NCBI GenBank assembly: GCA_963701285.1
Contig: OY969584.1
Span: forward strand, 1,979,877-2,043,876
From: an uncultured Chloroflexia bacterium
GTDB lineage: Bacteria > Chloroflexota > Dehalococcoidia > SM23-28-2
DNA length: 64,000 nucleotides
Direction of reading: 5' to 3'
In this document: positions 1-64,000 of the stretch, one piece after another
How the letters are laid out: each line of letters opens with the position of its first letter
Numbering within the stretch: position 1 is the stretch's first letter
Program-made: the position numbers and the translations under genes
Notes under the pieces: model-generated
Database searches by the model: none
What the model saw: only the letters and a program-made list of their open reading frames with translations
Told to the model about the DNA's origin: nothing

Positions 1-314
1 CCCGGCGGGATGGGCGCGCCGGTCATGATGCGCACCGCCTGGCCCGGGCCCACCCCGCCCTCGAAGAGATAGCCGGCCGCCAGTTCGCCCACAACCTCCA
101 GCTCCACCGGCGACGAAGCCGAGGCGCCGGCGGTGGCGGCCGCCTGCACGGCATAACCGTCCATGGCGGTGTTGTCCAGAGGAGGAATGCTGAAGGGGGA
201 GACTACGTCCTCGGCCAGTACCTGGCCCATGGCCTGGAGGATGGGCTTCTCCTCCGGCTCGAGGACACTGACGTAGCTCAGGATGCGCTCTAGCGCTTCG
301 TCGACGCTGATCAT
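1..314 (-). CDS. moeA: molybdopterin molybdotransferase MoeA, N-terminal ~104 aa (partial; runs off the window edge)
   Basis: Minus-strand translation MISVDEALERILSYVSVLEPEEKPILQAMGQVLAEDVVSPFSIPPLDNTAMDGYAV... matches the MoeA N-terminus. ATG at 314..312 with GGAGG 11 nt upstream. Absent from the ORF track because it runs off the edge. Confidence 0.7.
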   Translation of the reverse strand, partial: MISVDEALERILSYVSVLEPEEKPILQAMGQVLAEDVVSPFSIPPLDNTAMDGYAVQAAATAGASASSPVELEVVGELAAGYLFEGGVGPGQAVRIMTGAPIPP

Positions 315-431
315 GCTGGCCGCCGCCTCCCAACTTCCGTAGCCGCCAGGCCAATGCCAGCCAGGCGTCTGTATCCGCTGACAGATGCTATCTTAGCAGC
401 TCTGGTGGCCGACGAGGGCGGCCAATGGAGG

Positions 432-683
432 CTAGCTAAGTCGGACGACGAGGCAAGTGGTAGTGCGCTGCACGCCGTCCACCTGCTGGATGCCGTCGGT
501 GATGCCGGTGCCCAGATGGTCCAGGTCGTCGGCCTCCAGCAAAGCGATGACGTCGTAGGGGCCGGTGACGGCGTCCACGTTCACGATCCGGGCGTTGGTA
601 AAGCCCATCTTGGAGATACCCTCGGCCACCGGCTTGGCCTTGCCCACCGCCGCCTCGATGAGGACGTACGCTCGTGTCGCCAT
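432..683 (-). CDS. stand-alone Lrp/AsnC-type ligand-binding (RAM) domain protein, 83 aa
   Basis: MATRAYVLIEAAVGKAKPVAEGISKMGFTNARIVNVDAVTGPYDVIALLEADDLDHLG has the typical AsnC C-terminal domain pattern. ATG at 683 preceded by GGAGA 9 nt upstream. The longer track ORF starts at a TTG. Confidence 0.55.
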   Translation of the reverse strand: MATRAYVLIEAAVGKAKPVAEGISKMGFTNARIVNVDAVTGPYDVIALLEADDLDHLGTGITDGIQQVDGVQRTTTCLVVRLS

Positions 684-810
684 AGCCTGTCTCCTCTCTC
701 TGCCGATCACCGGCGTTGCCTGAAAATCATATCGCGGCTGCCAGGCTTGTCAAGACAGCGAATCTCAAGAATGGCTCGCCGGGCTCGAGTCCGCCCCAGG
801 CGGGGCGCCG

Positions 811-841
811 TTGACCGTCATGCGCCTGCTGATAGTATAAT
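811..841 (+). promoter_or_regulatory. candidate sigma70 promoter for pheST (TTGACC -35; TAGTAT/TATAAT -10)
   Basis: TTGACC at 811-816 and TATAAT at 836-841 (or TAGTAT at 833-838, 16-nt spacer), 25-30 nt upstream of the pheS ATG. Confidence 0.35.
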
Positions 842-866
842 AGCCACCGCCGACCCCGGAGAGCTT

Positions 867-1916
<1,050 letters not shown>

Positions 1917-1925
1917 GGTGGCCCG

Positions 1926-4331
1926 GTGAAAGTACCCCTCAAATGGCTGGCCGACTACGTTGACATAACCTTGCCGCCCCGGGAACTGGCCCACCGCCTC
2001 ACTATGGCCGGCAACGAGGTGAGCGAGGTGCTCACGACGGCCCGCGAGTGGGAGAGCATCAGCGTGGCCGAGGTGGTCGACGTCTCGCCTCACCCGAACG
2101 CCGACCGCCTGCGGCTGGCCACTGTGGACCTGGGCGGCGACCGCACCACGGTGGTCTGCGGTGCCCCCAACGTCGCGGCCGGGCAGAAGGTAGCGTTCGC
2201 CCGCGTGGGCGCTCGCCTCATCGACGGCCACAGCGGGCAGGCGCTTGTCCTGAAGGCGGCCCGAATCCGCGGCGTGGAGTCGGCGGGGATGGTCTGTTCG
2301 GAGAAGGAGCTGGGCCTCTCCGACTACCACGAGGGCATCCTGGTGCTGCCGGACGATGCCCCCATCGGCACAGCCCTGGCCGACTACCTGGGCGACACCG
2401 TCCTCGACCTGGACGTTACGCCCAACCGGCCCGACTGCCTTTCTGTGCTGGGCATCGCCCGCGAGGTGGCCGCCCTCACGGGCCAGACCGTCCACGACCC
2501 GCCTCTCGATTACTTCGAGGAGGGCCGCCCGGCCAAGGAGCGGATGAAGATCGAGATAGCCGACCGCCATCTCTGCCCCCGCTACTGTGCCACCCTCATC
2601 GAGCGCGTCCGCATTGGCCCGTCGCCGCCGTGGCTGCAGGAGCGCCTGCTGGCGGCGGGCCTGCGGCCTATCAGCAACGTCGTGGACGCCACCAATTACG
2701 TCATGATGGAGCTGGGGCAACCGCTGCACGCCTTTGACTTCTCCCGCCTCCGTGGGCGCCAGATAATCGTCCGGCGGACGCGACCGGCGGAGACGATCAC
2801 CACCCTGGACGGCTCCGTGCGACCCCTGGCGCCGGACATGCTGGTCATCGCCGACGCCGAGGGGGCCGTGGCGGTGGCCGGCGTCATGGGCGGCGCCGCC
2901 AGCGAGGTGAGCGAAGCGACGACCACCATCCTGCTGGAGTCGGCCAACTTCAATGCCGCCAGCCTGCGCCGCACCAGCGCCGCCCTGAAGCTCCGCACCG
3001 ACGCCTCCCAGCGCTTCGAGAAGGGCCTCAGCCCCGAGCTGGCGATGGTGGGCGTGCGCCGGGCGACGCGCCTCATTCTGGAGCTCGCCGGCGGCCGCGC
3101 CGCCCCCGGCGTCATCGATGTCTATCCCGGCAAGCAGCGCGTGACCCGCATCACCGTGACCCAGGACCGCTTGCGTAGGGTGCTGGGGGTGCAGCTGCCT
3201 GTCTCGCAGGTGCGCCATGCCCTGACTGGCCTCGGCTTCGGTTGCCGCTGGCTGCCGCCCGACCGCTACGTCGTGCGCGTGCCCTACTGGCGCACCGATG
3301 TCCGCATCCCGGACGACGTCGCCGAGGAGCTGGCTCGCATCATCGGCTACGATGAGCTGCCCACCGCTGCCTTGGCCGGCGTCATCCCCGCCGCCACCCC
3401 CCAACCCACCCGCGAGCTGCGGGAGCGAGTCCGCGACATCCTCGTCGCCGCCGGCATGCAGGAAGTCATCACCTACAGCCTCACCGATTGCGAGAGCCTG
3501 GCCAATGTCCTTCCACCCGAGGAGCTGGCGGGCCGTCCGCCGCTGCGGGTGGCGAACCCCATGAGCCGCCAGCAGGAGTACCTGCGCACCACCCTTCGCG
3601 CGTCCCTGCTGGAGACGCTGGCCGCCAACCTGCGCCATCGCCAAGGCCGGCTGGTCGCACTGTTCGAGACGGCTCGCGTCTTCCTGCCGCGCCCGGACGA
3701 CCTGCCGCAAGAGGTGGAGTGCCTGGCAGCGGTGCTCAGCGGCAGCCGCCCCGATCGCTGGGGTCACCCCAGCGAAGTGCCCGTCGACTTCTTCGACGCC
3801 AAGGCCTGCCTAGACCTACTCTGCGACCGCCTGGGCCTGACCCCGACCTACGTTGACGCCGAGGACTTCACCCTCCTGCCGGGCCGCTCAGCCGAGGTGC
3901 GCCTGGAGGACCAGCGGGTGGGTCTCCTGGGGCAGGTGCACCCGCGGGTGGCGGCCGCCTTCGACATCCAGCAGGACGTTTTCCTGCTGGAGCTGAATCT
4001 GGAGGCCCTGCTCCCTTACACCGGCAAGCCTCGCCGCTACCAGCCGCTCTCCCGCTTCCCAACGGTGGAGGAGGACATCGCCATCGTCGTGGACGAAGCG
4101 GTGCCCGCCGTCGACGTGCAGGCCGTCATCGAAGGCTCTCCCTTGGTGCGGCGGGCCACCCTGTTCGATGTGTACACCGGGCCGCCGGTGCCATCGGGCA
4201 AGAAATCGCTCGCCTACTCCGTGGCCTACCAGTCCTTCGAGCACACCCTCACCGACGCCGAGGTGCAGCGGGAGCGGCGCCGCATCTTGGACCGCCTCTC
4301 GCACCAGGTGGGCGCCGTCCTTAGGGGCTGA
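1926..4331 (+). CDS. pheT: phenylalanine--tRNA ligase beta subunit
   Basis: 801 aa from a GTG start 9 nt after the pheS stop. N-terminus MKVPLKWLADYV, B3/4 and B5 domains, and a C-terminal anticodon-binding domain. Canonical pheST order. Confidence 0.95.
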   Translation: MKVPLKWLADYVDITLPPRELAHRLTMAGNEVSEVLTTAREWESISVAEVVDVSPHPNADRLRLATVDLGGDRTTVVCGAPNVAAGQKVAFARVGARLIDGHSGQALVLKAARIRGVESAGMVCSEKELGLSDYHEGILVLPDDAPIGTALADYLGDTVLDLDVTPNRPDCLSVLGIAREVAALTGQTVHDPPLDYFEEGRPAKERMKIEIADRHLCPRYCATLIERVRIGPSPPWLQERLLAAGLRPISNVVDATNYVMMELGQPLHAFDFSRLRGRQIIVRRTRPAETITTLDGSVRPLAPDMLVIADAEGAVAVAGVMGGAASEVSEATTTILLESANFNAASLRRTSAALKLRTDASQRFEKGLSPELAMVGVRRATRLILELAGGRAAPGVIDVYPGKQRVTRITVTQDRLRRVLGVQLPVSQVRHALTGLGFGCRWLPPDRYVVRVPYWRTDVRIPDDVAEELARIIGYDELPTAALAGVIPAATPQPTRELRERVRDILVAAGMQEVITYSLTDCESLANVLPPEELAGRPPLRVANPMSRQQEYLRTTLRASLLETLAANLRHRQGRLVALFETARVFLPRPDDLPQEVECLAAVLSGSRPDRWGHPSEVPVDFFDAKACLDLLCDRLGLTPTYVDAEDFTLLPGRSAEVRLEDQRVGLLGQVHPRVAAAFDIQQDVFLLELNLEALLPYTGKPRRYQPLSRFPTVEEDIAIVVDEAVPAVDVQAVIEGSPLVRRATLFDVYTGPPVPSGKKSLAYSVAYQSFEHTLTDAEVQRERRRILDRLSHQVGAVLRG

Positions 4332-4397
4332 GCGGCGCTCGCGGTTGAACACTGCCGCCGGTGCGGTGCCTCGTCACACCGATCCCCTTGGACGTGA

Positions 4398-4422
4398 AGA
4401 GGCCCGAAGGGCACCCTTCGGG
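4398..4422. terminator. convergent bidirectional hairpin terminator between pheT and rplT
   Basis: ggcccgaagg-gcac-ccttcgggcc is a perfect 10-bp GC stem between two converging operons. There is no strong U-tract, which is common in high-GC genomes. Confidence 0.4.
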
Positions 4423-4453
4423 CCTGAATGAGCCCTGCTGATCTGGGGAGCCG

Positions 4454-4816
4454 CTATGCGGCGGTCAAGGCGGTCTTGGCGGCGTCTACCAGCCGAGAGA
4501 AGGCGACGTGGTCGCGGATCGCCAGATCGGCCAGCACCTTGCGGTCGATGTCGACGCCCGCCTTGTTGAGGCCATCAACGAACCGATTGTACGACAGGCC
4601 TTGCAGGCGGACGGCGGCGTTGATGCGGGCGATCCAGAGGCGCCGGAACTGCCCCTTCCGGTCCCTGCGGTGCTCGTAGGCGTAGTGGAGACCGTGGAGG
4701 AGCGACTCGCGGGCCCGCTTGAACAGGCGATGGCGGACACCGCGGTGACCCATGGTCTGGGCGATGACCTTCTTGTGCCTTCGCCGTTTGATGGTGCCTC
4801 TTTTGATCTTGCTCAA
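4454..4816 (-). CDS. rplT: 50S ribosomal protein L20
   Basis: 120 aa, MSKIKRGTIKRRRHKKVIAQTMGHRG...; canonical L20. Confidence 0.95.
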   Translation of the reverse strand: MSKIKRGTIKRRRHKKVIAQTMGHRGVRHRLFKRARESLLHGLHYAYEHRRDRKGQFRRLWIARINAAVRLQGLSYNRFVDGLNKAGVDIDRKVLADLAIRDHVAFSRLVDAAKTALTAA

Positions 4817-4846
4817 GACCCTTCCCCCCTGGGGCCTCGGTGAGGG

Positions 4847-5056
4847 TTACCTGGTGCCGTAGGGCAACAGGCGGCGTAGCCGCCGGCGGTAGCTGCGGTC
4901 CACAGGCATCGTGGTATCGAACTGGCCCTTCACCGCTCGCCGCTTCTTACGCCGCGCATTGTTGACGTGCGACTTGCGGCGCATGACCAGGCCAGTGCCG
5001 CTGAGATGCAGACGGTCTTTGGCGCCGGAATGGGTTTTCAGCTTAAGTTTGGGCAA
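4847..5056 (-). CDS. rpmI: 50S ribosomal protein L35
   Basis: 69 aa, MPKLKLKTHSGAKDR...RRLLPY; typical L35. Sits in the infC-rpmI-rplT operon. Confidence 0.9.
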   Translation of the reverse strand: MPKLKLKTHSGAKDRLHLSGTGLVMRRKSHVNNARRKKRRAVKGQFDTTMPVDRSYRRRLRRLLPYGTR

Positions 5057-5606
5057 CCTGTTGCTCCCCTGCTATCGCGTCGGGTTTGGGCATTTTCTTG
5101 TTGGTGGGCGCCAGGATAATGCTCAGGAACCGCCCCTCCATGTTAGCCGCCCGGTCGATGGCCGACAGCTCCTTCAGGTGCTCCAGCACGCGGTCCAGCA
5201 CCGCGCGCCCTGTCTCCGGGTGTGCCATCTCGCGGCCGCGGTACATCACTGTCACCTTCACTCGGTCGCCTTCCCGCAGGAAGCGCTCCGCCAGGCGCAC
5301 CTTGCGCTCCATATCGTGCCCACTAATGTGAGGCCGCATCCGCACCTCGTGGACCATGAGCCCCTTCTGGTGCTTGCGGCCCTCGCGCTCCTTCTTGGCC
5401 TGCTGATAACGCCACGTGCCGAAGTCCAGCAGGCGACAGACAGGAGGAGACCCGTGTGGATCGACCTCTACCAGATCGAGGTCGCGTTCCTTGGCGGCGG
5501 TCAAGGCTTGGGCGATAGGCAGTACGCCCAGGTTCTCGCCCCCGTCCCCGATTACCCGAACCTCTCTTGCCCTGATCCGTTCGTTTATACGAAAATCGCG
5601 CGGTAT
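5043..5606 (-). CDS. infC: translation initiation factor IF-3, non-AUG (AUA) initiation inferred
   Basis: The track ORF begins at an internal TTG. Extending the frame upstream gives INERIRAREVRVIGDGGENLGVLPIAQALTAAKERDLDLVEVDP, the conserved IF3 N-domain, with no in-frame ATG/GTG/TTG before an upstream stop. ATA at 5606..5604 has GAGGA 7 nt upstream. A second ATA at 5588 is an alternative start. Confidence 0.85.
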   Translation of the reverse strand: MPRDFRINERIRAREVRVIGDGGENLGVLPIAQALTAAKERDLDLVEVDPHGSPPVCRLLDFGTWRYQQAKKEREGRKHQKGLMVHEVRMRPHISGHDMERKVRLAERFLREGDRVKVTVMYRGREMAHPETGRAVLDRVLEHLKELSAIDRAANMEGRFLSIILAPTNKKMPKPDAIAGEQQVAQT

Positions 5607-5680
5607 ACCGGCATCCTCGCGAAATGAACTCTCTGTTCCGTCACTGGTAGGCTAAACTATACCACACGTGTCAACGCCTT

Positions 5681-6217
5681 TCAATCCTGCACCAGCAGGA
5701 GAAGGGCGCTGCCCTGCTCCACCCGCTGCCCTTGGGAAACGTACACCTCCCGAACTTGCCCGGAGCGCAGGGCCCGCAGTTCATTGTTCATCTTCATCGC
5801 CTCGATGAGCATGAGAACGTCGCCCGCCTGAACGGCATCGCCCGCTGCAACGTACATCTCCTGTACTAGGCCAGTCATCGGCGACAGCAGAACCCAGCCG
5901 CCGGCGTCACCGGGCCTCTCGTGCAGCGTGTGACCCGCCGGCAGTGGAGCAGCCGCCGCCGGTCGGCCCGACCGCTCCCGCAGGACGGTGTAGCGCTGAG
6001 TGCCGATGACGATGTCGAAGCCGCCGCTGCGCTCCTCGGCGAAGAACTCGTGCGGCCGGTCGTCGACGATGAGCGAGAACAGAGCGGAGTGACCGATCTG
6101 CTCCAGGCTTGTGGAGTGCCACTTGTCGTTGATGCGGACGCGGATGCCTGCGGGCCCCTCCTCGATCTCCACTTCGGTCAGAGAGTCGCCCAGGCGCATC
6201 AAGTATCTCTCTGCCAT
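5681..6217 (-). CDS. biotin carboxyl carrier-type protein (biotinyl domain with AMKM motif) with an uncharacterised ~100-aa N-terminal domain
   Basis: C-terminal ...EAMKMNNELRALRSGQVREVYVSQGQRVEQGSALLLL is a biotin attachment domain. ATG at 6217 with GGAGAGGA upstream. Overlaps the accC stop by 19 nt. Confidence 0.75.
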   Translation of the reverse strand: MAERYLMRLGDSLTEVEIEEGPAGIRVRINDKWHSTSLEQIGHSALFSLIVDDRPHEFFAEERSGGFDIVIGTQRYTVLRERSGRPAAAAPLPAGHTLHERPGDAGGWVLLSPMTGLVQEMYVAAGDAVQAGDVLMLIEAMKMNNELRALRSGQVREVYVSQGQRVEQGSALLLLVQD

Positions 6218-7728
6218 GCCATCCTCTCCAGCCCCCACCCACTGTCGGGGCGGCCCTGAGAGCGCCAGGCGTTGGCGCTCGCGCCCGTCGCAGGTGCCGT
6301 CGCCTTGGGGGCCTCTCGCCGGCGGTGGTAGGTCAACACGGCCGCCGCCACCAGCGCGATCTTCTCGTCCCTAAGAGGGTCGTGCTTATGCAGACGGAAG
6401 TGCTTCTCCACGAACGCCGTGTCCAGCCGGCCGGCCACGAAGTGCGGGTTGCTCATGACCTGAAGGTGAAAGGGGATGTTGGTGCTGACGCCGACGATCT
6501 TGAACTCCAGGAGGGCGCGGCGCATGCGTTGAATGGCCTCGTCGCGCGTACGGCCCCAGGTGCAGAGCTTGGCGATGAGGGGATCGTAGTAGTACGGGAT
6601 GTCTATTCCATTGTAGAGAGCGCTGTCCACCCGCACGCCGGGGCCCCCCGGCTCGCTGACGAAGCTGACCTTGCCCGTGGAAGGGAGGAAGTCGTTGAAC
6701 GGGTCCTCGGCGGCGATGCGGCACTCGATGGCCCAGCCGCGGACCCGGATGTGCCCCTGCCGATAGGGCAAGGGCTCGCCAGCGGCCACGAGGATCTGGT
6801 CCGCCACCAGGTCCACGCCCGTCACCAGCTCCGTCACCGGGTGCTCCACCTGAAGCCGGGTATTCATCTCCAGGAAGCTGGCGTGCCCCTCCTGGTCGAG
6901 CAGGAACTCCACAGTCCCTACGCTGGTATAGTTGGCGGCCCTCACGGCGACGCGGGCCTTCTCCATCAGGCGCAGACGAAGGCCGGCATCGACGGCCGTC
7001 GACGGCGCCTCCTCGATCATCTTCTGGTAGCGCCGCTGAATAGAGCACTCCCTCTCGCCCAGGGTCACGCTTGTCCCGTGCTGGTCGGCGATGACCTGCA
7101 CCTCGATATGACGCACCGGCTCTAGGAACTTCTCCAGGTAGAGAGCCCCGTAGCCAAAGGCCGCCCCCGCCTCGCGGCTGGCGGCCTCCAGGGCGGTATG
7201 CAGTTCGTCCTCGCGGTAGACCGCGCGGATGCCCTTGCCACCGCCTCCGCCTGCCGCCTTCACCAGGATGGGAAAGCCCATGCGGGTGGCGGCCACGTGA
7301 GCCGTGTCCGCGGACGGCAGCGCCTCGGTGCCGGGCACCACCGGTATGCCCGCCTCCTGCATCAGGCGGCGGGCGTGGATCTTGTCGCCCAGCAGGCGGA
7401 TGGACTCAGGCGTGGGGCCAACGAAGGTGATGCCAGCGTCGCGGCAGGCCTGGGCGAAGTCGGCGTTTTCGGCCAGGAACCCGTAGCCGGGGTGGAGGGC
7501 GTCCACCTTGGCCTTCTTGGCGATCCGCAGGATCTTCGTCGCGTTGAGGTAGCTTTCCTTGGCCGGCGCCGCGCCCAGGAGGTAGGCCTCATCGGCGTAG
7601 CGCACGTGCAGGGAGTCGCGGTCGACATCCGAGTAGACGGCCACGCCGGTGATGCCCAACTCGCGGCAGGCCCGCAGCACCCGCAGGGCGATCTCGCCCC
7701 GGTTGGCCACTAGCAGCTTCTTAAGCAT
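6199..7728 (-). CDS. accC: acetyl-CoA (biotin-dependent) carboxylase, biotin carboxylase subunit
   Basis: 509 aa, MLKKLLVANRGEIALRVLRACRELGI..., ATP-grasp biotin carboxylase throughout. Carries a ~60-aa C-terminal extension. Confidence 0.9.
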   Translation of the reverse strand: MLKKLLVANRGEIALRVLRACRELGITGVAVYSDVDRDSLHVRYADEAYLLGAAPAKESYLNATKILRIAKKAKVDALHPGYGFLAENADFAQACRDAGITFVGPTPESIRLLGDKIHARRLMQEAGIPVVPGTEALPSADTAHVAATRMGFPILVKAAGGGGGKGIRAVYREDELHTALEAASREAGAAFGYGALYLEKFLEPVRHIEVQVIADQHGTSVTLGERECSIQRRYQKMIEEAPSTAVDAGLRLRLMEKARVAVRAANYTSVGTVEFLLDQEGHASFLEMNTRLQVEHPVTELVTGVDLVADQILVAAGEPLPYRQGHIRVRGWAIECRIAAEDPFNDFLPSTGKVSFVSEPGGPGVRVDSALYNGIDIPYYYDPLIAKLCTWGRTRDEAIQRMRRALLEFKIVGVSTNIPFHLQVMSNPHFVAGRLDTAFVEKHFRLHKHDPLRDEKIALVAAAVLTYHRRREAPKATAPATGASANAWRSQGRPDSGWGLERMAWQRDT

Positions 7729-7832
7729 CGGAAGGCTCTAGAGACTTCCACGGATGGACGGCATGGCGTCGATAGTATAGCAACAATCGACGTGACCTGA
7801 GCACTGCCCTCAGCGCCGCCGGGCACCAGCGG

Positions 7833-9575
7833 CTACCGCCGCTCCCGCACCTCGTCCACCGCCCGCAGGAGGAACTCCTCGATGTGCACCGGCCCCAGGT
7901 CCTCGCCGCTGCGCGGGCGCACGGCCACCGCCTTGGCCTCCGCCTCCTTGTCGCCGATGACCAGCATATAGGGCACCTTCTGGAGTTGAGCGTCGCGGAT
8001 CTTGGCCTGCATTCGCTCCGAGCGGTCGTCCACCTCGACGCGCAGGCCGGCCGCCGTCAGCTCGGCCGCCACCCATTGGGCGTACTCCAGATGGCGGTCG
8101 GCGATTGGAATGACCACGGCCTGCACCGGCGCCAGCCAGAGGGGGAAAGCGCCGGCGTAGTGCTCCAACAGCACGCCCATGAAGCGCTCCATAGAGCCCA
8201 GCAGGGCGCGGTGCACCATGTACGGCCGGTGCTCGCGGCCGTCCTGGCCGATGAAGGCCAGCTCGAACCGCTCTGCCATGTTGAAGTCGAACTGGATGGT
8301 CGTGAGCTGCCAGGTGCGGCCGATGGCGTCGCGGACGTGAATGTCGATCTTGGGCCCGTAGAAGACGCCGCCCCCTTCGTCGACATCATAGGGCAGGTTC
8401 CGGGACTCGACGGCCTCCCGCAGAGCATCGATGGCCCGGCCCCACTGCTCGAGGTCCCCCACGTACTTCTCGGGACGGGTGGACAGATACACCTGATAGT
8501 CCTGGAAGCCGAACAGGCGTAGGAAGTAGATGCCGAAGTCCACCGCCCGCACGATCTCTTCCTCTAGCTGGTCGGGGCGGCAAAAGATATGGGCATCGTC
8601 CTGGGTGAAGCCGCGCACCCGCATCAGGCCGTGGAGGACGCCCGAGCGCTCGTAGCGGTAGACGGTCCCCAGCTCAGCCAGGCGCAGGGGCAGCTCGCGA
8701 TAGCTGCGCGTTGACGAGCGGTAGATCTGGATGTGGAAGGGGCAGTTCATGGGCTTAACGAAGTACTCCTGTCCCTCGAGGTCCATCGCCGGGAACATGT
8801 TCCCGCGGTAGAAGCCCAGGTGGCCGCTGGTCTCCCAGAGAGCCGCCTTGCCCACGTGCGGCGAGTAGACGATCTCGTAGCCGGCCTTGAGGTGCTCCTG
8901 CCGCCACAGGTCCTCGCAGATGGTGCGGACGCGGCCGCCCTTGGGGTGCCAGTAGACGAGGCCGGGGCCATACTCCTCGTGGAAGGAGAACAGGTCCAGC
9001 TCGCGGCCCAGACGGCGGTGGTCGCGGCGCTGCGCTTCCTCTAGGCGGTGGAGGTGGTCGGCCAGCTCCTCCTCCGTCTCGAATAGGGCGCCGTAGATGC
9101 GCTGGAGCATGGGGCGGCGCTCATCGCCGCGCCAGTAGGCGCCCGCCACGCTGGCAAGCTTGAACGCCCGCACCTGGCCGGTGCTGGCGGCGTGCGGCCC
9201 GGCGCAGAGGTCGACGAAGTCGCCGTGGCGGTAGGTGCTCACCTCTCCCTCCGGCAGCTCGTCGATCAGCTCCAGCTTGTAGGGCTGGTGGGCGAAGAGG
9301 CGGCGCGCCTCCTCCTTGCTCGCGATGGTCTGGACGAAGGGATGGTCGAGGGCGATGCTCTGCCGCATCCGTTCCTCGATGACCTGAAGGTCCTCCATCG
9401 TCAGCGGTCGCGGCAGGTCGAAGTCGTAGTAGAAGCCGGTGTCGATGGGCGGCCCGATGGCCAGCTTGGCGTCGGGGAACATGGCCAGCACCGCCTCGGC
9501 CATGACATGGGACGCCGAGTGGCGCAGGCGCTCCAGGCGCTCCTCCTTGGACAGCTCCTCTGACTTAGCGGCCAT
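7833..9575 (-). CDS. thrS: threonine--tRNA ligase (short form lacking the N-terminal TGS domain)
   Basis: 580 aa. Editing-domain HxxxH motif (RHSASHVMAEAV) and class II catalytic core. ATG at 9575 with AAGGAGGT 6 nt upstream. Confidence 0.95.
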   Translation of the reverse strand: MAAKSEELSKEERLERLRHSASHVMAEAVLAMFPDAKLAIGPPIDTGFYYDFDLPRPLTMEDLQVIEERMRQSIALDHPFVQTIASKEEARRLFAHQPYKLELIDELPEGEVSTYRHGDFVDLCAGPHAASTGQVRAFKLASVAGAYWRGDERRPMLQRIYGALFETEEELADHLHRLEEAQRRDHRRLGRELDLFSFHEEYGPGLVYWHPKGGRVRTICEDLWRQEHLKAGYEIVYSPHVGKAALWETSGHLGFYRGNMFPAMDLEGQEYFVKPMNCPFHIQIYRSSTRSYRELPLRLAELGTVYRYERSGVLHGLMRVRGFTQDDAHIFCRPDQLEEEIVRAVDFGIYFLRLFGFQDYQVYLSTRPEKYVGDLEQWGRAIDALREAVESRNLPYDVDEGGGVFYGPKIDIHVRDAIGRTWQLTTIQFDFNMAERFELAFIGQDGREHRPYMVHRALLGSMERFMGVLLEHYAGAFPLWLAPVQAVVIPIADRHLEYAQWVAAELTAAGLRVEVDDRSERMQAKIRDAQLQKVPYMLVIGDKEAEAKAVAVRPRSGEDLGPVHIEEFLLRAVDEVRERR

Positions 9576-9873
9576 GACGACCTCCTTACCTATCTAAAGA
9601 CGCAGCCCCTTGTCCCGTGGGACGAGGGGCCGTTCGTGGTTCCACCCACTTTCTCCCCCGACGCGTCGGAGGGCTCTTTGGGCCGCTAACGGGTGCCTCC
9701 GGGGCCGGCTACAGCCCGAATGGGGTTCGCCGGCCGGCTCCTAGGGGGTTTTCGCGGCGGCAGCGGGCGGGTGCCTTCCAGCCCAGGGGCGCCCTCTCTG
9801 GGGCCATGTCGTCGCTATCTGCCTGCCGGTAGGCAGGCTCGTCCTAGTCGTCGCCTTTATAGATATTCGGGAG
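9576..9873 (-). promoter_or_regulatory. putative T-box riboswitch leader of thrS (candidate Thr ACC specifier)
   Basis: 300-nt leader between tRNA-Val and thrS. Minus strand carries AGTGGGTGGAACCACG (core GGGUGGnACC-CG) at 9650..9634, followed by a 10-12 bp GC hairpin plus UCUUU (9630..9599), about 25 nt before the RBS. Confidence 0.5.
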
Positions 9874-9950
9874 TGGTGGGCGATAGAGGACTTGAACCTC
9901 TGACCTCAGCGATGTCAACGCTGCGCTCTAACCAACTGAGCTAATCGCCC
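9874..9950 (-). tRNA. tRNA-Val (anticodon GAC)
   Basis: Manual cloverleaf: acceptor GGGCGAU/AUCGCCC, D-arm GCUC-AGUUGGUUA-GAGC, anticodon stem CAGCG/CGCUG, loop UUGACAU, T-arm AGAGG-UUCAAGU-CCUCU, discriminator A, encoded CCA. Confidence 0.9.
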
Positions 9951-10134
9951 GCGAGTGCCCGCGCCCAGGATGGTATCAGAATCCGCCAAGCCGAGTCAAG
10001 ATTTGGCGATGCCTCTGGGCACCGGCTGTCCATCAGCTAGCCCCTGGCGCCAGCCCGAGACCGCCTCCCGGCGAGGCCCAACCGACAGCCAAGAGGTCAG
10101 GTGAAACGCGTCTGCTTCCCGAACCGCAAAATCG

Positions 10135-10301
10135 CCTCGCCCGCGACCCTTGATCTAGAGGACAGGCTGCCGGATGATTGTATTGGAGCCGCCGTGGGCC
10201 GGGCGAGCCCGGCGGCTTGTTGTCGCTTCTTCCTGTCGCGTGCCATGCTGCGGCAGCCCAGGGCCGCTAGCTCAATCGGAAGAGCAGCTGACTCTTAACC
10301 A
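10135..10301 (+). repeat. direct repeat copy A (167 bp, ~95% identical to 13566..13732): tRNA-Lys upstream region plus 5' half of tRNA-Lys
   Basis: Aligns base-for-base with 13566..13732 with about 8 mismatches. Homology stops exactly in the tRNA anticodon loop. The -10 element is TATACT in copy B and decayed to CATGCT here. Confidence 0.85.
10261..10298 (+). pseudogene. truncated tRNA-Lys (5' 38 nt through the anticodon loop only)
   Basis: GGGCCGCUAGCUCAAUCGGAAGAGCAGCUGACUCUUAA matches nt 1-38 of the intact tRNA-Lys at 13692, then diverges. Confidence 0.8.
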
Positions 10302-10483
10302 TCCCCGCCTCAACGCTGTGCATCACATAGCCCGATCCGTATCGAAAAGGGCACAATCATCCGCTATTCGGCGGCCAGGGGAATAGAGGATAACTGAGGC
10401 GGCGCCCTAGACCCTCGCCCTCTTCTTCAGGTACTCCAGCACGGCGATGTGGACGACGGCGGAGCGGGGAATCGTGAGCTCGT

Positions 10484-10816
10484 CTAGTAGTCTGGGTGAG
10501 GCCTCGGTTGTGGGAATCGGGCCGGATGGGCGGACAGCTCCCTTAACCATGGGACCATCTGGTCCGCGGCCACCTTCATTTCCGCGTCTATCCTCTTTAG
10601 TTCAGCCTGTTCCTCTGCTGTGATGATGGCGAAACGTAGCCCTTCGCCGGGGTTCCGGGACAGGCCACGATCCCGAATCTCAGCGTACTCCATGAGGAGT
10701 CCACGCCATCGCTCCAAGAGCGCGTCCAATTCTCGGTTGATTTTCTCGGTCTGCGCGTCCCACGCCTTCAATTCCTCGCCATCAATGGCCCACGCTGGCC
10801 TTTCGTCTTGGCGCAT
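10484..10816 (-). CDS. hypothetical protein (110 aa, predicted all-helical) inside the islet
   Basis: ORF only; no recognisable family. The 3' end overlaps an out-of-frame conserved RHH-like coding fragment (see findings). Confidence 0.35.
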   Translation of the reverse strand: MRQDERPAWAIDGEELKAWDAQTEKINRELDALLERWRGLLMEYAEIRDRGLSRNPGEGLRFAIITAEEQAELKRIDAEMKVAADQMVPWLRELSAHPARFPQPRPHPDY

Positions 10817-10870
10817 GTCGGTTCCTCTTAGACCTTCACCCTCTTCTTCTGTAGAGGAGGCGGGAGAGCT

Positions 10871-11203
10871 TCATGGCCTGCCCGTGCCTTTGGCCTGTAT
10901 GGCTTCTCGCAGATTGATGAGCGCCTTCCGCCAGGACACGATCTCCCTGTACTTGTCAACCGCGTTCCGAAGGTCTTGTTCTTCGCGCACCCAACGCCAC
11001 ATCGCTTCAACCCCAGAGCCGTACGGGGCACCCGCTGCCTCATAACGCCTCTTCAGCGCCTCATGGATTCTCATAGAGGCGGCGGCCACGGCATTTTGGA
11101 CAGGAGTCAGGGCCTTGCCCATGGCAGCCATCATATCTTCGATGGCCTTCTTCAAGGATGCCCACGACTCGGGATCACCGGCAGTTGGCTTCTGTGGCGT
11201 CAT
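10871..11203 (-). CDS. hypothetical protein (110 aa) inside the islet
   Basis: ORF only. ATG at 11203 lies 1 nt downstream of the stop of a short RHH-like coding fragment. Confidence 0.4.
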   Translation of the reverse strand: MTPQKPTAGDPESWASLKKAIEDMMAAMGKALTPVQNAVAAASMRIHEALKRRYEAAGAPYGSGVEAMWRWVREEQDLRNAVDKYREIVSWRKALINLREAIQAKGTGRP

Positions 11204-11394
11204 CTCAGGCCGTCCTCGGCTTCCTTCGAACGTACTCCACCACGGCGATGCGGATCACCGCACTGCGGGGGATGGTGAGTTGCTGCGCCAGTTGGCGCTA
11301 TTCTACCACGTGCAAGGCCCCATCTTCAGCCGCCGCGTATTGCCGCCTTCGAGACTTTCTGGGATGATACGGCCGCCGGCCTGGGGAAAGGGGC

Positions 11395-11535
11395 GATTCC
11401 CATGCGCGGTGGCGCCGCCAAGGCCGTCAGGAAAGCCGCCGAGGCCGCCAGGATAAGGGGCCGTCGAGGCCGCCAGGAGGGCCGCCGAGGCCGCCAGGAT
11501 GAGGGCCGTCGAGGCCGTCAGTAATAGGGCCGCCA
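11395..11535. repeat. GC-rich tandem repeat (~24-bp unit GGCCGYCGAGGCCGCCAGGAKRAG, ~5 copies)
   Basis: Seen directly: ...gccgccgaggccgccaggataagg ggccgtcgaggccgccaggagg gccgccgaggccgccaggatgagg gccgtcgaggccgtcagtaatagg... Confidence 0.6.
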
Positions 11536-11650
11536 TGTATGCCGAGGCCGCTAGGAAAGAAAGGGCCTAGCACGGCCGCTATGGCGTAGTTGTGCTCGCA
11601 TTCGTGGCCGTCGCCGCCTTCGCTGCGGGCGGCTGCTATGCCAGGAGGCG

Positions 11651-12106
11651 GTGGCTTACGTAGGGCCCAAGAAATCAAAGGAGGCTTTTGACGTGATGTA
11701 CAAGCATGAACCGCACCCGTATCTGCTGCGCCGCCAGCGCGGCGAAGTGCGACCGCCGAAGGTGCGCGACGAGCATATCGGGCTTAATGGGAAGATCGCG
11801 GTGGCACTGACGAACGGGGTGGGCACCATGTGGTGCGCGTACGTCTTCGCCATCGTGGCGCTGATCGCTTTGCCATTCGTTCATACCACACTCCAGCTGA
11901 TACAGTGGATCAGCCAGACGTTCATTCAGTTGGTGATGCTATCCGTGATCATGGTCGGTCAGAACGTCCAGGGCGGGGCAGCAGACAAGCGAGCTGAGCT
12001 AACCTATAACGATGCCGAAGCTGTCTTACACGAGTGCCTGGAGATACAGCGCCACCTGAAAGAGCAAGACAAAATGCTCGGCGGGTTGACTGCCAAGGCC
12101 AAATAG
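11651..12106 (+). CDS. DUF1003-family membrane protein
   Basis: ...IALPFVHTTLQLIQWISQTFIQLVMLSVIMVGQNVQGGAADKRAELTYNDAEAVLHE resembles the DUF1003 core (FDPYPFILLN...MSQNRQ...DR.RAE.DY.VN..AE). Start could be M1 or M16. Local GC is lower than the flanks. Confidence 0.55.
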   Translation: MAYVGPKKSKEAFDVMYKHEPHPYLLRRQRGEVRPPKVRDEHIGLNGKIAVALTNGVGTMWCAYVFAIVALIALPFVHTTLQLIQWISQTFIQLVMLSVIMVGQNVQGGAADKRAELTYNDAEAVLHECLEIQRHLKEQDKMLGGLTAKAK

Positions 12107-12219
12107 ACAGACCTCGTGTCGGAGGCGGTGGGGGGAGGTAGGGCCAAAAGCGTTGACGCCTTCGAGGCGGTCTGGCACGATGCGGGCGCTGGCCTGGCCG
12201 TAGCGATGGGGGTGCAACC

Positions 12220-12936
12220 ATGCGGAGACACTTACGGCTGGCATTGTTGGTCGCGGCGCTGGTGCTCGGTGGCGCCGCGTTCCTCTTCCTGTCCCGCACG
12301 TCCGCCCAGCAGGCGAGGGTTGTCCACCTAGCTCAGGGCTGGAACCTAGTCACGTGGACAGGCGCAAGCCAGTCCACTTCCGGAGCCCTGGCTGGTGTCG
12401 GCGATGCCGTGCAGGCTGTATACGGCTACAGTAACGATTCCCAGAGCTTCACGCGCTACATCTTCGGCATGCCAGAAATTTCCCCGCTGACTGATTTTGA
12501 GACAGAGGGTGCCTACTGGGTTCTGACCCTGCGAGCTACGGACTGGTCGGTGCCAAGCGCAGCCGAGTCTACCTGTCCTGCACCGACACCTTGTCCTAAT
12601 TGCCCTACGCCAAGCTTGCAGGGCGAACTGTGCACATCCTACAAAATGGGCATCGAGTTGAACACGATCTTCGTGGAGATCGCGGACGAAGGTCTATACG
12701 TGGGGCAGACGGCTGCCGAACTCCGTGCTGTTCTTCAGCAGGATCAGCAGAACTTCAACCAGTACTGCCAGGGCGTCACCCTGCTGCAACCCACGTTGGC
12801 GACGGCCGATTGTGCAATAGCTGCGAAGTGGGTAGGCATCGAAGACACGACGGTGCTCTATGCTCCAAGCGCCCAGGTTCAGGTCTGGGGGAATCAGTTC
12901 GACAGCATCGTTCACAAGTATTGCCTGGGCCAGTAG
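12220..12936 (+). CDS. hypothetical secreted/anchored Cys-containing protein (238 aa)
   Basis: N-terminal MRRHLRLALLVAALVLGGAAFLFL signal/anchor; no known domain. About 57% GC against 68-70% in the flanks. Confidence 0.5.
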   Translation: MRRHLRLALLVAALVLGGAAFLFLSRTSAQQARVVHLAQGWNLVTWTGASQSTSGALAGVGDAVQAVYGYSNDSQSFTRYIFGMPEISPLTDFETEGAYWVLTLRATDWSVPSAAESTCPAPTPCPNCPTPSLQGELCTSYKMGIELNTIFVEIADEGLYVGQTAAELRAVLQQDQQNFNQYCQGVTLLQPTLATADCAIAAKWVGIEDTTVLYAPSAQVQVWGNQFDSIVHKYCLGQ

Positions 12937-13163
12937 GGTGCCCGGTGGGTGGTCGCCCTCGCCGCAGGCGCCTGGCATGCCAGGAGGCGGCGGCTGCGCT
13001 AACGCGCGGCTGGCTGCTCGTCCTGACCCTTGCCAACCTCATTCTGACCAACGCCCTCGCGTGGTTCACCATCGCCCAGGGCTGGCCAACGCCATCGCGT
13101 GTGCCGGTTGCCCCGACCTCCAGCCCCTGCGCCAGCAAGGGCCAGCCGTCACCGGCGGAGACG

Positions 13164-13378
13164 CTATCCTTCTTCGTACTTGAACGAGAGCTTGATTCTC
13201 GCGCGGTAAAGGACCACCTTGTTCCCATCGACGGTCATGTCGAGCTTCTTGACCTCCGCGATCCGTAGATCGCGCAGCGTGCTGCTGGCGCGCTCGACCG
13301 CAGCGCGGGCTGCCGCTTCCCACGACTCCGTGCTGGTTCCCACGATTTCTATGATCTTGTAGACACTCTCTGCCATGG
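13164..13378 (-). CDS. dodecin-family flavin-binding protein (71 aa)
   Basis: MAESVYKIIEIVGTSTESWEAAARAAVERASSTLRDLRIAEVKKLDMTVDGNKVVLYRARIKLSFKYE matches the dodecin fold pattern. ATG at 13378 with AAGGAGGT 6 nt upstream. The track ORF is N-extended. Confidence 0.7.
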
Positions 13379-13565
13379 CTGACACCTCCTTGTGCTCTAC
13401 TCGGGTTGCCATCGTACCGCCGCCGCAGCGCTGTGGCAACTGCATGTACTCGTCCAGTACATGGGTGACACCAGGGAGGGTACGTCAGGAGGAGGTGAGG
13501 GAGCTAGGGCTGCTTAGCGCCCGCGTCTTGACCGCAAGGGCCGTCCCAGCCCAACCGTAAGACCA

Positions 13566-13732
13566 CCTCGCCCGCGACCCTTGATCTAGAGGACAGACTG
13601 CCGGATGATTGTATTGGAGCCGCCGCGGGCCGGGCGACCCCGGCGGTTTATTGTCGCTTCTTCCTGTCGCGTGCTATACTGCGGCAGCCCAGGGCCGCTA
13701 GCTCAATCGGAAGAGCAGCTGACTCTTAATCA
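13566..13732 (+). repeat. direct repeat copy B (167 bp), containing the intact promoter and 5' half of the functional tRNA-Lys
   Basis: Partner of 10135..10301. Carries TTGTCG-N18-TATACT 7 nt upstream of tRNA +1. Confidence 0.85.
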
Positions 13733-13767
13733 GCGGGTTCGGGGTTCGAGTCCCTGGCGGCCCACCA
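13692..13767 (+). tRNA. tRNA-Lys (anticodon CUU)
   Basis: Manual fold: acceptor GGGCCGC/GCGGCCC, anticodon stem GCUGA/UCAGC, loop CUCUUAA, T-arm CGGGG-UUCGAGU-CCCUG, discriminator A, CCA encoded. Confidence 0.9.
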
Positions 13768-13769
13768 CA

Positions 13770-13854
13770 GGGGAAGTGTCGGAATTGGCAGACGAGCATG
13801 ATTTAGGATCATGTGCCGGAAGGCGTGGGGGTTCGAGTCCCCCCTTCCCCACCA
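13770..13854 (+). tRNA. tRNA-Leu (anticodon UAG), class II with long variable arm
   Basis: Acceptor GGGGAAG/CUUCCCC, anticodon stem CAUGA/UCAUG, loop UUUAGGA, 13-nt variable arm, T-arm GGGGG-UUCGAGU-CCCCC, CCA encoded. Lies 2 nt after tRNA-Lys. Confidence 0.9.
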
Positions 13855-13882
13855 CTCCGGGCAACGGATCTGAGGAGAGCGC

Positions 13883-14890
13883 ATGGCAGCACCCCTGCTG
13901 CAGGTCAAAGACCTGAAGACATACTTCTTCACCGATGACGGCGTGGTGAAGGCGGTAGACGCCGTCAGTTACGACGTTCAGACGGGCGAGATCGTTGGTC
14001 TGGTGGGAGAGAGCGGCTGCGGCAAGACGGTCAGCGCCCTGTCGATCTTGCGACTGATCCCCAATCCCCCCGGCAAGATCATCGCCGGCGAGATCCTTTT
14101 CGAGGGCGAAGACCTCCTCAAGGCCGACGACCAGGAGATCCGCGACATCCGCGGCCACCGCATCGCCATGATCTTCCAGGAACCGATGACTTCCCTCAAT
14201 CCCGTACTCACCATCGGCCGCCAGATCACCGAGAGCCTGGAGCTGCACCTGAAGATGGACCGCGCCAGCGCCACGCGCCGCGCCATCGAGCTGCTGGGAA
14301 TGGTGGGCATCCCCGAGGCCAAAGCCCGGATCGGTGGCTACCCCCACCAGTTCTCAGGCGGCATGCGCCAGCGGGTGATGATCGCCATGGCTCTGTCCTG
14401 TAACCCCAAGCTCCTGCTGGCAGACGAGCCCACTACCGCCCTCGACGTTACCATCCAGGCCCAGATTCTGGAGCTCCTCACTGAGCTCACCCGCGAGCTG
14501 GGGACGGCGGTGATAATCATTACCCACAACCTGGGGGTCGTCGCGCGCTACGCCGACCGAGTCTATGTGATGTACGCCGGCAAGATAGTGGAGACGGCAC
14601 CCGCCCGCGAGCTGTACGGCAACCCCCGCCACCCTTACACGCTCGGCCTGCTCAAGTCGGTGCCCCGCCTCGACCAGGTGCGCAAGGACCGCCTGGAGCC
14701 CATCGAGGGCTTCCCCCCGGACCTCATCAACATGCCCGAGGGCTGCTCCTTCCGGCCGCGCTGCAAGTACGCAATGCCCCGCTGCGAGCGGGAGTCGCCG
14801 CCCCTCCTGGCGGTGTCCAGCATCCACCAGGCCGCTTGCTGGGAGTGGCAGCGCGTCGGCGAGGACGTCAAGTCGCGGGCCCCGGCCTGA
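13883..14890 (+). CDS. oligopeptide/dipeptide ABC transporter ATP-binding protein (OppD/DppD type)
   Basis: 335 aa; Walker A GESGCGKT, signature LSGGMRQR, Opp C-terminal extension. SD GAGGAGAG upstream. Confidence 0.9.
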
Positions 14891-14901
14891 GGGGGCTGCT
14901 C

Positions 14902-15933
14902 ATGGCCATGCAGGACATCGCCGCCGCCGGCGCGGGCCGCCTCGACAACGTCCTCCTGGACGTGCGCGACCTCAAGATGTACTTCCCAGTAACCACAGGC
15001 ATCATCTTCCAGCGCAAGGTCGCCGACGTCAAAGCCGTCGACGGCGTCTCCTTCTCGATCCGCGAGGGAGAGACCCTGGGCCTGGTGGGGGAGAGCGGAT
15101 GCGGCAAGACTACCGTCGGTCGCTGCGTGCTGATGCTGTACCAGCCCACCGCCGGCGACATCATCTTCGAGGGGCAGTACCTCACCAAGCTAAAGGGCCG
15201 CGACATCCGCCGCATGCGCCGCCGCATGCAGATCATCTTCCAGGACCCCTATGCTTCCCTGAACCCGCGCATGACGGTGGGCAGCATCATCGGCGAGCCC
15301 ATCGTCATCCACGGCCTGGCCGCCAACCGGCGCGAGCGCAAGGAGAAGATTCAGGAGCTAATGCGCATCGTGGGGCTCAACCCCTACTACGCCAACCGCT
15401 ACCCGCACGAGTTCAGCGGCGGCCAGCGCCAGCGTATCGGCATCGCCCGCGCCCTGGCAGTGCAGCCTACCTTCATCGTCTGCGACGAGCCCATCTCGGC
15501 CCTGGACGTCTCCATTCAGGCCCAGATCATCAACCTGCTGGAGGAGCTTCAGCGGGAGTTCCACCTGACCTACCTGTTCATCGCTCACGACCTGTCGGTG
15601 GTGCGCCACATCAGCGACCGGGTAGCGGTGATGTACCTGGGCAAGATGATGGAGCTGGCCGACCGCCTGGAGCTGTACGAGAACCCCCTTCATCCCTACA
15701 CCAAGGCCCTGCTCTCGGCCATTCCCATCCCGGACCCGGTGGTGGAGGCCAAGCGCGAGCGCATCATCCTGGTCGGCGACGTGCCCAGCCCGATGCGGCC
15801 GCCGCCCGGCTGTGTCTTCCACACCCGCTGCCCCATTGCCAGCGAGGCCCATGGCTGCTACACCGTCGTCCCCGAATGGCGGAACCTGGGCGTCGGCGGC
15901 AAAGAGCACCGGGTGGCCTGCCACCGGGTGTAG
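14902..15933 (+). CDS. oligopeptide/dipeptide ABC transporter ATP-binding protein (OppF/DppF type)
   Basis: Walker [10 protein letters not shown], signature FSGGQRQR. Start set at ATG 14902, 11 nt after the oppD stop, with GAGGGGG upstream. The track ORF is N-extended through oppD. No permease or substrate-binding genes adjacent. Confidence 0.9.
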
Positions 15934-16071
15934 CCACCGTCTACCAACCTGCGGGATGAACCCCGCAGCACCGCCTCTCAGTACCGGAAAGCCGGGTACA
16001 AAGCGGATGGCGCATCTCCGCTCATGGCGAGCCCGTCGAACCAGGAGGGGTGTCGGAATCCCCCGTCCGCC

Positions 16072-16842
16072 TCAAACGGGCGTGTCGACCAGAAGGAGCT
16101 CGCTTGGTTCCTGCGCGCGGATACGGAGCAGGCCTTGCCCCAGGACCTTGGCCGCGTCGCCCGTGGTCAGCCGCTCGCCGTTCAGGTCGACGTCGCCGCG
16201 GATGAGGTAGAAGTAGCCGCCGCGTCCCGCGCGGAAATCGTGCTCCGCCGTAGCCCCGGCATCGAGCTGTGATACGTACATGCTCGCGTCCTGGTGCACG
16301 GTCACGCCGCTGCCTTCCCTGCCCTCGGGCCGCAGGATCTGGAGCAGCCGGTTGTGCCGGTCCTCCACGCTGAACTGTCGTTGCTCGACCGACGGCGGCA
16401 GGCCGCGACGGTCGGGCAGGATCCACATCTGGATGAACTGCATAGGCTCCGTCTTCGAGTGGTTCCGCTCGGAGTGCATAAGGCCGGAGCCGAGGGTCAC
16501 TCTCTGGACAGCGCCGGGGTAGAGGACGCCACCGTTGCCGGCGCTGTCGGCGTGCTCGAAGGTGCCTGCCACCACGTAGGTGATGCCCTCGATGTCGCGG
16601 TGGGGGTGCATCGGCCAGACCGCGCCGAGGGCCAGCGTGTCGTGGTTGAAGACGCGCAGCGTGCCGATGCCCATGTTCTCCGGGTCGTAGTACTGATCGA
16701 AGCTGAAGTGCCAGCGGGCCTGGAACCAGCCGCCGTCGGCCGAGAAGATCTCCCGGTCGCGGCGAACTCTGAACGGGGCCAGGCGAATCTCCGTGCCGGC
16801 CGCTGCTCTCTGTGACCTTGTCCGTCTAGTCTCCGTCGACAT
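16072..16842 (-). CDS. pirin-family (bicupin) protein
   Basis: 256 aa from ATG 16842 with GGGAGGTG 7 nt upstream. Cupin His motifs (HPHRDIEGITYVVAG; HSERNHS). The track ORF is N-extended by 59 codons. Confidence 0.8.
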   Translation of the reverse strand: MSTETRRTRSQRAAAGTEIRLAPFRVRRDREIFSADGGWFQARWHFSFDQYYDPENMGIGTLRVFNHDTLALGAVWPMHPHRDIEGITYVVAGTFEHADSAGNGGVLYPGAVQRVTLGSGLMHSERNHSKTEPMQFIQMWILPDRRGLPPSVEQRQFSVEDRHNRLLQILRPEGREGSGVTVHQDASMYVSQLDAGATAEHDFRAGRGGYFYLIRGDVDLNGERLTTGDAAKVLGQGLLRIRAQEPSELLLVDTPV

Positions 16843-16876
16843 CTCGCGCACCTCCCAATCCACGTTTTCGAAGGGT

Positions 16877-17467
16877 CTAGGCATCCCTCGCTCCGGTACT
16901 CTGTGTGTCAGGGCGCTGGTAGCGGAGGAGGACGACCCCGTTGCCGAAGGCCCGGGTCTCTGCGAGCTGCAGATTGATCCTGGCGTCTGATGCCTGGAAC
17001 AGGGGCTTGCCCCCTCCAATCACGACTGGGTGGACATAGAGCCGGTACTCGTCGATCAGGTCGCGTCGCATGAAGGCTGCGGCGATGTCGGCCCCGCCGA
17101 GCGCCAGGTCCCCGCCGGGCTGTGCCTTGAGCTCTATGATCTGGTCGGTGACGACGTCTCGGACGATAGTGGTGTTCCAGTCGGCTCGCTCTAGGGTCCT
17201 CGAGAACACGATTTTCGGCATGTCCCGCCAGATGCGGGCGAACTCGACCATGGGCGCGGTGCTGGAGGGGTTCGTGTCGGCTGTCGGCCAAAATCCGGCC
17301 ATCAGTTCATAGGTGACACGCCCGTTCAGGAAGGCGCCCATCGCGCTGAGCTCTTCGTTGAAGTGGCGGTGCAGTTCATCATCGACCATGTGCCAATCGA
17401 TCTCACGGTTCGGGCCCTCGATGAAACCATCAAGGGACACCGACATCCATAAGATGACCTTTCTCAT
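16877..17467 (-). CDS. dihydrofolate reductase-like / RibD C-terminal domain family protein
   Basis: [26 protein letters not shown]... with [34 protein letters not shown]; typical RibD_C reductase. Confidence 0.75.
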
Positions 17468-17635
17468 CGGGCTTCCTCCAAAGTCGTTCAGGTTGGCGCG
17501 CCGCGTCGTGAAGATCGGCCTCCGCTCCGCGTCCGCGGTTGCCTAGAGTTGTTACGTGTGGCGAGGGGGAGCGGATTGATCGGCCGAGGCGCCTTCGTTG
17601 AGCCCTCGATCCCCCCATGCTACGATACCCCTGCC

Positions 17636-19459
17636 ATGGACCAGGCCCGCATCCGCAACTTCTGCATCATCGCCCACATCGACCACGGCAAGTCCACCCT
17701 GGCCGACCGCATGCTGGAGATCACCGGCACCATCCCGCTGCGCGAGATGGCGGAGCAGGTCCTCGACCAGATGGACCTGGAGCGCGAGCGCGGCATCACT
17801 ATCAAGGCCACGGCCGTCCGCATGCTCTATCGCGCCCTGGACGGCCAGGAGTACGAGCTCAACCTCATCGACACCCCCGGCCACGTCGACTTCACCTACG
17901 AGGTCTCGCGCTCCCTGAACGCCGCCGAGGGCGCTATCCTGGTCGTGGACGCCTCCCAGGGGATCCAGGCCCAGACCCTGGCCAACGTCTACATGGCCCT
18001 CGAGCACGACCTGACGATCGTCCCGGTGGCCAACAAGATCGACCTGCCCAACGCCGAGCCCGCCCGCGTCGCCCGCGAGATGGCCTCCGTCCTGGGGTTC
18101 AGCGAGGGCGAGGTGCTGTTCACGTCGGCCAAGGAGGGCACCGGCGTCCGCGAGGTGCTGGAGGCGGTGGTGGCCCGCATCCCAGCGCCGAGCGGCCGCC
18201 CCGAGGCGCCCCTGCGCGCCCTCATCTTCGACTCCAAGTACGATTCCTACAAGGGCGTCATCGCCTACGTGCGGGTGGTGGACGGCGAGCTGTCGCCGCG
18301 ACGGGCCCTGCGCCTCATCTCCACCCAGCGAGCGCTGGAGCCCCTGGAGGTGGGCGTCTTCCGGCCGGCCTTCGCCCCCAGCGACGGCCTCGTCACCGGC
18401 GAGGTGGGCTACGTGGCCACCGGCCTCAAGACGGTGCGCGACTGCCGGGTGGGCGATACCATCACCCACGACGACGCGCCCGCCGCGGAGCCGCTGCCCG
18501 GCTACCGGCCGGCCAAGCCCATGGTCTTCGCTGGCCTCTATCCGGCCAACGCCGAGGAGTTCGCCCTCTTGCGCGACGCCCTCGAGAAGCTGCGCCTGAA
18601 CGACGCCTCCCTCCACTACGAGCCGGAGTCCAGCGTCGCCCTGGGGCCCGGCTTCCGCTGCGGCTTCCTCGGCCTCCTCCACCTCGACATCGTCCAGGAG
18701 CGTCTGGAGCGCGAATACGACCTCGACATCCTGATGACGGCTCCCAGCGTGGAGTACCGCGTGGTCAAGGCCGACGGCGAGGAGGTCTTGGTGGACAATC
18801 CGGCCGATCTGCCGCGGCCGGAGGAGATCCTGGAAGTCTTCGAGCCCTGGATGAACGTCAGCATCATCGCCCCTGACCGCTACATCGGGCCGCTGATGGA
18901 GCTGGTGACGGGCCGTCGCGGCGAGTTCCGGCGGATGGAGTACCTGGAGCACGGCGCCGTCGAGGGGCACACCGGCCGCCGCGTGCTGTTGGAGTACCGC
19001 ATGCCCCTATCGGAGATGCTGCTGGACTTCTACGACCAGCTCAAGGCCCGCAGCCAGGGCTACGCCAGCATGGACTACACCTTCGCCACCGATGCGCCGG
19101 CCAAGATGGTGAAGCTGGACATCCTGGTGAACAACCAGCCCGTGGACGCCCTCTCGGCCATCGTCCACACGGAGAACGCCCAGCGTCAGGGGCGGGCGCT
19201 GGTGGAGCGCCTGCGCCGCCTCATCCCGCGCCAGATGTTCGAGGTGCCGATCCAGGCGGCGATCGGCGGGCGGGTCATCGCCCGCGAGACCATCAAGCCG
19301 ATCCGGAAGAACGTGATCGCGAAGTGCTACGGCGGCGACGTGACCCGCAAGATGAAGCTGCTGGAGAAGCAGAAGGCGGGCAAGAAGCGCATGAAGCGGG
19401 TGGGCAACGTGGACATCCCCCAGGAAGCCTTTATGGCGGTGCTGCGGCTGGAGAAGTAG
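17636..19459 (+). CDS. lepA: elongation factor 4 (LepA)
   Basis: 607 aa from ATG 17636 ([25 protein letters not shown]...). GTPase G1-G5 and the LepA C-terminal domain. Confidence 0.95.
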
Positions 19460-19474
19460 GGATGGGGATGGGTT

Positions 19475-19783
19475 TCACGAGCCGAGGAAGCGCATGAGCA
19501 GGATGCTGCCCAACTGGGCGGCCAGCACAAAGAGCCCGGCGACAACCACCTGCCACCAGCTTAGGACAAGGGCTCGCCTTTCCCGTTTCCGCGCGTAGAC
19601 CTCGTCCTCAACGCGGTTGACCCGCGCTTGCACTTGGTCGACCCTCTCTCTTAACCGACCCCACTCTTCGCCGGTGTCGAAAAGATCAGATCGCGGTGAG
19701 GTATCCCACCTCCGCCCCGACCGCGTAGGCGGCACGCGCCGACCTGTCGCGGCGGAAACTGGGTCTCTTCTAACGGCAGCCAT
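19475..19783 (-). CDS. hypothetical small protein with coiled-coil and C-terminal TM helix (102 aa)
   Basis: ORF only; weak RBS. Competes with an overlapping plus-strand ORF 19617..19928. Confidence 0.3.
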   Translation of the reverse strand: MAAVRRDPVSAATGRRVPPTRSGRRWDTSPRSDLFDTGEEWGRLRERVDQVQARVNRVEDEVYARKRERRALVLSWWQVVVAGLFVLAAQLGSILLMRFLGS

Positions 19784-19880
19784 GGCTCATGTGTCCCAAC
19801 TACCTCTACTCTACGTGCAAGCGCGCTTACCACGTCAAGCCACTTTTCCCCGAATAGCCACGAATAATCCAGCAGTTACG

Positions 19881-19929
19881 AAAAAAACGCGGTCATGCCA
19901 ACGGAATTCCCATAAGACGTTGGCATGAC
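19881..19929 (-). terminator. rho-independent terminator on the minus strand (12-bp stem, then U7)
   Basis: Minus-strand read gtcatgccaacg-tcttatgggaattc-cgttggcatgac-cgcg-TTTTTTT. No annotated minus-strand gene ends upstream of it. Confidence 0.5.
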
Positions 19930-20226
19930 GCCCCCCGGTCGGCGTCCCGTCAGATTCACACGTTCACCGCCGCTCATCGGCGCGGCCTCGGCGTAGTGAT
20001 AGAAGCGGGGCTCCATGTCGTCGAAGTCGATGTGCTGCGTGGTGGCACTGGCACGCCTTGGGGTTCTTGGAGCAGTTGCAGTGGTTGCAGTTGAAGGTGC
20101 GTTTGACCGCATCGTCGGACGGCGGACCGTGGGTCGCGTGCCATAGCAGGTTCGCCCAGATGCCGCCACGCCGCGCCTTCGGCGCGGAGCGACCCGCGCC
20201 GCCCTCGTGCTATCCTGGTTCTCGTC

Positions 20227-22584
20227 ATGCCTGAGTCGCTGCTGTGGTGGGGTGCCGTCCAGCTCATCGCCGTCGCCGCCACGCCCATCGCCTTCGCCCT
20301 GTTCCGCTGGCTCCCCGACCGCGGCTACGTCTTCAGCAAGTCGCTGGGCCTGATCCTGGTGGCCTACGTCTTCTGGGTCGGCGGCCTCACCGGCCTCCTC
20401 CCCAACGAGCGCGTCTCCATCCTGGGCATCGTCGGCGTCCTCGCCGCCGTCTCGGCGGTGGTCACCTGGCGGACGCGCGCCGAGCTGGCCGCCTTCCTGC
20501 GAGAGAACTGGTCGTACGTCCTCTTCGCCGAGGCCCTGTTCGCCACTACCTTCGCCGTAGCCGCCGTGCTCCGCTCCTACGTCCCCAACATCGATAGCGG
20601 CGAGAAGCCGATGAATTTCGCCTTCCTCAATGCCCTCCTGCGCGCCGATTCCTTCCCGCCCCAGGACCCCTGGCTCTCCGGCCACACCATCAGCTACTAC
20701 TACTTCGGCCACCTGATGGTCGCCGCCCTGACGAAAGTCACCGCCATCGAGCCGGCCATCGCCTTCAACCTCGGCGCCGTCCTCCTGGCAGCGCTGGCCG
20801 TGGTCAACGTCTTCGCGCTGGTCTATAACCTCGTCGCAGGCAGAGGCGGGGCAACGCGAGCCCTCGTCTTCGGGCTGGTGGCGGTGCTATTCATGGCCAT
20901 CCTCGCCAACCTGGAGGGCCTCTTCGAGCTGCTGGCCGCCCACGGCGTCGGCTCCACGGCCTTCTACAGCCACCTGGGCATCGTGGGGTTGGACGGCCCC
21001 CGTTCCACCGACGCCTGGTACCCCACGGAGCCCTACTGGTGGTGGCGGGTGACCCGCATCGCCAGCAACTTCGACCAGCGCGAGTTCCCGTTCATCGCCT
21101 TCCTGGGCGGCGACATCCACGCCCACGTGAACGCCCTCCCGTTCGACCTCATGGTTCTGGGCCTCGCCTTCAGCCTCCTGCGCTCGCCGCAGGAGCTGAG
21201 CCATCGCTTCTGGCTGCGCAGCCCCTGGTGGCTGGCGGTGATGGCCCTTGTCGTCGGCGGGCTGGGCTTCCTCAACACCTGGGACCTGCCCACCTTCTTC
21301 GCCATCGTAGCGTGCGCCGTGCTGGCCCAGAACTTCCTGCGCGAAGGGCGACTGAACGTCGCCGCCCTCCTCCGCTCGGCGGGCTTCCTGGCGCCGCTGG
21401 CCATTCTGGCCGCCGTCATGTTCCTGCCGTTCTATGTTGGCTTCCACCCTGTTGGCGACGGTATCCAGCCCATCGAGACGGCGATCGGCAACTTCCCCTC
21501 CGTCGCGGCGGCGACGACGCGGCCGCATCACTTTCTCTACACCTGGGCCCCCCTGCTGGTGGTGGTGACCTCGTTCGCGGTCGCCGCCGGAGCCCGCTGG
21601 CGCCGCCCGCGGGCTCCGGCGGCGACCGCGCTGCTGCCCGGCTTGGCGCCCATCGTCATTTGGGCGGGCGCCGTCGGCCTGCGGCGCGGCCTCGGCGGGC
21701 TGCTCGACGAGATCGCTACCCGTGGCGCCAGTTGGGCCACGGCGGCGATGCTCGTCGCCCTGCTGGCCATCGTCGCCTTCGCCCTCGCCCGACACCTCGC
21801 CCAGAGCCGCGAGGAGGAGGGCGCCGACGCCACCACCTTCGCCCTCCTGGCGGCCGGCGTCGGGCTGATGCTCATCCTGGGCATCGAGTTCTTCTGGGCC
21901 CAGGACCCGGTGAACCTGCGCACCAATACCATGTTCCGGCTGGGCTTCCAGGCCTGGGTGCTGCTGGCCGTGGCGGCCGCCTTCGGGCTGTACTACGTGA
22001 CCGCCCGCTGGCGCCCGAACGTCCGCTGGCAGCGGGCCGGCCGCTGGGCCTGGGCGGCGGCGATCGCGGTCGTGCTGGCGGCGGGGCTGGTCTATCCGGT
22101 AACCGTCACCTTCTACCGCACCGAGGGCAATCGGATCGACGGCTACCAGGGCTACCGGTCCCTCGACGGCCTAGCCGCCGTGCGAATCTTCGACCCCAAC
22201 GAATACGAGGCCACCCTCTGGCTGCGAGACAACGTGCATGCGACGCCGGTAGTATTGGAGGCCATCGGAGACCCCAACGGCACCGACGGCCGCATCTCGG
22301 AGCGCACCGGCCTGCCCACCGTCCTGGGCTGGCCCGACCACGAGTACCGCTGGCGGGGCTCCTGGGAGCCCCAGGCCGGCCGCCGCGAGGACGTGCAGTT
22401 TGCGTACCAGACTACCTCGGCCTTGGAAGCAGCAAACGTGCTCGAAAAGTACGGCGTCGAGTACGTCTACGTTGGCGGCGCCGAACGAGACGCCTACGGC
22501 GACGCCGGGATGGCCAAGTTCGCCGAGCTGGGTGAAGTTGTCTTCCAGAACGCTGGCGTGACCATTTATCGCATAGACGGCTGA
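20227..22584 (+). CDS. chlor_Arch_YYY / DUF2298 family polytopic membrane protein, paralog 1 (785 aa); putative GT-C-like glycosyltransferase
   Basis: Shares with paralogs 2-4 the motifs FRWLPDRGYVF, EKPMNFAFLNALLRADSFPPQDPWLSGHTISYYYFGH, NLEGLFELLAAHGVG, WYPTE, EFPFIAFLGGDIHAH, TWDLPTF, LPFYVGFHP, HHFLYTWAPLL, and a C-terminal soluble domain ending GVTIYRIDG. Confidence 0.85.
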   Translation: MPESLLWWGAVQLIAVAATPIAFALFRWLPDRGYVFSKSLGLILVAYVFWVGGLTGLLPNERVSILGIVGVLAAVSAVVTWRTRAELAAFLRENWSYVLFAEALFATTFAVAAVLRSYVPNIDSGEKPMNFAFLNALLRADSFPPQDPWLSGHTISYYYFGHLMVAALTKVTAIEPAIAFNLGAVLLAALAVVNVFALVYNLVAGRGGATRALVFGLVAVLFMAILANLEGLFELLAAHGVGSTAFYSHLGIVGLDGPRSTDAWYPTEPYWWWRVTRIASNFDQREFPFIAFLGGDIHAHVNALPFDLMVLGLAFSLLRSPQELSHRFWLRSPWWLAVMALVVGGLGFLNTWDLPTFFAIVACAVLAQNFLREGRLNVAALLRSAGFLAPLAILAAVMFLPFYVGFHPVGDGIQPIETAIGNFPSVAAATTRPHHFLYTWAPLLVVVTSFAVAAGARWRRPRAPAATALLPGLAPIVIWAGAVGLRRGLGGLLDEIATRGASWATAAMLVALLAIVAFALARHLAQSREEEGADATTFALLAAGVGLMLILGIEFFWAQDPVNLRTNTMFRLGFQAWVLLAVAAAFGLYYVTARWRPNVRWQRAGRWAWAAAIAVVLAAGLVYPVTVTFYRTEGNRIDGYQGYRSLDGLAAVRIFDPNEYEATLWLRDNVHATPVVLEAIGDPNGTDGRISERTGLPTVLGWPDHEYRWRGSWEPQAGRREDVQFAYQTTSALEAANVLEKYGVEYVYVGGAERDAYGDAGMAKFAELGEVVFQNAGVTIYRIDG

Positions 22585-22652
22585 ACCGCCTGAGCCAGGC
22601 CGGACGCAAAAGTAGCTGCGCCGGATCCCGCGTGGTATCCTAGGCCCCGATC

Positions 22653-25283
22653 ATGCCTGACTGGGTGCCGATGGTGGCGAAGGCCCTCTTCTGGTCGCTG
22701 AGCCAGCGGCAGACGTACGCGTGGTGGTTCGCCGTCCTGGTGGTGGGGTTGGCCGCCTTCCCGCTGACTTTCGCCTTCTTCCGCTTCCTTCCCGACCGCG
22801 GCTACGCCTTCACGAAGCCGCTAGGCCTGGCGCTGGCGACCTACCTCCTCTGGATCGGGGCGACCGTGGGGATCCTACCCAACAACCGCGGGTCGATCAT
22901 CCTGATCCTGGTGGGGATGGCCTTGGCCTCTCTTGTAGTGGCGTCCCGCCGCCGCGACGAGCTGCGGGCGTTCATCCGTGAGCGCCTGTACTACATCGTT
23001 CTCATCGAAGCCTTGTTTGCCCTGGCCCTGGTTGTGGCCATCTCCCTGCGCTCCTATGTCACCGAGATCAACTGGAACGAGAAGCCCATGGACTTCGAGT
23101 TCCTCAACAGCATCCTGCGGGCCGATAGTTTCCCCCCCAAGGATGCCTGGCTCTCCGGCCAGACCATCCCCATGTACATCTTCGGCCACCACATGATCGC
23201 CACTCTGACGGAGCTCACCGGCATCTCCTCCGCCATTACCTTCAACCTGGGCGTTGCCCTCATCGCCGCCCTGGCCGCCATCGGGGCCTTCGGCCTGGTC
23301 TACAACCTCCTCATAGTGCGGGCTCGAGCCCGCACCGCCATCCTCTTCGGTCTGGTGGCCGTGGGGCTGCTGCTGGTTCTCGCCAACATCGAGGGTGTGT
23401 TCGAGCTCTTCCGGCGTCACGGGATCGGCAACCAGACGTTCTACAACCTGCTGGGCATGAACGGCCTGGACGGCCCCATGGACTGCGGGAAGTACCCGGG
23501 CAACTGCACCGAGTGGTACCCCACCGAGTGGTTCTCCACCTGGTGGCGAGCTACCCGAGTGGCCACCGACTATGATTGGCGCGAGTTCCCCTCCTTCACC
23601 TTTGTCATGGGTGACCTGCACGCCCATCTGTTATCCATACCTTTCGTGCTGATGGCGATGGGCGTTGCCCTCAACACCCTGCGCTGGCGGGGCCCGCTGG
23701 CCGCTCCTATTTGGGCGGGCATCCCTCAACGGCTGAGGAGTGCCGGCCAACGGTTCGGCCGAAGCAGCACCGGCAGAGCCAGCGATATCGCCGTCTCCTC
23801 GCCGCTACGCCTTCCGTTGCCGGTGTCCTCCGCCGCAGCCGCTGCCTTAGACCTGGGGGCCTCCGCCTGGGAGGGGCTGGCCTTCTGGGTTGCCCATCCA
23901 CTGCGCCTTGTGGCCGCTGGCATCCTGGTGGGTGCTCTGGGCTTCACGAACCTCTGGGACCTGCCGGTCCTCTTCTTCCTGGTCATGGCCATGGCCGCAG
24001 CCCGCAACTACCTGAACGAGGGCCGTCTGAACGCGGCGGTTCTGGGCCAGACCATTGGCTTCGCTATCCCCCTCGCGGGACTAGCGGTTCTCCTCTATGC
24101 CCCCTTCTACCTCGACTTTCACCCGGCGGGCTCAGGCGGCGGCATACTGCCCCTGGAGGTCTACGGGGCACCGGCCGCGGCGAGCCTCGCGACCAAGCCC
24201 CACCACTTCTTCTACTTCTGGGCCACTATCCTCTGGCCGACTGGCAGCTTCGTCGTTGTGGCCCTGGGCAGCTGGCGCCAGAGCAGGTCGATGCTGCGCT
24301 GGGCCATGCTCCCTGCCCTGATTCCTTTCGCCCTTTGGGCCTTCCTGGTGACAGCACACGAAGGGCCGGTGGGGTTTGCGCACGAGGTCGCTGCGCGCCG
24401 GAGTTGGTGGCTCACCCTGGCCTTCCTGCTGGCTGCGGTGACTGTAGCCTCCTTGGCCTTCGGACGGTTCCTCAACGCCAGGGCCAGGGAAGACGAAAAC
24501 CAGCAGAGCATGCTCTTCGCTCTGGCGTTGGCCGGCGTAGGCCTGTTGCTCCTCCTGGGCACAGAGCTGTACTGGGCAAAAGACCCCACGGGCTTTCGCG
24601 CGAACACTGTCTTCCGCTTGAACTATCAGGCATGGATTCTGTTCAGCATCAGCGCCGCCTTCGGCCTTCACTACATCCTGTCCAGCTGGCGACTGCCGGA
24701 CATGCTGGCCTTCACACGTCGATTCGCCTGGGTCGCCATCACCATCGTCCTGCTGGGCGCCGGGCTGGTGTACCCGGTCATCGCCAGCATGAACCGCACC
24801 TACGGCTTCACCGTCAACCCCGAACTGGACGGGTTGGCCTTTGTGAGCCGCAGCGAGCCGGAGGAATATGAGGCTCTCCGCTGGCTGCTGGAGAATGTGA
24901 AAGGGACGCCGGTCATTCTGGAGACGGTGGGCAGCGACTATCTCTTGTTTGGCCGCGTGTCCTCCCGCACGGGTATCCCCACCGTCCTGGGCTGGCCAGA
25001 CCACGAGTGGCGCTGGCGGGGCTCGTGGCAACCGCAAGGCGGCGAGCGGCCGAAGGACGGCTCGTGGTGCCCGTCCGTGAGGTGCTTCGATGTGGAGCGA
25101 GCCTATAAGACTACCTCCCCGGAGGAGGCGCGGGCCATCCTCGAAAAGTACAACGTCGAGTATGTCTACATAGGTGGGCTGGAGCGCCAGCAATACGGGG
25201 AAGAAGGGCTGGCCAAGTTCGCCGACCTGGGCAAGGTCGTCTTCCAGAACGCCGGGGTGACCATCTATCGCATAGGCGGCTAA
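22653..25283 (+). CDS. chlor_Arch_YYY / DUF2298 family membrane protein, paralog 2 (876 aa)
   Basis: Same motif set (FRFLPDRGYAF, EKPMDFEFLNSILRADSFPPKDAWLSGQTIPMYIFGH, GDLHAH, LPFYLDFHP, GVTIYRIGG). Extra Ser/Ala/Pro-rich loop insert. Confidence 0.85.
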   Translation: MPDWVPMVAKALFWSLSQRQTYAWWFAVLVVGLAAFPLTFAFFRFLPDRGYAFTKPLGLALATYLLWIGATVGILPNNRGSIILILVGMALASLVVASRRRDELRAFIRERLYYIVLIEALFALALVVAISLRSYVTEINWNEKPMDFEFLNSILRADSFPPKDAWLSGQTIPMYIFGHHMIATLTELTGISSAITFNLGVALIAALAAIGAFGLVYNLLIVRARARTAILFGLVAVGLLLVLANIEGVFELFRRHGIGNQTFYNLLGMNGLDGPMDCGKYPGNCTEWYPTEWFSTWWRATRVATDYDWREFPSFTFVMGDLHAHLLSIPFVLMAMGVALNTLRWRGPLAAPIWAGIPQRLRSAGQRFGRSSTGRASDIAVSSPLRLPLPVSSAAAAALDLGASAWEGLAFWVAHPLRLVAAGILVGALGFTNLWDLPVLFFLVMAMAAARNYLNEGRLNAAVLGQTIGFAIPLAGLAVLLYAPFYLDFHPAGSGGGILPLEVYGAPAAASLATKPHHFFYFWATILWPTGSFVVVALGSWRQSRSMLRWAMLPALIPFALWAFLVTAHEGPVGFAHEVAARRSWWLTLAFLLAAVTVASLAFGRFLNARAREDENQQSMLFALALAGVGLLLLLGTELYWAKDPTGFRANTVFRLNYQAWILFSISAAFGLHYILSSWRLPDMLAFTRRFAWVAITIVLLGAGLVYPVIASMNRTYGFTVNPELDGLAFVSRSEPEEYEALRWLLENVKGTPVILETVGSDYLLFGRVSSRTGIPTVLGWPDHEWRWRGSWQPQGGERPKDGSWCPSVRCFDVERAYKTTSPEEARAILEKYNVEYVYIGGLERQQYGEEGLAKFADLGKVVFQNAGVTIYRIGG

Positions 25284-25297
25284 GCCACCTCCATGCT

Positions 25298-27697
25298 ATG
25301 CTAGGCGCCGTCATGCCGGAGCCGGTGGCGTGGTGGTTGGTTCTGGAGGTGATGGGCGCCATCGCCTTCCCCATCGCCTTCGTCCTCTTCTCTTCCCTGC
25401 CCGATCGGGGCTATGCCTTCGCCAAGGTCTTCGGCCTGCTGTTCGTGGGCTATGGCCTGTGGATGGGCGGCGTTGCCGTATCGTTGCCCAACAACCGCTG
25501 GTCCATCTTCGCCCTGATGGGCCTGGTCCTGTTGGTCAGCCTCGCTCTGGCCTTCCGGCGTCGCCGTGAAATGGGCCGCTGGCTGGTCGCCAACTGGCGC
25601 TACCTCCTCGTGGCCGAGGTCGTCTTTCTTGTGGCCTTCGCCTTCTTCGGCCTGCTGCGCGCCTACATGCACGACATCAACTACGGCGAGAAGCCGCAGA
25701 ACCTGGCCTTCCTAAACGCCGTGCTCCGCAGCGATACCCTCCCCGCCTACGACCCCTGGTACTCCGGCCACAACCTGAGCTACTACTACCTGGGCCACCT
25801 GACGGTGGCGGTCTTGGCTCGCCTCACCAGCACACCCGCCAGCATCGCTTTCAACCTGGGCTCGGCCACTATCGGCGCGCTGGCGGCGGTGGCCGTGTTC
25901 GGCATCGGCTACAACCTGGTGGCCGGCGGCGGCCGCCTTGTGCGAGGAGTAGTGGTCGGCGCCGTCGCGGTCGTCCTGCTGCTCATCGTGTCCAACCTGG
26001 AGGGCCTCTTCGAGCTGCTGGCCGCCCACGGCGTCGGGAACCAGGCTTTCTACGATTGGTGGCAGATCCACGGCCTCGACGGCCCCCGCAGCACCAGCAG
26101 GTGGTATCCCACCGAGTTCTGGTGGTGGGGGAGGGCCGCTTTCGTGGCCGACACTACCGACGGCCGCGAGTTCCCGTTCACCAGCTTCCTTTTCGGCGAC
26201 ATCCACGCCCACACCGCTGCCTTACCCTTCGTCCTCCTGTCGGTGGGCCTCGCCCTGAACGTCGCCCGCTCGCCCGAGGGGCTGGACTGGCGCTCCTGGG
26301 CCCGCCGGCCGGGGGTGCTGCTGCTGGCGGCGCTGGCCCTGGGCAGCCTCGCCTTCGTCGACGCCGTCGACCTGCCCACCTACGGGGCGCTGGTGGCGCT
26401 GGCGGCGTTCGTGGCCTGCTACGCCGGCCAGCGCCGCCCGGCGATGAGCGCCGCCGGGCGCGCCCTTGCGTACATGGCGCCGCTGGGGATCGTCGCCGTG
26501 CTCCTCTACCTACCGTTCTACCTGGACTTCCATCCGGTGGGCCAGGGCGTCCAGCCTCTGGAGGCAGCCACCCGCGCCAGCTGGGCCACCCTGCGGGGCA
26601 CAGTGACGCGGCCCACCCACTTCCTCATCCTCTGGGGGCCACCCGTTTGGCTGGCCTGCACCATGGCCGGCGTCGCCCTGGCCGCGCTGGGGCGCCGGGC
26701 CATCTCGCGGGCGGCCGTGGGCTGGGCCTCCCTGGCCTGGGCCGTCCCCGTCGGCCTGTGGGCGATGATGGTCCTTTTGCGGCGGGCGCCGTGGGGCCTG
26801 GCCGATGAGATCGCCACACGCGGCTACGCCTGGATCACCGCCGCTTTCCTGGCAGCGTTGGTCGGCGCCCTAGCCCTGGCTCTCGGCCGCCACCTCCGCG
26901 CCGCGCGCGATGAGCCAGCCCCCGACCGGAGCCTCCTCTTCGCCCTAACGGCGACGGGTCTGGGCGCGCTCCTCCTCCTGGGCATGGAGTTCTACTGGAT
27001 GCAGGACCCCCTCGGCTACCGCCAGAACACGACGCTCCGGCTGGGCTACCAGGCGTGGGTGCTTTTGGCGGTGGGCGGGGCCTTCGCGTTGTACTATCTG
27101 GTGTCGCGCTGGCGGCCGGCAAGCCTGCCCTCCGCCCTGGGACGCGCCGGCTGGACGGCGGGCAGCGTCATCGTGCTGGGGGCAGCCCTCATCTTCCCCG
27201 TGGCCGCCACGTTCTACATCGGTAACGACTTCCAGGACCCCCGCGTGCTGGATGGCCTGGCCTTCGAGCGCCTCCAGAACCCCGACGAGTATGCCGCTGT
27301 CCGCTGGCTCCAGGAGAACATCCAGGGCGCGCCGGTCGTGCTGGAGGGCGTGGGCACGGACTACGACGCCAACGCGGCGCGCGTCTCCACCCGCACGGGC
27401 TTGCCCACCGTCCTGGGCTGGCCCCAGCACGAGTACCGCCTGCAGGGCACCTGGGATCCCATAACTGAGCGCCAGCAAGACGTGGAGACGGCCTACAACA
27501 CGACCTCGCTGGCAGAGGCCCAGGCCATCCTGGACAAGTACGACGTGCAGTACGTCTACGTGGGCGACTTCGAGCGCGAGACGTACGACGAGGCGGGGCT
27601 GGCCAAGTTCGCCGCGCTGGGGCAGGTGGTCTTCAAGCAGGACAAGGTCACGATCTACGAGGTGACGCGCGGGGAAGCGGCTGCTAGTGAGCGATGA
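25298..27697 (+). CDS. chlor_Arch_YYY / DUF2298 family membrane protein, paralog 3 (799 aa)
   Basis: Same motif set (LPDRGYAF, EKPQNLAFLNAVLRSDTLPAYDPWYSGHNLSYYYLGH, GDIHAH, LPFYLDFHP, KVTIYEV). Start may be M6 (MPEPVAWW). Confidence 0.85.
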   Translation: MLGAVMPEPVAWWLVLEVMGAIAFPIAFVLFSSLPDRGYAFAKVFGLLFVGYGLWMGGVAVSLPNNRWSIFALMGLVLLVSLALAFRRRREMGRWLVANWRYLLVAEVVFLVAFAFFGLLRAYMHDINYGEKPQNLAFLNAVLRSDTLPAYDPWYSGHNLSYYYLGHLTVAVLARLTSTPASIAFNLGSATIGALAAVAVFGIGYNLVAGGGRLVRGVVVGAVAVVLLLIVSNLEGLFELLAAHGVGNQAFYDWWQIHGLDGPRSTSRWYPTEFWWWGRAAFVADTTDGREFPFTSFLFGDIHAHTAALPFVLLSVGLALNVARSPEGLDWRSWARRPGVLLLAALALGSLAFVDAVDLPTYGALVALAAFVACYAGQRRPAMSAAGRALAYMAPLGIVAVLLYLPFYLDFHPVGQGVQPLEAATRASWATLRGTVTRPTHFLILWGPPVWLACTMAGVALAALGRRAISRAAVGWASLAWAVPVGLWAMMVLLRRAPWGLADEIATRGYAWITAAFLAALVGALALALGRHLRAARDEPAPDRSLLFALTATGLGALLLLGMEFYWMQDPLGYRQNTTLRLGYQAWVLLAVGGAFALYYLVSRWRPASLPSALGRAGWTAGSVIVLGAALIFPVAATFYIGNDFQDPRVLDGLAFERLQNPDEYAAVRWLQENIQGAPVVLEGVGTDYDANAARVSTRTGLPTVLGWPQHEYRLQGTWDPITERQQDVETAYNTTSLAEAQAILDKYDVQYVYVGDFERETYDEAGLAKFAALGQVVFKQDKVTIYEVTRGEAAASER

Positions 27698-28499
27698 TCT
27701 CCTCGCCGCCGTCCACGCCGATGACGTTGCCCGTCACCCAGGCCGTCCGCTCATCAGATAGCGCCGCGATGGCCCGGGCCACGTCCTCCGTGGTAGTGGT
27801 GCGGCCGCTTGGGTTGAACTGGCCCGCCAAGGTCAGCATTTGCAGGGCGCCGGGGATCTTGCGCAGGGCCGGCGTATCAGTGATGCCGGCCCGAATGGCG
27901 TTGACGGCGATCCCCCGCGAGGCCAGCTCCACGGCCAGGTGGCGGACATGGTATTCCAGGGCCGCCTTGGCGCAGCCCACCGGCCCGTATTGCGGCAAGA
28001 CGCGAGTGGAGCCGGAGCTGGTCATGGCGAACACCTTGCTCCCCGGCCCCAGGAGCCCCCGATAGACCATGCCTTGCACCCAGTAGACCAGGCTGTGCGC
28101 CATCACGTCCAGGGTCATCTCCATCTGGGCCTGGCTCGCCGCCTCCTTGGGGTTGGTCGGCACGTAAGAGCGTAGCGTCCCGAAGGCTAAGGAGTGCATC
28201 ATCACCCGCACGGTGGCCGGCGGGTTCTCCGCCCCCAACCGCTCCTGCATCGCGTCCAGGATCTGGGCCCGCTTCTTGGCATCGGCGGCGTTCATGTTGA
28301 AGAAGATGGCCTCGCGGCCGAGCTCCTGGGCCTGGGCCACCACTCGCTGGGCGTTGGGCAGGGTGGACCGCAGGTCGAGATGCACGCCGAAGATGTGCAT
28401 GCCGTTGCGCGCCAGCTCCAGGGCGGCGGCTGCCCCCATGCCGCTGGACGCTCCCAGGATGAGGGCCCAGCGATCGCGCAAACCGTTGCCGTCGGCCAT
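27684..28499 (-). CDS. SDR-family oxidoreductase (enoyl-reductase-like Rossmann protein)
   Basis: 271 aa; LILGASSGMGAAAALELARNG glycine-rich NAD(P) motif and an SDR core. Lies 3 nt downstream of galU on the same strand. Confidence 0.7.
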   Translation of the reverse strand: MADGNGLRDRWALILGASSGMGAAAALELARNGMHIFGVHLDLRSTLPNAQRVVAQAQELGREAIFFNMNAADAKKRAQILDAMQERLGAENPPATVRVMMHSLAFGTLRSYVPTNPKEAASQAQMEMTLDVMAHSLVYWVQGMVYRGLLGPGSKVFAMTSSGSTRVLPQYGPVGCAKAALEYHVRHLAVELASRGIAVNAIRAGITDTPALRKIPGALQMLTLAGQFNPSGRTTTTEDVARAIAALSDERTAWVTGNVIGVDGGEEIIAH

Positions 28500-28502
28500 G
28501 TC

Positions 28503-29408
28503 TCACGCCCCCTGGCCGGCCGCCGGGCCGGGCCGGACGCCCTCGCGGGCCAGCAGCTCGCGCAGATAGGCCACCACCTCCGGCGCCAGGTCCGGCCGCC
28601 GCAGGGCCATCGCTAGGTTGGCCTTCAGGAAGCCGATGGGCCGCCCAACGTCGAATCGCTCGCCGGCGAAGCGACAGGCGTAGACCGATTCGACCTCCAG
28701 CAGCAAACCCAGGCTGTCCGTAAGCTGGATCTCGCCGTTCGCCCCCGGCGGCGTGCGCTCGATGATCGGGAAGATGGCCGGTGTCAGCACCAGGCGTCCC
28801 ACCGCCCCCAGGTCCGACTTCGCCTCGGCTGCCGGCGGCTTCTCCACGATGCTTAGCACCTGATAGACACGCTCCTCCAACTCCTTGGGCTCGATGACGC
28901 CGTAGTGGGGCAGCTCCTCCCGCGGCAAACGCTCCACCGCCACCACGCTCCCGCCGTAGCGGTCGTAGACGTCCATGAGCTGGCCGACGGCCGGGACGTC
29001 ACTTTGAATGATGTCGTCAGGGTAGAACAGGGCGAAGGGCTCGTCGCCGATGAGGTGGCGGGCAACCATTACGGCGTCGCCGATGCCCCGCCGCTCCTTC
29101 TGTCGGACGAAGGCGATGTCGGCCAGCTCCGCCAGCCGCCGCGTCTCCTCCGCCTGCTGATGGCACCCCTTCTCCCCAAGGAAGGCCTCCAGGTCTGCCA
29201 GGCGGTCGAAGTGATCCTCTACCGCCCGCTTGTTGACCGCCGTGACCATGATGATCTGCCGGAGGCCAGCCTGCACCGCCTCCTCCACCACGTACTGGAT
29301 GGCCGGCTTGTCCACCAGAGGAAGCATCTCCTTGGGGACGGCCTTCGTGGCGGGCAGGAAGCGAGTGCCGTAACCTGCCGCGAGGATGACCGCCTTGCGA
29401 ACGCGCAT
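28503..29408 (-). CDS. galU: UTP--glucose-1-phosphate uridylyltransferase
   Basis: MRVRKAVILAAGYGTRFLPATKAVPKEMLPLVDKPAIQYVVEEA...; canonical GalU. Confidence 0.9.
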   Translation of the reverse strand: MRVRKAVILAAGYGTRFLPATKAVPKEMLPLVDKPAIQYVVEEAVQAGLRQIIMVTAVNKRAVEDHFDRLADLEAFLGEKGCHQQAEETRRLAELADIAFVRQKERRGIGDAVMVARHLIGDEPFALFYPDDIIQSDVPAVGQLMDVYDRYGGSVVAVERLPREELPHYGVIEPKELEERVYQVLSIVEKPPAAEAKSDLGAVGRLVLTPAIFPIIERTPPGANGEIQLTDSLGLLLEVESVYACRFAGERFDVGRPIGFLKANLAMALRRPDLAPEVVAYLRELLAREGVRPGPAAGQGA

Positions 29409-29453
29409 TCAACGCCCCTTGTCAGCCCCCATCCGCGCTATGCGCCGCTGCCG

Positions 29454-29723
29454 TCAGGCGCGCGCCTTGCTCAATACGCGGAAGCCGAAGAGCAACAGTA
29501 TCGCGCCGACCACGGACAGGAATATCGTCCCAATGTCGAAGTCATCGACGCCGTTACCGAGGCCAAGAGCGATGGAGATGAAGCCGCCAACGATCGCCCC
29601 TGCGATCCCAAGGAGGACAGTGAGGATAAGGCCAAAAATGCCACCTGGCAAGGTGTCCGCCATTAGCAGTCTGGCTATCCCCCCGCCAATCAGCCCAACC
29701 AGGAGCCAGGCAAGGATATTCAT
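29454..29723 (-). CDS. GlsB/YeaQ/YmgE-family small membrane protein (89 aa)
   Basis: MNILAWLLVGLIGGGIARLL... with Gly-rich TM helices. ATG at 29723 with AAGGAGATGG 7 nt upstream. Confidence 0.7.
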   Translation of the reverse strand: MNILAWLLVGLIGGGIARLLMADTLPGGIFGLILTVLLGIAGAIVGGFISIALGLGNGVDDFDIGTIFLSVVGAILLLFGFRVLSKARA

Positions 29724-29977
29724 TCTTCCCCATCTCCTTTCTGCTTTGAACTTGTCGAACAAGTTGGTGATTTTCGCTCAGACTGAGGGCATTCTACAAT
29801 AGGGCCTTCAGCCCTTCAACCGGCTGGGGGCCCCCGATCGCCCGGGAGCGGTTGCGACTGCGCTATTGCCGAGATGATCGATTTGTTGGAAGACAATCGC
29901 GGCGGCTGGAGCCATCCGTCCCATTGCCGACGTGGGGCCGCCACCGTCGGCGTGGATAACTAACGTGGAAAACCGCC

Positions 29978-30006
29978 TTGACAGAATCAGCCAGCTTATG
30001 TAGGCT
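29978..30006 (+). promoter_or_regulatory. candidate promoter of SRP RNA (TTGACA-N17-TAGGCT)
   Basis: Perfect -35 TTGACA at 29978-29983; -10-like TAGGCT at 30001-30006, immediately upstream of the predicted RNA 5' end. Confidence 0.4.
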
Positions 30007-30013
30007 ATCTTGC

Positions 30014-30284
30014 GGCCGTGCTAGACGGGGAGCTAGCGGTGCCCTGTACCCGCAATCCGCTATAGCGGGGTTGAATTCCCGCTCGAGGTCCTGGCACCGC
30101 AGGGACTGCCCTCGACAAGTAGCGTTGATGACCTGGCCCTGCGCGGCGAGACGCTACAAACCCCGTCAGGTCCGGAAGGAAGCAGCGGTAAGTAGTTAGT
30201 TTCGGGTGCCGCAGGTCTACCTGGTTGGAGCTGGCTGTCGGGAGCAAGCCTGCGGGCTGGATCGACAGCGGGTGCACGGCCGCT
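30014..30284 (+). ncRNA. ffs: signal recognition particle RNA, long (Bacillus-type, ~270 nt) form
   Basis: Contains the universally conserved domain IV sequence GUCAGGUCCGGAAGGAAGCAGC (30164-30185). 5' ggccgtgc pairs with 3' gcacggcc. Sits in a 560-bp gap with no convincing ORF. Confidence 0.75.
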
Positions 30285-30321
30285 CTATCCAGGGCACCAG
30301 CGCCCAACTGAATAGAGGAAG

Positions 30322-31521
30322 GTGTTGCCCGCAAAGCCGTCCCGGGCGCCTCTCCTCCTATTGGAGAAGGAGGTGCCCCTCGGAAGACTTCACGGTGCCA
30401 AGCTCTCGATAGGCCCCTTTCTTCATTCCCGCCGCGTCCTCCATGTCTCGCTTATCGCGCTGGTGGCGGCGGGTGCCTTGCTGTCCACCGCGCTCGGCGC
30501 CGTGGGTCCGCGCTCTTCGCCCGATACCGCTTCGCTAGCAGCTAACGATAGCCTTTTGGCCTACACCGATGGCCCGCTCGCCGTAGCCGCGGCGGCGACC
30601 GCCACGACAGTCGACAGCATCCCGATCACCGTCCACCAGGATGGCCTGGTGATCGACACGACGGCCGCCGCCCCCACGGTGGGCGACGCACTGGCTCAGA
30701 AAGGCATCGTGGTCAGCCGGGGCGACTACGTCTTCCCGGATGGCGCCTCACCTCTCAGCGCAGGCACCAACATCTACATCTACCACGCCAATGATGTCTC
30801 TCTTGTGGTCGACGGTCAGTCGGCCAAGACCCGCACCCGTCAGCCGACCGTGGCCGGCCTTCTGTCGGAGGCAGGCGTGAGTGTGGGACCCGCCGATCGC
30901 GTCGAGCCGCCGCCGGACGCACCGCTGACGGAAGACACGACCGTCCGCGTGGTGCGAGTACGGGAAGGGACCGACACCGTCGAGGAGACGGTCTCCAGGG
31001 AGGTCGTGTACCGCGACAATCCCGATATGGACCAGGGCCAGTCTGTTGTCCTGCAGCCGGGCGCCGACGGCCTCATCCGTCGTTCGTACCGGGTGGTCTA
31101 CGAAGACGGCCAGGAGGCGAAGCGCGAGCTTCTGGACCAATCTACCGTGCCGTCGCAGCCGAAGATCGTCGCCCAGGGTACGCGGGTGGTGAAGGTGGTG
31201 CCCACGCCCGCCGGGCCCCTTCGCTATCGTCAGTCTCTGAAGGTCTACGCCACCTGGTACAACCCGGCCAGCGCCGGCCGCCCGCCGGAAAGCCCCTGGT
31301 ACGGCCTCGCCGCCACCGGCGTGCAGGTCCACCGAGGCATCGTGGCCGTGGACCCGTCCGTCATTCCTCTCGGCTCGCGCATCTACGTCCCCGGCTACGG
31401 TGAGGCCGTGGCCGCCGACACAGGCTACGCCGTGGTCGGCAACATCATCGACCTCGGCTTCGCCGACTACGAAGTGCCCGACTGGAGCAGCGGCTGGGTG
31501 GAGGTCTACATCCTGCAGTAG
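30322..31521 (+). CDS. YabE-like cell-wall protein with C-terminal 3D domain (start uncertain)
   Basis: N-terminal TM anchor, DUF348/G5-like repeats, C-terminal 3D domain (...VYATWYNPASAGRP...GIVAVDPSVIPLGSRIYVPGYGEAVAADTGYAVVGNIIDLGF). Only GTG/TTG starts are available after ffs. Confidence 0.7.
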   Translation: MLPAKPSRAPLLLLEKEVPLGRLHGAKLSIGPFLHSRRVLHVSLIALVAAGALLSTALGAVGPRSSPDTASLAANDSLLAYTDGPLAVAAAATATTVDSIPITVHQDGLVIDTTAAAPTVGDALAQKGIVVSRGDYVFPDGASPLSAGTNIYIYHANDVSLVVDGQSAKTRTRQPTVAGLLSEAGVSVGPADRVEPPPDAPLTEDTTVRVVRVREGTDTVEETVSREVVYRDNPDMDQGQSVVLQPGADGLIRRSYRVVYEDGQEAKRELLDQSTVPSQPKIVAQGTRVVKVVPTPAGPLRYRQSLKVYATWYNPASAGRPPESPWYGLAATGVQVHRGIVAVDPSVIPLGSRIYVPGYGEAVAADTGYAVVGNIIDLGFADYEVPDWSSGWVEVYILQ

Positions 31522-31553
31522 CTACCGCGGCGGCCCAGCGGTATCATGGGCGT

Positions 31554-32414
31554 ATGACGCCAGGGCAGCCGACGCAGCTGGTGGAAACCCAGATCACAAT
31601 CCCGACCGTTGCGCCTCGCCGGCCCCGCAAGCGGCTGGGCCAGCACTTCCTGACCGATCGCCGCACCCTCCAGCGCATCGTTGCCGCTGCTCACCTTTCT
31701 CCCACCGATACGGTCGTCGAGGTGGGCGCCGGCCGTGGCGTCCTCACCCAAGCCCTGGCCCAGGCGGCGGGCCGCGTCATCGCCGTGGAGATAGACGAGG
31801 GCCTTTGCGAGCAAGTCCGTCGTCGCCTGGCGTCCTACCCTAACGCGGCCATCGTTTGCGGCGACATCCTCACTCTGCCGCCGGAGGAACTACTGGCTCG
31901 CACCGGAGCTGCCGAGCCCTACGTCGTCGTGGCCAACCTGCCCTACTACATCGCCTCCGCGGTGCTCCGTGGCTTCCTGGAGGCGAAGGCGCAGCCCCGG
32001 CGCCTCATCGTGACGGTTCAGGCGGAGGTGGCCGAGAGCATGGCGGCGGCGCCGGGCCACATGCGCCTGCTCAGTGTTGCTACCCAGTTCTATGCCTCGC
32101 CGCGCATCCTCTTCTACGTGCCGCCGCGGGCTTTCCGGCCGCCGCCCAAAGTGCGCTCCGCCGTCGTCGAGCTGGAGGTGCGTCCCCAGCCGGCAGTCGT
32201 GGTGGACGACCGCCAGGCCTTCTTTCGCCTGGTGCGGGCCGGTTTCGCCGCGCCGCGCAAACAGCTCCGCAACGTCCTGGCCCTAGGCCTGGCGATCGAG
32301 CCGCCGGCCGCGGCGGCCCTGCTGTCGGCGGCGGCCATCGAGCCGCAGCGCCGCCCCCAGACGCTAACCATCGAGGAGTGGGCCAGCCTGTACGAGGCCT
32401 GGCGACAACGATGA
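31554..32414 (+). CDS. rsmA: 16S rRNA (adenine1518/1519-N6)-dimethyltransferase
   Basis: 286 aa; RKRLGQHFLTDRRTLQRIV, VVEVGAGRGVLTQAL and NLPYYI motifs; KsgA family. Confidence 0.9.
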   Translation: MTPGQPTQLVETQITIPTVAPRRPRKRLGQHFLTDRRTLQRIVAAAHLSPTDTVVEVGAGRGVLTQALAQAAGRVIAVEIDEGLCEQVRRRLASYPNAAIVCGDILTLPPEELLARTGAAEPYVVVANLPYYIASAVLRGFLEAKAQPRRLIVTVQAEVAESMAAAPGHMRLLSVATQFYASPRILFYVPPRAFRPPPKVRSAVVELEVRPQPAVVVDDRQAFFRLVRAGFAAPRKQLRNVLALGLAIEPPAAAALLSAAAIEPQRRPQTLTIEEWASLYEAWRQR

Positions 32415-33307
32415 GCGGCCTTTGCCTGCGAGCCACGGCCTGCGCCAAGATAAACTGGCTGCTGGAGGTGCTTCACCGCCGGCCGGACGGTTATCATGAG
32501 GTGAGGACCGTCATCCAGACCATCGCCCTGTGCGATACGCTGGAGTTGCATCAGGCGCCGGACCTGAGTCTCGAGGCGGAGGGCGACGGGCTGCCGCCAA
32601 CGGAGGAGAACCTAGTGATGAAGGCGGCCCGCCTTCTCTGGGAGCAGGCGGCCGGCCTGGCGGGGGCACGGCTGCGCCTGCGGAAGGCCATTCCGGTGGC
32701 TGCCGGCCTGGGCGGCGGCAGCAGCGACGCCGCCGCCGCTCTGCGCGGCCTGAACGAGCTGTGGGGACTGGGCCTGCCCAGCCAGGCGCTGGAGCAGATG
32801 GCCGCCAAGCTGGGCTCTGACGTGCCCTTCTTCATCCGCGGCGGCACCGCCCTGGCCGAGGGCCGCGGCGAACGGATTACGCCTCTTCCCGACGCTCCAA
32901 AGAGGGAGCTGCTCATCGTGGTGCCGCCCCTGACCTTGCACAGCAAGACGCAGCGGATGTACGCCCTCCTTACGTCGGCCGACTACACGGACGGCTCGGC
33001 GGTGGATCGCCTGGTGGACGCCGTTCGCAGGGGAACGGCGATGGAGGATAGCCACCTGTTCAACGTCTTCGACGGGCCGGCCTTCCGGGCCTTCCCCGAG
33101 CTGGCGCGCCTTCGCGAGGCGCTCTTGGCGGCGGGGGCTAGCGCTGTCCACCTGGCCGGCAGCGGCCCCGCCCTGTTTGCCCTGGCCGACGATGCGGCGA
33201 CTAGAGAGCGCATCACGCGCGCCGCCGGCGAGGCCGGGGCCAAGGCCTTCGTCACGGCCAGCGCGCCCGCCGCCGAGACGGTGGCCCTGAAACTTTCGGC
33301 GGGATAG
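32411..33307 (+). CDS. ispE: 4-diphosphocytidyl-2-C-methyl-D-erythritol kinase
   Basis: 298 aa from ATG 32411 (ATGA overlap with the rsmA stop). AKINWLLEV..., GHMP kinase motif PVAAGLGGGSSDAAA. The track ORF is N-extended out of context. Confidence 0.9.
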   Translation: MSGLCLRATACAKINWLLEVLHRRPDGYHEVRTVIQTIALCDTLELHQAPDLSLEAEGDGLPPTEENLVMKAARLLWEQAAGLAGARLRLRKAIPVAAGLGGGSSDAAAALRGLNELWGLGLPSQALEQMAAKLGSDVPFFIRGGTALAEGRGERITPLPDAPKRELLIVVPPLTLHSKTQRMYALLTSADYTDGSAVDRLVDAVRRGTAMEDSHLFNVFDGPAFRAFPELARLREALLAAGASAVHLAGSGPALFALADDAATRERITRAAGEAGAKAFVTASAPAAETVALKLSAG

Positions 33308-33311
33308 CACC

Positions 33312-33731
33312 ATGGTCGAGGTTTTCGCCGGCTTCGTCTGCGGGTATGCGGTGGCGCTGGTGTTCACGCCCGTCGCCGCCCTGATGGTTGTCGATGCCCG
33401 CAGCCGAATCCCCTATCTGGCCAAGGCCATCGCTCCCAACGTCTCCGCCGTTGCCCTTGCCGTGCCGATATCGCTGCTCGGCTTCTTGGTCTGGACGGCC
33501 GTCGGCATGGTCCTGGGCCTCCTCTATCGCGGCGCCGAGCGGAATGTCCCTGATGGCGGTCTGGGCAGTCCCAATCTCCTGTACACCGCTCTCGTCCTCG
33601 GTTTCGGCGGTTCGGCGGTGCTTCTCACCGCGCTGGGCTTCCGGCGCCTGCGTTGGCCGGTGCTGATCCTGGGCGCCGCCATCGTAGGAACGTTCGGCTG
33701 GGCGATGCCCTACCTGGCCCAGGCCGGATAG
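33312..33731 (+). CDS. hypothetical 4-TM membrane protein
   Basis: 139 aa with four hydrophobic helices; starts 5 nt after ispE. No family recognised. Confidence 0.5.
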   Translation: MVEVFAGFVCGYAVALVFTPVAALMVVDARSRIPYLAKAIAPNVSAVALAVPISLLGFLVWTAVGMVLGLLYRGAERNVPDGGLGSPNLLYTALVLGFGGSAVLLTALGFRRLRWPVLILGAAIVGTFGWAMPYLAQAG

Positions 33732-33828
33732 CGCAGAGTCGCGGAAGGCTTGAGCCTTCCCCTGCAGGCCTGAAGGCCTCCGCTACATATGCTAGACTGG
33801 TTCCGCACCCTGAGAAGGGCCACCAGCT

Positions 33829-34551
33829 ATGGCTGACTTCATCGTCGACATGCACGTCCATACGGTGAAAGGGGCCTCCGACAGCAGCCTGACGCCGGAC
33901 GAGCTCACGGAGGAGGCCCGCCGCATCGGTCTGCACGGCGTGAACATCAGCGAGCACGACCGCCTGTGGGAGGCCTTGGAGATCGAGCGCTTCCGCCAGG
34001 AGAGCGCCCTCTTCGCCGCGCGGGCGATGGAGGTGACCACCGACCTGGCCCACATCATCGTCGTCGGGCTGGAGCGCTACGTGGCCGGCATCCACAAGGC
34101 CGCGGATCTGCGGCGGGCGGTGACGGAGGCGGGCGGGTTCATGTGGGTGGCCCACCCCTTTCGCCATTTCTTCGACCCCGTCCACACCCTCCGCGAAGGG
34201 CGTGAGCCACCCAACCTCACCCCCGAGGAGGCAACCCGCCTGCCCATCTTCGCACTGGTGGACGAGCTCGAGGTGGCCAACGGCGGCTGCACCGCGCGGG
34301 AGAACTACTTCGCCCTCACGGTGGCCCGCATTCTGGGCAAGCGCGGCATCGGCTGTAGCGATGCGCATTCCACCCACGGCCTCGGCTGCTTCGTGACCAT
34401 CTTCCAGCGGCCCCTGGTCGACGAGCGCGACCTCATCGCCGAACTGCGGGCCGGCCGCTACTACCCGGCCGAAGGTCTCCGCAGCGGCGGACTGGTCGCC
34501 TTCAGCGAGAGCGCACCCGATATCGACCTTAGTTCCTCCCTGCGCGGCTGA
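33829..34551 (+). CDS. PHP-domain metal-dependent phosphoesterase
   Basis: MADFIVDMHVHTVKGASDS... (PHP motif DMHVHT), further His/Asp motifs (ISEHD, VAHPF, CSDAHS). Confidence 0.75.
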   Translation: MADFIVDMHVHTVKGASDSSLTPDELTEEARRIGLHGVNISEHDRLWEALEIERFRQESALFAARAMEVTTDLAHIIVVGLERYVAGIHKAADLRRAVTEAGGFMWVAHPFRHFFDPVHTLREGREPPNLTPEEATRLPIFALVDELEVANGGCTARENYFALTVARILGKRGIGCSDAHSTHGLGCFVTIFQRPLVDERDLIAELRAGRYYPAEGLRSGGLVAFSESAPDIDLSSSLRG

Positions 34552-34553
34552 AC

Positions 34554-37361
34554 GTGGCCACCTACGTCGCCCTCGACCTGGAGACCACCGGCCTGGACCC
34601 CACCAGTGACGCTATCATCGAGGTAGGGGCGGTGAGGTTCGGGCCGGCCGGCGTGGAGGATACCTTCGTCAGCCTGGTGAACCCGCGGCGAGCCGTGCCC
34701 TACCGCATCCAGATGCTCACCGGCATCGCCCCCGAGGAGCTGGCTCAGGCGCCGCCCCTGGAGACGGTAGCGCCCCGCCTCCAGGAGTTTCTGGTCGACT
34801 ATCCCGTCGTGGGGCAGAACGTGCTGGCCTTCGACCTCCGTTTCCTCGATGCGGCCGACATCCGCCACGGCCCCATTGTCTACGACACCTACGAGCTGGC
34901 CCTCCTCCTCCTGCCCCTGCTCAGGGGACACAGCCTCTCGGCCCTGGCCCGCCATTTCGCCATCCCTCTCCCCAATCACCACCGCGCTCTGCCCGACGCC
35001 GAAACCTCTCGCGAGGTGTTCCTGGCCCTGCGAACTTGGGCGGCTTCGCTGCCGCCGGCTGTCCTGACCGAGGCCGCCCGCCTGGCCAGCGCCACTCACT
35101 GGCCGGGCCGCACCTTCTTGGCCGAGGTCTTGGAGCAATCCGAGCGCGGAGGCCCGGCGCCTGTCAGTGCCGCCAGCGCGCCGGCGCCCCAGCCTCTGGT
35201 GCCCAACGCCCGCCGCCAGCCCGTCGAGCCCTCCGAGGTGGCCGATCTCCTGCGCTCGCTGGGGGCGCGTCCGGACGTCCTGCCAGACTTCGAGGAACGG
35301 CCGGAGCAGCAGGCCATGGCCCGGGCGGTGGCCGAAGTCATCAACGAAGGCGGGCAACTCATCGTCGAGGCGGGCACAGGCATCGGCAAGTCGCTGGCCT
35401 ACCTCCTGCCGGCCGCCTGCTACGCCCTGCGCAACAAAGCGCGCGTCGTCATCTCCACAGCCACCATCAATCTCCAGGACCAGCTCGTCACCAAGGACAT
35501 CCCCGCCGTTCAGTCCGCCATAGGCGCTGGCTCGCCGCCGAGCCAGCCGCCCCTGGCGGCCGCCCAGCTTAAAGGCAGGCGCAACTATCTCTGCCTGCGC
35601 CGTCACCTGGTCGCCCGCCGTGCGCCGTTGGTCTCCGATGACGAGGCGCGTTTCCTCCTCCGCCTGCTCCTCTGGCTCATCCAGACCGAAACCGGCGACC
35701 GTGCCGAGCTGAGGCTGAGCCAGACCGAGGAGGCCCTCTGGCACCGGCTCTCGGCCCAGAACGAGGACTGCCTGGGGAGCGCCTGCCCCTTCGTCGCCGA
35801 CGGGAGCTGCTTCCTGGTGCGGGCGCGCCGCCGAGCGGAGGCGGCCCACCTGGTGGTGGTGAACCACGCCTTGCTCCTGTCCGACGTAGCGGCAGCCGGC
35901 CGCCTCATCCCGCCCTACGAGCACCTCATCCTGGACGAGGCCCACCACCTGGAGGAGCAGGCCACCCGCCAGCTCGGCTTCGAGGCACGCGAAGCGGACC
36001 TGACGGCCTACCTGGACCGCATCCACCGGCGCACGCGCGCCGCTGGCACCGGCCTGGCCGCCGCCGTCCGCCAAAGTGTGCGGGGACTGGCGATGGCGCT
36101 GGGCCCCGCCGGCCACCTCACCGGCCTGGCCGCCGCCCTGACCGAGGCCGCCGACCGCGCCCGCGGCCGCCTGCGCGAGTTCGCCGAGGCCGCCCGCACC
36201 TTTATCCGCCAGCATGCCCAGGAGAGCGGCGACTACGAGCAGCGCCTCCTCTTGACCACCGGCATCCGCGCCCAGCCCGACTGGTCGGCCGTGGAGATGG
36301 CCTGGGAGAACCTGGCCCTGGCTCTGGCCGCCAGCGAGGAGCTCCTGGCGCAGCTGTACTCGGGCCTGGGCGACGCCGAAGGGCTCGGCCTGCTGGGCTA
36401 CGAAGGGCTGCTGGGAGAGACCGCCGCGCTGCTCCAGACGGCGCACCAGCTGCGCCTGGGGATGGCCACCGCCATCCAGCGACACGACCCATCGGCCATC
36501 CAGTGGCTGACGGAGGGCGGCCCGGCGGGCCTGGGCGTGGCCTCGGCGCCCCTGGACGTCGCGCCCCTTCTCCAGGAGCGCCTCTACGCCGACAAGCAGA
36601 GCATCGTCCTCACCAGCGCCACCCTCGCCACCGGCGCTTCCTTCCGCTACGTGCGCCAGCGGTTGGGCCTGGACGACGCCCGCGAGCTGCTCCTGGGCTC
36701 CCCGTTCGACTATCGGCAGGCGGCTCTCATCCTCCTGCCCAGCGGCCTGCCCGAACCGAACCACCGCGACTACCCGCCGATCCTTCAGCGGGCGCTGGCG
36801 GAGCTGTGCCGGGCGAGCCAGGGGCGGGCCCTGGCCCTCTTCACTTCCCACGCCTCCTTGCGAGCAGCCCACGCCGCCATCCGCGGCCCGCTGCGCGAGG
36901 AGGGTATCGCCGTGCTGGGCCAGGGCATCGACGGCACGCCTCAGCAGCTCCTACAAGCGCTGAAACGCAACGCCAAGACCGTAGTCATGGGGACGGCCAG
37001 CTTCTGGGAGGGCGTGGACGTGGTCGGCGAGGCGCTCTCGCTGCTGATCCTGGCTCGACTTCCCTTCAGTGTCCCTAGCGAACCGGTCTTCGCCGCCCGC
37101 TCGGCCCAGTTCGAAGACCCCTTCCACGAGTACGCCCTCCCCCAGGCAGTGCTGCGCTTCAAGCAGGGCTTCGGCCGCCTCATCCGCAGTAAGACCGACC
37201 GAGGTGTGGTGGTGGTGCTGGACCGCCGCATCAGGAGCAAGGCCTACGGCCGCGCGTTCCTGGAGGCGCTGCCGCCCTGTCAGGTGGAGGAGGTGCCGAT
37301 GGACGAACTGCCGCGGCGGGTGGCCGATTGGCTCAGGCAGAAGGGCGACGGTGGCGGCTAA
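34554..37361 (+). CDS. dinG: DnaQ-like 3'-5' exonuclease fused to DinG-family ATP-dependent helicase
   Basis: 935 aa. GTG start 3 nt after the PHP gene. N-terminus VALDLETTGLDP (Exo I motif); helicase motif I GTGIGKSLAYLLPA, DEAHHLEE, and C-terminal helicase motifs. Confidence 0.85.
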   Translation: MATYVALDLETTGLDPTSDAIIEVGAVRFGPAGVEDTFVSLVNPRRAVPYRIQMLTGIAPEELAQAPPLETVAPRLQEFLVDYPVVGQNVLAFDLRFLDAADIRHGPIVYDTYELALLLLPLLRGHSLSALARHFAIPLPNHHRALPDAETSREVFLALRTWAASLPPAVLTEAARLASATHWPGRTFLAEVLEQSERGGPAPVSAASAPAPQPLVPNARRQPVEPSEVADLLRSLGARPDVLPDFEERPEQQAMARAVAEVINEGGQLIVEAGTGIGKSLAYLLPAACYALRNKARVVISTATINLQDQLVTKDIPAVQSAIGAGSPPSQPPLAAAQLKGRRNYLCLRRHLVARRAPLVSDDEARFLLRLLLWLIQTETGDRAELRLSQTEEALWHRLSAQNEDCLGSACPFVADGSCFLVRARRRAEAAHLVVVNHALLLSDVAAAGRLIPPYEHLILDEAHHLEEQATRQLGFEAREADLTAYLDRIHRRTRAAGTGLAAAVRQSVRGLAMALGPAGHLTGLAAALTEAADRARGRLREFAEAARTFIRQHAQESGDYEQRLLLTTGIRAQPDWSAVEMAWENLALALAASEELLAQLYSGLGDAEGLGLLGYEGLLGETAALLQTAHQLRLGMATAIQRHDPSAIQWLTEGGPAGLGVASAPLDVAPLLQERLYADKQSIVLTSATLATGASFRYVRQRLGLDDARELLLGSPFDYRQAALILLPSGLPEPNHRDYPPILQRALAELCRASQGRALALFTSHASLRAAHAAIRGPLREEGIAVLGQGIDGTPQQLLQALKRNAKTVVMGTASFWEGVDVVGEALSLLILARLPFSVPSEPVFAARSAQFEDPFHEYALPQAVLRFKQGFGRLIRSKTDRGVVVVLDRRIRSKAYGRAFLEALPPCQVEEVPMDELPRRVADWLRQKGDGGG

Positions 37362-37818
37362 GCTCTCGGCGACCTTCGTCGCGACGCCGGCTGTGCTTCG
37401 ACCGCTGCGCGACGGCGACAGCGACGCCATCGCCCGCTGGTACGGCAAGGCGATGATGTTGGCGGGCTCGCCCGTCCCTCTAAGCTCCCTCCTCGACTTC
37501 ACCGGCCGTCGGCGAACCCTAACCCTGACAGACGGCACGAGACAGGAGCCGGTGGGCCTGATGGCGATGGCCGTCGACGACCCCGAGCCCGGCTGGGCTA
37601 CGATCGCCTTCCTCGCCATCGCCGGGCAGGACCGGCGCGATCTGGCCGCCCGGGCCATCGCCACCCTGGAGGCATCCGTCCAGGGTCAAGCGAGACACAT
37701 TCGGGCCGCCGTGCCGCCGGACGTGGGCCTGGCGCTCTACTTCTGGTTGAGGCTGGGCTACCGGCCAACCGCAGCGCCAGAGGACGGCCACTTGTGGATG
37801 GTACGGGACCTGGACTGA
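37351..37818 (+). CDS. putative GNAT-family acetyltransferase (start uncertain)
   Basis: Only the part downstream of the dinG stop is plausible. GNAT-like beta4 / motif A (GWATIAFLAIAGQDRRDLAARAIATLE...LALYFWLRLGYRP). GTG at 37351 overlaps the dinG end. Confidence 0.4.
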   Translation: MAAKLSATFVATPAVLRPLRDGDSDAIARWYGKAMMLAGSPVPLSSLLDFTGRRRTLTLTDGTRQEPVGLMAMAVDDPEPGWATIAFLAIAGQDRRDLAARAIATLEASVQGQARHIRAAVPPDVGLALYFWLRLGYRPTAAPEDGHLWMVRDLD

Positions 37819-37832
37819 CAGGGAGAGAAGCC

Positions 37833-39182
37833 ATGCAGGACATCTTCCGCTATATCGAGCAGCACCAGGACGAGGCCATCCAGCAGCTCAGCCGCCTGGT
37901 GCGCCTGCCCAGTGTCAGCGCCCAGGGCCAGGCCATCCCCGAGACGGGCGAGCTGATCCGGAGCATGCTCGAGGAACTCGGCTTCCGGGCGGAGCTCGCG
38001 CCCAAGCGGGGCGGCAACGCCGTCGTCCTGGCCGAGCTGTCCGGCGCCGCGGCCAGGACCCTCCTCTTCTACAACCACTACGACATCCAGCCCGTCGAGC
38101 CCCTTGAGCTCTGGTCGTCGCCCCCCTTCGAGGTCGCCATCCGCGAGGGCAAGGTCTACGGCCGAGGTGTCTCCGATAACAAGGGGAACATCGCCGCCCG
38201 CCTGGCCGCCATCCGCGCCTTCCAGGCCGTGCGCGGGCAGGTGCCGGTCAACGTCAAGTTCTGCATCGAAGGGGACGAGGAGATCGGCAGTCCTGCCATG
38301 GAGCCCTTCGTGGCGGAGCACGCCGACCGCCTGGCCGCCGACGCCTGCATCTGGGAGGGCAGCGGCGTCAACTGGCAGGGCCAGCCCCAGATCACGCTGG
38401 GTGTGAAGGGCCTCCTCTACGTCGACCTGGTGGTCAAGTGCGCCAACCGCGACGCCCACTCGTCCTACGCCACCGTCGTGCCCAACGCGGCCTGGCGCCT
38501 GGTCTGGGCCCTAGCCAGCCTCAAGGACGCCGACGACAACATCCTGGTCGATGGCGTGTACGAGAGCGTGCGCCCGCCAACGGCGCTGGAGCGAGCGGCG
38601 CTGGAGGCCATCCCCGCCGAGGAGGACCACACAGCCGAGAGCCTGGGACTGACGCGCTTCGTCAAGGGCGTCCGCGGTCTCGACTACCGCCTGCGCCACC
38701 TGCTGGAGCCCACCTGCAACATCGACGGCCTCAGCGCCGGCTACGAGGGAAGCGGCCCGAAGACGGTCATACCCAGCCAGGCCACCGCCAAGCTGGACTT
38801 CCGCCTGGTGCCCAACCAGACGCCCGACGAGGTCCTGGCCAAGCTGCGCCGCCATCTCGACGCTCACGGCCTCGGGGACATCGAGGTGCACCGCGTGTCA
38901 GCGGAGCTGCCGGCCCGCACGCCCATCGACCATCCCTTCGTGGATGTGGTGCGAGAGGCGGCCCGTCAAGCGTACGGTGTCGAGCCTGTGGTCAGCCCCA
39001 GCGCGGCCGGCACCGGCCCCCTGCATCCCTTCGTCGACACACTAGGCCTACCCACGGCCGACTGCGGCGTCGGCTATCCGGACTCGCGGATCCACGCCCC
39101 GGACGAGAACATCCGCCTGACGGACTTCGTCCGGGGCGCCCAACACATAGCGGCCATCTTGGACCGCTTCGCCGCCGGCTAG
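37833..39182 (+). CDS. M20-family metallopeptidase / dipeptidase
   Basis: 449 aa from ATG 37833 with GGGAGAG upstream. M20 metal-ligand motifs (HYD, GVSDNKG, EGDEEIGS). Confidence 0.85.
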   Translation: MQDIFRYIEQHQDEAIQQLSRLVRLPSVSAQGQAIPETGELIRSMLEELGFRAELAPKRGGNAVVLAELSGAAARTLLFYNHYDIQPVEPLELWSSPPFEVAIREGKVYGRGVSDNKGNIAARLAAIRAFQAVRGQVPVNVKFCIEGDEEIGSPAMEPFVAEHADRLAADACIWEGSGVNWQGQPQITLGVKGLLYVDLVVKCANRDAHSSYATVVPNAAWRLVWALASLKDADDNILVDGVYESVRPPTALERAALEAIPAEEDHTAESLGLTRFVKGVRGLDYRLRHLLEPTCNIDGLSAGYEGSGPKTVIPSQATAKLDFRLVPNQTPDEVLAKLRRHLDAHGLGDIEVHRVSAELPARTPIDHPFVDVVREAARQAYGVEPVVSPSAAGTGPLHPFVDTLGLPTADCGVGYPDSRIHAPDENIRLTDFVRGAQHIAAILDRFAAG

Positions 39183-39427
39183 TGCTCGACGCCGAGAGGC
39201 GGCTCCTCCTCGCCGGGGAACGGTTCGCCCTGCAGACAGGCCTGACAGGCGTACTCCAGCGCCATGTAGGCCTCGTTGACCCAGACCCGGCCGCAGTCCT
39301 TGCCCGGCTGGTCTTGCCGCAGGGCCAGGTGGAACCGTAGGCCGCAGTTGTTGCAGATCGCCGAGTTCGTGTCGTCGGCAGGCTCGCCGCAGACCCGGCA
39401 CACCGGCGGCGGCTCCGGCCACGTCAT
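39179..39427 (-). CDS. small zinc-ribbon protein (82 aa, CxxC-N11-CxxC ... CxxC)
   Basis: MTWPEPPPVCRVCGEPADDTNSAICNNCGLRF...YACQACLQ. Its start overlaps the cca stop (ATGA), implying translational coupling. Confidence 0.45.
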   Translation of the reverse strand: MTWPEPPPVCRVCGEPADDTNSAICNNCGLRFHLALRQDQPGKDCGRVWVNEAYMALEYACQACLQGEPFPGEEEPPLGVEH

Positions 39428-40716
39428 GTTCCTCTACCCCCCGTGGCTAGCAGGCGGCGCACGGCAGCCGTCTCCTCCTCGCGAGTGCGCAGACGGCCGT
39501 CCAGCCGCCCTGCCCGCAGCAGCCACATCGCCTCACCCACCAGCGGACCGCGCCCCACACCCAACCGCTGGACCATTCGTCCATCCAAGGCAGGCTTGAC
39601 ATAACGCCACCGTTCCAGATAGAGACTCAGCCTCCGGCGCACGACCTCAGACGGAGCGGCCAGCGCCCACGCCCACAGGCTGGCCTCTGAATACGTCTCC
39701 AGGTGGGCCACGGCCTGGCTGGGTCGCAGGCCGGGCTGCGCCAGTTGGTCGATGATGCGACCCAGCGTTGCGGCGCCCTCCAGAGCGCGCCTCTCTCGCG
39801 CCGAAAGGGCCAGGCGGTGGGCGACCGGCGTCGCCTCGCCCAAGGAGAGGCGTGTGCCGAGCAGTGCCAGGTACAGCTCGGGGCCCAGGGGCGCTCCGTC
39901 CCGCCGGCCCGCCGCTCGGAAGGCGGCGGCCAGACGGGCATCGAAGCGCAAGGCCGGCTGCACCGCCGCCAGCACACCCAACGCCTGGCAGCGCATCAGG
40001 GCTGTCTCCGGGCGCTCCTCGGCCAGAAGGCGCAGCACCTCCTGGCGCACGCGGGCGCCGCTGATGGTGTCCAGATACGCCAGGTCTCGCCGCAGCAGGG
40101 CCCGAGTCTTCGACTCCAGGCGAAAACCCAGGCGGGCCGCGTAGCGCACGGCCCGCAAGATGCGGGTGGCGTCGTCCCTGAAGCTGCCCGAATGGAGAAC
40201 CCGTACCAGGCCTCGCTCCAGGTCGGCCCAGCCGCCGAACGGATCGACCAGTCGGCCCTCCTCCGGCCCGCAGAGGGTCAGGGCCAGGGCGTTGATCGTG
40301 AAGTCGCGGCGGGCCAGGTCCCCGCTGATCGATGCCAGCCGCACCCGCGGGAGGGCGCCGCGGCGCGTGTAGGTCTCCGTCCGGGCCATGGCCAGATCGA
40401 CCCGCGCGTTGTCCACGGCCAGGGTCACCGTGCCGAACTGGCGGTGGGCGATCAGCCGACCGCCCAGGGACGCCTCCGCCGGGGCCGCCAGCGACTGGAC
40501 CTCACCCTCGGCAACGACGTCCACGTCAAGCTGGCTACGGCCCAGGGCTAGGTCGCGCACGCCACCGCCCACCAGATAGAGCGTTCGCCCCTGCTCCACG
40601 GCTGCCTGGATCACCGCCGCCAGAGCACGCGCGACGCCCTCGGGCAGCGCCTGCTGAAGGCGCGGCAGAAGCTCTGCCGCTTCGGTTAGACCCCTCTCCC
40701 TGATCCCAGGCATCAC
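39424..40716 (-). CDS. cca: CCA-adding tRNA nucleotidyltransferase (polyA polymerase family)
   Basis: 430 aa; GGGVRDLALGRSQLDVDVV nucleotidyltransferase motif and DLARRDFTINALA. Confidence 0.85.
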   Translation of the reverse strand: MMPGIRERGLTEAAELLPRLQQALPEGVARALAAVIQAAVEQGRTLYLVGGGVRDLALGRSQLDVDVVAEGEVQSLAAPAEASLGGRLIAHRQFGTVTLAVDNARVDLAMARTETYTRRGALPRVRLASISGDLARRDFTINALALTLCGPEEGRLVDPFGGWADLERGLVRVLHSGSFRDDATRILRAVRYAARLGFRLESKTRALLRRDLAYLDTISGARVRQEVLRLLAEERPETALMRCQALGVLAAVQPALRFDARLAAAFRAAGRRDGAPLGPELYLALLGTRLSLGEATPVAHRLALSARERRALEGAATLGRIIDQLAQPGLRPSQAVAHLETYSEASLWAWALAAPSEVVRRRLSLYLERWRYVKPALDGRMVQRLGVGRGPLVGEAMWLLRAGRLDGRLRTREEETAAVRRLLATGGRGT

Positions 40717-40734
40717 CTTTGTATCCGGCCATAC

Positions 40735-40763
40735 TTGACAAACAGCGGCAACGCTCCTATCAT
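40735..40763 (+). promoter_or_regulatory. sigma70-type promoter for rnc-smc (TTGACA-N17-TATCAT)
   Basis: Perfect -35, 17-nt spacer, near-consensus -10; about 50 nt upstream of the rnc ATG. The TTG that opens the track ORF lies inside it. Confidence 0.45.
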
Positions 40764-40814
40764 GGCGTGCGCCCGCGGTTGGCCCCGGCCAGGGGAGTCA
40801 GCGGTGACCCAGAT

Positions 40815-41633
40815 ATGCCGCTGTTCAGTGCCAGCCCCAGGCAAAATCTGAAGGGGGAGAGTTTTCGCGCTGAGTTTAGCCACCTACGAGCCCGCACCTT
40901 GGAGCGCCACCGCCTAGCCCAGCTGCAGAAAGCCCTGGGAGTCAAGTTCAAGAGCCCTTCGCTGCTGGAGCAGGCGCTGGTGCATCGCTCTTATCTTAAC
41001 GAGGCCCGTGCCCAGGGGCTAGAGTCCAATGAGCGGCTCGAGTTCCTGGGTGACTCGGCATTGGGGCTCGTGATATCTGAGCAGCTCTGCGCCGACTTCC
41101 CCGACCTCGACGAAGGCGAGCTGACCCGCCTGAAGACGTCCCTCATCCGCTGGGAGACTCTGGCCCGTGCCGCCGACCGCCTCTCCCTGGGCGAGTACCT
41201 CCTCCTGGGCCACGGCGAGGAGACTACAGGCGGCCGCCAGCGACCCTCCAACCTGGCCCGCGTCCTGGAAGCCGTCATCGGCGCTACTTTCCTTGATCGG
41301 GGCCTGGACAAGACGCGCGACCTGGTCCGGCGCTGCCTTGCACCCGACCTCGCCCGCGTGGAGGCAGGTCAGATAGCCCTGGACAGCAAGTCACGCCTCC
41401 AGCAGCTCGCCCAGAGCTACTGGCACCAGACGCCCAGCTACCGAACGGTGGCCGCCAGCGGGCCGGACCACGCCAAGGTGTTCACCGTGGAAGTGCGGGT
41501 GGCTGACCGCGCCCTGGGGCACGGCAGCGGCCGCAGCAAGAAGGAAGCGGAGAGCGAGGCGGCCCGCCAGGCCGTGGAGACCATCCTGGCCAGCGAGCCC
41601 GCCCTGCCTCCAGCGAGCAGCCAATGTATCTGA
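40815..41633 (+). CDS. rnc: ribonuclease III
   Basis: 272 aa from ATG 40815. RNase III signature ERLEFLGDSALGLVISEQL and C-terminal dsRBD. Stop overlaps the smc start. Confidence 0.85.
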   Translation: MPLFSASPRQNLKGESFRAEFSHLRARTLERHRLAQLQKALGVKFKSPSLLEQALVHRSYLNEARAQGLESNERLEFLGDSALGLVISEQLCADFPDLDEGELTRLKTSLIRWETLARAADRLSLGEYLLLGHGEETTGGRQRPSNLARVLEAVIGATFLDRGLDKTRDLVRRCLAPDLARVEAGQIALDSKSRLQQLAQSYWHQTPSYRTVAASGPDHAKVFTVEVRVADRALGHGSGRSKKEAESEAARQAVETILASEPALPPASSQCI

Positions 41634-44600
41634 AGCGGCTCGACATCCAGGGCTTCAAGAGCTTCGCGAACCGCACGAGCTTCGAGTTCGGGCCGGGCCT
41701 CACCACCGTCGTCGGGCCCAACGGGTCGGGCAAGAGCAACGTGTCCGACGCGCTGCGCTGGGTTCTAGGCGAGCAGAGCGGCCGCCTGCTACGCGCCCGC
41801 CGCCTGGAGGACGTCATCTTCACCGGCAGCTCCCGTCGCCAGCCGGCCAACGCCGCCGAGGTCACCCTGACCCTAGACAACAGCGACAGGTGGCTCCCGT
41901 TGGACTTCGCCGAGGTGGCCATCACCCGGCGAGTGCGCCGCTCCGGTGAGAGCGATTTCTTCATCAACCGCAAGCGGGTCCGCCTGAAGGACGTGACCAA
42001 TCTCTTCATGCGGGCCAGCGCCAGCCAGAGCAGCTACGCTATCATCGGCCAGGGCCTGGTGGAGACCGTCCTCAGCCTGCGCCCCGAAGAGCGCCGCCTT
42101 CTCCTGGAGGAAGCCGCCGATGTCCAGCGCTACCGCCTGCGCATCGAGGAGACCCACGCCCAGCTAGCGGCCACCCGCGAGAACGTGGACCGCGCTCAGC
42201 TCTTGGTGCGGGAGATCGCGCCCCGCCTGGCCCAGCTCGAGCGCCAGGCCCGGCGCGCCGAGCGCCACAGCCAGCTCAGCCGCGAGCTCACTGACGCCCT
42301 CCGCTCCTGGTACGGCCACCTCTGGGGCGCGGCCGAGACGCGCCTGCGATCCGCCCGCGCGGCCCTGGCCCTCGCCCAGCAGGAGGAAGCGCGGGCCGAG
42401 GCGGAGATCAAGACCTGGAGTGAGCAACTGGCCGCAGTGCGGGAGGAGTTGTCCCGCCGCCGGGGCGCCATCGCCGACCGCACTTCGCAGCGCCAGCGTC
42501 TCACCGACCAGGTCGGCCTCCTCCAGGAGCGCATCGCCACTGCCCGCCAGCGCCAGGGCGGCGTTTTGGGCCGGCGGCAGCAGCTCAAGCTAGAGCTAGA
42601 AGCCATGGAAAAGGAGATGCTCAACCTGGCCCGTGCCTCGGTGGAAGACAGCCGCCGCGGGCTCACTCTGGAGCAAGACCTGGAGGTGGGCCGCCAGGCC
42701 CTCAGCCAGGCCCAGCAGGAGCTGGGCACCATGGAGCAGGAGTCTTCCGGCATGCAGCGCCAGGCGGCGACCGCCGAGGAGAAGGCCGCCCGTGCCCGCG
42801 CCGCCTTCAGCGACGCGGAGGCCCGCCTGCGCACCGTCCGGGAGGGCCGCTCCCGCGCCGAGGACGAGCGGGCCCAGCAGGAGGAGCGCCGCCGCGCTTT
42901 GGTCGCGCAGATGGCCCAGGCCGCCCGCAGCCTTACCGGCCAGCGCCGCGAGGAGCGCCGCCTGAACGAAGGCAGCGCCGCCGCTGTCACTGAGCAGGAC
43001 GCCCTCAAGGCACGCATCCTCCAGGCACAGGCCTCTTTGACCGCTCTGGCGGAGAGCTACCGCGGCCGCGACCTGGAGATGGAGCGCCTCCAGGCCCGCC
43101 TCAACGTCCTTACCGATGCCCAGCAGGCCTACGAGGCGCGCACCCGCGCCACCACCTCCCTTCCCGCGCTGCCCTCGCCCTCCACCGAGGCGCCTGTGCA
43201 CGGCCTTCTGGGCGTGCTGAGCAGCCTGATTCGCGTGCCCAAGGGGCTGGACCGGGCCATCGAGGCCGCCCTGGCCGAGAACCTCCAGGCGCTGGTCGTG
43301 GAGCACCAGAAGGACGCCCTGGCCGCCATCGAAGCCCTGACGCGGCAGGAATCCGGGCGCGTCGTCATCTTTCCCCTGGACACCCTGAAGGAAGTCTACC
43401 CTCTCAACATCATGAAGGAGCGCGGCGTCGTCGGCGTGGCCAGCCGCCTGGTGAAGTGCGACGAGCGCTTCCGCCGGGTGGTCGACACGCTGCTGGGCCG
43501 CACCATCATCGTGGACGACCTCGATACTGCCCTGCGCGTGCTCCGCCGGGGCATGGGCAGCGTCGTCACGCGCGATGGCATCCTCCTTCAGCCCGTTGGC
43601 TCCATGGCCACCGGCCGGCCTACCAGCGAAAGTAACGTCTTCACCCGTCACCAGGAGCTTGCCTCCATTCCTCGCGCCCTGGAGCGCCTGGCCCGCTCCC
43701 GCGAAGGCGCCGAGGAGGAGATGCAGCGCCTGCGCGCCGCGATCGGCGAGGACGAAGGCGCCCTGCGGGCCACAGCCGAGACGCTGGCGGCTCTCCAGGA
43801 GCAGCGCGCCTCGGCGCAAGACGCCCTGGCCCAAGGGCGCCGTCTCCTCGCCCAGTGGCGGGGCGAGCTGCGCTGGCTTATCACCAGCCAGCAACGCTCG
43901 GCCCAGCAATCGGCCGCGCTGGCCCTGGAGGTCCAACAGCTCGACCAAGATAAGGAGCGCTTCCTGGCCCAGGCCGCCGAGGCCGAGGAGGTGGCCCAAT
44001 ATCTGCGCTCTGGGGCGAGCCTGGTGGGCCAGCGCCGCCAGACCATTCTCCAGAATGTCACGGAGGCCAGCACCCGGGTCGCCTCCCTCGATGGCGAGCA
44101 GCGCTCCCTCGCCGTCCTGCGCGACACGCGCCAGGGGACCCTGGCCCGCGTGGACAGCCAGATGACCGCCCGCCAGGCCGAGCTCCGTGGCCTGGAACTG
44201 GAGAGCACCTCCATCGGCGACGCCGCCGACGCCGACTGGCGGGCCGTGGAGCAGCTAACCCACGAGCTGCGCCGCTACGCCGAGGAGGTGGAGCCCGCTC
44301 AGGAGACCATCGCCGGGCTGGAGGACCAGGAGCGGGACACCCAGGCCCACGAGGCCGCCGCCCACGGCCGTCTCCTGGCCGCCGAGCGCCGCCGCCTGGA
44401 GGCGGAGGCCGAGCTGCGCCATCGCCTCGAGGACGTGGAGAGCCTCCGCCAGCGCATCGAGGCCGATGAGCTCATGCTCACTGATGCCGGCGACATAGTC
44501 CCGGTCGGCGTCCCCGAAGAGACCGCCTCCTGGTCACCGTCCGGCGACGGCGAGCGCGAGGGCAACGGTCGCACCTCCAGCAGCCCGGCCGCCGGCCGCA

Positions 44601-45298
44601 GCCCCCTGCCGCCCATCGCCGGCGGCGCCATCATCGATCCGGAGACCATGCAGGAGCGCATCCAGCGCCTGCGGAGCCAGCTTCGAGCGGTGGGGCCCGT
44701 CTACCCGCAAGCCGAAAGCGAATACGCCGAGCTCCGGGAGCGCCACACCTTCCTTACGTCGCAGCTCGCCGACCTGGAGATTGCCGAGCGCTCGCTCCTC
44801 CAGGGCATCGAAGAGCTGGACACGCTGATCTGCGAGCGCTTCCGAACCACCTTCCACAAGGTGGCGGAGGAGTTCGGTCGCTACTTCACCAGCTTCTTCG
44901 GTGGCGGCCAGGCCAAGCTCGTCCTCACCACGCCCGACGACTACCGCACGGCGGGGGTGGACATCGCTGCCCAACCGCCGGGCAAGCGCCTTCAGAACCT
45001 GAGCATGCTCTCGGGCGGCGAGAAGGCGCTGACGGCGGTGGCCCTGCTCTTCGCTCTCCTCCAGGCCAACCCCTCGCCCTTCTGCGTACTGGACGAAGTC
45101 GACGCCATGCTGGACGAGGCCAACGTTGGGCGCTTTGTCAGCACCCTCCAGGAGTTGTCTCATCGCACGCAGTTCATCGGCATCACCCACAACCGCCGCA
45201 CCATCGAGGTCTCCGACGCCATCTACGGCGTGTCCATGGGCGAGGACAGCGTCTCGCGCGTCCTCTCCCTCCGCCTCAGCGACGTCTCCCCAAACTAG
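41624..45298 (+). CDS. smc: chromosome segregation protein SMC
   Basis: 1224 aa; N-terminal Walker A GPNGSGKSN, long coiled coils, hinge, C-terminal LSGGEKALTAVALLFAL and D-loop. Confidence 0.95.
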   Translation: MYLKRLDIQGFKSFANRTSFEFGPGLTTVVGPNGSGKSNVSDALRWVLGEQSGRLLRARRLEDVIFTGSSRRQPANAAEVTLTLDNSDRWLPLDFAEVAITRRVRRSGESDFFINRKRVRLKDVTNLFMRASASQSSYAIIGQGLVETVLSLRPEERRLLLEEAADVQRYRLRIEETHAQLAATRENVDRAQLLVREIAPRLAQLERQARRAERHSQLSRELTDALRSWYGHLWGAAETRLRSARAALALAQQEEARAEAEIKTWSEQLAAVREELSRRRGAIADRTSQRQRLTDQVGLLQERIATARQRQGGVLGRRQQLKLELEAMEKEMLNLARASVEDSRRGLTLEQDLEVGRQALSQAQQELGTMEQESSGMQRQAATAEEKAARARAAFSDAEARLRTVREGRSRAEDERAQQEERRRALVAQMAQAARSLTGQRREERRLNEGSAAAVTEQDALKARILQAQASLTALAESYRGRDLEMERLQARLNVLTDAQQAYEARTRATTSLPALPSPSTEAPVHGLLGVLSSLIRVPKGLDRAIEAALAENLQALVVEHQKDALAAIEALTRQESGRVVIFPLDTLKEVYPLNIMKERGVVGVASRLVKCDERFRRVVDTLLGRTIIVDDLDTALRVLRRGMGSVVTRDGILLQPVGSMATGRPTSESNVFTRHQELASIPRALERLARSREGAEEEMQRLRAAIGEDEGALRATAETLAALQEQRASAQDALAQGRRLLAQWRGELRWLITSQQRSAQQSAALALEVQQLDQDKERFLAQAAEAEEVAQYLRSGASLVGQRRQTILQNVTEASTRVASLDGEQRSLAVLRDTRQGTLARVDSQMTARQAELRGLELESTSIGDAADADWRAVEQLTHELRRYAEEVEPAQETIAGLEDQERDTQAHEAAAHGRLLAAERRRLEAEAELRHRLEDVESLRQRIEADELMLTDAGDIVPVGVPEETASWSPSGDGEREGNGRTSSSPAAGRSPLPPIAGGAIIDPETMQERIQRLRSQLRAVGPVYPQAESEYAELRERHTFLTSQLADLEIAERSLLQGIEELDTLICERFRTTFHKVAEEFGRYFTSFFGGGQAKLVLTTPDDYRTAGVDIAAQPPGKRLQNLSMLSGGEKALTAVALLFALLQANPSPFCVLDEVDAMLDEANVGRFVSTLQELSHRTQFIGITHNRRTIEVSDAIYGVSMGEDSVSRVLSLRLSDVSPN

Positions 45299-45588
45299 CC
45301 CCTCCGCGTCTTCTGCCTCGCCCTGGCTCTTCCCGCTCACCCCGAGGCTGTCGAAGCATGTAGCGGAGACCTGTGGAAGGCTGAAACCTTCCGCTACATC
45401 TGTCCGCCAGGCCGTAGCTGGTTCGTAGTTGGTGGGTCTTGAGCTTCCGGTTCCCTCACGACCCTCGCCCTTAGGCTGGGGCACGGGAAGCCATCCGATG
45501 CCCCCGCCTAGAAGCGGGGGTGGAGAATCAACCCGCCAACCGCGAACCGACCACCAACCGCGAACCGATCACGCCGGCCCCCACCGGT

Positions 45589-45618
45589 TTGCCCCAGGGC
45601 AAAGGCGGGCGCTATAAT
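45589..45618 (+). promoter_or_regulatory. candidate promoter of the gtrA-GT2-ftsY-DUF2298 operon (TTGCCC-N18-TATAAT)
   Basis: TTGCCCcaggg at 45589; consensus TATAAT at 45613-45618. Architecture duplicated at 55676-55705. Confidence 0.4.
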
Positions 45619-45661
45619 GCCTTCGCTTTCACAGGGAGGCGGCTGCCGCGACAGCTCGAAG

Positions 45662-46216
45662 ATGCGCAGACCTCGTTGCTTCTCGGAATCGCCCGTGGCT
45701 GTGAGCCCAGGGTATGGGCGGCTCGCTGCCTGGCGCGACCACGCCGCCGCCAGACTGGCGGCCTCCCCCACATTCGTCCGGTTCCTCATCGTTGGCGCCA
45801 TCGGCTACCTAGTCAACCAGTTCTTTCTCTACCTCCTCTACGATTCGCCCGCCTTCCCCGTTCTGCCCGCAAAGGACACCAGCGCGCGCATCCTCTTCTT
45901 CACCCACCCCGACGTCCGGCTGCTCATCGCCACCGTCGTGGCGGTGGAACTAGCCATCCTCTCCAACTTCCTCTGGCACAACCTCTGGACCTTCAGCGGT
46001 TACACCCGTCGCCTGCCTATGCTCCTGCGCTTCGTCGCCTTCAACGTCACCTCCATCGGCAGCCCCATCATCTCGGTCACCACCGTCAACGTCCTGACCC
46101 CCCGCTTCGGCGTCAACGTCTACGCCGCCAACTCCATCGGCATCGCGCTGGGCATGACCTGGAACTGGGTGTGGAACACCCAGCTCATCTGGCGCAAGGG
46201 TGGAGAGCCCATCTGA
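45662..46216 (+). CDS. GtrA-family membrane protein (polyprenyl-phosphate-sugar flippase family)
   Basis: FVRFLIVGAIGYLVNQFFLYLL ... ELAILSNFLWHNLWTF (GtrA hallmark). Start is either ATG 45617 or 45662. Confidence 0.7.
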   Translation: MRRPRCFSESPVAVSPGYGRLAAWRDHAAARLAASPTFVRFLIVGAIGYLVNQFFLYLLYDSPAFPVLPAKDTSARILFFTHPDVRLLIATVVAVELAILSNFLWHNLWTFSGYTRRLPMLLRFVAFNVTSIGSPIISVTTVNVLTPRFGVNVYAANSIGIALGMTWNWVWNTQLIWRKGGEPI

Positions 46217-46229
46217 CGCTCCCCCGCTC

Positions 46230-47000
46230 ATGACCAGCGAACCACGCCTCTCCCTGGTGATCCCCGCCTACAACGAGGCGCTTAACCTGCGACGCGGCAT
46301 CCTCCAGCAGGTGGCCGACTACCTGGCGAGCCGCTCCTACGCCTGCGAGGCGCTGGTGGTGGACGACGGCAGCACAGACGAGACGGCATCGCTGGCGGAG
46401 GCGTTCGCCCAGGAGCACCCATGCTTCAGCCTGCTACGCGAGCGTCATCGGGGAAAGGCCATGGCGGTGCGCGCTGGCGTGCTCGCCGCCCGTGGCCGCT
46501 ACGTCCTCTTCGCCGACCTGGACCTTTCGACGCCCCTTTCCTACATCCACCCCTTCGTGGAGCTGCTGGACGGCGGCTGGGACATCGTCATCGCCTCCCG
46601 CGAGGCGAAGGGCGGCGCCCGCCTGGGGGCGCCTGTCCAGCGGCGCGCTATGGGCAGGGTGTTCAGCCTGCTGGTGCGCCTGCTCCTGCTCCCCGGCATC
46701 TACGATAGCCAGTGCGGGTTCAAGGGCTTCCGCCGCGAGGTGGCCCACGACCTCTTCCGCAGCCTGCGCCTGTTCCGGGGCGAGGCGAGCGAGGTGAGCG
46801 GGCCGCGAGTCACCGCCTTCGACGTGGAGCTCCTCCTCCTGGCCCGCAAGAAGGGCTACACCATCCGCGAGGTGCCAGTGCTCTGGCGTCACGTCGAGAC
46901 CAAACGGGTGAACCCTGTGCTGGACTCCTATCGTATGCTCCGCGAGGTGCTCATCGTCTGGTGGAACGACCGCCGCGGCCTATACGGCCGGCCGCGGTGA
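46230..47000 (+). CDS. GT2-family glycosyltransferase (polyprenyl-phosphate sugar synthase, GtrB/DPM1-like)
   Basis: LSLVIPAYNEALNL..VVDDGSTDETA..VLFADLDLSTP (DxD), with C-terminal amphipathic/TM segments. Start is ATG 46230 or GTG 46200. Confidence 0.8.
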   Translation: MTSEPRLSLVIPAYNEALNLRRGILQQVADYLASRSYACEALVVDDGSTDETASLAEAFAQEHPCFSLLRERHRGKAMAVRAGVLAARGRYVLFADLDLSTPLSYIHPFVELLDGGWDIVIASREAKGGARLGAPVQRRAMGRVFSLLVRLLLLPGIYDSQCGFKGFRREVAHDLFRSLRLFRGEASEVSGPRVTAFDVELLLLARKKGYTIREVPVLWRHVETKRVNPVLDSYRMLREVLIVWWNDRRGLYGRPR

Positions 47001-47012
47001 GACCCATAGCGC

Positions 47013-48026
47013 TTGATCCACGCTTGCGGGCAATGCTATGATCCATCCGACCGCCCCCGGCACGGGAGGTTGTATCTGTTCAAACGGCTGGGCCACTCCC
47101 GAGAGTCCGAAGACAAGACCGCCGATGCCCTCGACCGCACCCGCCGCACCTGGTTCCGGAGGGTAGCGGGGCTTTTCGAACGTTCCCACGTCGACGACCA
47201 GCTCTGGGACGAACTGGAGGAGCTTCTGATCGGCGCCGACGTCGGCGTCGCAACGACCGTTGGCCTCATCGAACGTCTGCGCACCCGCGCCAAGGAAGAG
47301 GGGATGAAGCAGCCGGCCGCGGTGCGCCAGGCCCTGAAGCAGGAGCTGACGACCATCCTCGCCGTGGACGGTGGCGTCGGCCGGCTCTGGGGCGAGACGG
47401 GAACCTTTCCACCGAAGCCGGCCGTTATATTGGTAGTGGGCGTCAACGGCACCGGCAAGACAACCAGCGTCGCCAAGCTGGCCGCAGCCCTGCAGGCTGA
47501 GGGCAAGCGGGTGACGCTGGCCGCCGCCGACACCTTCCGCGCCGCCGCCATTGACCAGCTCTGCCAGTGGGGCCAGCGAGTCGGGGTGGAGGTGGTGGCC
47601 CACCAGCAGGGGGCCGATCCTGCTGCGGTCGTTTTCGACGCCCTCAGCGCTGCGCAGAGCCGCGGCGCCGACGTGCTCATCATCGATACGGCCGGCCGCC
47701 TTCACACGAAGGTCAACCTGATGGAGGAGCTGCGCAAGATCCAGCGCATCATTCAGCGCAAGGATCCGTCGGCGCCACACGAGGTGCTGCTGGTGCTGGA
47801 CGCTACCATGGGCCAGAACGCCCTCCTCCAGGCCAAGTACTTCGCCGAGGCCGTGCCGGTGACCGCCATCCTTCTGGCCAAGCTCGACGGCACCGGCAAG
47901 GGGGGCATCGTCTTCGCTGTGTGCGATCAGTTGGGCATCCCCGTGCGCTTCGTGGGCACCGGCGAGGGCGAGGACGACCTGGCCCCCTTCCAGGCAGACG
48001 AGTTCGTGGAGGCACTCTTCGCCTAG
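47013..48026 (+). CDS. ftsY: signal recognition particle receptor FtsY (start codon uncertain, TTG in track)
   Basis: [34 protein letters not shown]...[20 protein letters not shown]...DTAGRLH; SRP GTPase. Confidence 0.85.
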
Positions 48027-48056
48027 CCCCCATCGCGGGGCGGGCCGCTGACGGCC

Positions 48057-50747
48057 ATGAGAGAAACGATCATCTGGTGGTCGGCCATTCAGGTTGTGGG
48101 GCTTGTCGCCTTCCCGATGACCTTCGCCTTCTTCCAGCGCCTGCCGGACCGCGGCTACGCCTTTGCCAAGCCCCTGGGCCTGGTCTTCCTGGGCTACATC
48201 CTCTGGATGGGGGCCACCATCGGCCTGTTCCCCAACGGGCGCGGTGCCGTCATCCTCATCCTGGTCGTCCTGGCCATCGTGTCGCTCATTGTGGCCAGCC
48301 GCCGCTGGCGGGAGATGGGCGATTTCCTGGCCCGCAACTGGACCTACGTCCTCTTCGTCGAGGTGCTGTTTGCGGTTGCCCTTGTCGTCGCCGCCTACCT
48401 CCGCTCCTACGTCTCCGAGATCGCCTGGACGGAGAAGCCCATGGACCTGGCCTTCCTGAACGCCGTCGTGCGCGGCGACAAGTTCCCTGTCCAGGACCCC
48501 TGGCTGGCCGGCCATTCCGTCCCCCTCTACTACTTTGGCCACGTGATGATCGGTGCCCTAACCTTGCTCACCGGTCTGCGTACCGGCGTCACCTTCAACC
48601 TCGGTCTGGCCCTCATCGGCGCCCTCGCTGCCATCGCCATCTTCGGCCTCGTGTACAACCTGCTCATCGGGCGCGGGCGGCCGCGGGCGGCCTTAGTCTT
48701 CGGTATGGTAGCGGTGGGCCTGCTGCTGGTCCTGTCCAACATGGAGGGCCTCTTCGAGCTGTTGGCCCGCCACGGCGTGGGAAACGCCCGCTTCTACTCA
48801 CTGGTCGGCATCGACGGCCTGAACGGCCCCACCGACTGCAAGACGAATGCCGGCGATTGCACAGACTGGTATCCTACCGCCTGGTGGTTCTGGTGGCGGG
48901 CGACCCGCATCGCCACCCAGTGGGACTGGCGAGAGTTCCCCTTCTTCACCTTCCTCCTGGGGGACCTCCACGCTCATCTGATGTCGATACCGTTCGTGCT
49001 GATGGCCTTGGGCATTGCCCTGAACACCCTGCGCTGGCAGGGGCCGCTGGTAGGCGGGCTATGGCCAGGCGTCGCCTCGTCGCTGAATCGCCTGCGGGAC
49101 AGCTTCCAGGGCCGGTTGCCCGGCACGACGGCCCTTTCGTCGGTGACGCCGATCCCGCCCGGGGCCTATCCCGTCGCTGCGGAGCGCAGTCTGGGCGTCT
49201 TAGCCTCGGCCTGGGAGGGCCTTACTTTCTGGATCGCCTGTCCGGCCCGCTTCCTGGCCATGTCGGTGCTGCTGGGCTCCCTGGGCTTCATCAACTCCTG
49301 GGACCTGCCGACCTTTCTGGGCTTGGTCGCCTTCATGGCCGGCGTCCGCAACTATCTTGTCGAAGGCCGCCTGACCGCAAGCGTCGTCGGCCGGACGCTG
49401 GGCTTCACCGTGCCCCTAGCGGTCCTGTCCTTCGTCCTGTACCTGCCGTTCTACCTGAACTTCCACCCCGTGGGCGGCGCCATCTTGCCCATCCAGCTCG
49501 CCACCATCAAGGGCTGGCCTCCGATAGAGACGATGGCCACGCGGCCCCATCACTTCGCCTACCTGTGGGCCACCATTCTCTGGCCTACCGTGACCTTCGC
49601 CGTTGCCGCGCTGGGGCCTTGGAAGCTGAACCGCTCCATCCTGCGCTGGGCGCTGCTGCCCGCCTTCGTGCCGTTCCTTGCCTGGCTATTCCTGGTCACC
49701 GCCCACCAGGGGCCGCTGGGCCTCATCGACGAGATCCGGATCCGTGGTGTCTGGTGGGTTACCTTGATCTTCCTGCTGGTGACGGTGACCGTGCCCGCCC
49801 TCGCCTTCGGCCGCTATCTGCTAAGGGCCAGGGACAAGGAGAACGGGGAGCGCGAAGACGACGAGAACCTGGCCTTCGTCCTCGCCTTGGGCGGAGTGGC
49901 CATCCTCATCCTGCTGGGCACCGAGCTGTATTGGGTAGAGGACCCGGTGGGTGTGCGCTCCAACACCGTCTTCCGCCTGAACTACCAATCGTGGATCATC
50001 CTCGCCGTCAGCGGCGCCGTGGGCCTGTACTACATCACCTCGCGCTGGCGGCTCAGCACCGTCCTGACCTCGGTCCCGCGCCTGCTGTGGGTGGGTGGCA
50101 CGATTTTCTTCTTCGGCGCCGGCCTGGTCTACCCGGTCATCGCCAGCATGAACCGCACCGTCGGCTTCACCACCCACCCCTACCTCGACGGCCTGGCCGC
50201 CATGCAGGCTGGCAACCCGTCCGAGTTTGAGGCCGTGCGCTGGCTGCAGGACAACGTCAAGGGAACACCGATCATTCTGGAGGCCGTGGGCGGAGACTAC
50301 AGCTCCGCCGGCCACGGCCGCATCTCGTCCCGCACCGGCCTGCCTACTCTGCTGGGCTGGCCTGACCACGAGTACCGCTGGCGCAACTCGTGGGAGGTGC
50401 AGGGCACCAAGATGCCGGATCGCGCCGAAGGAAACGGCGCCCCGGCGGGGTCCTGCCACGACGGTCTCGACAACGACGGCGACGGCACCATCGACGCCCA
50501 GGACACCGACTGCCGTATCGACCTAGACGTGAAGGAGGCCTACCAGACAACCAGCCCGGAGCGGGCTCGCACGATCCTGGAGACGTACGGCGTCCAGTAC
50601 GTCTACGTTGGATCGCTGGAGCGCGAGACCTACGGCGAGGACGGGATGAGCAAGTTCGCCTCCTTCATGGAGGTGGCCTTCCAGAATAGCGGCGTCACCA
50701 TCTACAGCATGCCTGGCACGGGGCAGATCTCCGTGCGCGCGCCCTGA
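48057..50747 (+). CDS. chlor_Arch_YYY / DUF2298 family membrane protein, paralog 4 (896 aa) with EF-hand/dockerin-like Ca loop insert
   Basis: Motif set FQRLPDRGYAF, EKPMDLAFLNAVVRGDKFPVQDPWLAGHSVPLYYFGH, GDLHAH, LPFYLNFHP, GVTIYSM, plus insert CHDGLDNDGDGTIDAQDTDC. Confidence 0.85.
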   Translation: MRETIIWWSAIQVVGLVAFPMTFAFFQRLPDRGYAFAKPLGLVFLGYILWMGATIGLFPNGRGAVILILVVLAIVSLIVASRRWREMGDFLARNWTYVLFVEVLFAVALVVAAYLRSYVSEIAWTEKPMDLAFLNAVVRGDKFPVQDPWLAGHSVPLYYFGHVMIGALTLLTGLRTGVTFNLGLALIGALAAIAIFGLVYNLLIGRGRPRAALVFGMVAVGLLLVLSNMEGLFELLARHGVGNARFYSLVGIDGLNGPTDCKTNAGDCTDWYPTAWWFWWRATRIATQWDWREFPFFTFLLGDLHAHLMSIPFVLMALGIALNTLRWQGPLVGGLWPGVASSLNRLRDSFQGRLPGTTALSSVTPIPPGAYPVAAERSLGVLASAWEGLTFWIACPARFLAMSVLLGSLGFINSWDLPTFLGLVAFMAGVRNYLVEGRLTASVVGRTLGFTVPLAVLSFVLYLPFYLNFHPVGGAILPIQLATIKGWPPIETMATRPHHFAYLWATILWPTVTFAVAALGPWKLNRSILRWALLPAFVPFLAWLFLVTAHQGPLGLIDEIRIRGVWWVTLIFLLVTVTVPALAFGRYLLRARDKENGEREDDENLAFVLALGGVAILILLGTELYWVEDPVGVRSNTVFRLNYQSWIILAVSGAVGLYYITSRWRLSTVLTSVPRLLWVGGTIFFFGAGLVYPVIASMNRTVGFTTHPYLDGLAAMQAGNPSEFEAVRWLQDNVKGTPIILEAVGGDYSSAGHGRISSRTGLPTLLGWPDHEYRWRNSWEVQGTKMPDRAEGNGAPAGSCHDGLDNDGDGTIDAQDTDCRIDLDVKEAYQTTSPERARTILETYGVQYVYVGSLERETYGEDGMSKFASFMEVAFQNSGVTIYSMPGTGQISVRAP

Positions 50748-50756
50748 GTCCACGCC

Positions 50757-52502
50757 ATGTCAGCCATCATCGACCCGCAAGGAGCAGCCTTCGTTCCGCC
50801 CACGCCGGCAGCGGCGGCGGCCGTCGCGCCGGCCAGGGTGGTGGGCCTCTCGATGAGCCTGGAGACCGTGGTCTGGGTGACCCTCATCGGCGTAGCCGCC
50901 GCCTTCCGCCTGGCGCGCCTCGACCACCTCCCCCTGACCGTGAACGAGTCGGCGCGGGCCCTGGCCTCCTGGCAGACGTCCCAGGGGCACGTCCCCGCCG
51001 ACTGGAGCGGCGACATGAGCCAGGCCATGACCTCCTACCTGTTCGCCATCTTCGGCGCTGGCGACCTGCTGGCCCGCCTGTTGCCCGCCCTTCTGGGCTG
51101 CCTGACAGTGGCCCTGCTCTGGCCTCTAGCCCGCTACGTGGGCGCTTCCGCCTTGCTGGCCGCTGTCCTGGTCGCCCTCTCGCCGCTGCTGGTGCACGTC
51201 TCACGCAGCGGCCTGCCCTACGCCGCCGGCGCCGCTCTATCGCTGGCCATGGTGGTGGCGTTCTTCGCCTTTGTCAGGACACGTTCGCCCGTCAGCCTGC
51301 TCGCCCTGGGCCTGGCCGCCGGCCTCGCCTTAGGCAGCGACGCCGTATCCACGTCAACCGCGATGCTCCTGCTGGCCTTCCTGGTGCTGGAGGCTACTGT
51401 GATCCGGTCGCCGGACATCGGCGAGAGGCTGGCCGAGGTGCGGCGGAGCCCCGCCCTCGGCGTCAGCGTTCTGTTGATCTTCCTGGGTTCCCTGGAGCTG
51501 GCGGTGACCCGCTTCGGCACCGATATCGACCGCGTGAGCCTGCCGGCGCTGCGCCTGTGGACGGGCATGTTCGACCTGCCCCGCGATAGCTTGCCCTGGC
51601 ACTTCCATCCCAACCTGCTCGTCGGGTACGAGGCGCCCGCCCTCATCCTGGGGACGGTTGGCTATCTGTGGGTCCTCTATCGGTGGCTGAAGACCAAGGG
51701 CGAGAGCATCCCCCTCTTCCAGCGCTTCCTCATCGTCTGGGCCAGCGGCGCGGCGTTGATCATCGCCGTCACTACCCGCCGCGAGGCGGGCCAGCTCGTC
51801 CTGTTGCTCCTACCGCTGGCCCTGCTGGCTGGCTGCTGGCTGGAGACCCTGGTGGCCGAGCTGAACCTTGCCTCGCTGGTGCGGTCGCTGCCGTTCCTCG
51901 TTCCCGGCCTGTTCGCGGTGGGCTACATCGCCCTGGAGCTCACCGAATGGTCGCGCAACCACGATGTCAATGAGACCGCGCTGGTCCTGGTGGCCGGCGG
52001 CGGCGTTGCCCTGCTGTGGCTTGCCTGGAACGTCTTGGGGCGCCAGGCGATCACCGGCTATTTCGTCCTAGGCTCTCTCGTCTCCCTAGTGTTCCTCGTC
52101 CACGGCGCCACGTCCGTCGCTTACGGACGGGGGAGCGAGCCCCTGGCCGACCAGCGCCTGGACCGCCAGGTTCCACGCCTGGAGAGCCAGCTGGCCGGCA
52201 TGGGCGGCGAGGAGGGGGCCATCGGCGCCGATATGTCCTTCATGAGGCCGCTGGGTTGGTACCTGCGCGACGTGCCCGGCCTGGTGTTCACGTATTCACC
52301 CCCGGCAAACGCCGTCGCCTACCTAGCCGTGCCGGGGACGACGGTACCCATTGGCTACGGCCTAGAGCGGACGTGGCCCATAGCCGAAGGGTGGGTGCCC
52401 AGCAGCATCGACCCGCTGAGCTGGTGGCGATGGCTGGTTTACCGAGAGCCCTACGGTGGTCTAACATCAACTGAGGCGGACTTACTGGTGAAAGCACCAT
52501 GA
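50757..52502 (+). CDS. polytopic membrane protein, divergent PMT/ArnT-like (TIGR03663-like) putative glycosyltransferase
   Basis: 581 aa, about 12 TM helices; N-terminal loop LDHLPLTVNESARALASW aligns with the DES..HGP loop of the next gene. Start uncertain. Confidence 0.55.
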   Translation: MSAIIDPQGAAFVPPTPAAAAAVAPARVVGLSMSLETVVWVTLIGVAAAFRLARLDHLPLTVNESARALASWQTSQGHVPADWSGDMSQAMTSYLFAIFGAGDLLARLLPALLGCLTVALLWPLARYVGASALLAAVLVALSPLLVHVSRSGLPYAAGAALSLAMVVAFFAFVRTRSPVSLLALGLAAGLALGSDAVSTSTAMLLLAFLVLEATVIRSPDIGERLAEVRRSPALGVSVLLIFLGSLELAVTRFGTDIDRVSLPALRLWTGMFDLPRDSLPWHFHPNLLVGYEAPALILGTVGYLWVLYRWLKTKGESIPLFQRFLIVWASGAALIIAVTTRREAGQLVLLLLPLALLAGCWLETLVAELNLASLVRSLPFLVPGLFAVGYIALELTEWSRNHDVNETALVLVAGGGVALLWLAWNVLGRQAITGYFVLGSLVSLVFLVHGATSVAYGRGSEPLADQRLDRQVPRLESQLAGMGGEEGAIGADMSFMRPLGWYLRDVPGLVFTYSPPANAVAYLAVPGTTVPIGYGLERTWPIAEGWVPSSIDPLSWWRWLVYREPYGGLTSTEADLLVKAP

Positions 52503-55500
52503 CCGAGGTGACGACGGCCGTACCGACCCCTGAGACGAGCCCCCTGGCGCGTCTGGCAGCCTTTCGCCTGCGCTTGGACTGGGAGCTTGCCTTCTACCTG
52601 CTCCTGATCGCCGGCGGCGGGGCGCTGCGCTTCTGGGACCTGGGCGCCCGCGCCTTCCACCACGACGAGAGCCTCCATGCCACCTACAGCTGGTACCTCT
52701 TCAACGGCAGCGGCTACGAGCACATGCCCATGATGCACGGCCCCTTCCAGTTCTTCGGCCGCGCTTTCTTCTTCGTCCTCTTCGGCGTCAGCAACTATTC
52801 GGCGCGCATCCTGGATGGCTTCTCCGGCACGGTACTCATCGCTATGCCCGTCTTGTTCCGCAACCGCCTGGGGCGGATGGGGGCGCTGGCGGCGGCGGCC
52901 TTCATTGCCCTATCGCCAACGCTGCTGTACTACAGCCGCTTCGCCCGCGAAGACATTCACATGGCCGTCTGGACACTGGGGCTGGTTATCTGCCTCTGGC
53001 GCTACGTGGATGGGGGACGCCATCGCTGGCTGTACCTTGGGGCCGCCTTCCTGGCCCTGAGTTTCGCCACCAAGGAATCCACGTACCTCAACGTCGCCAT
53101 CATCCTCATCTTCCTGAACCTGTGGCTGGCCCAGAGTCTGACGGCGCGTGCCCGCCAGCTGAACAACCTCGACTCGTTCTCTGCCGTCTGCCTGTTCATT
53201 CTGCTGGTGCCGTTCGCCTGGCTGATCGTTGCCCTGAGGCCGTTCCTGAACGATAGCTGGCGCAAGTCCCTGGGTGCCGACCAGGTGCCTCGCCAGGCCG
53301 ACTTCCTCATCCTCCTGGGAGCGTTATCGGCACCCCAGTTGGCGGCCATTGTCCAGAAACCCTTCGAATGGTTCCTGGGCTGGACGCACGCCGATTTCGC
53401 CCGCCACCTGCTCACCCTCAACCTCGGCCTCCTCGGCGGCCGCCACGACGTCAGCAACGTGCAGTTCATCGGCTTCTTCACCGTGGCTAGCCTTATCGCC
53501 GGCACCATGGTCGTCGGCTTGCGCTGGAACCTGCGCTCGTGGCTCATCGCGGCGGGCATCTTCTACGTCATCTACGGCCTGCTGTACACGACCTTCCTCA
53601 CCAACCCCACTGGTTTCGGTTCGGGCATCTGGGGCTCCCTGGACTACTGGCTCCAGCAGCAGAGCGTGCAGCGGGGCGGCCAGCCCTTCTACTACTACCT
53701 CCTGCTCCTGCCCATCTACGAGTTCCTGCCCCTGGTCATCGCTTTGCCTGCCGTGGCCTATCAGTTCATCCGCGGCAACGCCTTCGGCCGCTTCCTGGCC
53801 TTCTGGCTGGTGGGCGCCCTCTTGGCCTATTCCTACGCCGGCGAGAAGATGCCCTGGCTCAATGTGCACCTGGCCCTGCCGACGATAATCCTGGCGGCCT
53901 ACACGCTGAATCAGATGTGGACGGCGACCCACCATCGCGACTGGCGCTTCCGCCTCCCATCTGCCGCCTGGCCGGCGGCAGCGGCAGCGCTGGGGGGGGG
54001 AGCGATGGCTTTCGGCGTGTTCGGCCCCAGCGACCCCGCGACCGGCATTCTCGTGGGCCTGGCGGCAGTCCTGGCCATCGCCGCCCTGACGGTCTCGCTG
54101 CGCGGCCGCACCATGGCGGTGATGCCGGTAGCGGCGGTAATGGGCCCGCTGATGGTGTTCAGCGTGCGAGTGGCTTGGATGGCCAGCTTCGCCAGCGGCA
54201 ACGGCGCTGACGCGCGCGAGATGCTGGTCTACACTCAGTCCACGCCCGACATCCCCCAGGTGATGCGCCAGATCGACGAGTGGGCCGCCCAGACCGGGCT
54301 CGGCCACGACCTGCCCATCGATGTGGACGGCACCGACGCCTTCACCTGGCCCTGGGCCTGGTACCTCCGCGACTACCACAAGGTCCAGTACCCCAGCATG
54401 AACGAGAACTATCAGCCGCAACCCGATGCGAACGGCAATTATCCGGTGGTGCTGGTGAACGCCGGCAACGATAGCAAGGTCCAGCCCAAGCTGACCGCCT
54501 ACAACGAGGGCGAGCCTTATCACCACCGCTGGTGGTTCCCCGAGATCTACCGCAACATCGAGCTCGACAAGAACGGTCAGACGAAGCCTGTGCTCACCAC
54601 CTTCCGCGATTTCCTGGCCAGCATGGGGAACGGCGACACCTGGCAAACCTGGTGGCACTACTGGCGCGACCGTCAGCTACCGGAGGGCAAGGGCTCGGTG
54701 GACGCTGTGGCCTACTTCCCGCGCGACTACAAGCCGTCGGGCGGGCCGGTGATCAGCCAGCCCCTGCAGCCGCCCAAGGCTGAGGACGGCGGCCGCCTCA
54801 CCATCGGCGGCTACGGCGCCGCTGAGGGCCTGTTCATTAAGCCGGCCGGCCTGGCGGTGGACCAGCAGGGCAACCTCTACGTAGCCGACAGTGGCAACAA
54901 TCGCATTCAGAAGTTCGACCCGACCGGCCTTTTCCTGGCCCAGGTGGGCAGCGCCGGCACGGGCAACGGCCAGTTCAGCCAGCCCTGGGGTGTCGCCGTC
55001 GACGCCCAGGGCAACGTTTTCGTCGCCGACACCTGGAACCATCGAGTCCAGAAGTTCAACCAGGACCTCCAGTACGTGACCCAGTGGGGCAAACCGGCCT
55101 CGGACCTGAAGAACCCCAAGAACGATGAGTTCTGGGGCCCGCGCGACCTGACGGTGGATGCTGAGGGCAACGTGTGGGTGGCCGATACCGGCACCAGTCG
55201 CATCCTGAAGTTCGATGCGAATGGCACCTACCTGGCAACGCTGGGCGGACCTGGCTCCGAGGCGGGCAAACTGAGCGAGCCCGTGGGCGTCGAGATCGCC
55301 GCCAACGGCGACGTCTACGTCGCCGACGCCTGGAATGCCCGCATCCAGACATTCGACAAGGACCTGAAGCAACTGGCGACCTTCCCGGCACCCGGCTGGC
55401 TGGCCAATGACCCCCTCACCGAGCCGTACCTGGCCCTTCTGCCCGATGGCGGCATTGTCGCCAGTGATCCCGCCCACGACCGGGTCGTGCGCTTCCAGCC

Positions 55501-55657
55501 CGATGGCAATGTCGCCGCCATCTACGGGGGCCCCGGCGGGACCGGTGTGGCCGGCCCCAGCGGCCTGGCCGTCTCCGGCGACTTTCTGTTCATCTCCAGC
55601 AACGCCACCAACATCGTGCGGCGTATCCCGCTGAGCGACCTGGCGACGACGCCCTAG
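52499..55657 (+). CDS. TIGR03663-like / PMT_2-like membrane glycosyltransferase fused to C-terminal NHL-repeat beta-propeller (1052 aa)
   Basis: N-terminal FHHDESLHATYSW...MMHGPFQFF (DE and HGP motifs). Residues ~770-1052 hold six NHL repeats (NLYVADSGNNRIQKFD, NVFVADTWNHRVQKFN, NVWVADTGTSRILKFD, DVYVADAWNARIQTFD...). Confidence 0.75.
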   Translation: MTEVTTAVPTPETSPLARLAAFRLRLDWELAFYLLLIAGGGALRFWDLGARAFHHDESLHATYSWYLFNGSGYEHMPMMHGPFQFFGRAFFFVLFGVSNYSARILDGFSGTVLIAMPVLFRNRLGRMGALAAAAFIALSPTLLYYSRFAREDIHMAVWTLGLVICLWRYVDGGRHRWLYLGAAFLALSFATKESTYLNVAIILIFLNLWLAQSLTARARQLNNLDSFSAVCLFILLVPFAWLIVALRPFLNDSWRKSLGADQVPRQADFLILLGALSAPQLAAIVQKPFEWFLGWTHADFARHLLTLNLGLLGGRHDVSNVQFIGFFTVASLIAGTMVVGLRWNLRSWLIAAGIFYVIYGLLYTTFLTNPTGFGSGIWGSLDYWLQQQSVQRGGQPFYYYLLLLPIYEFLPLVIALPAVAYQFIRGNAFGRFLAFWLVGALLAYSYAGEKMPWLNVHLALPTIILAAYTLNQMWTATHHRDWRFRLPSAAWPAAAAALGGGAMAFGVFGPSDPATGILVGLAAVLAIAALTVSLRGRTMAVMPVAAVMGPLMVFSVRVAWMASFASGNGADAREMLVYTQSTPDIPQVMRQIDEWAAQTGLGHDLPIDVDGTDAFTWPWAWYLRDYHKVQYPSMNENYQPQPDANGNYPVVLVNAGNDSKVQPKLTAYNEGEPYHHRWWFPEIYRNIELDKNGQTKPVLTTFRDFLASMGNGDTWQTWWHYWRDRQLPEGKGSVDAVAYFPRDYKPSGGPVISQPLQPPKAEDGGRLTIGGYGAAEGLFIKPAGLAVDQQGNLYVADSGNNRIQKFDPTGLFLAQVGSAGTGNGQFSQPWGVAVDAQGNVFVADTWNHRVQKFNQDLQYVTQWGKPASDLKNPKNDEFWGPRDLTVDAEGNVWVADTGTSRILKFDANGTYLATLGGPGSEAGKLSEPVGVEIAANGDVYVADAWNARIQTFDKDLKQLATFPAPGWLANDPLTEPYLALLPDGGIVASDPAHDRVVRFQPDGNVAAIYGGPGGTGVAGPSGLAVSGDFLFISSNATNIVRRIPLSDLATTP

Positions 55658-55675
55658 GCTGGTGGACTCTGCGCG

Positions 55676-55705
55676 TTGCCCAGGGGAGTTGTCGCAGCCT
55701 ATAAT
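55676..55705 (+). promoter_or_regulatory. candidate promoter of the flippase-like/FAD-oxidoreductase operon (TTGCCC-N18-TATAAT)
   Basis: gcgcgTTGCCCaggggagttgtcgcagccTATAATtgg; same -35, spacer length and -10 as the promoter at 45589. Confidence 0.4.
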
Positions 55706-55749
55706 TGGGCTTGCCTGCTGGTGCAGGCCGGGAAAACAGGAAGTTTCGT

Positions 55750-56772
55750 TTGCTGCGTAGCCGCCAACTCTGGCTCGGGATAATGGGGACGGCCCTGTTC
55801 CTGGGCCTCTTTTTCTGGCGCACCGACCTGGGCGACATGGCCGACGCCCTGGCCGACGCCAACTACTGGTGGTTCGCCCCCGCCGTCGCCCTCTGGTTTG
55901 TCTCCGCCTGGTTCCGCTCGGTGCGCTGGCGCTACCTGCTGCGGCCCATCGCCGACCTTCCCGCGCGGACGCTGTATCCGGTGGTGATTATCGGCTACAT
56001 GGCCAACAACCTTCTGCCTGCACGGACAGGCGAGCTGGTGCGAGCCTACGTCATGGGCGAACGCCACCGCGTGAGCCTGATGGGCACCCTGGGCACCATC
56101 GCCGTGGAACGCCTCTTCGATGGGCTGGTGCTGCTGGCGTTCCTGGTGCTGGTGGGCGCTTTTGTCGGCCTCAGCCGGGAGCTGACCGTCCTGGCCATCG
56201 CCATGTCCGTCATTTTCGCAGCCGTATTCGCCGTCTTCCTCTACGTTGCTTCGTCCGCCGAGCGGGCGCAGCGGGTCATCGGTGCGCTGGTGCGCCTGCT
56301 GCCCGCCCGTGCCCGCGAGCGGGCTCGCGGCTGGGCGGGCGGCTTCGTGGCCGGGCTCGAGGCTCTGCGCAGCCCCGCTGCCCTGACCGCCGTGGTGCTC
56401 ACCTCAACGGTGGCTTGGGCGCTGGAAGGCACCATGTACTTTATGGTGGGCGTCGCATTCAACCTGGGCGAGGCCTTCCCCATCTATCTGATGGTTGCCG
56501 CCGCGGCCAACCTGGCGATAACTCTGCCCTCCACCTCTGGCGGCATCGGCCCCTTCGAGGCGCTGGCCAAGGAGACGCTGGTATTCGTGGGCGTGGGCAC
56601 GTCGGCGGCAGCCGCCTATGCGGTGGCCCTCCACGCACTGCTACTCCTGCCGGTGGTGGCGGTCGGGCTCATCTTCCTCTGGATGATCAACCTATCCCTG
56701 GGCGAGGCGCTGCGCCGCCCGGCCCGCCCCGCTCTGGCCGCCAGCGTCAGCCAGGGGGAGGTCAGCGAGTGA
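55750..56772 (+). CDS. flippase-like (UPF0104 / lysyl-PG synthase TM-region family) membrane protein
   Basis: 8 TM helices; YPVVIIGYMANNLLPARTGELVRAYV is characteristic of pfam03706. TTG at 55750 has AGGAAG 8 nt upstream; alternatives are ATG 55783 and TTG 55705. Confidence 0.65.
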   Translation: MLRSRQLWLGIMGTALFLGLFFWRTDLGDMADALADANYWWFAPAVALWFVSAWFRSVRWRYLLRPIADLPARTLYPVVIIGYMANNLLPARTGELVRAYVMGERHRVSLMGTLGTIAVERLFDGLVLLAFLVLVGAFVGLSRELTVLAIAMSVIFAAVFAVFLYVASSAERAQRVIGALVRLLPARARERARGWAGGFVAGLEALRSPAALTAVVLTSTVAWALEGTMYFMVGVAFNLGEAFPIYLMVAAAANLAITLPSTSGGIGPFEALAKETLVFVGVGTSAAAAYAVALHALLLLPVVAVGLIFLWMINLSLGEALRRPARPALAASVSQGEVSE

Positions 56773-58118
56773 AGGTCTGTGTCATCGGTGGCGGCGTCGG
56801 TGGCCTGACGGCCGCCTACCGCCTGTGCCAGCGCGGCTTCCAGGTACACCTGCTGGAGGCCAGTCCCAGCCTGGGCGGCCTGGTGGGCATTTTCGAGATC
56901 GGCGGGAGCCGCATCGAGCATTTCTACCACCATATCTTCTCCACCGACACCACCATCGCCTCCCTGATCGACGAGCTGGGCCTAGGCGATCGCCTTGTTT
57001 GGCGGGAGTCGAAGGTGGGCATCTTCTACGACGGACGCATCTACAACTTCGTGACGCCTATGGACCTGATGCGCTTCACGCCGCTGCCCCTGGCCGACCG
57101 GATTCGCCTGGGCCTCGTGGGCCTCTACCTGCGCCGGCAGAACGACTGGCGCCGCTACGAGGGGGTGACCGCCGCCGACTGGATCAGGCGCTACGCCGGC
57201 CGCCGCAACTACGAGGTGGTCTGGGGCCCGCTGCTGCGGGGCAAGTTCGGCCTGCGCGCGGACGACGTAAGCATGGCCTGGTTTTGGAGCAAGATCCACC
57301 TGCGCTTCGCCTCGCGCAAGGGCGGCCCGCTCCAGAAGGAGCACCTCGGCTATCTGCTGGGCAGCTTCGGCCTGCTGGTCGACGTGCTGGCTGAGCGCAT
57401 CCGCGAGCTGGGCGGGGTTCTGGAGACGAACCGGCCGGTGCAACGCGTGGTGGTGGAGGAGGGGCGAGCGGTTGCCCTCGAGGTCGGTGGCGACAGACCC
57501 AAGCGCCTCGATTGCGACGCCGCGATCGCCACGGTGCCCAGCGGGGCCTTCCTCAGCATCGTGCCGGGCCTGCCGGACGAGTACGCCGCCAAGCTGAGCG
57601 CCGTACAGTACCAGTGGGCGTTGTGCCTGGTGCTGGCCCTCAAACACTCGCTCTCGTCCATTTACTGGATGAACATGAGCGACAGCAGCGCCCCCTTCCT
57701 GGCCCTCATCGAGCACACCAACTTCATCGAGCGCGAGCGCTACGGCGGCCGCCACGTCGTCTATCTGTCCAACTACCTGGACGAGGCGTCGCCGCTGCTG
57801 AAGATGGACATGGAAGAGCTCTGCCAGCTCTTCTTCCCCCATCTCCAGCGCGTCAACCCCGCCTTCTCCCAGGACTGGGTGGCCGACCGCTGGCTCTTCT
57901 GCGGTCCCTACGCCCAGCCCATCATCGGTACCCACTACTCCCGCTCCATCCCCGAGCAGCGGACGCCCATTTCGGGGTTGTACCTGGCGAACATGACCCA
58001 GATCTACCCCGAGGACCGCGGCCAGAACTACAGCATCCGCCTGGGGGACCAGGTGGCAGCCCTGGTCGCCGAGGATCTCCAGCTTGGCCAAGAGAAGCCC
58101 GTCTCCAGGCCGGCCTAG
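56769..58118 (+). CDS. NAD(P)/FAD-dependent oxidoreductase (amine-oxidase / phytoene-desaturase fold)
   Basis: GTG start overlapping the upstream stop (GTGA), GGGGGAGG 10 nt upstream; VKVCVIGGGVGGLTAAYRLCQRGFQVHLLEASPSLGG dinucleotide motif. Track ORF 55869..58118 is an out-of-frame extension. Confidence 0.75.
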   Translation: MKVCVIGGGVGGLTAAYRLCQRGFQVHLLEASPSLGGLVGIFEIGGSRIEHFYHHIFSTDTTIASLIDELGLGDRLVWRESKVGIFYDGRIYNFVTPMDLMRFTPLPLADRIRLGLVGLYLRRQNDWRRYEGVTAADWIRRYAGRRNYEVVWGPLLRGKFGLRADDVSMAWFWSKIHLRFASRKGGPLQKEHLGYLLGSFGLLVDVLAERIRELGGVLETNRPVQRVVVEEGRAVALEVGGDRPKRLDCDAAIATVPSGAFLSIVPGLPDEYAAKLSAVQYQWALCLVLALKHSLSSIYWMNMSDSSAPFLALIEHTNFIERERYGGRHVVYLSNYLDEASPLLKMDMEELCQLFFPHLQRVNPAFSQDWVADRWLFCGPYAQPIIGTHYSRSIPEQRTPISGLYLANMTQIYPEDRGQNYSIRLGDQVAALVAEDLQLGQEKPVSRPA

Positions 58119-58257
58119 CGCCCTGGCCGGTGGCGACGCCAACGCCGCAGACGCCGACACCAAGCGGCGCCACGAGAGCATCTGGCAGGAGTTCCTCCGC
58201 CGCCCGGCCGTATTCGTTCTCAACCCGCGCATCTTCAGCACTCCGGGAGTCGTCGCC

Positions 58258-58833
58258 ATGCTGAGCGTTCAGGCGCCGGTCGCCGACCCCGCAGTCGGTC
58301 AGCGCCTGCGCGACCTGATGGCGGGCCTGCAGCACATCCCCTGCATCGAGCCCTTCCCCGACCGCCAGTGGCACCTGACCATCGTCCCGCCGGCCCTGCT
58401 GACGACGGAGAACCCGCGACCGCCCCTCCTCCTGCCCGATGGTTTCCAGCGCGACGCCCTACAGCCCATGAGAGAGGCGGCGCGTGGTTATGGCCCCTTC
58501 GAGGTGCGCCTCCAGGGACTGAATGTGTTCCAGCATGTCCTAGTGGCCGAGGCCTACGACGGAGGCCATATGGCAGAGCTGCGCCGGCGACTCATCGTGG
58601 CGGTGCCCCAGTTCCCCGAGAAGTACTGGAATGTGCTGTCTCCTCTTCCCCACGTGTCGCTGGCCCGGTTCACGTGCACGGAAGGGGTCTCGCCGCTACG
58701 CGACGCCCTGACCCAGCGGCGAGACGTCTACCTGGGAACGCTACGGGTGACACACGTCGACCTGGTGCGGACGCCACTGCGAGAGGGCGTCTTCGGCGAG
58801 GCGGAGAAAGAGGCCATACCGCTATCCGGATAG
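58258..58833 (+). CDS. 2H phosphoesterase superfamily protein (LigT / 2'-5' RNA ligase-like)
   Basis: Two H-x-[TS]-x motifs (WHLTIVPP and PHVSLARF) at the expected spacing; about 190 aa from ATG 58258. Confidence 0.6.
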   Translation: MLSVQAPVADPAVGQRLRDLMAGLQHIPCIEPFPDRQWHLTIVPPALLTTENPRPPLLLPDGFQRDALQPMREAARGYGPFEVRLQGLNVFQHVLVAEAYDGGHMAELRRRLIVAVPQFPEKYWNVLSPLPHVSLARFTCTEGVSPLRDALTQRRDVYLGTLRVTHVDLVRTPLREGVFGEAEKEAIPLSG

Positions 58834-59092
58834 CGCTTCGAATGGTGCCGCTCATGGTGAGCCTGTCGAACCATGAGCGGAGGGGGAACAAGCGTCTATG
58901 CTGCGGGCTCCAGCAACAACCACTATCTGCCCTTGAACCCACGGTCGCAGCGGTCTATGATCGATAACGCATCGCACAATGAAGCTAGCCTACAGCAGCG
59001 TCAGAATTGTCTTTCACCCCGCCTCAAGGCGGGGGCGCAGATGTCGCCACGTTTGATCCAAGATTCCTTGCTAATCTAGGAAGGCCCGCCAC

Positions 59093-59587
59093 TTGACCGA
59101 GACCGCCGAGTCGCCGACGGAGCTGGAAGCTCTGGTGGCAGACCTCAAACCCGACGACGCCGGCCTCCTGGCCGTCCTTCATCGCATCCAGGAGGCGTAC
59201 GGGTACGTCCCGCCGGAGGCCATCCCTCTGCTGGCCACCAAGCTGCGGACCACGCCGGCCAGGGTCTTTGGCGCCATCTCCTTCTACTCGGAGATCCGCA
59301 CCGAGCCGCCGCCGCGTCTCGCTATCTCCTGGTGCAGCGGCCCGGCCTGCCGCCTGAAGGGCTCGGAGAATATCCGGCGGGCCATGGAGGCCATCCTCGG
59401 CATCGGTCTGGGCCAGAGCACGCCCGACCGGGCCCTGGGCCTGCGCCTGCACCAGTGCGATGGCACCTGCTCACTGGCGCCCCTCATCCGCCTGAACGGC
59501 CGCCCGCGCGGGCCGCTTACCGTCAGCGAGGCCATTCGCCTGGCGCGCGAGCTGCGCGAGCGAGGAAGAAACGGCCAGAAGACATGA
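59093..59587 (+). CDS. NuoE/HoxE-like thioredoxin-fold [2Fe-2S] protein
   Basis: Four Cys in the NuoE pattern (WCSGPAC ... CDGTCSLAP); TTG start; stop overlaps the next gene (ATGA). Confidence 0.7.
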   Translation: MTETAESPTELEALVADLKPDDAGLLAVLHRIQEAYGYVPPEAIPLLATKLRTTPARVFGAISFYSEIRTEPPPRLAISWCSGPACRLKGSENIRRAMEAILGIGLGQSTPDRALGLRLHQCDGTCSLAPLIRLNGRPRGPLTVSEAIRLARELRERGRNGQKT

Positions 59588-61464
59588 CCGCCTACAGCGA
59601 CCTGCGGGCCAAGGCCAACGAGGTGTGGCAGGCGGCCGAGACCCCGGCGCGGCCACGCATCGCCGTGGGTATCACCACCTGCAGTCGCGCCCGCGGTGCC
59701 GACGAGACGCTGGCTGCAATCCGGCGCGAGCTTGGCCAGCGCAAACTGGCGGCGGACGTGGTCGTAACCGGCTGCTGGGGGCTGTGCTATGCCGAGCCGA
59801 TGCTCGAGATCGCCAAGCCCAGCGGCCAGCGCGTGCTCTATCAGAACGTCACCGCCGACCGTGTGCCCCAGCTCATCGCCGAAGGGCTGGCGGGCGAGAG
59901 CGCCTGCCGCGACCTGGCCCTGGCCAGCCTCGGGCCGGTCTCCGTCGACGGCCTGCCCACTTTCGAGTCCCTCGATGTCGTTGCCCTCCAGACCCGCCGC
60001 CTCATGGCCAACTGTGGCGTCATCGAGCCGGAGAACATCGACCAGTACATCGCCCGCGGCGGCTATGAGGGACTGGCCAAGGCCCTAACCACGTCCCCCG
60101 AAGCCGCCATCAAGGAAGTGACCGATTCGGGCCTCTGGGGCCGCGGCGGCGCCGCCTTCCCCACCGGCCGCAAGTGGGAGTTCCTGGCCGGCGCCAAGGC
60201 CCAGCCCAAGTACATGGTCTGCAACGCCGACGAAGGCGATCCCGGCTCATTCGTCAACCGCACCCTCATGGAGAGCGACCCGCACTGCATCATCGAGGGC
60301 ATGATCATCGGCGCCTACGCCTGCGAGGCAAGCAACGGCTACATCTACATCCGCGAGGAGTACCCTCTCTGCGCCGAGCGGATGGAGACGGCTGTCCGTC
60401 AGGCGCGCGAGCGGGGCCTGCTCGGGCCGGACGTCCTGGGCAGCGGCCTGACCTGCGACATCGAGGTCGTGCGCGGGGCCGGCAGCTACGTCTGTGGCGA
60501 GGAGACGGGCCTCATCGCCTCCGTCGAGGACCGGCGGGGGATGCCCAAGATCCGCCCGCCCTTCCCGGCTCAGGCCGGCGTCTTCGCCAAGCCCACCAAC
60601 GTCAACAACGTAGAGACCTACGCCAACGTGCCCCTCATTCTGCGCCACGGCGCCTCCTGGTACGCGGCGATGGGCACCGAGAAGAACAAGGGCACCAAGA
60701 TGTTCAGCCTATCGGGGCACATCCAGCGGGTGGCCGTGTTGGAGGTGCCCTTCGGCACGCCCCTGAACCGGCTCATCGACGCCTGCGGCGGCCTGCCCGA
60801 GGGCCGGACGCTGAAGGCGATCCAGCCCGGTGGCCCGCTAGGCGGCATTATCAGTGCTGCGCACGCCGACATAGCGCTGGAGCCGGAGCCCTTCCGCGAG
60901 CTAGGAGCGCTTTTGGGCAGCGGCGGCCTCATCATCTTCGACGATACCGCCTGCATCATCGACATGTGCCAGTACTTCGAGTGGTTCGCCGAGGATGAGT
61001 CCTGCGGGCGCTGCACCACCTGCCATGGCGGCACCCAGCGGATGGTGGAGGTCGTGCGGCGCATCGCCAACGGCGGCGGCCGCTCTTCGGACAAGGACAT
61101 CCTGCGCCTGCTGGGTGACACGATGCGCTGGTCCAACTGCGCCCACGGCACCGCCGCGCCCACGGTCGTGCTGAACATGCTGGCCGCTTTCCCCGAGGAA
61201 TACGAGGAGCACGTGGAGCGCAAGCGCTGCCCGGCGCACGTCTGCCGCGGCCTGATCCGCTACGAGATCACGGGCCCCAGCCCCAAGCTGCCGGAGGCGG
61301 CCGCCATCTGCCCCACGGCGGCCATTGTGCCGGCCGCTGGCCCAGCCGGCTACGTCATCGATCAGGCGCTGTGCATCAGGTGCGATGCCTGCCGCGAGAT
61401 CGCCCCCGAGGCGATCCAGGTGCTGGACGCCCTGGCCCAGCCGGCCGAAGCGCCGGCGAGCTGA
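59584..61464 (+). CDS. NuoF/HoxF-like NAD(P)H-binding FMN flavoprotein with N-terminal thioredoxin-like domain and C-terminal 2x[4Fe-4S] ferredoxin domain
   Basis: 626 aa from ATG 59584. GLWGRGGAAFPTG (FMN/NADH site), SGH loop, CGRCTTC, and C-terminal CIRCDAC cluster. The track ORF is N-extended. Confidence 0.85.
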   Translation: MTAYSDLRAKANEVWQAAETPARPRIAVGITTCSRARGADETLAAIRRELGQRKLAADVVVTGCWGLCYAEPMLEIAKPSGQRVLYQNVTADRVPQLIAEGLAGESACRDLALASLGPVSVDGLPTFESLDVVALQTRRLMANCGVIEPENIDQYIARGGYEGLAKALTTSPEAAIKEVTDSGLWGRGGAAFPTGRKWEFLAGAKAQPKYMVCNADEGDPGSFVNRTLMESDPHCIIEGMIIGAYACEASNGYIYIREEYPLCAERMETAVRQARERGLLGPDVLGSGLTCDIEVVRGAGSYVCGEETGLIASVEDRRGMPKIRPPFPAQAGVFAKPTNVNNVETYANVPLILRHGASWYAAMGTEKNKGTKMFSLSGHIQRVAVLEVPFGTPLNRLIDACGGLPEGRTLKAIQPGGPLGGIISAAHADIALEPEPFRELGALLGSGGLIIFDDTACIIDMCQYFEWFAEDESCGRCTTCHGGTQRMVEVVRRIANGGGRSSDKDILRLLGDTMRWSNCAHGTAAPTVVLNMLAAFPEEYEEHVERKRCPAHVCRGLIRYEITGPSPKLPEAAAICPTAAIVPAAGPAGYVIDQALCIRCDACREIAPEAIQVLDALAQPAEAPAS

Positions 61465-61703
61465 GGCTCCGGGCTCTCCGAAGCCACGTCCCCTCTCGGG
61501 CGGTCCAAAGGCTACCGCAACGCGGGCCTGAACCCGCGAGGCCCCACCCGCTATGTGCACCGCTCGTTCAGTTGCCCGTGACGGTTTCAACTACGGAGTT
61601 GAACCGACATTCCAGGGCCTGCGGTGAGGGCGCGCAATGGACTCCAGAGAGGGCGAGGGCCTGGTCCCGGTTCTGCGCGGAGCCTGCCGGGGTTCCGCGT
61701 GAC

Positions 61704-63341
61704 CTAGGGGCGCCGTGTCTTTGCCAGCACGAGGACAGCGCAGCCTGAGGCGGCGAGTGTCGCACCGATGCCGCACAACAGGAACGGCCAACGGGTACCA
61801 GGGCTCCGGGTCGGCCAGTCTCCGCCGCCCGCTGCCGGCAGTGTCCCTTGCGCCGGAAGGACGTAGACACGCCCCTGCCCAAGGTTGCTTGCCACATCCT
61901 CATAGCGCGCCCCCACGGCGATGTCCGCCTTGCCGTCGCCGTTGACGTCGCCCATCGCCAGCGAGTACCCGAAGCCGGCCCCCGCTTGCGGGAGGGGAGT
62001 GTTCAGCATCAGGGGCAAGGAACCATCGGCTCCCGAGAAGACGTAGGCGCGCCCCTGCTTGAGGTTAGTGCCGATACCCTCGAAGGGTGCCCCCACGATG
62101 ATGTCCGCTTTCCGGTCGCCGTTGACGTCATCCACAGCCACCGACAGGCCGAAGACAGCATCCAGTTGGGCGTTGGGGCTGTCCAACGTGAGAAGTAGCG
62201 AGCCGCCGGCGCCGGAGAACACATGCGCCGATCCCTTGTAGCGCTCCGACCCTCCAAAGAAAAGCCCGGGCTGACCCACTGCGATGTCCGCCCTCCCGTC
62301 GCCGTTGACGTCGCCTATCCCCACGGAGAAGCCGAGCCAGGCTTCAGGCTGAGGGTTCGGCGTGTCGACGGCGAAAAGTAGCGAGCCGTCAACGTTGGAG
62401 AAGACGTAGGCCCGTCCCTGCTGAAGATTGCTGCTCACATTCTCAAAGGGTGCCCCCACCGCGATGTCCGCTCTGCCGTCGCCATTGACGTCACCCGTGG
62501 CCAGGGAGTAGCCGAACCAGGCCGTCTGGGGGTTGGGGGTATCAAGCGTGAAGAGCACCGCCCCGTCGGCTCCTGAGAAGACGTATGCTCCTCCGCGACC
62601 CAACCCCTCCGCAGGCGCTCCTACGGCAATGTCCGCTCTCCCGTCGCCGTTGACGTCGCCCATGCTTATGGAGAAGCCGAAGGCACTCGGCCACTGTGGG
62701 CGGGGAGTATCCAGGGCAAAGAGCAGGGAGCCGTCGGCTCCGGAGAAGACATAGGCTCGCCCCTGCACGAGGCTAGTGCCCACCTCCTCGTAGGGTGCCC
62801 CCACCGCGATGTCCGCTCTGCCGTCGCCATTGACGTCACCCGTGGCCAGGGAGTAGCCGAACCAGGCCGTCTGGGGGTTGGGGGTATCAAGCGTGAAAAT
62901 CACGGAGCCATCGGCCCCCGAGAAGACGTAAACGCGCCCCTGCCCGTCGTTGCCGTTCACATTCTCCTTGGCCGTCCCCACGGCGATGTCCGCTTTGCCG
63001 TCGCCGTTGACGTCACCCATCGCCAGCGAGTACCCGAAGCCAGCCCCCGTTTGGGGGTTGGGGGTATCAAGCGTGAAAATCACGGAGCCATCGGCCCCCG
63101 AGAAGACGTAAACGCGCCCCTGCCCGTCGTTGCCGTTCACATTCTCCTTGGCCGTCCCCGCGGCGATGTCGGCTCTGCCGTCGCCGTTGACGTCGCCCAT
63201 CGCCAGCGAGGACCCGAACCAGGCCCCCGTCTGAGGGTTTGGAGTGCCCAGGGTGACCAACAGGGTTTGGGCATGGGCGGAGGCCAACACTGGCACCGCC
63301 AGCGCGGCCAGGGCCACAAGAAGCGTGCGGAGGGGCTTCAT
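61704..63341 (-). CDS. secreted FG-GAP/VCBS repeat beta-propeller protein with C-terminal membrane anchor (545 aa)
   Basis: Signal peptide MKPLRTLLVALAALAVPVLASA; about 8 repeats of ~60 aa each containing GDVNGDGRADIAVG Ca-binding loops; C-terminal hydrophobic helix plus basic tail. Confidence 0.8.
   Translation of the reverse strand: MKPLRTLLVALAALAVPVLASAHAQTLLVTLGTPNPQTGAWFGSSLAMGDVNGDGRADIAAGTAKENVNGNDGQGRVYVFSGADGSVIFTLDTPNPQTGAGFGYSLAMGDVNGDGKADIAVGTAKENVNGNDGQGRVYVFSGADGSVIFTLDTPNPQTAWFGYSLATGDVNGDGRADIAVGAPYEEVGTSLVQGRAYVFSGADGSLLFALDTPRPQWPSAFGFSISMGDVNGDGRADIAVGAPAEGLGRGGAYVFSGADGAVLFTLDTPNPQTAWFGYSLATGDVNGDGRADIAVGAPFENVSSNLQQGRAYVFSNVDGSLLFAVDTPNPQPEAWLGFSVGIGDVNGDGRADIAVGQPGLFFGGSERYKGSAHVFSGAGGSLLLTLDSPNAQLDAVFGLSVAVDDVNGDRKADIIVGAPFEGIGTNLKQGRAYVFSGADGSLPLMLNTPLPQAGAGFGYSLAMGDVNGDGKADIAVGARYEDVASNLGQGRVYVLPAQGTLPAAGGGDWPTRSPGTRWPFLLCGIGATLAASGCAVLVLAKTRRP
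62874..63159. repeat. near-perfect 180-bp tandem duplication inside the FG-GAP gene
   Basis: 62874-62979 and 63054-63159 are identical over ~106 bp (period 180 bp = one 60-aa repeat). Confidence 0.7.
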
Positions 63342-63700
63342 GTCGGCCGCCCTCGCCTCGTCCCCAGGCTGCCCAGCGCAAAGCGGTGGTCAAGCGAGGG
63401 CATGGCGTCGCTCGGGTCCGGGGCGGGTGGCTGTGCGGCCAGGGCGCGCTGAGGGCGCTCGGGCCACAATTGCATGGTGCCCGTGCCCACGGTATCAATT
63501 GCGGGCGAGATGCCCCGCTCGACGAGCGGCGCCGAATCCACCGCACCGTGATCTGGTCCAACGGTGAGGGTTAGGCCAACTGGTGGCGTCTGCTGACTCC
63601 ACCCCGGCGGTACCAGGTGAGGCCGACCAGCACCCTCGCATGCGAACGCGGGTACTCGCAGTATCGCCGTCGACACTAGAAACGCCGCGCGTCTCGTCAT
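63338..63700 (-). CDS. hypothetical small secreted protein (120 aa) translationally coupled to the FG-GAP gene
   Basis: Signal-like N-terminus MTRRAAFLVSTAILRVPAFA; its stop overlaps the FG-GAP ATG (ATGA). No family recognised. Confidence 0.35.
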   Translation of the reverse strand: MTRRAAFLVSTAILRVPAFACEGAGRPHLVPPGWSQQTPPVGLTLTVGPDHGAVDSAPLVERGISPAIDTVGTGTMQLWPERPQRALAAQPPAPDPSDAMPSLDHRFALGSLGTRRGRPT

Positions 63701-63963
63701 AGGTGCACTCCGATCGCTTTCCCCGAGCCAGGGAGACGCCCAGATTCTTGCACCATCCTCGCTCTCTTTGGGCCTCCCTCCGGTGGCAAGGTATCACGTT
63801 CAGCGAGGCGCTGCTTGACGCCAACCTTTCGCTTGCCTTGCGATTCCCCTTCGCCCGCACGTAGGCTGCATCCCCGGGAGCATTTCCACAAGACTCACCG
63901 CCGCCCCGTCGCGGTATAATAGACTCGTACCGCCCCAAGCCTTCGCTCCGGAGAGGAGCCCTC

Positions 63964-64000
63964 ATGCCGGCCGAGAACATCGTAGTGTACGGCGCCACCT
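63964..64000 (+). CDS. 5' end of an unidentified gene (MPAENIVVYGAT..., Rossmann-like start), partial
   Basis: ATG 63964 with GGAGAGGAG upstream and TATAAT at 63915-63920. Runs off the window. Confidence 0.4.
   Translation, partial: MPAENIVVYGAT

Follow-up and report, generated by a model that had tools for sequence, protein, structure and literature searches.

An integrase-less islet at a Chloroflexota tRNA-Lys gene, probably derived from integrative elements that target the anticodon loop

A small, low-GC islet lies between a tRNA-Val(GAC) gene and a tRNA-Lys(CTT) gene in the 64-kb stretch of DNA analysed here (hereafter the window), and is bounded by two 167-nt direct repeats, copy A and copy B (Table 1). 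In a pairwise comparison within the window, the copies were identical at 160 of 167 positions (95.8%), close to the 95% first estimated, and a fainter similarity extends upstream to positions 10119 and 13550. All seven mismatches fall in the promoter part of the repeat, where the copies diverge by 5.6%, and the 41-nt tRNA part is identical. The identity stops after tRNA-Lys nt 38, with which the anticodon loop (CTCTTAA) ends. The 38-mer corresponding to nt 1–38 has exactly two occurrences in the 64 kb, where none would be expected by chance. Only copy B runs on into an intact tRNA-Lys(CTT) gene, recognised by both ARAGORN and Rfam, for which the promoter scan called TTGTCG-18-TATACT at 13651–13680, with an upstream TG. 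The same scan called no promoter for copy A, in which the −10 position reads CATGCT, and no trace of a duplicated tRNA-Lys 3′ half was found with up to 10 mismatches allowed. The original prediction had thus correctly placed the break in the anticodon loop, the functional gene at copy B and the decayed −10 box at copy A, and had recognised that the duplicated portion is the promoter plus the 5′ half instead of the 3′ end.

Table 1. Features of the islet and its borders (positions in the window).
Feature	Position	Strand	Basis
tRNA-Val(GAC), conserved left neighbour of the integration site	9874-9950	-	ARAGORN; Rfam 72.5 bits
Promoter-like site of tRNA-Val(GAC)	9970-9999	-	Promoter scan
Copy A, attL-like: displaced native tRNA-Lys promoter region with decayed -10 (CATGCT)	10135-10301	+	160/167 match
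tRNA-Lys nt 1-38 in copy A, without 3′ half	10261-10298	+	Exact 38-mer match
Element left arm (Y or P′ arm), starting CCATCCCCGCCTCAACGCTGTGC directly after the anticodon loop	10299-10400	+	
Y-arm dyad, ATCATCCGCTATTC-N11-GAATAGAGGATAAC	10356-10394		
RHH remnant 1, C-terminal ribbon-helix-helix-like fragment (..LTIPRSAVVHIAVLEYLKK..) without N-terminal beta-strand	10407-10550	-	ORF list
ORF a, 110 aa, unannotated	10484-10816	-	GC3 0.685
Tiny RHH remnant near ORF b	~10829-10849		
ORF b, 110 aa, unannotated	10871-11203	-	GC3 0.676; repeat D10
RHH remnant 3, 30-codon stretch downstream of an in-frame stop	11208-11297	-	Translation
Promoter-like module D6a (TTGCCGCC..GATGAT)	11340-11384	+	Repeat D6
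GC-rich tandem repeat, period 21/46	11414-11534	+	TRF score 165, 2.4 copies of 46 nt
Membrane protein, weak DUF1003 match; probable start ATG 11697	11651-12106	+	GC3 0.632
Secreted Cys-rich protein, 238 aa	12220-12936	+	Family comparison
Dodecin gene, 70 aa, strong RBS	13164-13376	-	Pfam Dodecin 6e-25
Copy B, attR-like: native-type promoter and 5′ half of the functional tRNA-Lys	13566-13732	+	Repeat comparison, promoter scan
Intact tRNA-Lys(CTT), integration target	13692-13767	+	ARAGORN; Rfam 66.3 bits
Putative crossover in the tRNA-Lys anticodon loop	13723-13729	+	
tRNA-Leu(TAG), conserved right neighbour	13770-13854	+	ARAGORN
dppD-like ABC ATPase, after tRNA-Leu(TAG)	13883-14890		ORF list, Pfam

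The islet proper (10302–13565) is the lowest-GC 3.3-kb stretch of the window, with a GC content of 61.6% compared with 67.4% for the whole window and ~66.5% for the 5-kb flanks. A lower GC content had been predicted, although the contrast (61.6% against ~67%) is smaller than the 57% against 68–70% then proposed. Codon usage deviates from the core as well: the GC3 of the islet ORFs ranges from 0.63 to 0.78, compared with 0.853 ± 0.064 for the background (n = 34 ORFs), corresponding to z-scores of −1.2 to −3.4. The gene content is as originally listed, namely RHH-like fragments, the two unannotated ORFs a and b, a tandem repeat, a weakly matching DUF1003 protein, a secreted Cys protein and a dodecin. 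None of the ORFs in the islet (10302–13565) encodes an integrase, no homologue of the integrase family described below was found in the 64-kb window, and the islet contains no mobility genes.

RHH remnant 1 shares 83% DNA identity with an RHH-like region of the integrase-bearing element L132, and in a second such element, L138, the corresponding end, next to the tRNA fragment, bears an intact RHH_1 gene of 53 aa. RHH remnant 3, whose stop codon lies 1 nt ahead of the start of ORF b, matches RHH_1 weakly (E = 0.04) and is 73% identical to remnant 1 (repeat D4). ORF a has no Pfam match above threshold and none in PHROG, PADLOC or NCBIfam, and is unrelated to ORF b (BLASTP E = 9.4). Module D6a has a second, 80% identical copy at 12153–12197 (repeat D6), and modules of this type also precede cargo genes in L086, L088, L090, L106 and L107. 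The match of the membrane protein to DUF1003 (PF06210; E = 1.7e-4, 22.2 bits) falls under the 27.4 cutoff. The TAG stop of the gene for the secreted Cys-rich protein is followed in frame by a transmembrane-plus-Arg tail (module D5b, 12949–12995). This protein belongs to a family of 17, all metagenomic except the window's own copy, and a canonical tRNA-Thr integrative element in L082 carries a homologue with 63% identity among its cargo. The block containing the dodecin gene (13142–13492) is 93.7% identical to one in L103, where it adjoins a 5′-half fragment, while the core flanks of the two loci are 75% identical over thrS/T-box/tRNA-Val and 95% identical over the tRNA genes. The cargo of the islet is mobile, as one cargo family recurs in the L082 element and the dodecin block is closer between lineages than the thrS flank.

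Past nt 38, copy A continues into the Y arm, which is conserved in nine loci, including the integrase-bearing elements L132 and L138, and whose first 23 nt are nearly invariant. Positions 10230–10397 of the window share 90.6% identity with L132 over ~170 bp, and the fragment and Y arm together are 84–91% identical to those of L132 and L138. The Y-arm sequence is unique in the window, and its dyad is confined to Y arms (six of six matches in 1.69 Mb), with compensatory changes in L113.

The same site was compared in related Chloroflexota contigs, with 44 metagenome loci. Empty sites, with the layout tRNA-Val, ~200 bp, tRNA-Lys, tRNA-Leu, dppD, are found in L002, L094, L099, L105 and L116, and probably in L109, whose contig ends inside the tRNA gene. 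Their synteny is preserved on both sides (thrS, T-box and tRNA-Val to the left; tRNA-Lys, tRNA-Leu and dppD to the right), the order of tRNA-Leu then dppD also being seen in the occupied L132, and the promoter of copy A is homologous to their native promoter. The block is therefore not carried by all relatives, and the islet deviates from the core in GC and GC3, so that both checks proposed with the original prediction turned out in favour of it. In three pairs of empty and occupied sites from the same population, the identity breaks at tRNA nt 38 or no more than three bases from it, and what separates the two members of each pair is a clean insertion with the identity block at its borders. 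Empty L116 matches occupied L090 without a mismatch for 696 bp, up to a break at nt 38. Between L094 (empty) and L132 (occupied), identity is 98.7% to the left and 99.1% over 1466 bp to the right, with a 44-nt overlap, and between L105 (empty) and L088 (occupied) it is 96–98%; in both of these pairs the break lies at about nt 41. No islet-free genome of the same species was found for the window's own lineage, for which the closest flanks are 88–92% identical, and neither a circular nor an excised form was seen.

Empty sites could also result from secondary deletion within an ancient, vertically inherited block, as recombination between the two 5′ halves or promoters would remove the islet cleanly and mimic an empty site, and the divergence of the promoter copies indicates that the duplication is not very recent. 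We nevertheless consider such a history highly improbable. The most distant syntenic relative, L002 (ThrRS 72% identical), is empty, with 148 bp from tRNA-Val to tRNA-Lys, and the GC3 of the islet is far below that of the core. Islet content is wholly different between lineages that have the same junction, cargo blocks are more alike between lineages than the core thrS/T-box/tRNA-Val flank, and active-looking elements, with intact integrases, occupy the site in 99% identical backgrounds.

Two such elements are complete in the tRNA-Lys site, L132 (11,033 bp from tRNA to fragment) and L138 (9,355 bp). In both, an Xer-like tyrosine integrase gene adjoins the intact tRNA-Lys on its 5′ side, and a 5′-half fragment lies at the far end; in L132 the order is intact tRNA-Lys, the integrase (311 aa; Phage_integrase, 6e-23), an AEP-TOTE/AAA_25 protein, other genes and the 5′-half fragment. 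Homologues of the integrase that are 76% (L126) and 48% (L120) identical are encoded directly upstream of tRNA-Lys(CTT) in two further loci. In the integrase, the catalytic domain is accompanied by a SAM-like N domain and no arm-binding domain is present; its best NCBIfam matches, below cutoffs, are to XerC/XerD, and its PDB matches include XerD (1a0p) and Brujita gp33 (5vfz). In all four loci, the region directly 5′ of the tRNA holds the integrase gene with a distinct X arm that has no relation to the native tRNA-Lys promoter, whereas the corresponding region of the window is of native type. The identity block of L132 and L138 spans tRNA nt −3 to 38/41, and only 41–44 nt are duplicated. The window has the same left junction as these two elements. 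Its islet shares with them the Y arm, RHH remnants and a few short promoter/tail modules, and otherwise no genes.

The junction also bears on the segmental duplication that the original prediction raised as an alternative. On such a reading no site-specific integration took place; segmental duplication or illegitimate recombination would have copied the promoter and 5′ half at the hotspot, through replication slippage or unequal exchange, with unrelated DNA accumulating between the repeats. The alternative is partly justified: integration accounts for only about 41–44 nt of the repeat, and the additional 126 nt of native-type promoter in copy B, which would not be duplicated by integration of an intact element, do require a second event. 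Moreover, islets without a 5′-half fragment lie between tRNA-Val and the tRNA-Lys promoter in L107, L111, L115 and L131, so DNA must also have been gained or lost by other routes at this intergenic spot. As an account of the islet, however, segmental duplication is improbable and largely refuted, because the attL junction is shared with integrase-bearing elements. In the window the break falls at tRNA nt 38, the independent loci break at nt 38–41, and the conserved 23-nt start of the Y arm follows; a tandem segmental duplication was rejected, as copy A does not continue into the tRNA 3′ half or tRNA-Leu. The clean insertions in the empty/occupied pairs, the lack of any 3′-half copy at up to 10 mismatches and the foreign composition of the islet also argue against it.

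The explanation that we favour, and regard as very probable from the sequence comparisons, is that the islet is an integrase-less remnant or derivative of the 9–11 kb Chloroflexota integrative elements that insert, in the uncommon 5′-distal orientation, at the tRNA-Lys(CTT) anticodon loop. The empty sites, the same-population pairs and the junction shared with L132 and L138 all support what was first suggested, an integrative element that entered by tyrosine-integrase crossover in the anticodon loop and has since degraded. It is a derivative of the family and not a complete member, because the integrase is absent from the islet and present in L132, L138, L126 and L120. During integration, the Xer-like recombinase would recombine an element site consisting of X arm, tRNA nt −3 to 38/41 and Y arm with the chromosomal gene, strand exchange probably taking place inside the anticodon loop. 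The chromosomal tRNA 3′ half would thereby be joined to the element-borne 5′ half and its upstream region, and the chromosomal promoter and 5′ half would stay behind as a fragment adjoining the element Y arm. The window retains this fragment as copy A, together with the Y arm and its dyad, the RHH remnants and the low-GC cargo, and would have lost the replication genes, the X arm and the integrase, which was presumably once present; the displaced promoter of copy A has lost its −10 box.

Simple decay of an L132-type element does not produce the observed right end of the islet, because that end has a native-type promoter and a 167-nt repeat, with 126 nt of promoter on both sides, instead of an X arm and 41–44 nt. 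Either secondary recombination or an integrase-less mobilisable form is thus needed. In the favoured derivation from an integrase-bearing element, the promoter of copy B would have been acquired in a second recombination event, the weakest step of the scheme, either by one-ended gene conversion with copy A as the template or by homologous exchange with an allele carrying a fragment-less islet.

It is also possible, though rather unlikely, that the islet never had an integrase and is a small CIME- or satellite-like element, whose att site would consist of the host-type tRNA-Lys promoter, the 5′ half and the Y arm. Its insertion, and possibly its excision, would depend in trans on the Xer-like integrase of a co-resident element, or on RecA acting through the 167-nt homology in a Campbell-type event. 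A native-like promoter is found at the right end of all three integrase-less islets that keep a fragment (those of the window, L088/L119 and L103), and an X arm at each of the four right ends that bear an integrase. If such an islet were excised between its two 5′ halves, the resulting circle would contain the promoter, a 5′ half and the Y arm, and its reinsertion would recreate the observed structure. The family integrase, lacking an arm-binding domain, resembles simple Xer/Brujita-type enzymes that need only core sites. In each fragment-keeping locus found by way of its intact tRNA, the tRNA part of the fragment matches that gene at 100% identity. Against this reading, neither a circle nor a free attP junction of such a type was found among the 44 metagenome loci, and no helper integrase lies within the 64-kb window. 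The promoter of copy B is lineage-specific (96% identical to copy A and 73–81% identical to those of other lineages), unlike a shared element-borne sequence, and each copy has its own derived changes relative to outgroups, which fits divergence after duplication within the genome or lineage.

CIMEs (cis-mobilisable elements) are decayed islands with flanking att sites and without recombination genes, known from the ICEs of Streptococcus thermophilus. The islet resembles them in that it is flanked by attL- and attR-like repeats of a known family, lacks recombination and mobility genes and has one att arm in common with full-length elements, but its right-hand site has a host-type promoter instead of an element arm. 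The family integrase, at 311 aa and with no predicted arm-binding domain, is similar in sequence to simple integrases such as Xer and gp33 of mycobacteriophage Brujita, although the window itself encodes no such protein.

Integrative elements that recombine with the 5′-distal part of a tRNA gene were reportedly described by Zhao and Williams (2002, J Bacteriol 184:859). Further bacterial and archaeal cases are known (PMC6563490). As in those elements, the att block covers the 5′ part of the tRNA (nt 1–38 plus promoter in the window; nt −3 to 38/41 in L132 and L138), the 5′ half and the sequences upstream of it would have to come from the element, and the integrase lies beside the intact tRNA, here in the relatives L132 and L138 and not in the window. 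The Chloroflexota host, the tRNA-Lys CTT target and the Xer-like integrase appear to represent a separate lineage, and the window differs further in its lack of an integrase and in a repeat that extends 126 nt into the promoter. The islet is an ordinary genomic islet, whose rare 5′-distal orientation has already been described.

Canonical islands and prophages that target tRNA genes and cross over in the anticodon loop (Williams, 2002, NAR 30:866) are exemplified in the present data by the 6.57-kb tRNA-Thr(CGT) element of L082. Likenesses to this type are a tyrosine recombinase, an identity block beginning in the anticodon loop, direct repeats, cargo of low GC content and tandem accretion; an intact tRNA is regenerated as well. 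The window itself has tRNA-derived direct repeats with an intact tRNA and a deviant composition, and its relatives have empty sites; an integrase inside the element and beside att is lacking in the window islet and present in L132, L138, L126 and L120. In L082 the duplicated segment is the 3′ part of the tRNA (~45–50 nt, from the loop to the CCA end), as opposed to the 5′ part in the window and its relatives.

The region at 10135–13565 is horizontally acquired, non-autonomous DNA, delimited by the predicted direct repeat, which is confirmed: its two copies (A and B) agree at 160 of 167 positions, and fainter similarity runs another 16 nt leftward. The final 41 nt of each copy comprise tRNA-Lys nt 1–38 followed by 3 nt that match in part, and this 5′-half 38-mer occurs exactly twice in 64 kb, where no occurrence is expected by chance. 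As the original prediction stated, identity breaks in the anticodon loop, ending past the last base of CTCTTAA. The predicted contrast between promoters also stood up to a promoter scan: copy B has TTGTCG-18-TATACT with an upstream TG, whereas the −10 of copy A reads CATGCT and no promoter is called there. Both copies have a hairpin ahead of the −35 box that may shield the tRNA promoter from transcription arriving from upstream. The tRNA half in copy A is a fragment and not a gene; a tRNA intron or split tRNA was rejected because the intact gene is uninterrupted and its 5′ half is present twice. Decayed further copies of either tRNA half (≤10 mismatches, ungapped) were found neither in the window nor in 29 related loci, which gives no support to the idea that earlier insertions had accumulated in tandem in the window. 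The 38-mer had no match in IMG/VR viral contigs.

Coordinates of features in the window and in comparison loci
Feature	Locus	Position	Strand	Remarks
T-box leader-like RNA	window	9615-9860	-	5′ of thrS; Rfam RF00230 match at 39.3 bits (E=4e-6), under the gathering score (93)
tRNA-Val(GAC)	window	9874-9950	-	Upstream of T-box-like leader and thrS
Repeat copy A	window	10135-10301
Repeat copy B	window	13566-13732
GC-rich hairpin (GCCGGGCGAnCCCGGC), then T-rich stretch	window	10198-10213; 13629-13644	+	Just upstream of -35 box, both copies
tRNA-Lys fragment	window	10261-10298
Promoter-like box TTGACGCCTTCGAG..N..CAYGATGCGG	window	11340-11384; 12153-12197		Also in L088, L090, L106, L107
Promoter-like box	L086	4100-4140
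Remnant of similar TM-plus-Arg tail	window	11610-11663
TM-plus-Arg tail	window	12934-12999	+	21 in-frame codons after TAG stop of 238-aa protein; GARWVVALAAGAWHARRRRLR, then stop
tRNA-Lys(CTT), intact	window	13692-13767
tRNA-Leu(TAG)	window	13770-13854		Followed by dppD-like ABC ATPase
tRNA-Thr(CGT) 3′ part, three direct copies	L082	3467-3516; 6825-6874; 13395-13444
Shortened tRNA-Lys fragment and Y arm	L113	~1700-1870		tRNA-Lys set on +
Same	L097	~750-915		tRNA-Lys set on +
tRNA-Lys 5′ half	L127; L129	~3958; ~868		tRNA half set on +
Extra DNA beside tRNA-Val	L122; L091; L112; L105	618-1000; 626-970; 7379-7930; 7321-7598		tRNA-Lys set on +

The islet between the repeat copies is 3264 bp long and is the lowest-GC 3.3-kb stretch within the window, although the contrast is smaller than predicted (61.6% against 67.4% for the window, not 57% against 68–70%). 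Its codon usage deviates as well, the GC3 of its five credible ORFs being 0.63–0.78 against 0.853 ± 0.064 for 34 background ORFs. The gene content was correctly anticipated in kind. It consists of hypothetical proteins including two 110-aa ORFs unrelated to each other, three decayed ribbon-helix-helix (RHH) C-terminal fragments, a GC-rich tandem repeat, a membrane protein whose DUF1003 match is sub-threshold, a 238-aa secreted Cys-rich protein and a dodecin. The islet encodes no integrase and has no matches to phage or defence families; in searches of its proteins against PHROG, PADLOC and NCBIfam, the dodecin alone matched. No record matched ThrRS, DppD or the 70-aa dodecin exactly, and an exact look-up of the 238-aa protein returned solely a 1.3-kb contig identical to the window.

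Unoccupied tRNA-Val/tRNA-Lys/tRNA-Leu sites do exist in relatives. The best relative among the matches listed in a ThrRS-based scan of species-representative genomes is a Chloroflexi MAG (L002; ThrRS 72% identical) that has the gene order of the window with just 148 bp from tRNA-Val to tRNA-Lys. An exact scan of metagenome contigs for the 38-mer yielded 44 loci, many of them from related lineages whose flanks, tRNA genes excluded, are ~75–92% identical to the window's. The site is empty in L094, L099, L105 and L116, where tRNA-Val lies ~180–250 bp from tRNA-Lys and tRNA-Leu, and probably in L109, whose contig ends inside the tRNA. Occupied loci include L088/L119 and L103, where a 5′-half fragment and an islet of 2.4 or 1.4 kb precede the intact tRNA, and four contig ends (L090, L102, L106, L130) whose sequence continues after the fragment just as the window's does. 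In pairs of empty and occupied alleles from one population, the difference is a clean insertion delimited by the 5′ portion of the tRNA gene. Empty L116 and occupied L090 share 696 bp at 100% identity, stopping at tRNA nt 38; L105 and L088 are 96–98% identical on both sides; and L094 matches the occupied L132 at 98.7% to the left and, across 1466 bp to the right, at 99.1%, with a 44-nt overlap between these blocks (tRNA nt −3 to 41). The T-box-like segment upstream of thrS is kept in related loci at ~80% identity.

Integrase-bearing relatives were found at the same site. In L093/L110, a 311-aa ORF lies directly upstream of tRNA-Lys(CTT) in divergent orientation, and homologues sharing 76% and 48% identity with it are likewise placed in L126 and L120, respectively; ORFs of the L093/L110 type are tyrosine recombinases (Phage_integrase, 6e-23 and 6e-24). 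The integrase is Xer-like, scoring well under the XerC/XerD equivalog cutoffs, and XerD, XerA and mycobacteriophage Brujita gp33 are the solved structures closest to it. The 64-kb window encodes no homologue. Context look-ups of an identical protein and a 72%-identical homologue led to two complete elements, L132 and L138. The former reads dppD, tRNA-Leu, intact tRNA-Lys, integrase, five unannotated genes around a primase-helicase-like AEP-TOTE/AAA_25 protein, DUF1508 and NYN, with the 5′-half fragment 11,033 bp from the intact copy. The latter, of the same kind and 9,355 bp in length, carries AAA_25/DnaB_C, weak ClpP and tape-measure matches, a second integrase and an intact 53-aa RHH_1 protein adjoining the fragment. 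In both, the repeat is limited to a 41–44 nt tRNA block, and the X arm, the stretch that separates integrase from tRNA, bears no relation to the native promoter. The Y arm, which follows the fragment, is shared with the window, where 10230–10397 is 90.6% identical to L132 and the RHH-like region 83%. In a nine-locus alignment, the first 23 nt past the crossover are nearly invariant. About 60 nt in lies a dyad, ATCxxCTRTTC-N11-GAAYAGxxGAT, which shows compensatory changes in L113 and is confined to Y arms in 1.69 Mb of fetched sequence. The X arm of the intact elements and the Y arm of the window aligned locally only in short, low-scoring motifs, which were not taken as homology.

The shared Y arm, the intact elements and the empty sites support the main reading of the original prediction, that of a degraded integrative element at a tRNA gene. 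On this reading, the family integrates at the anticodon loop of tRNA-Lys(CTT) through exchange by its tyrosine recombinase, replacing the 5′ half and upstream region of the gene and leaving the chromosomal promoter and 5′ half behind as a left-hand scar. Strand exchange inside the loop is predicted from the inner end of the identity block and by analogy from canonical anticodon-loop integrases such as that of L082, a comparison locus. The window has kept the scar and Y arm together with RHH remnants, but it lacks an integrase and so is a non-autonomous derivative. The displaced promoter is intact in L090, L102, L106, L130, L132 and L138 and has lost its −10 box in the window, which suggests that the window's insertion is older. 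L113 (and equivalently L097) is an islet even more decayed, in which just 8 nt of the fragment (ACTCTTAA) are left; the Y arm, dyad and RHH remnant behind them are well preserved, and the native-type promoter of the intact tRNA-Lys is ~150 bp away.

Genes for tRNAs are classical targets of tyrosine integrases, and it is normally their 3′ part that is duplicated. The window locus is a decayed member of a known but rare kind, 5′-distal tRNA integration, likened here to that of Zhao and Williams (2002, via a secondary citation). The element family in these Chloroflexota contigs appears to be undescribed so far, as judged from the lack of named matches here rather than from a full survey of the literature. 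The tRNA-Val/tRNA-Lys/tRNA-Leu cluster is shown to be an active integration hotspot in an uncultured Chloroflexota lineage, with small elements of this rare orientation documented by empty and occupied alleles of the same populations. Genomic-island detectors usually expect a duplicated tRNA 3′ end with an integrase beside it, and would miss or mis-delimit such 5′-distal islands. The family is also a natural system in which to ask how a tRNA is expressed once a mobile element has replaced its promoter and 5′ half; the practical gain for annotating the window itself is modest.

On the right side of the window's repeat stand 126 nt of native-type promoter, where the intact elements have the X arm. 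Such a promoter, with indels, also stands at the right end in L088/L119 and L103, the other integrase-less islets with a retained fragment. Copies A and B each show their own derived changes relative to outgroup promoters, so the outgroups do not tell which is native; the separate changes fit duplication within the lineage followed by divergence. One candidate origin of the copy B promoter is one-ended gene conversion or template switching at the 5′-half repeat, which would have overwritten the integrase and X arm with the native promoter. Another is homologous exchange with an islet allele that has no fragment, and alleles of that kind were found: in L107, which shares its population with L116, an insertion of 3148 bp lies immediately 5′ of the native promoter, and similar islets occur in L111, L115 and L131. 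As a third candidate, an integrase-less circle of promoter, 5′ half and Y arm may have been inserted in trans. It is possible, though we think it improbable, that the site's integrase-less islets are a distinct class of mobilisable elements, whose attachment site is a host-type tRNA promoter plus tRNA 5′ half and whose fragments and Y-arm dyad are selected. Each insertion would then swap the promoter of an essential tRNA and leave the old one firing into the islet; selection would maintain the perfectly conserved 5′-half fragments and the dyad, whether as sites of recombination or to supply tRNA-half RNA, and they would not be neutral scars.

The secreted-protein family to which the 238-aa protein belongs has 17 members in all. 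A 63%-identical homologue is cargo of the canonical 6.57-kb element of L082, which carries an integrase, HTH_17 and AAA_25 and is flanked by the 3′ part of tRNA-Thr(CGT), beginning in the anticodon loop. In this locus, the element and an older, integrase-less 3.36-kb segment with PHA synthase genes form a tandem accretion. Another homologue lies in L086, within an array of small secreted-protein genes adjoining tRNA-Lys(TTT). This array and the window have two short modules in common, a promoter-like box and a C-terminal tail of a transmembrane segment plus Arg residues (TM-plus-Arg), both of which are also present in L132. The box precedes differing small secreted or membrane protein genes in the islets of several lineages, so that the islets look like arrays of self-promoted cassettes. 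The tail may be a C-terminal sorting signal or anchor peculiar to the lineage, which the window gene lost by nonsense mutation; an intact version ends the 423-aa metallophosphoesterase-like protein of the L111 islet (..AAGGWYARRRFSRS). Between the window and L103, identity reaches 93.7% in the dodecin block against ~75% in the thrS/T-box/tRNA-Val flank; the block lies beside the fragment in L103 but beside copy B in the window. Together with the other shared cargo, this identity and shifted position indicate that the islets are mosaics of exchangeable cargo.

Two contigs of ~49% GC, L127 and L129, carry the identical tRNA-Lys 5′ half ~50 nt past a stretch whose translation reads as the C-terminal remnant of another tyrosine integrase (..ERLGHANIGITLGTYSHVFPG..). 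The 3′ half was not found there at ≤11 mismatches, ungapped. These contigs suggest a second element family that uses the 5′ half of tRNA-Lys. Several relatives have an extra 280–550 bp between tRNA-Val and its promoter, containing a small minus-strand ORF and second, partial tRNA-Val 5′ copies that a short hairpin interrupts; tRNA-Val looks like an insertion target in its own right.

Follow-up and report, generated by a model that had tools for sequence, protein, structure and literature searches.

Four DUF2298 paralogs of a Chloroflexota bacterium, three of them in a tandem array, are candidate GT-C-fold glycosyltransferases acting outside the cytoplasm

The DNA analyzed here, a stretch of 64,000 nucleotides from an uncultured Chloroflexia bacterium (the window in the following), contains three consecutive plus-strand genes for large membrane proteins at positions 20227..22584 (paralog 1, 785 aa), 22653..25283 (paralog 2, 876 aa), and 25298..27697 (paralog 3, 799 aa counted from the first ATG). 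An earlier note had described three adjacent genes of 785-876 aa with nothing between them, and the ORF coordinates agree exactly: the intergenic gaps are 68 and 14 nt long and contain no gene. The GC3 values of the array genes are 0.84-0.91. Translation of paralog 3 probably starts at M6 (25313), yielding 794 aa, because this start is used in the public protein P0015 (794 aa, same public contig) and corresponds in the alignment to the "MPE" N-terminus of paralog 1. A fourth paralog (48057..50747, plus strand, 896 aa) lies 20 kb away, as had also been noticed, together with genes for a GtrA-family protein and a GT2 glycosyltransferase. Synteny and the phylogenetic tree identify it as the ftsY-linked "core" copy.

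The proposed membership in the DUF2298/TIGR03662 family was verified by HMM searches, in which all four copies scored far above both cut-offs (PF10060 gathering threshold 27.8 bits; TIGR03662 curated cut-off 300.25 bits) over the full length. The array proteins reached 288-339 bits with PF10060 in the Pfam HMM search (E about 1e-85 to 1e-101), i.e., E values of 8.8e-101, 1.9e-85, and 5.9e-89 for paralogs 1, 2, and 3, and 476, 470, and 453 bits with TIGR03662, respectively. The values for paralog 4 were 298 bits (E 1.5e-88) and 433 bits. The family is large: at E<=1e-3 it has 10,560 cluster representatives. The close relatives are all Chloroflexota MAGs. By their profile scores the four genes are ordinary family members, and the specific feature of this genome is a lineage-specific expansion to four paralogs.

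Direct reading of the start regions confirmed that none of the four genes is preceded by a Shine-Dalgarno sequence, while thrS, a gene for the ATPase of an ABC transporter, and further genes of the window do have one. All three array genes carry a conserved extended -10-like element 8-10 nt ahead of the ATG. The element GTGCTATCCTGG (20207..20218, plus strand) ends 8 nt 5' of the paralog 1 ATG, the same element recurs as GTGGTATCCTAG (22632..22643, plus strand) and ends 9 nt 5' of the paralog 2 ATG, and ATGCTATGCTAG (25293..25304, plus strand), with one mismatch, ends 8 nt 5' of the paralog 3 ATG at 25313. Paralog 4 does not have this 12-mer. Only the longer 12-mer is specific; TATCCT by itself is not significantly enriched in the window (14 matches versus 8.9 expected). 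The position of the elements suggests that the array transcripts are leaderless or near-leaderless and that each gene has its own element, which would explain the missing Shine-Dalgarno sequences.

It had been thought that galU, encoding UDP-glucose pyrophosphorylase, directly follows the array. This did not hold, because the gene for a FabL-like SDR (27684..28499, minus strand) intervenes, which is convergent with the array and shares 14 nt with the end of paralog 3, and galU itself (28503..29408; TIGR01099 334.8 bits versus 326.8) is on the minus strand, opposite to the array. The SDR gene occupies the same position at the compared loci L081 and L001, and the synteny of galU is conserved in two relatives.

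The genes for a putative donor synthesis flank paralog 4 only, not the array. The cluster, which is encoded on the plus strand throughout, contains a small membrane protein of the GtrA/DPMS_TM family (45617..46216; PF04138 E 7e-17), a candidate polyprenyl-P-sugar flippase or synthase anchor, and a GT2 glycosyltransferase with a GT-A fold (46200..47000; PF00535 E 5e-26). The latter has weak partial NCBIfam matches to DolP-hexose transferase, ArnC, PgfS, and PpgS, all below cut-off; it is a candidate donor synthase because these weak best matches are polyprenyl- or dolichyl-phosphate sugar synthases. The gene for the SRP receptor, ftsY (47013..48026; PF00448 E 4e-75), directly precedes paralog 4. 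Downstream are genes for a PMT_2-type GT-C protein (50757..52502) with a weak TIGR03663 match, in which NES replaces the DES of the family, for a PMT_2/TIGR03663 (Agl23-family) GT-C protein (52499..55657; 257.6 bits versus a cut-off of 126) with an HHDES motif and a C-terminal fusion to an NHL beta-propeller (E 2e-39), and for a flippase-like membrane protein with profile matches to LPG_synthase_TM/TIGR00374 (55705..56772).

The gene order ftsY, DUF2298, PMT_2 is conserved across Chloroflexota and is found, for example, in the culturable Thermoflexus hugenholtzii (locus L037). In other Chloroflexota, 39 of 87 DUF2298 genes adjoin ftsY, and the next gene after DUF2298 (98 genes, other genomes) encodes a PMT_2 protein in 52 cases and another DUF2298 protein in 16. 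Natural fusions also exist, in which PMT_2 is joined to two DUF2298 modules, or two DUF2298 modules are joined to each other, with or without additional TPR repeats. SRP RNA and lepA are further neighbors of DUF2298 genes in this genome.

The four paralogs can be aligned from end to end with identities of 41-57%. Paralog 2 is nearest to paralog 4 (57%); both carry Cys-pair inserts in outside regions, and one of their cytoplasmic loops contains a shared Arg-rich insert of about 75 aa. The dense motif set that the earlier note had ascribed to the three array copies is only partly shared: LPDRGY, EKP, GDxHAH, and PFY are indeed present in all four, while the alignment revealed that YYYFGH, WDLP, and GVTIYRI vary. 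Copy 2 has MYIFGH and copy 4 LYYFGH in place of YYYFGH, copy 3 has VDLP in place of WDLP, and GVTIYRI is replaced by KVTIYEV in copy 3 and by GVTIYSM in copy 4. According to the TIGRFAM description, the YYYxG motif gives the family its name, Chlor_Arch_YYY. At this site copy 1 has YYYFG, copy 3 YYYLG, copy 2 MYIFG, and copy 4 LYYFG; of these positions, Y158 (the middle Tyr) and G161 alone are invariant in the family. All of the 22 residues that are invariant across 78 homologs are retained in each of the four paralogs. The orthologs of paralogs 1 (at locus L081), 2, and 3 show 77, 73, and 83% identity at dN/dS values of 0.24, 0.24, and 0.19, respectively. These values per orthologous pair (0.19-0.24) indicate purifying selection. 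The array represents an old expansion specific to this lineage, and the four paralogs are individually conserved and look catalytically intact.

The AlphaFold2 model of paralog 1 has a pLDDT of 93.9 and exhibits a GT-C membrane fold as well as the C-terminal CC structural unit that is a feature of STT3/AglB/PglB. We infer an architecture of 16 transmembrane helices with both termini outside, in agreement with the prior expectation of a GT-C-type protein with more than 12 helices. Three extra N-terminal helices would be followed by a 13-helix GT-C core (TM4-TM16) and a C-terminal domain of alpha/beta type, about 150 aa long, which is predicted to have the fold of the oligosaccharyltransferase (OST) "CC unit". 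This topology is based on the model and on three additional types of evidence. The density of K+R is 0.20 in predicted inside loops versus 0.063 in outside loops (78 homologs), paired cysteines are found only in the loop 227-299 and the C-terminal domain, and the linkers of natural head-to-tail double-module fusions are devoid of a transmembrane helix. In addition, the homolog P0126 has a signal-peptide-like extension ahead of TM1. Consequently, E126, D147, and the D296-x-H298-x-H300 motif are predicted to be on the outer face, and the extracytoplasmic placement of GDxHAH, proposed for verification before, is in agreement with charge bias, Cys pairs, and fusions. By the same three types of evidence LPDRGY would be cytoplasmic, and its D31 is only 87% conserved; LPDRGY was therefore rejected as an equivalent of the catalytic "PDE-x-RY"-like motif of ArnT/PMT-type enzymes.

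Large polytopic proteins might also be transporters or permeases with no tie to glycosylation, and the Foldseek search with the predicted structure did retrieve MFS, MATE, and ABC transporters, albeit as weak matches at ranks 14 and below. The same fold comparison identified a GT-C fold and thereby effectively refuted this explanation, which we regard as very improbable.

The predicted outside loops contain the invariant residues E126, D147, H298, R565, and N567. E126 and D147 belong to the loop 118-176, which is predicted to form two short helices (127-139 and 160-172). D296, H298, and H300, conserved to 99, 100, and 99%, lie where the second large outside loop ends. The C-terminal domain holds 8 of the 22 invariant residues, including E678, H705, E706, and E753; residues 702-706 read WPDHE, corresponding to a family-wide W-P-G-H-E with invariant H705 and E706. 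In enzymes of the GT-C superfamily, the catalytic acidic residue is located in the core's first extracytoplasmic loop, where two short helices are found, and STT3/AglB/PglB proteins have a second DXD-type metal motif in EL2. In AfAglB the metal ligands are Asp47 in EL1 and Asp161 and His163 of the "Asp-His-His" motif in EL2 (PMC8342417). In form, the D-x-H-x-H motif is comparable to Asp161-His162-His163, the metal-binding motif of AfAglB, and by loop position and motif form E126, D147, D296, and H298 may correspond to catalytic and metal-binding residues of GT-C enzymes.

These residues also bear on the possibility that DUF2298 proteins have a GT-C fold and do not transfer sugars, but are scramblases or flippases, PIGU-like subunits that present a substrate, or glycan polymerases or ligases, while the PMT_2 neighbors are the real transferases. 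Scramblase/flippase activity has a precedent in Agl23, a PMT_2-type protein of TIGR03663: in proteoliposomes it is reported to have moved lipid-linked glycans, and in yeast it rescued an rft1-delta mutant (PMC11182771). Moreover, the PMT_2 neighbors have retained a catalytic-type H[HY]DES motif, and thus an intact DE motif, in 52 of 57 cases, and could be the GT-C component of the paralog 4 cluster instead of DUF2298. However, the 22 invariant residues, many of which are acidic or histidines and lie in outside loops and a soluble outside domain, resemble an active site and would be superfluous for scrambling, and the cluster already contains GtrA-like and flippase-like proteins. Therefore, we consider a role without sugar transfer improbable, though less so than transport.

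A further possibility is that the proteins represent a very divergent branch of STT3/AglB/PglB, i.e., protein glycosyltransferases that act on secreted or S-layer proteins as they emerge from the membrane. They would transfer either single sugars or an entire glycan, taken en bloc off a polyprenyl-diphosphate carrier, and the paralogs would be isoforms differing in protein or sequon specificity. The architecture is the same, with a 13-helix GT-C core and a CC-unit-like C-terminal domain, the D-x-H-x-H motif that ends the second outside loop resembles the Asp-His-His of AfAglB EL2, and 8 invariant residues are in the C-terminal domain, by which OSTs bind the acceptor. Protein-binding modules, namely TPR repeats, are found at the C-terminus of some family members, and the genes adjoin ftsY, SRP RNA, and lepA. 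On the other hand, the Pfam search yielded no STT3 match (E<=0.01), WWDYG is absent and W-P-x-H-E is in its place, and the C-terminal domain alone, compared with PDB chains, fell short of AglB (3vu0, E 0.43, not significant). The EL5-equivalent loop (486-502), which corresponds to the TIXE/SVSE loop, has no conserved TIXE-like Glu, as E495 is present in 28 of 78 homologs; a TIXE-like "DEI" in this loop was discarded as a motif, because it is kept among the four paralogs and not family-wide. Furthermore, the neighboring genes for GT2 and GtrA are indicative of a single sugar with a monophosphate link and not of a diphosphate-linked oligosaccharide. Taken together, this explanation is unlikely, yet slightly ahead of a role without sugar transfer. 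The same low likelihood applies to its most far-reaching form, in which DUF2298 would be an unrecognized sister type of OSTs, widespread in Chloroflexota and present here as four isoforms, with W-P-x-H-E recognizing the acceptor and the repeated occurrence of the family next to ftsY, here also near SRP RNA and lepA, reflecting a coupling to co-translational membrane targeting.

The reading that we favor, with a probability of about 0.65, is that the four paralogs are GT-C-fold glycosyltransferases of the DUF2298/TIGR03662 family that act extracytoplasmically. A lipid-linked-sugar-dependent GT-C enzyme had been suggested at the outset, and the predicted fold, the topology, the invariant outside residues, and the context of paralog 4 support this suggestion. 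As had been stated, the family has no known function: the searchable literature on DUF2298, PF10060, TIGR03662, and the "YYY domain" holds no functional study and no experimental datum for any member. For donor, acceptor, and catalysis we infer the following scheme. The GT2 enzyme (46200) would attach a sugar to polyprenyl phosphate at the cytoplasmic face, UDP-glucose from galU being one possible source, and the GtrA-like and/or flippase-like proteins would flip the lipid-linked sugar. Each DUF2298 enzyme would then pass the sugar to an acceptor at the outer face, using E126 and D147 of the first large outside loop, D296-x-H298-x-H300, and E678, H705, E706, and E753 of the C-terminal domain. 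Most likely, the paralogs would differ in acceptor or linkage, form hetero-oligomers, as the natural double-module fusions suggest, or catalyze consecutive steps with the neighboring PMT_2-type GT-C proteins. The most likely target of their decoration is the cell surface of this bacterium.

If the GT-C assignment holds, together with the OST-like architecture, the topology defined here, and the few candidate catalytic residues, DUF2298 turns from a domain of unknown function into a testable enzyme family. The genes would also point to a surface-glycosylation pathway in Chloroflexota, the envelopes of which are poorly understood. As the conserved partner belongs to the Agl23 family, whose use of Dol-P-hexose is unsettled, DUF2298 enzymes may be candidates for the outer-face transferase in Agl23-type pathways.

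Several known systems invite comparison. With STT3/AglB/PglB (GT66), no sequence homology to DUF2298 was detected: a search of all PDB chains with the profile of the 78 aligned sequences retrieved no solved GT-C structure and no OST chain, only noise from transmembrane bias and TIM barrels, and the C-terminal domain had no match in Pfam. In addition to WWDYG, the DK/MI and TIXE motifs are missing, the three extra N-terminal helices would put the N-terminus outside, and, judging by the genomic context, the sugar would come from a polyprenyl-monophosphate donor. In contrast to PMT/ArnT/PMT_2 proteins, including TIGR03663 (Agl23), DUF2298 proteins lack a DE motif following the first core helix and have a different C-terminal domain; the Pfam search yielded no PMT_2 match, and a local hhalign comparison with 57 PMT_2/TIGR03663 sequences from the compared loci resulted in a probability below 2%. 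The mycobacterial Emb/Aft arabinofuranosyltransferases (embCAB operon) use decaprenyl-P-arabinose; they have no sequence similarity to DUF2298, and phylum and presumed donor differ. Multi-component transmembrane glycosylation systems are defined by an enzyme with GT-A fold (GT2), a protein of the GtrA family, and a GT-C-fold protein (PMC8035078). In comparison with the GtrA/GtrB/Gtr-type and CsbB/GtcA/YfhO systems, this set is present at the paralog 4 locus only, where ftsY lies inside the cluster and the three-gene array is 20 kb off, with DUF2298 and/or PMT_2 as the putative GT-C component in place of YfhO or a Gtr-type protein.

Four genes in the window belong to DUF2298/TIGR03662 as ordinary members. 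This catalogued family, to which no function is assigned, comprises 10,560 representatives at E<=1e-3. Three of the genes form a tandem array on the plus strand, copy 1 at 20227-22584 (785 aa), copy 2 at 22653-25283 (876 aa), and copy 3 at 25298-27697 (799 aa), with gaps of 68 nt and 14 nt, respectively. Because the GC content of the window is about 67%, third-position GC tells real genes from shadow ORFs, and it is 0.84-0.91 for the three ORFs. All three cover the PF10060/DUF2298 profile in full (E values of 8.8e-101, 1.9e-85, and 5.9e-89), and they reach 476, 470, and 453 bits with TIGR03662 ("Chlor_Arch_YYY", curated cut-off 300 bits). The agreement of ORFs and profile scores shows that the array described in the earlier note is real and well past chance. 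The predicted distant fourth paralog was also recovered (copy 4, 48057-50747, plus strand, 896 aa, 433 bits), and thus all four proteins exceed the TIGR03662 cut-off. They can be aligned end to end with 41-57% identity, and each has retained all 22 residues that are invariant in an alignment of 78 family members. The proposed common motif set was only partly borne out, as several of the quoted motifs vary among the copies: YYYFGH is confined to copy 1, copy 3 has YYYLGH at this site and VDLP instead of WDLP, and GVTIYRI is found in copies 1 and 2 only. The true start of copy 3 is probably the ATG at 25313, because this agrees with the public protein P0015 (794 aa) and with the "MPE" start of copy 1. 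Copies 2 and 4, unlike copies 1 and 3, share about 75 aa of Arg/Ser/Pro-rich sequence, which is inserted into a predicted cytoplasmic loop after TM7 (23610-23850 in copy 2).

The earlier note had suggested a GT-C-type fold, with transporters as the competing possibility. Sequence comparisons did not reveal a relationship: a PDB search with the profile of the 78 homologs yielded only noise, and a local profile-profile comparison of DUF2298 with the neighbouring PMT_2/TIGR03663 family gave a probability below 2%. Copy 1 was modelled with AlphaFold2 from the 78-sequence alignment, with a mean pLDDT of 93.9 and a pTM of 0.95. When the model was compared with the PDB using Foldseek, the top 13 hits were all GT-C enzymes, including the C-mannosyltransferase DPY19, AglB, STT3, AftA, PglB, and Pmt4, and transporters ranked after them with probabilities of at most 0.16 and TM-scores of about 0.1. 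Therefore, the model resembles GT-C enzymes rather than transporters, and the GT-C-type fold is supported. The soluble C-terminal domain of copy 1 (about 635-785) matches a structure by itself, at the fold level only (a sequence profile of the domain yielded an E value of 0.43 against 3vu0). The matched structure comprises the CC unit alone, which is common to the C-terminal domains of all AglB and PglB oligosaccharyltransferases (OSTs) and has been described as indispensable (PMC3703281).

Loops were taken from the helices of the model, and Lys and Arg residues were counted over the 78 homologs. A topology with 16 helices and both termini outside results in a Lys plus Arg density of 0.20 in inside loops versus 0.063 in outside loops. 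Cysteine pairs are restricted to two predicted outside regions, loop 227-299 (14 sequences) and the C-terminal domain (13 sequences). Natural fusions, found by an exhaustive profile search, are an independent support for this topology. The proteins P0123 (2,434 aa, PMT_2 plus two DUF2298 modules) and P0126 (1,722 aa, two DUF2298 modules) contain a hydrophilic linker without a TM helix between the first C-terminal domain and the second TM1, and thus N- and C-termini must share one side; a signal-peptide-like extension ahead of TM1 in P0126 fits an outside N-terminus. The model would place the GT-C core in TM4-TM16, after three extra helices, and the 13 helices of this core equal the number in OSTs (PMC8342417). 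Copy 4 contains a Cys-flanked acidic insert in its C-terminal domain, C-HDGLDNDGDGTIDAQDTD-C (residues 799-820, 50451-50516), which fits an extracytoplasmic location. It resembles a DxDxDG-type calcium-binding loop and has a weak NCBIfam match to "acidic double-disulfide repeat" (25 bits, under the cut-off).

Candidate active site residues of copy 1 are found in the predicted outside loops. Two short helices and the invariant residues E126, D147, W149, and Y158 are located in the first large loop (118-176), and the second (227-299) ends with D296 (99% conserved), H298 (100%), and H300 (99%), directly ahead of the next helix. D353, D560, R565, and N567 are also predicted to be outside. In AfAglB, the catalytic metal ligands are Asp47 of the extracytoplasmic loop EL1 and Asp161 and His163 of the "Asp-His-His" motif in EL2 (PMC8342417). 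The D-x-H-x-H of DUF2298 occupies a loop position analogous to this EL2 motif, and by analogy the two might be equivalent. Eight of the 22 invariant residues reside in the C-terminal domain (E678, G695, H705, E706, Y727, G750, E753, and Y757), which suggests that this domain may participate in the reaction, like the CC unit in OSTs. The LPDRGY motif is unlikely to be catalytic, because it is in a predicted cytoplasmic loop and its D31 is only 87% conserved.

The array was compared with a relative (L081/L082, protein P0004), which has the same neighbourhood of lepA, three DUF2298 genes, an SDR gene and galU, both on the minus strand, SRP RNA, a G5/3D protein gene, and ksgA. Orthology is one-to-one, with 77%, 73%, and 83% identity for copies 1, 2, and 3 versus 41-57% between paralogs within a genome, and the dN/dS values are 0.24, 0.24, and 0.19. 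In a neighbor-joining tree of 94 homologs, calculated without bootstrap, copies 1-4 and their orthologs form one clade, in which copy 3 branches first, then copy 1, and then copy 4 with copy 2. Together with the retained invariant residues, this shows that the array is an old, lineage-specific expansion of an ftsY-linked core gene and that selection maintains each copy; DUF2298 pairs of Anaerolineae go back to a separate, older duplication. Copies 1 and 2 have exchanged places between the two genomes (20227-25283 in the window, with the array order 1-2-3, and 7394-12412 in L081, with the order 2-1-3). Both genomes keep the junction that follows the "type 2" gene, which places the breakpoints at a conserved element upstream of the genes.

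This element comprises about 30 nt before each ATG of the array (20197-20226, 22622-22652, and 25283-25312), conserved across paralogs with only about 50% protein identity and across genomes. Its core, GTG[CG]TAT[CG]CT[AG]G, resembles an extended -10 element and ends 8-10 nt 5' of the ATG. It precedes array-type DUF2298 genes in three genomes (L081, 7373-7384; L001, 1468-1479 and 4852-4863, in addition to the window) and was found neither at the other 79 loci nor before copy 4. The sequence suggests that the array genes may be transcribed from individual promoters into mRNAs that are leaderless or have very short leaders, or, alternatively, that the element might be a shared regulatory site. 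The reported absence of Shine-Dalgarno motifs is correct, and for the array genes leaderless transcripts or very short leaders are its likely reason.

In contrast to the earlier description, galU (28503-29408, TIGR01099, 334.8 bits, cut-off 326.8) is not immediately downstream of the array; a FabL-like SDR gene (27684-28499) intervenes, and both are minus-strand genes convergent with the array. Upstream, lepA (17549-19459) is followed by a 770 nt gap (19460-20226) that has no high-GC3 ORF and no Rfam match. On the minus strand, the gap includes an ORF of 102 aa (19475-19783) with a coiled-coil-like stretch and, at the C-terminus, a hydrophobic helix. An SRP RNA gene (30016-30279, plus strand, RF01854, 213 bits) follows 2.3 kb downstream of the array, as it does in L081.

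Copy 4 is part of a cluster in which it is preceded by genes for a GtrA-family protein (45617-46216), a GT2 (46200-47000), whose best matches, weak and all under the cut-off, are dolichyl/undecaprenyl-phosphate sugar synthases, and the SRP receptor FtsY (47013-48026), 30 nt past which copy 4 begins. The proximity of SRP RNA, ftsY, and lepA could hint at a coupling to membrane protein biogenesis, or be a coincidence. Copy 4 is followed by genes for a PMT_2-type protein (50757-52502), a PMT_2/TIGR03663 protein (52499-55657, 257.6 bits, cut-off 126), and an LPG_synthase_TM/TIGR00374 flippase-like protein. The DE of motifs of the H[HY]DES kind is catalytic in PMT/ArnT-type enzymes, and H[HY]DES is kept in 52 of 57 TIGR03663/PMT_2 members of Chloroflexota. 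The N-E-S of the 50757-52502 product at this site (DES in its L049 ortholog) raises the possibility of a copy with altered catalysis. The 52499-55657 product is an Agl23-family GT-C protein fused at its C-terminus to an NHL beta-propeller (about 280 aa), which is probably an extracytoplasmic acceptor-binding domain. The namesake of TIGR03663, Agl23 of Haloarcula hispanica, is a putative hexose-P-dolichol flippase, with activity in a flipping assay on proteoliposomes (PMC11182771).

A survey of 80 loci from other Chloroflexota genomes revealed a PMT_2/TIGR03663 gene directly after 52 of 98 DUF2298 genes and another DUF2298 gene after 16 of 98; ftsY directly precedes 39 of 87, and tandem pairs or triplets are present at 15 of 82 loci. 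P0136 and P0170, which together with P0123 and P0126 form a group of giant fusions of 1,700-2,750 aa, contain two DUF2298 modules and C-terminal TPR repeats. The fusions suggest that DUF2298 modules may act in pairs and with PMT_2-type proteins. In light of the PMT_2-DUF2298-DUF2298 and DUF2298-TPR fusions, DUF2298 and PMT_2 proteins would physically cooperate, and the acceptor could possibly be a protein.

Taken together, predicted structure, topology, and context support the interpretation as GT-C glycosyltransferases; donor, acceptor, and catalysis itself we infer. For a large family that is still uncharacterised, this amounts to a sound and useful lead to its function, although it will not surprise the specialist. 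Pfam may already include DUF2298 in its GT-C clan. By predicted fold DUF2298 proteins belong to the GT-C superfamily, and OSTs are closest by architecture. However, they can be placed neither in GT66, because they do not match the STT3 model, have W-P-x-H-E in place of the WWDYG motif, and lack a conserved TIXE-like Glu, nor in PMT_2, whose sequence-based definition they do not fit either. Tandem GT-C paralogs of the embCAB type are an organisational precedent for the array, and among multi-component glycosylation systems, it is the GT-C component that DUF2298 proteins would most resemble in their mode of action.

Follow-up and report, generated by a model that had tools for sequence, protein, structure and literature searches.

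The locus at positions 45589-58118 of the window (the whole 64 kb stretch of DNA analysed, from an uncultured Dehalococcoidia-like Chloroflexota bacterium) is read, with somewhat better than even confidence, as a housekeeping envelope-glycosylation neighbourhood on an rnc-smc-ftsY backbone, with three transcription units working in the manner proposed below. Most likely, it makes a lipid-linked sugar and hands the sugar to three large glycosyltransferase-like membrane proteins outside the cell. The nine genes of the region all lie on the + strand, and the gene list of the earlier note was borne out: all genes were found in the same order and with the same overlaps, and the domain assignments stand. 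The gtrA and GT2 genes overlap by 17 nt (or are 13 nt apart if ATG 46230 is the GT2 start), the DUF2298 gene and the gene for the Agl23-like protein a are separated by 9 nt, the genes for the Agl23-like proteins a and b share an ATGA overlap, and the UPF0104 and oxidoreductase genes share a GTGA overlap. The proposed layout of two operons was not confirmed, since a conserved ftsY promoter splits gtrA-GT2 from the GT-C genes. Because three promoter-like sites are conserved, the sequence most likely encodes three units, not two: gtrA-GT2, ftsY-DUF2298-a-b/NHL, and UPF0104-FAD oxidoreductase.

The three sites were found by a promoter scan, all on the + strand. P1 (TTGCCC-18-TATAAT, 45589..45618) lies 5' of gtrA, P2 (TTGATC-18-TATGAT, TG-extended, 47013..47042) lies between GT2 and ftsY, and P3 (TTGCCC-18-TATAAT, 55676..55705) lies 5' of UPF0104. 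P1 and P3 are the only occurrences of the TTGCCC-18-TATAAT pattern in the 64 kb, where none is expected by chance. In related loci, the hexamers of both are conserved and the spacers are variable. Of the 10 loci bearing gtrA, 9 keep the P1 hexamers 5' of it (in the tenth, gtrA begins at the contig edge), and about 30 loci, with protein identities as low as about 48%, keep those of P3 5' of UPF0104. P2 was kept 5' of ftsY in related loci with or without gtrA-GT2. Accordingly, the two promoters of the earlier note are both conserved sites, and their number has to be raised by P2.

The ftsY gene, encoding the SRP receptor (47076..48026, + strand; TIGR00064, 353.6 bits against a cut-off of 260.7), most likely starts at CTG 47076; 12 related loci keep the GGAGG-6 nt-CTG arrangement at ftsY, in most cases with an in-frame stop closely preceding it. 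Among 80 metagenome loci, ftsY and its promoter lie directly 5' of the GT-C genes in 35 of the 39 that are informative. The order ftsY-(DUF2298)-TIGR03663 is kept down to 37% identity, and relatives with DUF2298 identities as low as about 56% keep the full gene block. The earlier note had regarded ftsY as embedded among the glycosylation genes. This was not confirmed, because rnc-smc-ftsY is the ancestral order: ftsY is part of this backbone, and the glycosylation genes joined around it. The neighbourhood of rnc, smc, ftsY, nuoEF and mutS is syntenic across the clade, and therefore the conserved adjacency may be partly inherited, not functional.

The GtrA-like protein (45662..46216, + strand; PF04138, 62 bits) is a four-helix membrane protein. 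Since ATG 45617 runs into the -10 hexamer, ATG 45662 was chosen as the start. Among solved structures, the protein matched only the Pyrococcus DPMS 5mlz, over its membrane domain (residues 256-372; E 2.7e-8). The GT2 (46200..47000, + strand; PF00535, 92 bits), for which ATG 46230 is a second possible start, is a candidate polyprenyl-phosphate hexosyltransferase. Its nearest solved relatives are 5mlz (3e-16, matched over residues 23-190), ArnC and GtrB, all polyprenyl-phosphate glycosyltransferases, which supports its earlier designation as a polyprenyl-P-sugar synthase. The NCBIfam models that it matches weakly, dolichyl-phosphate hexose transferase and PpgS among them, all stay short of their equivalog cut-offs; NF041391, the haloarchaeal model for dolichyl-phosphate hexose transferase, gave 52 bits against a cut-off of 375. 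A DLD motif occupies residues 106-108, and no hydrophobic stretch of membrane-spanning length was found C-terminal of the catalytic domain. Together, the two proteins look like a split polyprenyl-phosphate hexosyltransferase of the DPMS type. As in Pyrococcus furiosus DPMS, a catalytic domain with a DXD motif (GT2) is paired with a four-helix membrane domain (GtrA-like protein), but here the halves are two genes in reversed order, the membrane half first. The role of GtrA as a flippase, assumed earlier, keeps its place as one possible reading beside this structural match.

Three-component lipid-phosphate-sugar systems are known from Shigella (GtrA/GtrB/Gtr-type) and from Bacillus and Listeria (CsbB-GtcA-YfhO). 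Like these, the locus combines a GtrB/ArnC/DPMS-related GT2, a GtrA-family protein and nearby GT-C-fold proteins. It differs from them in that the GT2 itself has no membrane helices, the GtrA-like protein resembles a detached membrane domain, the GT-C partners belong to the DUF2298 and TIGR03663 families, and most related loci lack the donor cassette, which here stands behind a separate promoter. The gtrA-GT2 pair was present in 3 of the 29 informative TIGR03663 loci among the 80 metagenome loci, in close relatives only, and is evolutionarily separable from the GT-C genes. Because the pair has a promoter of its own and most TIGR03663 loci lack it, adjacency within a single lineage is all that links it to the GT-C genes. 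The linkage drawn by the earlier note is weakened by this count, which comes close to what that note itself had named as evidence against it. The sugar that GT2/GtrA would load is probably glucose, because galU (TIGR01099, 334.8 bits, cut-off 326.8) adjoins the other DUF2298 genes of the window (paralogs 1-3, 20227-27697). In addition, galU homologs adjoin the gene for protein b in two related loci (L085 and L089).

The UPF0104/PplT protein (55750..56772, + strand; PF03706, 149.7 bits; TIGR00374, 79.7 bits, cut-off 43.2) has an MprF-type flippase domain. Its start is probably TTG 55750, with AGGAAG-6 nt ahead, since TTG 55705 overlaps the -10 hexamer; gene calls of 340-341 aa in relatives support this start. 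The gene that follows (56769..58118, + strand) encodes an FAD oxidoreductase of the uncharacterised PRK07233 family (NF005560/PRK07233, 506.5 bits, cut-off 252; PF01593, 120 bits), within the amine-oxidase/phytoene-desaturase superfamily. The HpnE model gave only 88 bits, with its cut-off at 283. Modification of a lipid-linked sugar by an oxidoreductase and an SDR has a parallel in mycobacterial DprE1/DprE2. The pairing of this oxidoreductase with the SDR of the window, suggested earlier for such a role, found no support, given the superfamily of the former and the closest likeness of the latter, a FabL-type enoyl-ACP reductase (score below the cut-off). UPF0104 and the oxidoreductase are translationally coupled in the window and always adjacent in related loci. 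They are read as a lipid-modifying enzyme with an MprF-type flippase. UPF0104 genes adjoin the gene for the enzyme making the lipid presumed to be flipped (PMC12713373; bioRxiv 2022.03.11.483950). Moreover, in an archaeal neighbourhood (Makarova et al. 2015), UPF0104 (arCOG00899), an MprF-type flippase, occurs with an AglD-like GT2 and a PMT/STT3-like protein (arCOG00563), the three kinds of protein also present here (PMC5898192). Unlike in that set, the UPF0104 of the locus is separate, without a GT2 fusion, and is coupled to the PRK07233 oxidoreductase, a partner that the passages describing the archaeal set do not mention.

The Agl23-like protein a (50757..52502, + strand) is a divergent paralog that scored 74.1 bits with TIGR03663, below the family cut-off of 126.25, and 39.9 bits with PMT_2. 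It lacks about 130 residues that form a loop/helix segment, and its family motifs are degenerate (HHDES to TVNES, HGP to SGD, EKMPW to RREAG); among its orthologs, the DE motif varies in its first residue. Protein b (52499..55657, + strand), fused to a six-bladed NHL beta-propeller, passed the same cut-off with 257.6 bits, has a strong predicted PMT/ArnT-like GT-C fold and keeps the PMT-like DE motif. TIGR03663, called uncharacterised in the earlier note, is in fact the Agl23 family (PMC11182771). In Haloarcula hispanica, Agl22 is a dolichol-phosphate-hexose synthase and Agl23 a TIGR03663 protein described as a putative hexose-phosphate-dolichol flippase; purified Agl23 flipped a lipid-linked glycan in liposomes (PMC11182771). 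The locus would follow the same logic, a lipid-phosphate-hexose donor with an Agl23-family user (PMC11182771). Unlike the haloarchaeal case, the host is bacterial, Agl23 is doubled into a conserved b and a degenerate a, b is fused to the NHL propeller, and the genes are grouped in the ftsY transcription unit.

DUF2298/TIGR03662 paralog 4 (48057..50747, + strand; DUF2298, 298 bits; TIGR03662, 433 bits) is predicted to combine a GT-C fold with an oligosaccharyltransferase-type C-terminal domain on the extracytoplasmic side. The earlier proposal of GT-C candidates was thus upheld for both DUF2298 and TIGR03663 at the level of predicted folds. In profile-to-profile comparison, the two families showed no similarity to each other or to solved GT-C enzymes. 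The Arg-rich loops of DUF2298 (residues 83-94, 205-210, 587-604 and 662-672) place its conserved acidic loops (EKP, DPW, DLHAH) and C-domain outside the cell. With the oligosaccharyltransferase catalytic subunits AglB/STT3/PglB, DUF2298 has in common the predicted GT-C membrane core and the predicted fold of the C-terminal globular domain. The Foldseek TM-scores for DUF2298 were low (0.25-0.30). Unlike in those subunits, no WWDYG motif, STT3 Pfam match or sequence-level similarity to oligosaccharyltransferases was found, and the conserved motifs are proper to the family (EKP, DPW, YYY, D(L/I)HAH, GWPxHE). A genuine oligosaccharyltransferase-like DUF2298, using a lipid-phosphate donor to glycosylate proteins either en bloc or with single sugars and with four paralogs differing in acceptor or donor specificity, seems quite improbable. 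DUF2298, here and as paralogs 1-3, might also be the sole transferase, with the Agl23-like proteins acting purely as translocases of the lipid-linked sugar and GtrA and UPF0104 being redundant or serving other lipids. The movement of Man5GlcNAc2-PP-lipid across liposomes and the rescue of yeast rft1-delta by Haloarcula Agl23 (PMC11182771) favour this unlikely reading, as do the NCBI family name, 'flippase activity-associated protein Agl23', and the absence of the PMT-type Asp from a here and in several lineages, where the gene is still kept.

The neighbourhood may also be coincidental: three functionally unrelated units, with GT2/GtrA in another pathway (glycolipid or wall-polymer decoration) and UPF0104-oxidoreductase modifying and flipping a lipid apart from glycosylation. 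The three separate conserved promoters and the scarcity of gtrA-GT2 agree with it, as does the conservation of the genes on either side (rnc, smc, nuoEF and mutS). Furthermore, the UPF0104-oxidoreductase pair stands alone in one locus (L090), with no TIGR03663 or DUF2298 gene within 9 kb, and is inverted in others (L009, L052, L062, L067, L068, L072), and the oxidoreductase, with at least 59% identity among the best 120 homologs listed, is far more conserved than the GT-C proteins. We nevertheless consider coincidence improbable. Despite inversions and insertions, the pair stays by TIGR03663 down to about 40% identity (L091), being found in its flank at 29 of 40 loci among the 80 metagenome loci; galU, GT4 and VTT/DedA genes appear in the same neighbourhoods; and in archaea, too, UPF0104 is found in the same triad with a PMT-like GT-C protein and a GT2 (PMC5898192).

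In the preferred reading of a working glycosylation neighbourhood, the soluble GT2 of the first unit would be the catalytic half and the GtrA-like protein the membrane half of what is a single chain in Pyrococcus DPMS, and the two would charge polyprenyl phosphate with the hexose of an NDP-sugar at the cytoplasmic face. In the second unit, the ftsY promoter would drive the three GT-C-fold membrane proteins. Protein b, probably complexed with its degenerate partner a, would take up the lipid-phosphate-sugar, either to flip it or to draw on it as donor, or for both purposes; the acceptor may be held outside the cell by the NHL propeller of b. DUF2298 would pass a sugar or glycan on to an acceptor on the extracytoplasmic side, most likely an envelope/S-layer protein or a wall polymer. 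In the third unit, the FAD enzyme would act at the cytoplasmic face on a membrane lipid, possibly on its isoprenoid chain, and the MprF-type flippase would carry the product outward. The kind of system is already known, and one of its families, DUF2298, looks like the enzyme by which sugar chains are joined to proteins.

Throughout the 45.5–58.2 kb region of the window (G+C about 67%), every long ORF with domain support lay on the plus strand. The locus opened with genes for a GtrA-like protein (PF04138, 62.1 bits against a cut-off of 26.1) and a GT2 glycosyltransferase of 266 aa (PF00535, 92 bits), followed by FtsY (TIGR00064, 353.6 bits) and the fourth DUF2298/TIGR03662 paralog of the window at 48057–50747 (PF10060, 298.4 bits against 27.8; TIGR03662, 433.4 bits against 300.25). 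The next two genes encoded TIGR03663/Agl23-like proteins. The first copy, T03663a (50757–52502), matched TIGR03663 weakly (74.1 bits, below the cut-off of 126.25), and the second, T03663b (52499–55657), which was fused to NHL repeats, exceeded that cut-off with 257.6 bits. A UPF0104/TIGR00374 protein (PF03706, 149.7 bits against 33.4; TIGR00374, 79.7 bits against 43.2) and an FAD oxidoreductase of the NF005560/PRK07233 family (506.5 bits against 252) completed the series. The gene overlaps claimed in the earlier note were all found, namely ATGA between T03663a and T03663b, GTGA between the UPF0104 and oxidoreductase genes, and −17 nt between gtrA and the GT2 gene. In general, what that note had observed held, but its interpretation did so only in part.

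The RNase III (TIGR02191) and SMC genes were located upstream of the locus, and a 2′,5′-RNA-ligase-like ORF and nuoE/nuoF-like genes downstream. The ORF after the oxidoreductase, within 58084–61464, was related to a 2′,5′-RNA-ligase-family gene (PF13563 in the related locus L001), and a promoter-like site was present 3′ of it at 58933–58961. The 710-aa ORF from 59332 was probably over-extended; relatives carried separate nuoE-like (156–177 aa) and nuoF-like (620–638 aa) genes, whose counterparts in the window would be at about 59093–59587 and 59584–61464. Three further DUF2298 paralogs were found at 20–28 kb, adjoined by an SDR gene most like FabL (27684–28499) and by galU on the minus strand (28503–29408; TIGR01099, 334.8 bits against a cut-off of 326.8).

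The sequence TTGCCC-18-TATAAT matched the 64 kb only at 45589 and 55676, with a chance expectation of 0, and the TATAAT hexamer itself occurred four times in the whole window. Both hexamers of these two promoter-like sites, P1 (45589–45618) and P3 (55676–55705), were kept in related loci while the spacers drifted. The P1 hexamers preceded gtrA in 9 of the 10 gtrA-carrying loci, the upstream region of the tenth being missing at a contig edge, and about 30 loci, reaching down to about 48% protein identity, had the P3 hexamers ahead of UPF0104. Furthermore, a third site, P2 (47013–47042), lay in the gap between the GT2 gene and ftsY as TTGATC-18-TATGAT with an extended TG, and was kept upstream of ftsY in relatives both with and without gtrA-GT2. 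The earlier note had listed two promoters and argued for operons. Given the three conserved promoter-like sites, we conclude instead that there are three units: P1-gtrA-GT2, P2-ftsY-DUF2298-T03663a-T03663b, and P3-UPF0104-oxidoreductase. Read-through from one unit into the next is possible. In this organization the GT-C genes share the promoter of ftsY, which is essential. The Rfam search of 40000–64000 returned no RNA element, and the scan for intrinsic terminators gave sites no commoner than in shuffled sequence. The spacer between smc and gtrA (45299–45588) was unusually long (318 nt) and contained a G+C-rich hairpin, cccccgc-ctagaa-gcggggg, at about 45503–45521, with neither a T tract nor an Rfam match.

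The start of ftsY was compared between the window and loci L001, L003, L005, L008, L014, L020, L028, L035, L041, L043, L044 and L048. Downstream of P2, the arrangement GGAGG, 6 nt and CTGTTCAA(G/A) was kept (47064–47084 in the window). Most relatives had an in-frame TAG 6 nt upstream of the CTG, and the next canonical start was 29–76 codons downstream of it. The start codon of ftsY is therefore most likely CTG 47076, to judge from the conserved GGAGG-CTG and the upstream TAG, since a downstream start would delete conserved N-terminal sequence. The candidates TTG 47013 and TTG 47070 were rejected, because they lay in the conserved promoter or corresponded to a stop or TTC in relatives. Gene callers choose a downstream start, which gives a 241-aa FtsY without the N domain.

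The nearest named relatives were uncultured Dehalococcoidia/Chloroflexota MAGs. The full order rnc-smc-gtrA-GT2-ftsY-DUF2298-T03663a-T03663b(NHL)-UPF0104-oxidoreductase-...-nuoEF recurred in other contigs, whose DUF2298 proteins were 82%, 66% and 56% identical to that of the window. The more distant locus L008 was without gtrA-GT2, and L009 was without gtrA-GT2, DUF2298 and the NHL fusion and had the UPF0104-oxidoreductase pair inverted. A DUF2298 scan of genome contigs gave three loci, and the wider synteny counts were made on metagenome contigs, where a scan with the T03663 membrane-domain alignment yielded 80 loci with 37–78% identity. These 80 loci, L008 and L009 were profiled by tblastn, and each gene was counted only among loci with enough flanking sequence. 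UPF0104 and the oxidoreductase occurred in the flank of 29 of the 40 informative loci, and DUF2298 lay between ftsY and T03663 in 23/39. From the oxidoreductase side, the pairing with UPF0104 was retained in all three loci, one of which had neither a T03663 nor a DUF2298 gene within 9 kb. According to these counts, the stable core consists of ftsY, T03663 (a/b) and the UPF0104-oxidoreductase pair, with DUF2298 as a frequent member.

The gene order rnc-smc-ftsY is widespread in bacteria. The earlier note had described ftsY as embedded in the locus; it is instead a backbone gene, and it stood directly upstream of the GT-C genes in 35 of the 39 informative loci. That note had also placed a donor module beside the GT-C genes, which was true of the window, but gtrA and GT2 occurred in just 3 of the 29 informative related loci. 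On these counts gtrA-GT2 is a cassette specific to the lineage of the window, an insertion that separates smc from P2. In locus L091 (5868–9004), GT4 (TreT-like) and VTT/DedA-domain genes were found between T03663b-NHL and UPF0104-oxidoreductase; DedA proteins have been implicated in lipid-carrier recycling.

The best solved relatives of the GT2 protein were the Pyrococcus dolichol-phosphate-mannose synthase (DPMS; 5mlz residues 23–190, E 3e-16), ArnC and GtrB, which have in common the loading of a sugar onto polyprenyl phosphate. The protein contained a DLD motif, reached no cut-off of the NCBIfam equivalog models, and had no membrane-spanning stretch after its catalytic domain. Among solved structures, the GtrA-like protein matched this DPMS alone, in its C-terminal membrane domain (5mlz residues 256–372, E 2.7e-8). 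Because the two proteins match the two halves of one DPMS, the pair is best read as a putative split DPMS-type enzyme with swapped gene order. A gene for a small GtrA-family membrane protein next to a GT2 gene is also the arrangement of GtrA/GtrB/GT-C systems, and in the window the two genes overlap or abut. However, the GtrB-type GT2 has its own C-terminal membrane helices, and the GT2 protein of the window was without them. The Type III DPMS of Pyrococcus carries the catalytic and the GtrA-like four-helix domains in one polypeptide, whereas the window has two genes, the membrane half first. For a split DPMS, a flippase role of the GtrA-like protein is possible but not needed. The leading guess for the sugar is glucose, supplied as UDP-glucose, because galU adjoins DUF2298 paralogs 1–3 and, in two distant loci, T03663b is immediately followed by a galU homolog of about 60% identity (L085, about 3432; L089, about 13347).

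The TIGR03663-like proteins had been described as uncharacterized GT-C candidates. Their predicted fold was in agreement with GT-C, but TIGR03663 is now the Agl23 family. It is named after Haloarcula Agl23, a putative flippase for hexose-phosphate-dolichol, and the purified protein flips Man5GlcNAc2-PP-lipid in liposomes (PMC11182771). In T03663b, residues D56-E57, H80-G81-P82, R44 and R103 were invariant or near-invariant in an alignment of 54 sequences, and the invariant DE lay immediately C-terminal to the first predicted membrane helix. These residues correspond to the DE dipeptide, the HGP tripeptide and the two Arg residues that we take to be the invariant N-terminal motifs of TIGR03663. 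T03663a differed from the family, with TVNES for HHDES (hence NE for DE), SGD for HGP and RREAG for EKMPW, and about 130 residues were missing from it. On this evidence T03663a is a separate, degenerate subfamily. Among its orthologs the Glu of DE was invariant, and the position before it varied: Asn in the TVNES of the window (residues 61–65; 50937–50951), Asp in the closest orthologs (57–78% identity), and E, R, A, Q, S or P in more distant ones.

The degenerate T03663a with its variable DE, together with the ATGA coupling, suggests that the two proteins may form a complex in which one subunit is catalytic and the other structural, by analogy with Pmt1-Pmt2. For the activity of such proteins, flipping is what the liposome result with Haloarcula Agl23 speaks for. 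Going by the predicted PMT-like fold and by the DE motif, transferase chemistry seems at least as likely as flipping.

The DUF2298 protein was predicted to have a GT-C membrane fold, and the core fold of its modelled C-terminal soluble domain matched the C-terminal globular domains of oligosaccharyltransferases. In an independent comparison, Foldseek ranked AfAglB first (E 9e-6), with low TM-scores of 0.25–0.30. In the predicted topology, Arg-rich loops put the C-domain and the loops with the invariant EKP, DPW and DLHAH outside the cytoplasm. E126 and D147 were invariant, in a loop that the positive-inside rule assigns to the cell exterior, and Y158 was invariant in the alignment. At the YYYxG motif, paralog 4 read PLYYFG and paralog 1 SYYYFG, and paralogs 2 and 3 had no match to [A-Z]{2}YY[FY]G. 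An acidic repeat insert with paired cysteines, CHDGLDNDGDGTIDAQDTDC, was present in paralog 4 only (50403–50516, residues about 783–820); it matched NF033662 weakly (25 bits), was modelled with low confidence, and fits an extracytoplasmic, possibly calcium-binding, segment.

WWDYG, searched as WWD[YWF]G, was absent from all four DUF2298 paralogs, all of which conserved GWPxHE. PF10060 was the sole Pfam match, with no match to Pfam STT3, and comparison with PDB sequences (phmmer with the single sequence, and a profile search) gave nothing relevant and no oligosaccharyltransferase. In addition, hhalign found no similarity between the DUF2298 and T03663 profiles. The protein is accordingly described, at the level of the models, as a probable GT-C protein with oligosaccharyltransferase-like architecture, for which STT3-family membership is not demonstrable. 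It is conceivable, though improbable, that DUF2298/TIGR03662 ('YYY', of Chloroflexota and Archaea) is an unrecognized, highly diverged oligosaccharyltransferase-like branch that glycosylates envelope proteins. Such a branch would combine a GT-C core with an AglB-type C-domain, have GWPxHE for WWDYG, and receive lipid-phosphate donors via Agl22/Agl23-type partners. The archaeal connection is based on the second Haloferax N-glycosylation pathway, for which we know of no identified transferase. If this were true, DUF2298 would be a candidate for AglB-independent archaeal protein glycosylation and for a native Chloroflexota protein-glycosylation system, that is, a new protein-glycosylating enzyme family common to Archaea and Chloroflexota. 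Literature searches found no functional study of DUF2298, TIGR03662, TIGR03663 or PRK07233.

In the window, UPF0104 was translationally coupled to the PRK07233 flavoenzyme. UPF0104 is an MprF-type flippase domain with archaeal neighbours that include a PMT/STT3-like protein and an AglD-like GT2 (PMC5898192), and bacterial UPF0104 adjoins the enzyme making the lipid thought to be flipped (PMC12713373; bioRxiv 2022.03.11.483950). The nearest solved relatives of the oxidoreductase were phytoene desaturase and protoporphyrinogen oxidase (E about 1e-8), and the protein was unusually conserved, with at least 59% identity among its best 120 homologs. It stayed under the cut-offs for HpnE (88.3 against 283 bits), the CrtI family (38.4 against 238) and protoporphyrinogen oxidase (TIGR00562, 40.3 against 97.85), and a reading of the oxidoreductase-UPF0104 pair as HpnE-HpnL was rejected on the HpnE score, which is far too low. 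The earlier note had speculated that the oxidoreductase and the SDR modify the lipid-linked sugar; such a role, akin to that of mycobacterial DprE1/DprE2, was unsupported on domain grounds. DprE1 carries a vanillyl-alcohol-oxidase-type FAD domain, and the oxidoreductase matched PF01593, PF13450 and related families only. As a dedicated partner the SDR was also rejected, being 28 kb away and most like the FabL enoyl-ACP reductase (147 bits against 328). Our working model, held with low confidence, is that the oxidoreductase would act at the cytoplasmic face on a membrane lipid, possibly an isoprenoid chain, and that UPF0104, as a putative flippase, would translocate the product.

The logic of the locus is the same as that of three-component lipid-phosphate-sugar glycosylation (GtrA/GtrB/GT-C; CsbB-GtcA-YfhO) and of the archaeal Agl22/Agl23 pair. 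It differs from these known systems in the split DPMS-like synthase, the Agl23 pair, of which one member is degenerate and the other fused to NHL repeats, the DUF2298 protein with oligosaccharyltransferase-like architecture, the expression from the ftsY promoter, and the coupled flippase-oxidoreductase pair. Little is known of envelope assembly and decoration in Dehalococcoidia-type Chloroflexota. The locus offers testable parts, namely a putative synthase of lipid-phosphate-hexose in two pieces, an Agl23 pair of a conserved and a degenerate copy, an oligosaccharyltransferase-like DUF2298 protein and a flippase-oxidoreductase pair, all under conserved promoters. It also bears on whether Agl23 proteins flip, transfer, or do both, a question on which the predicted fold and the DE motif speak for transferase chemistry.
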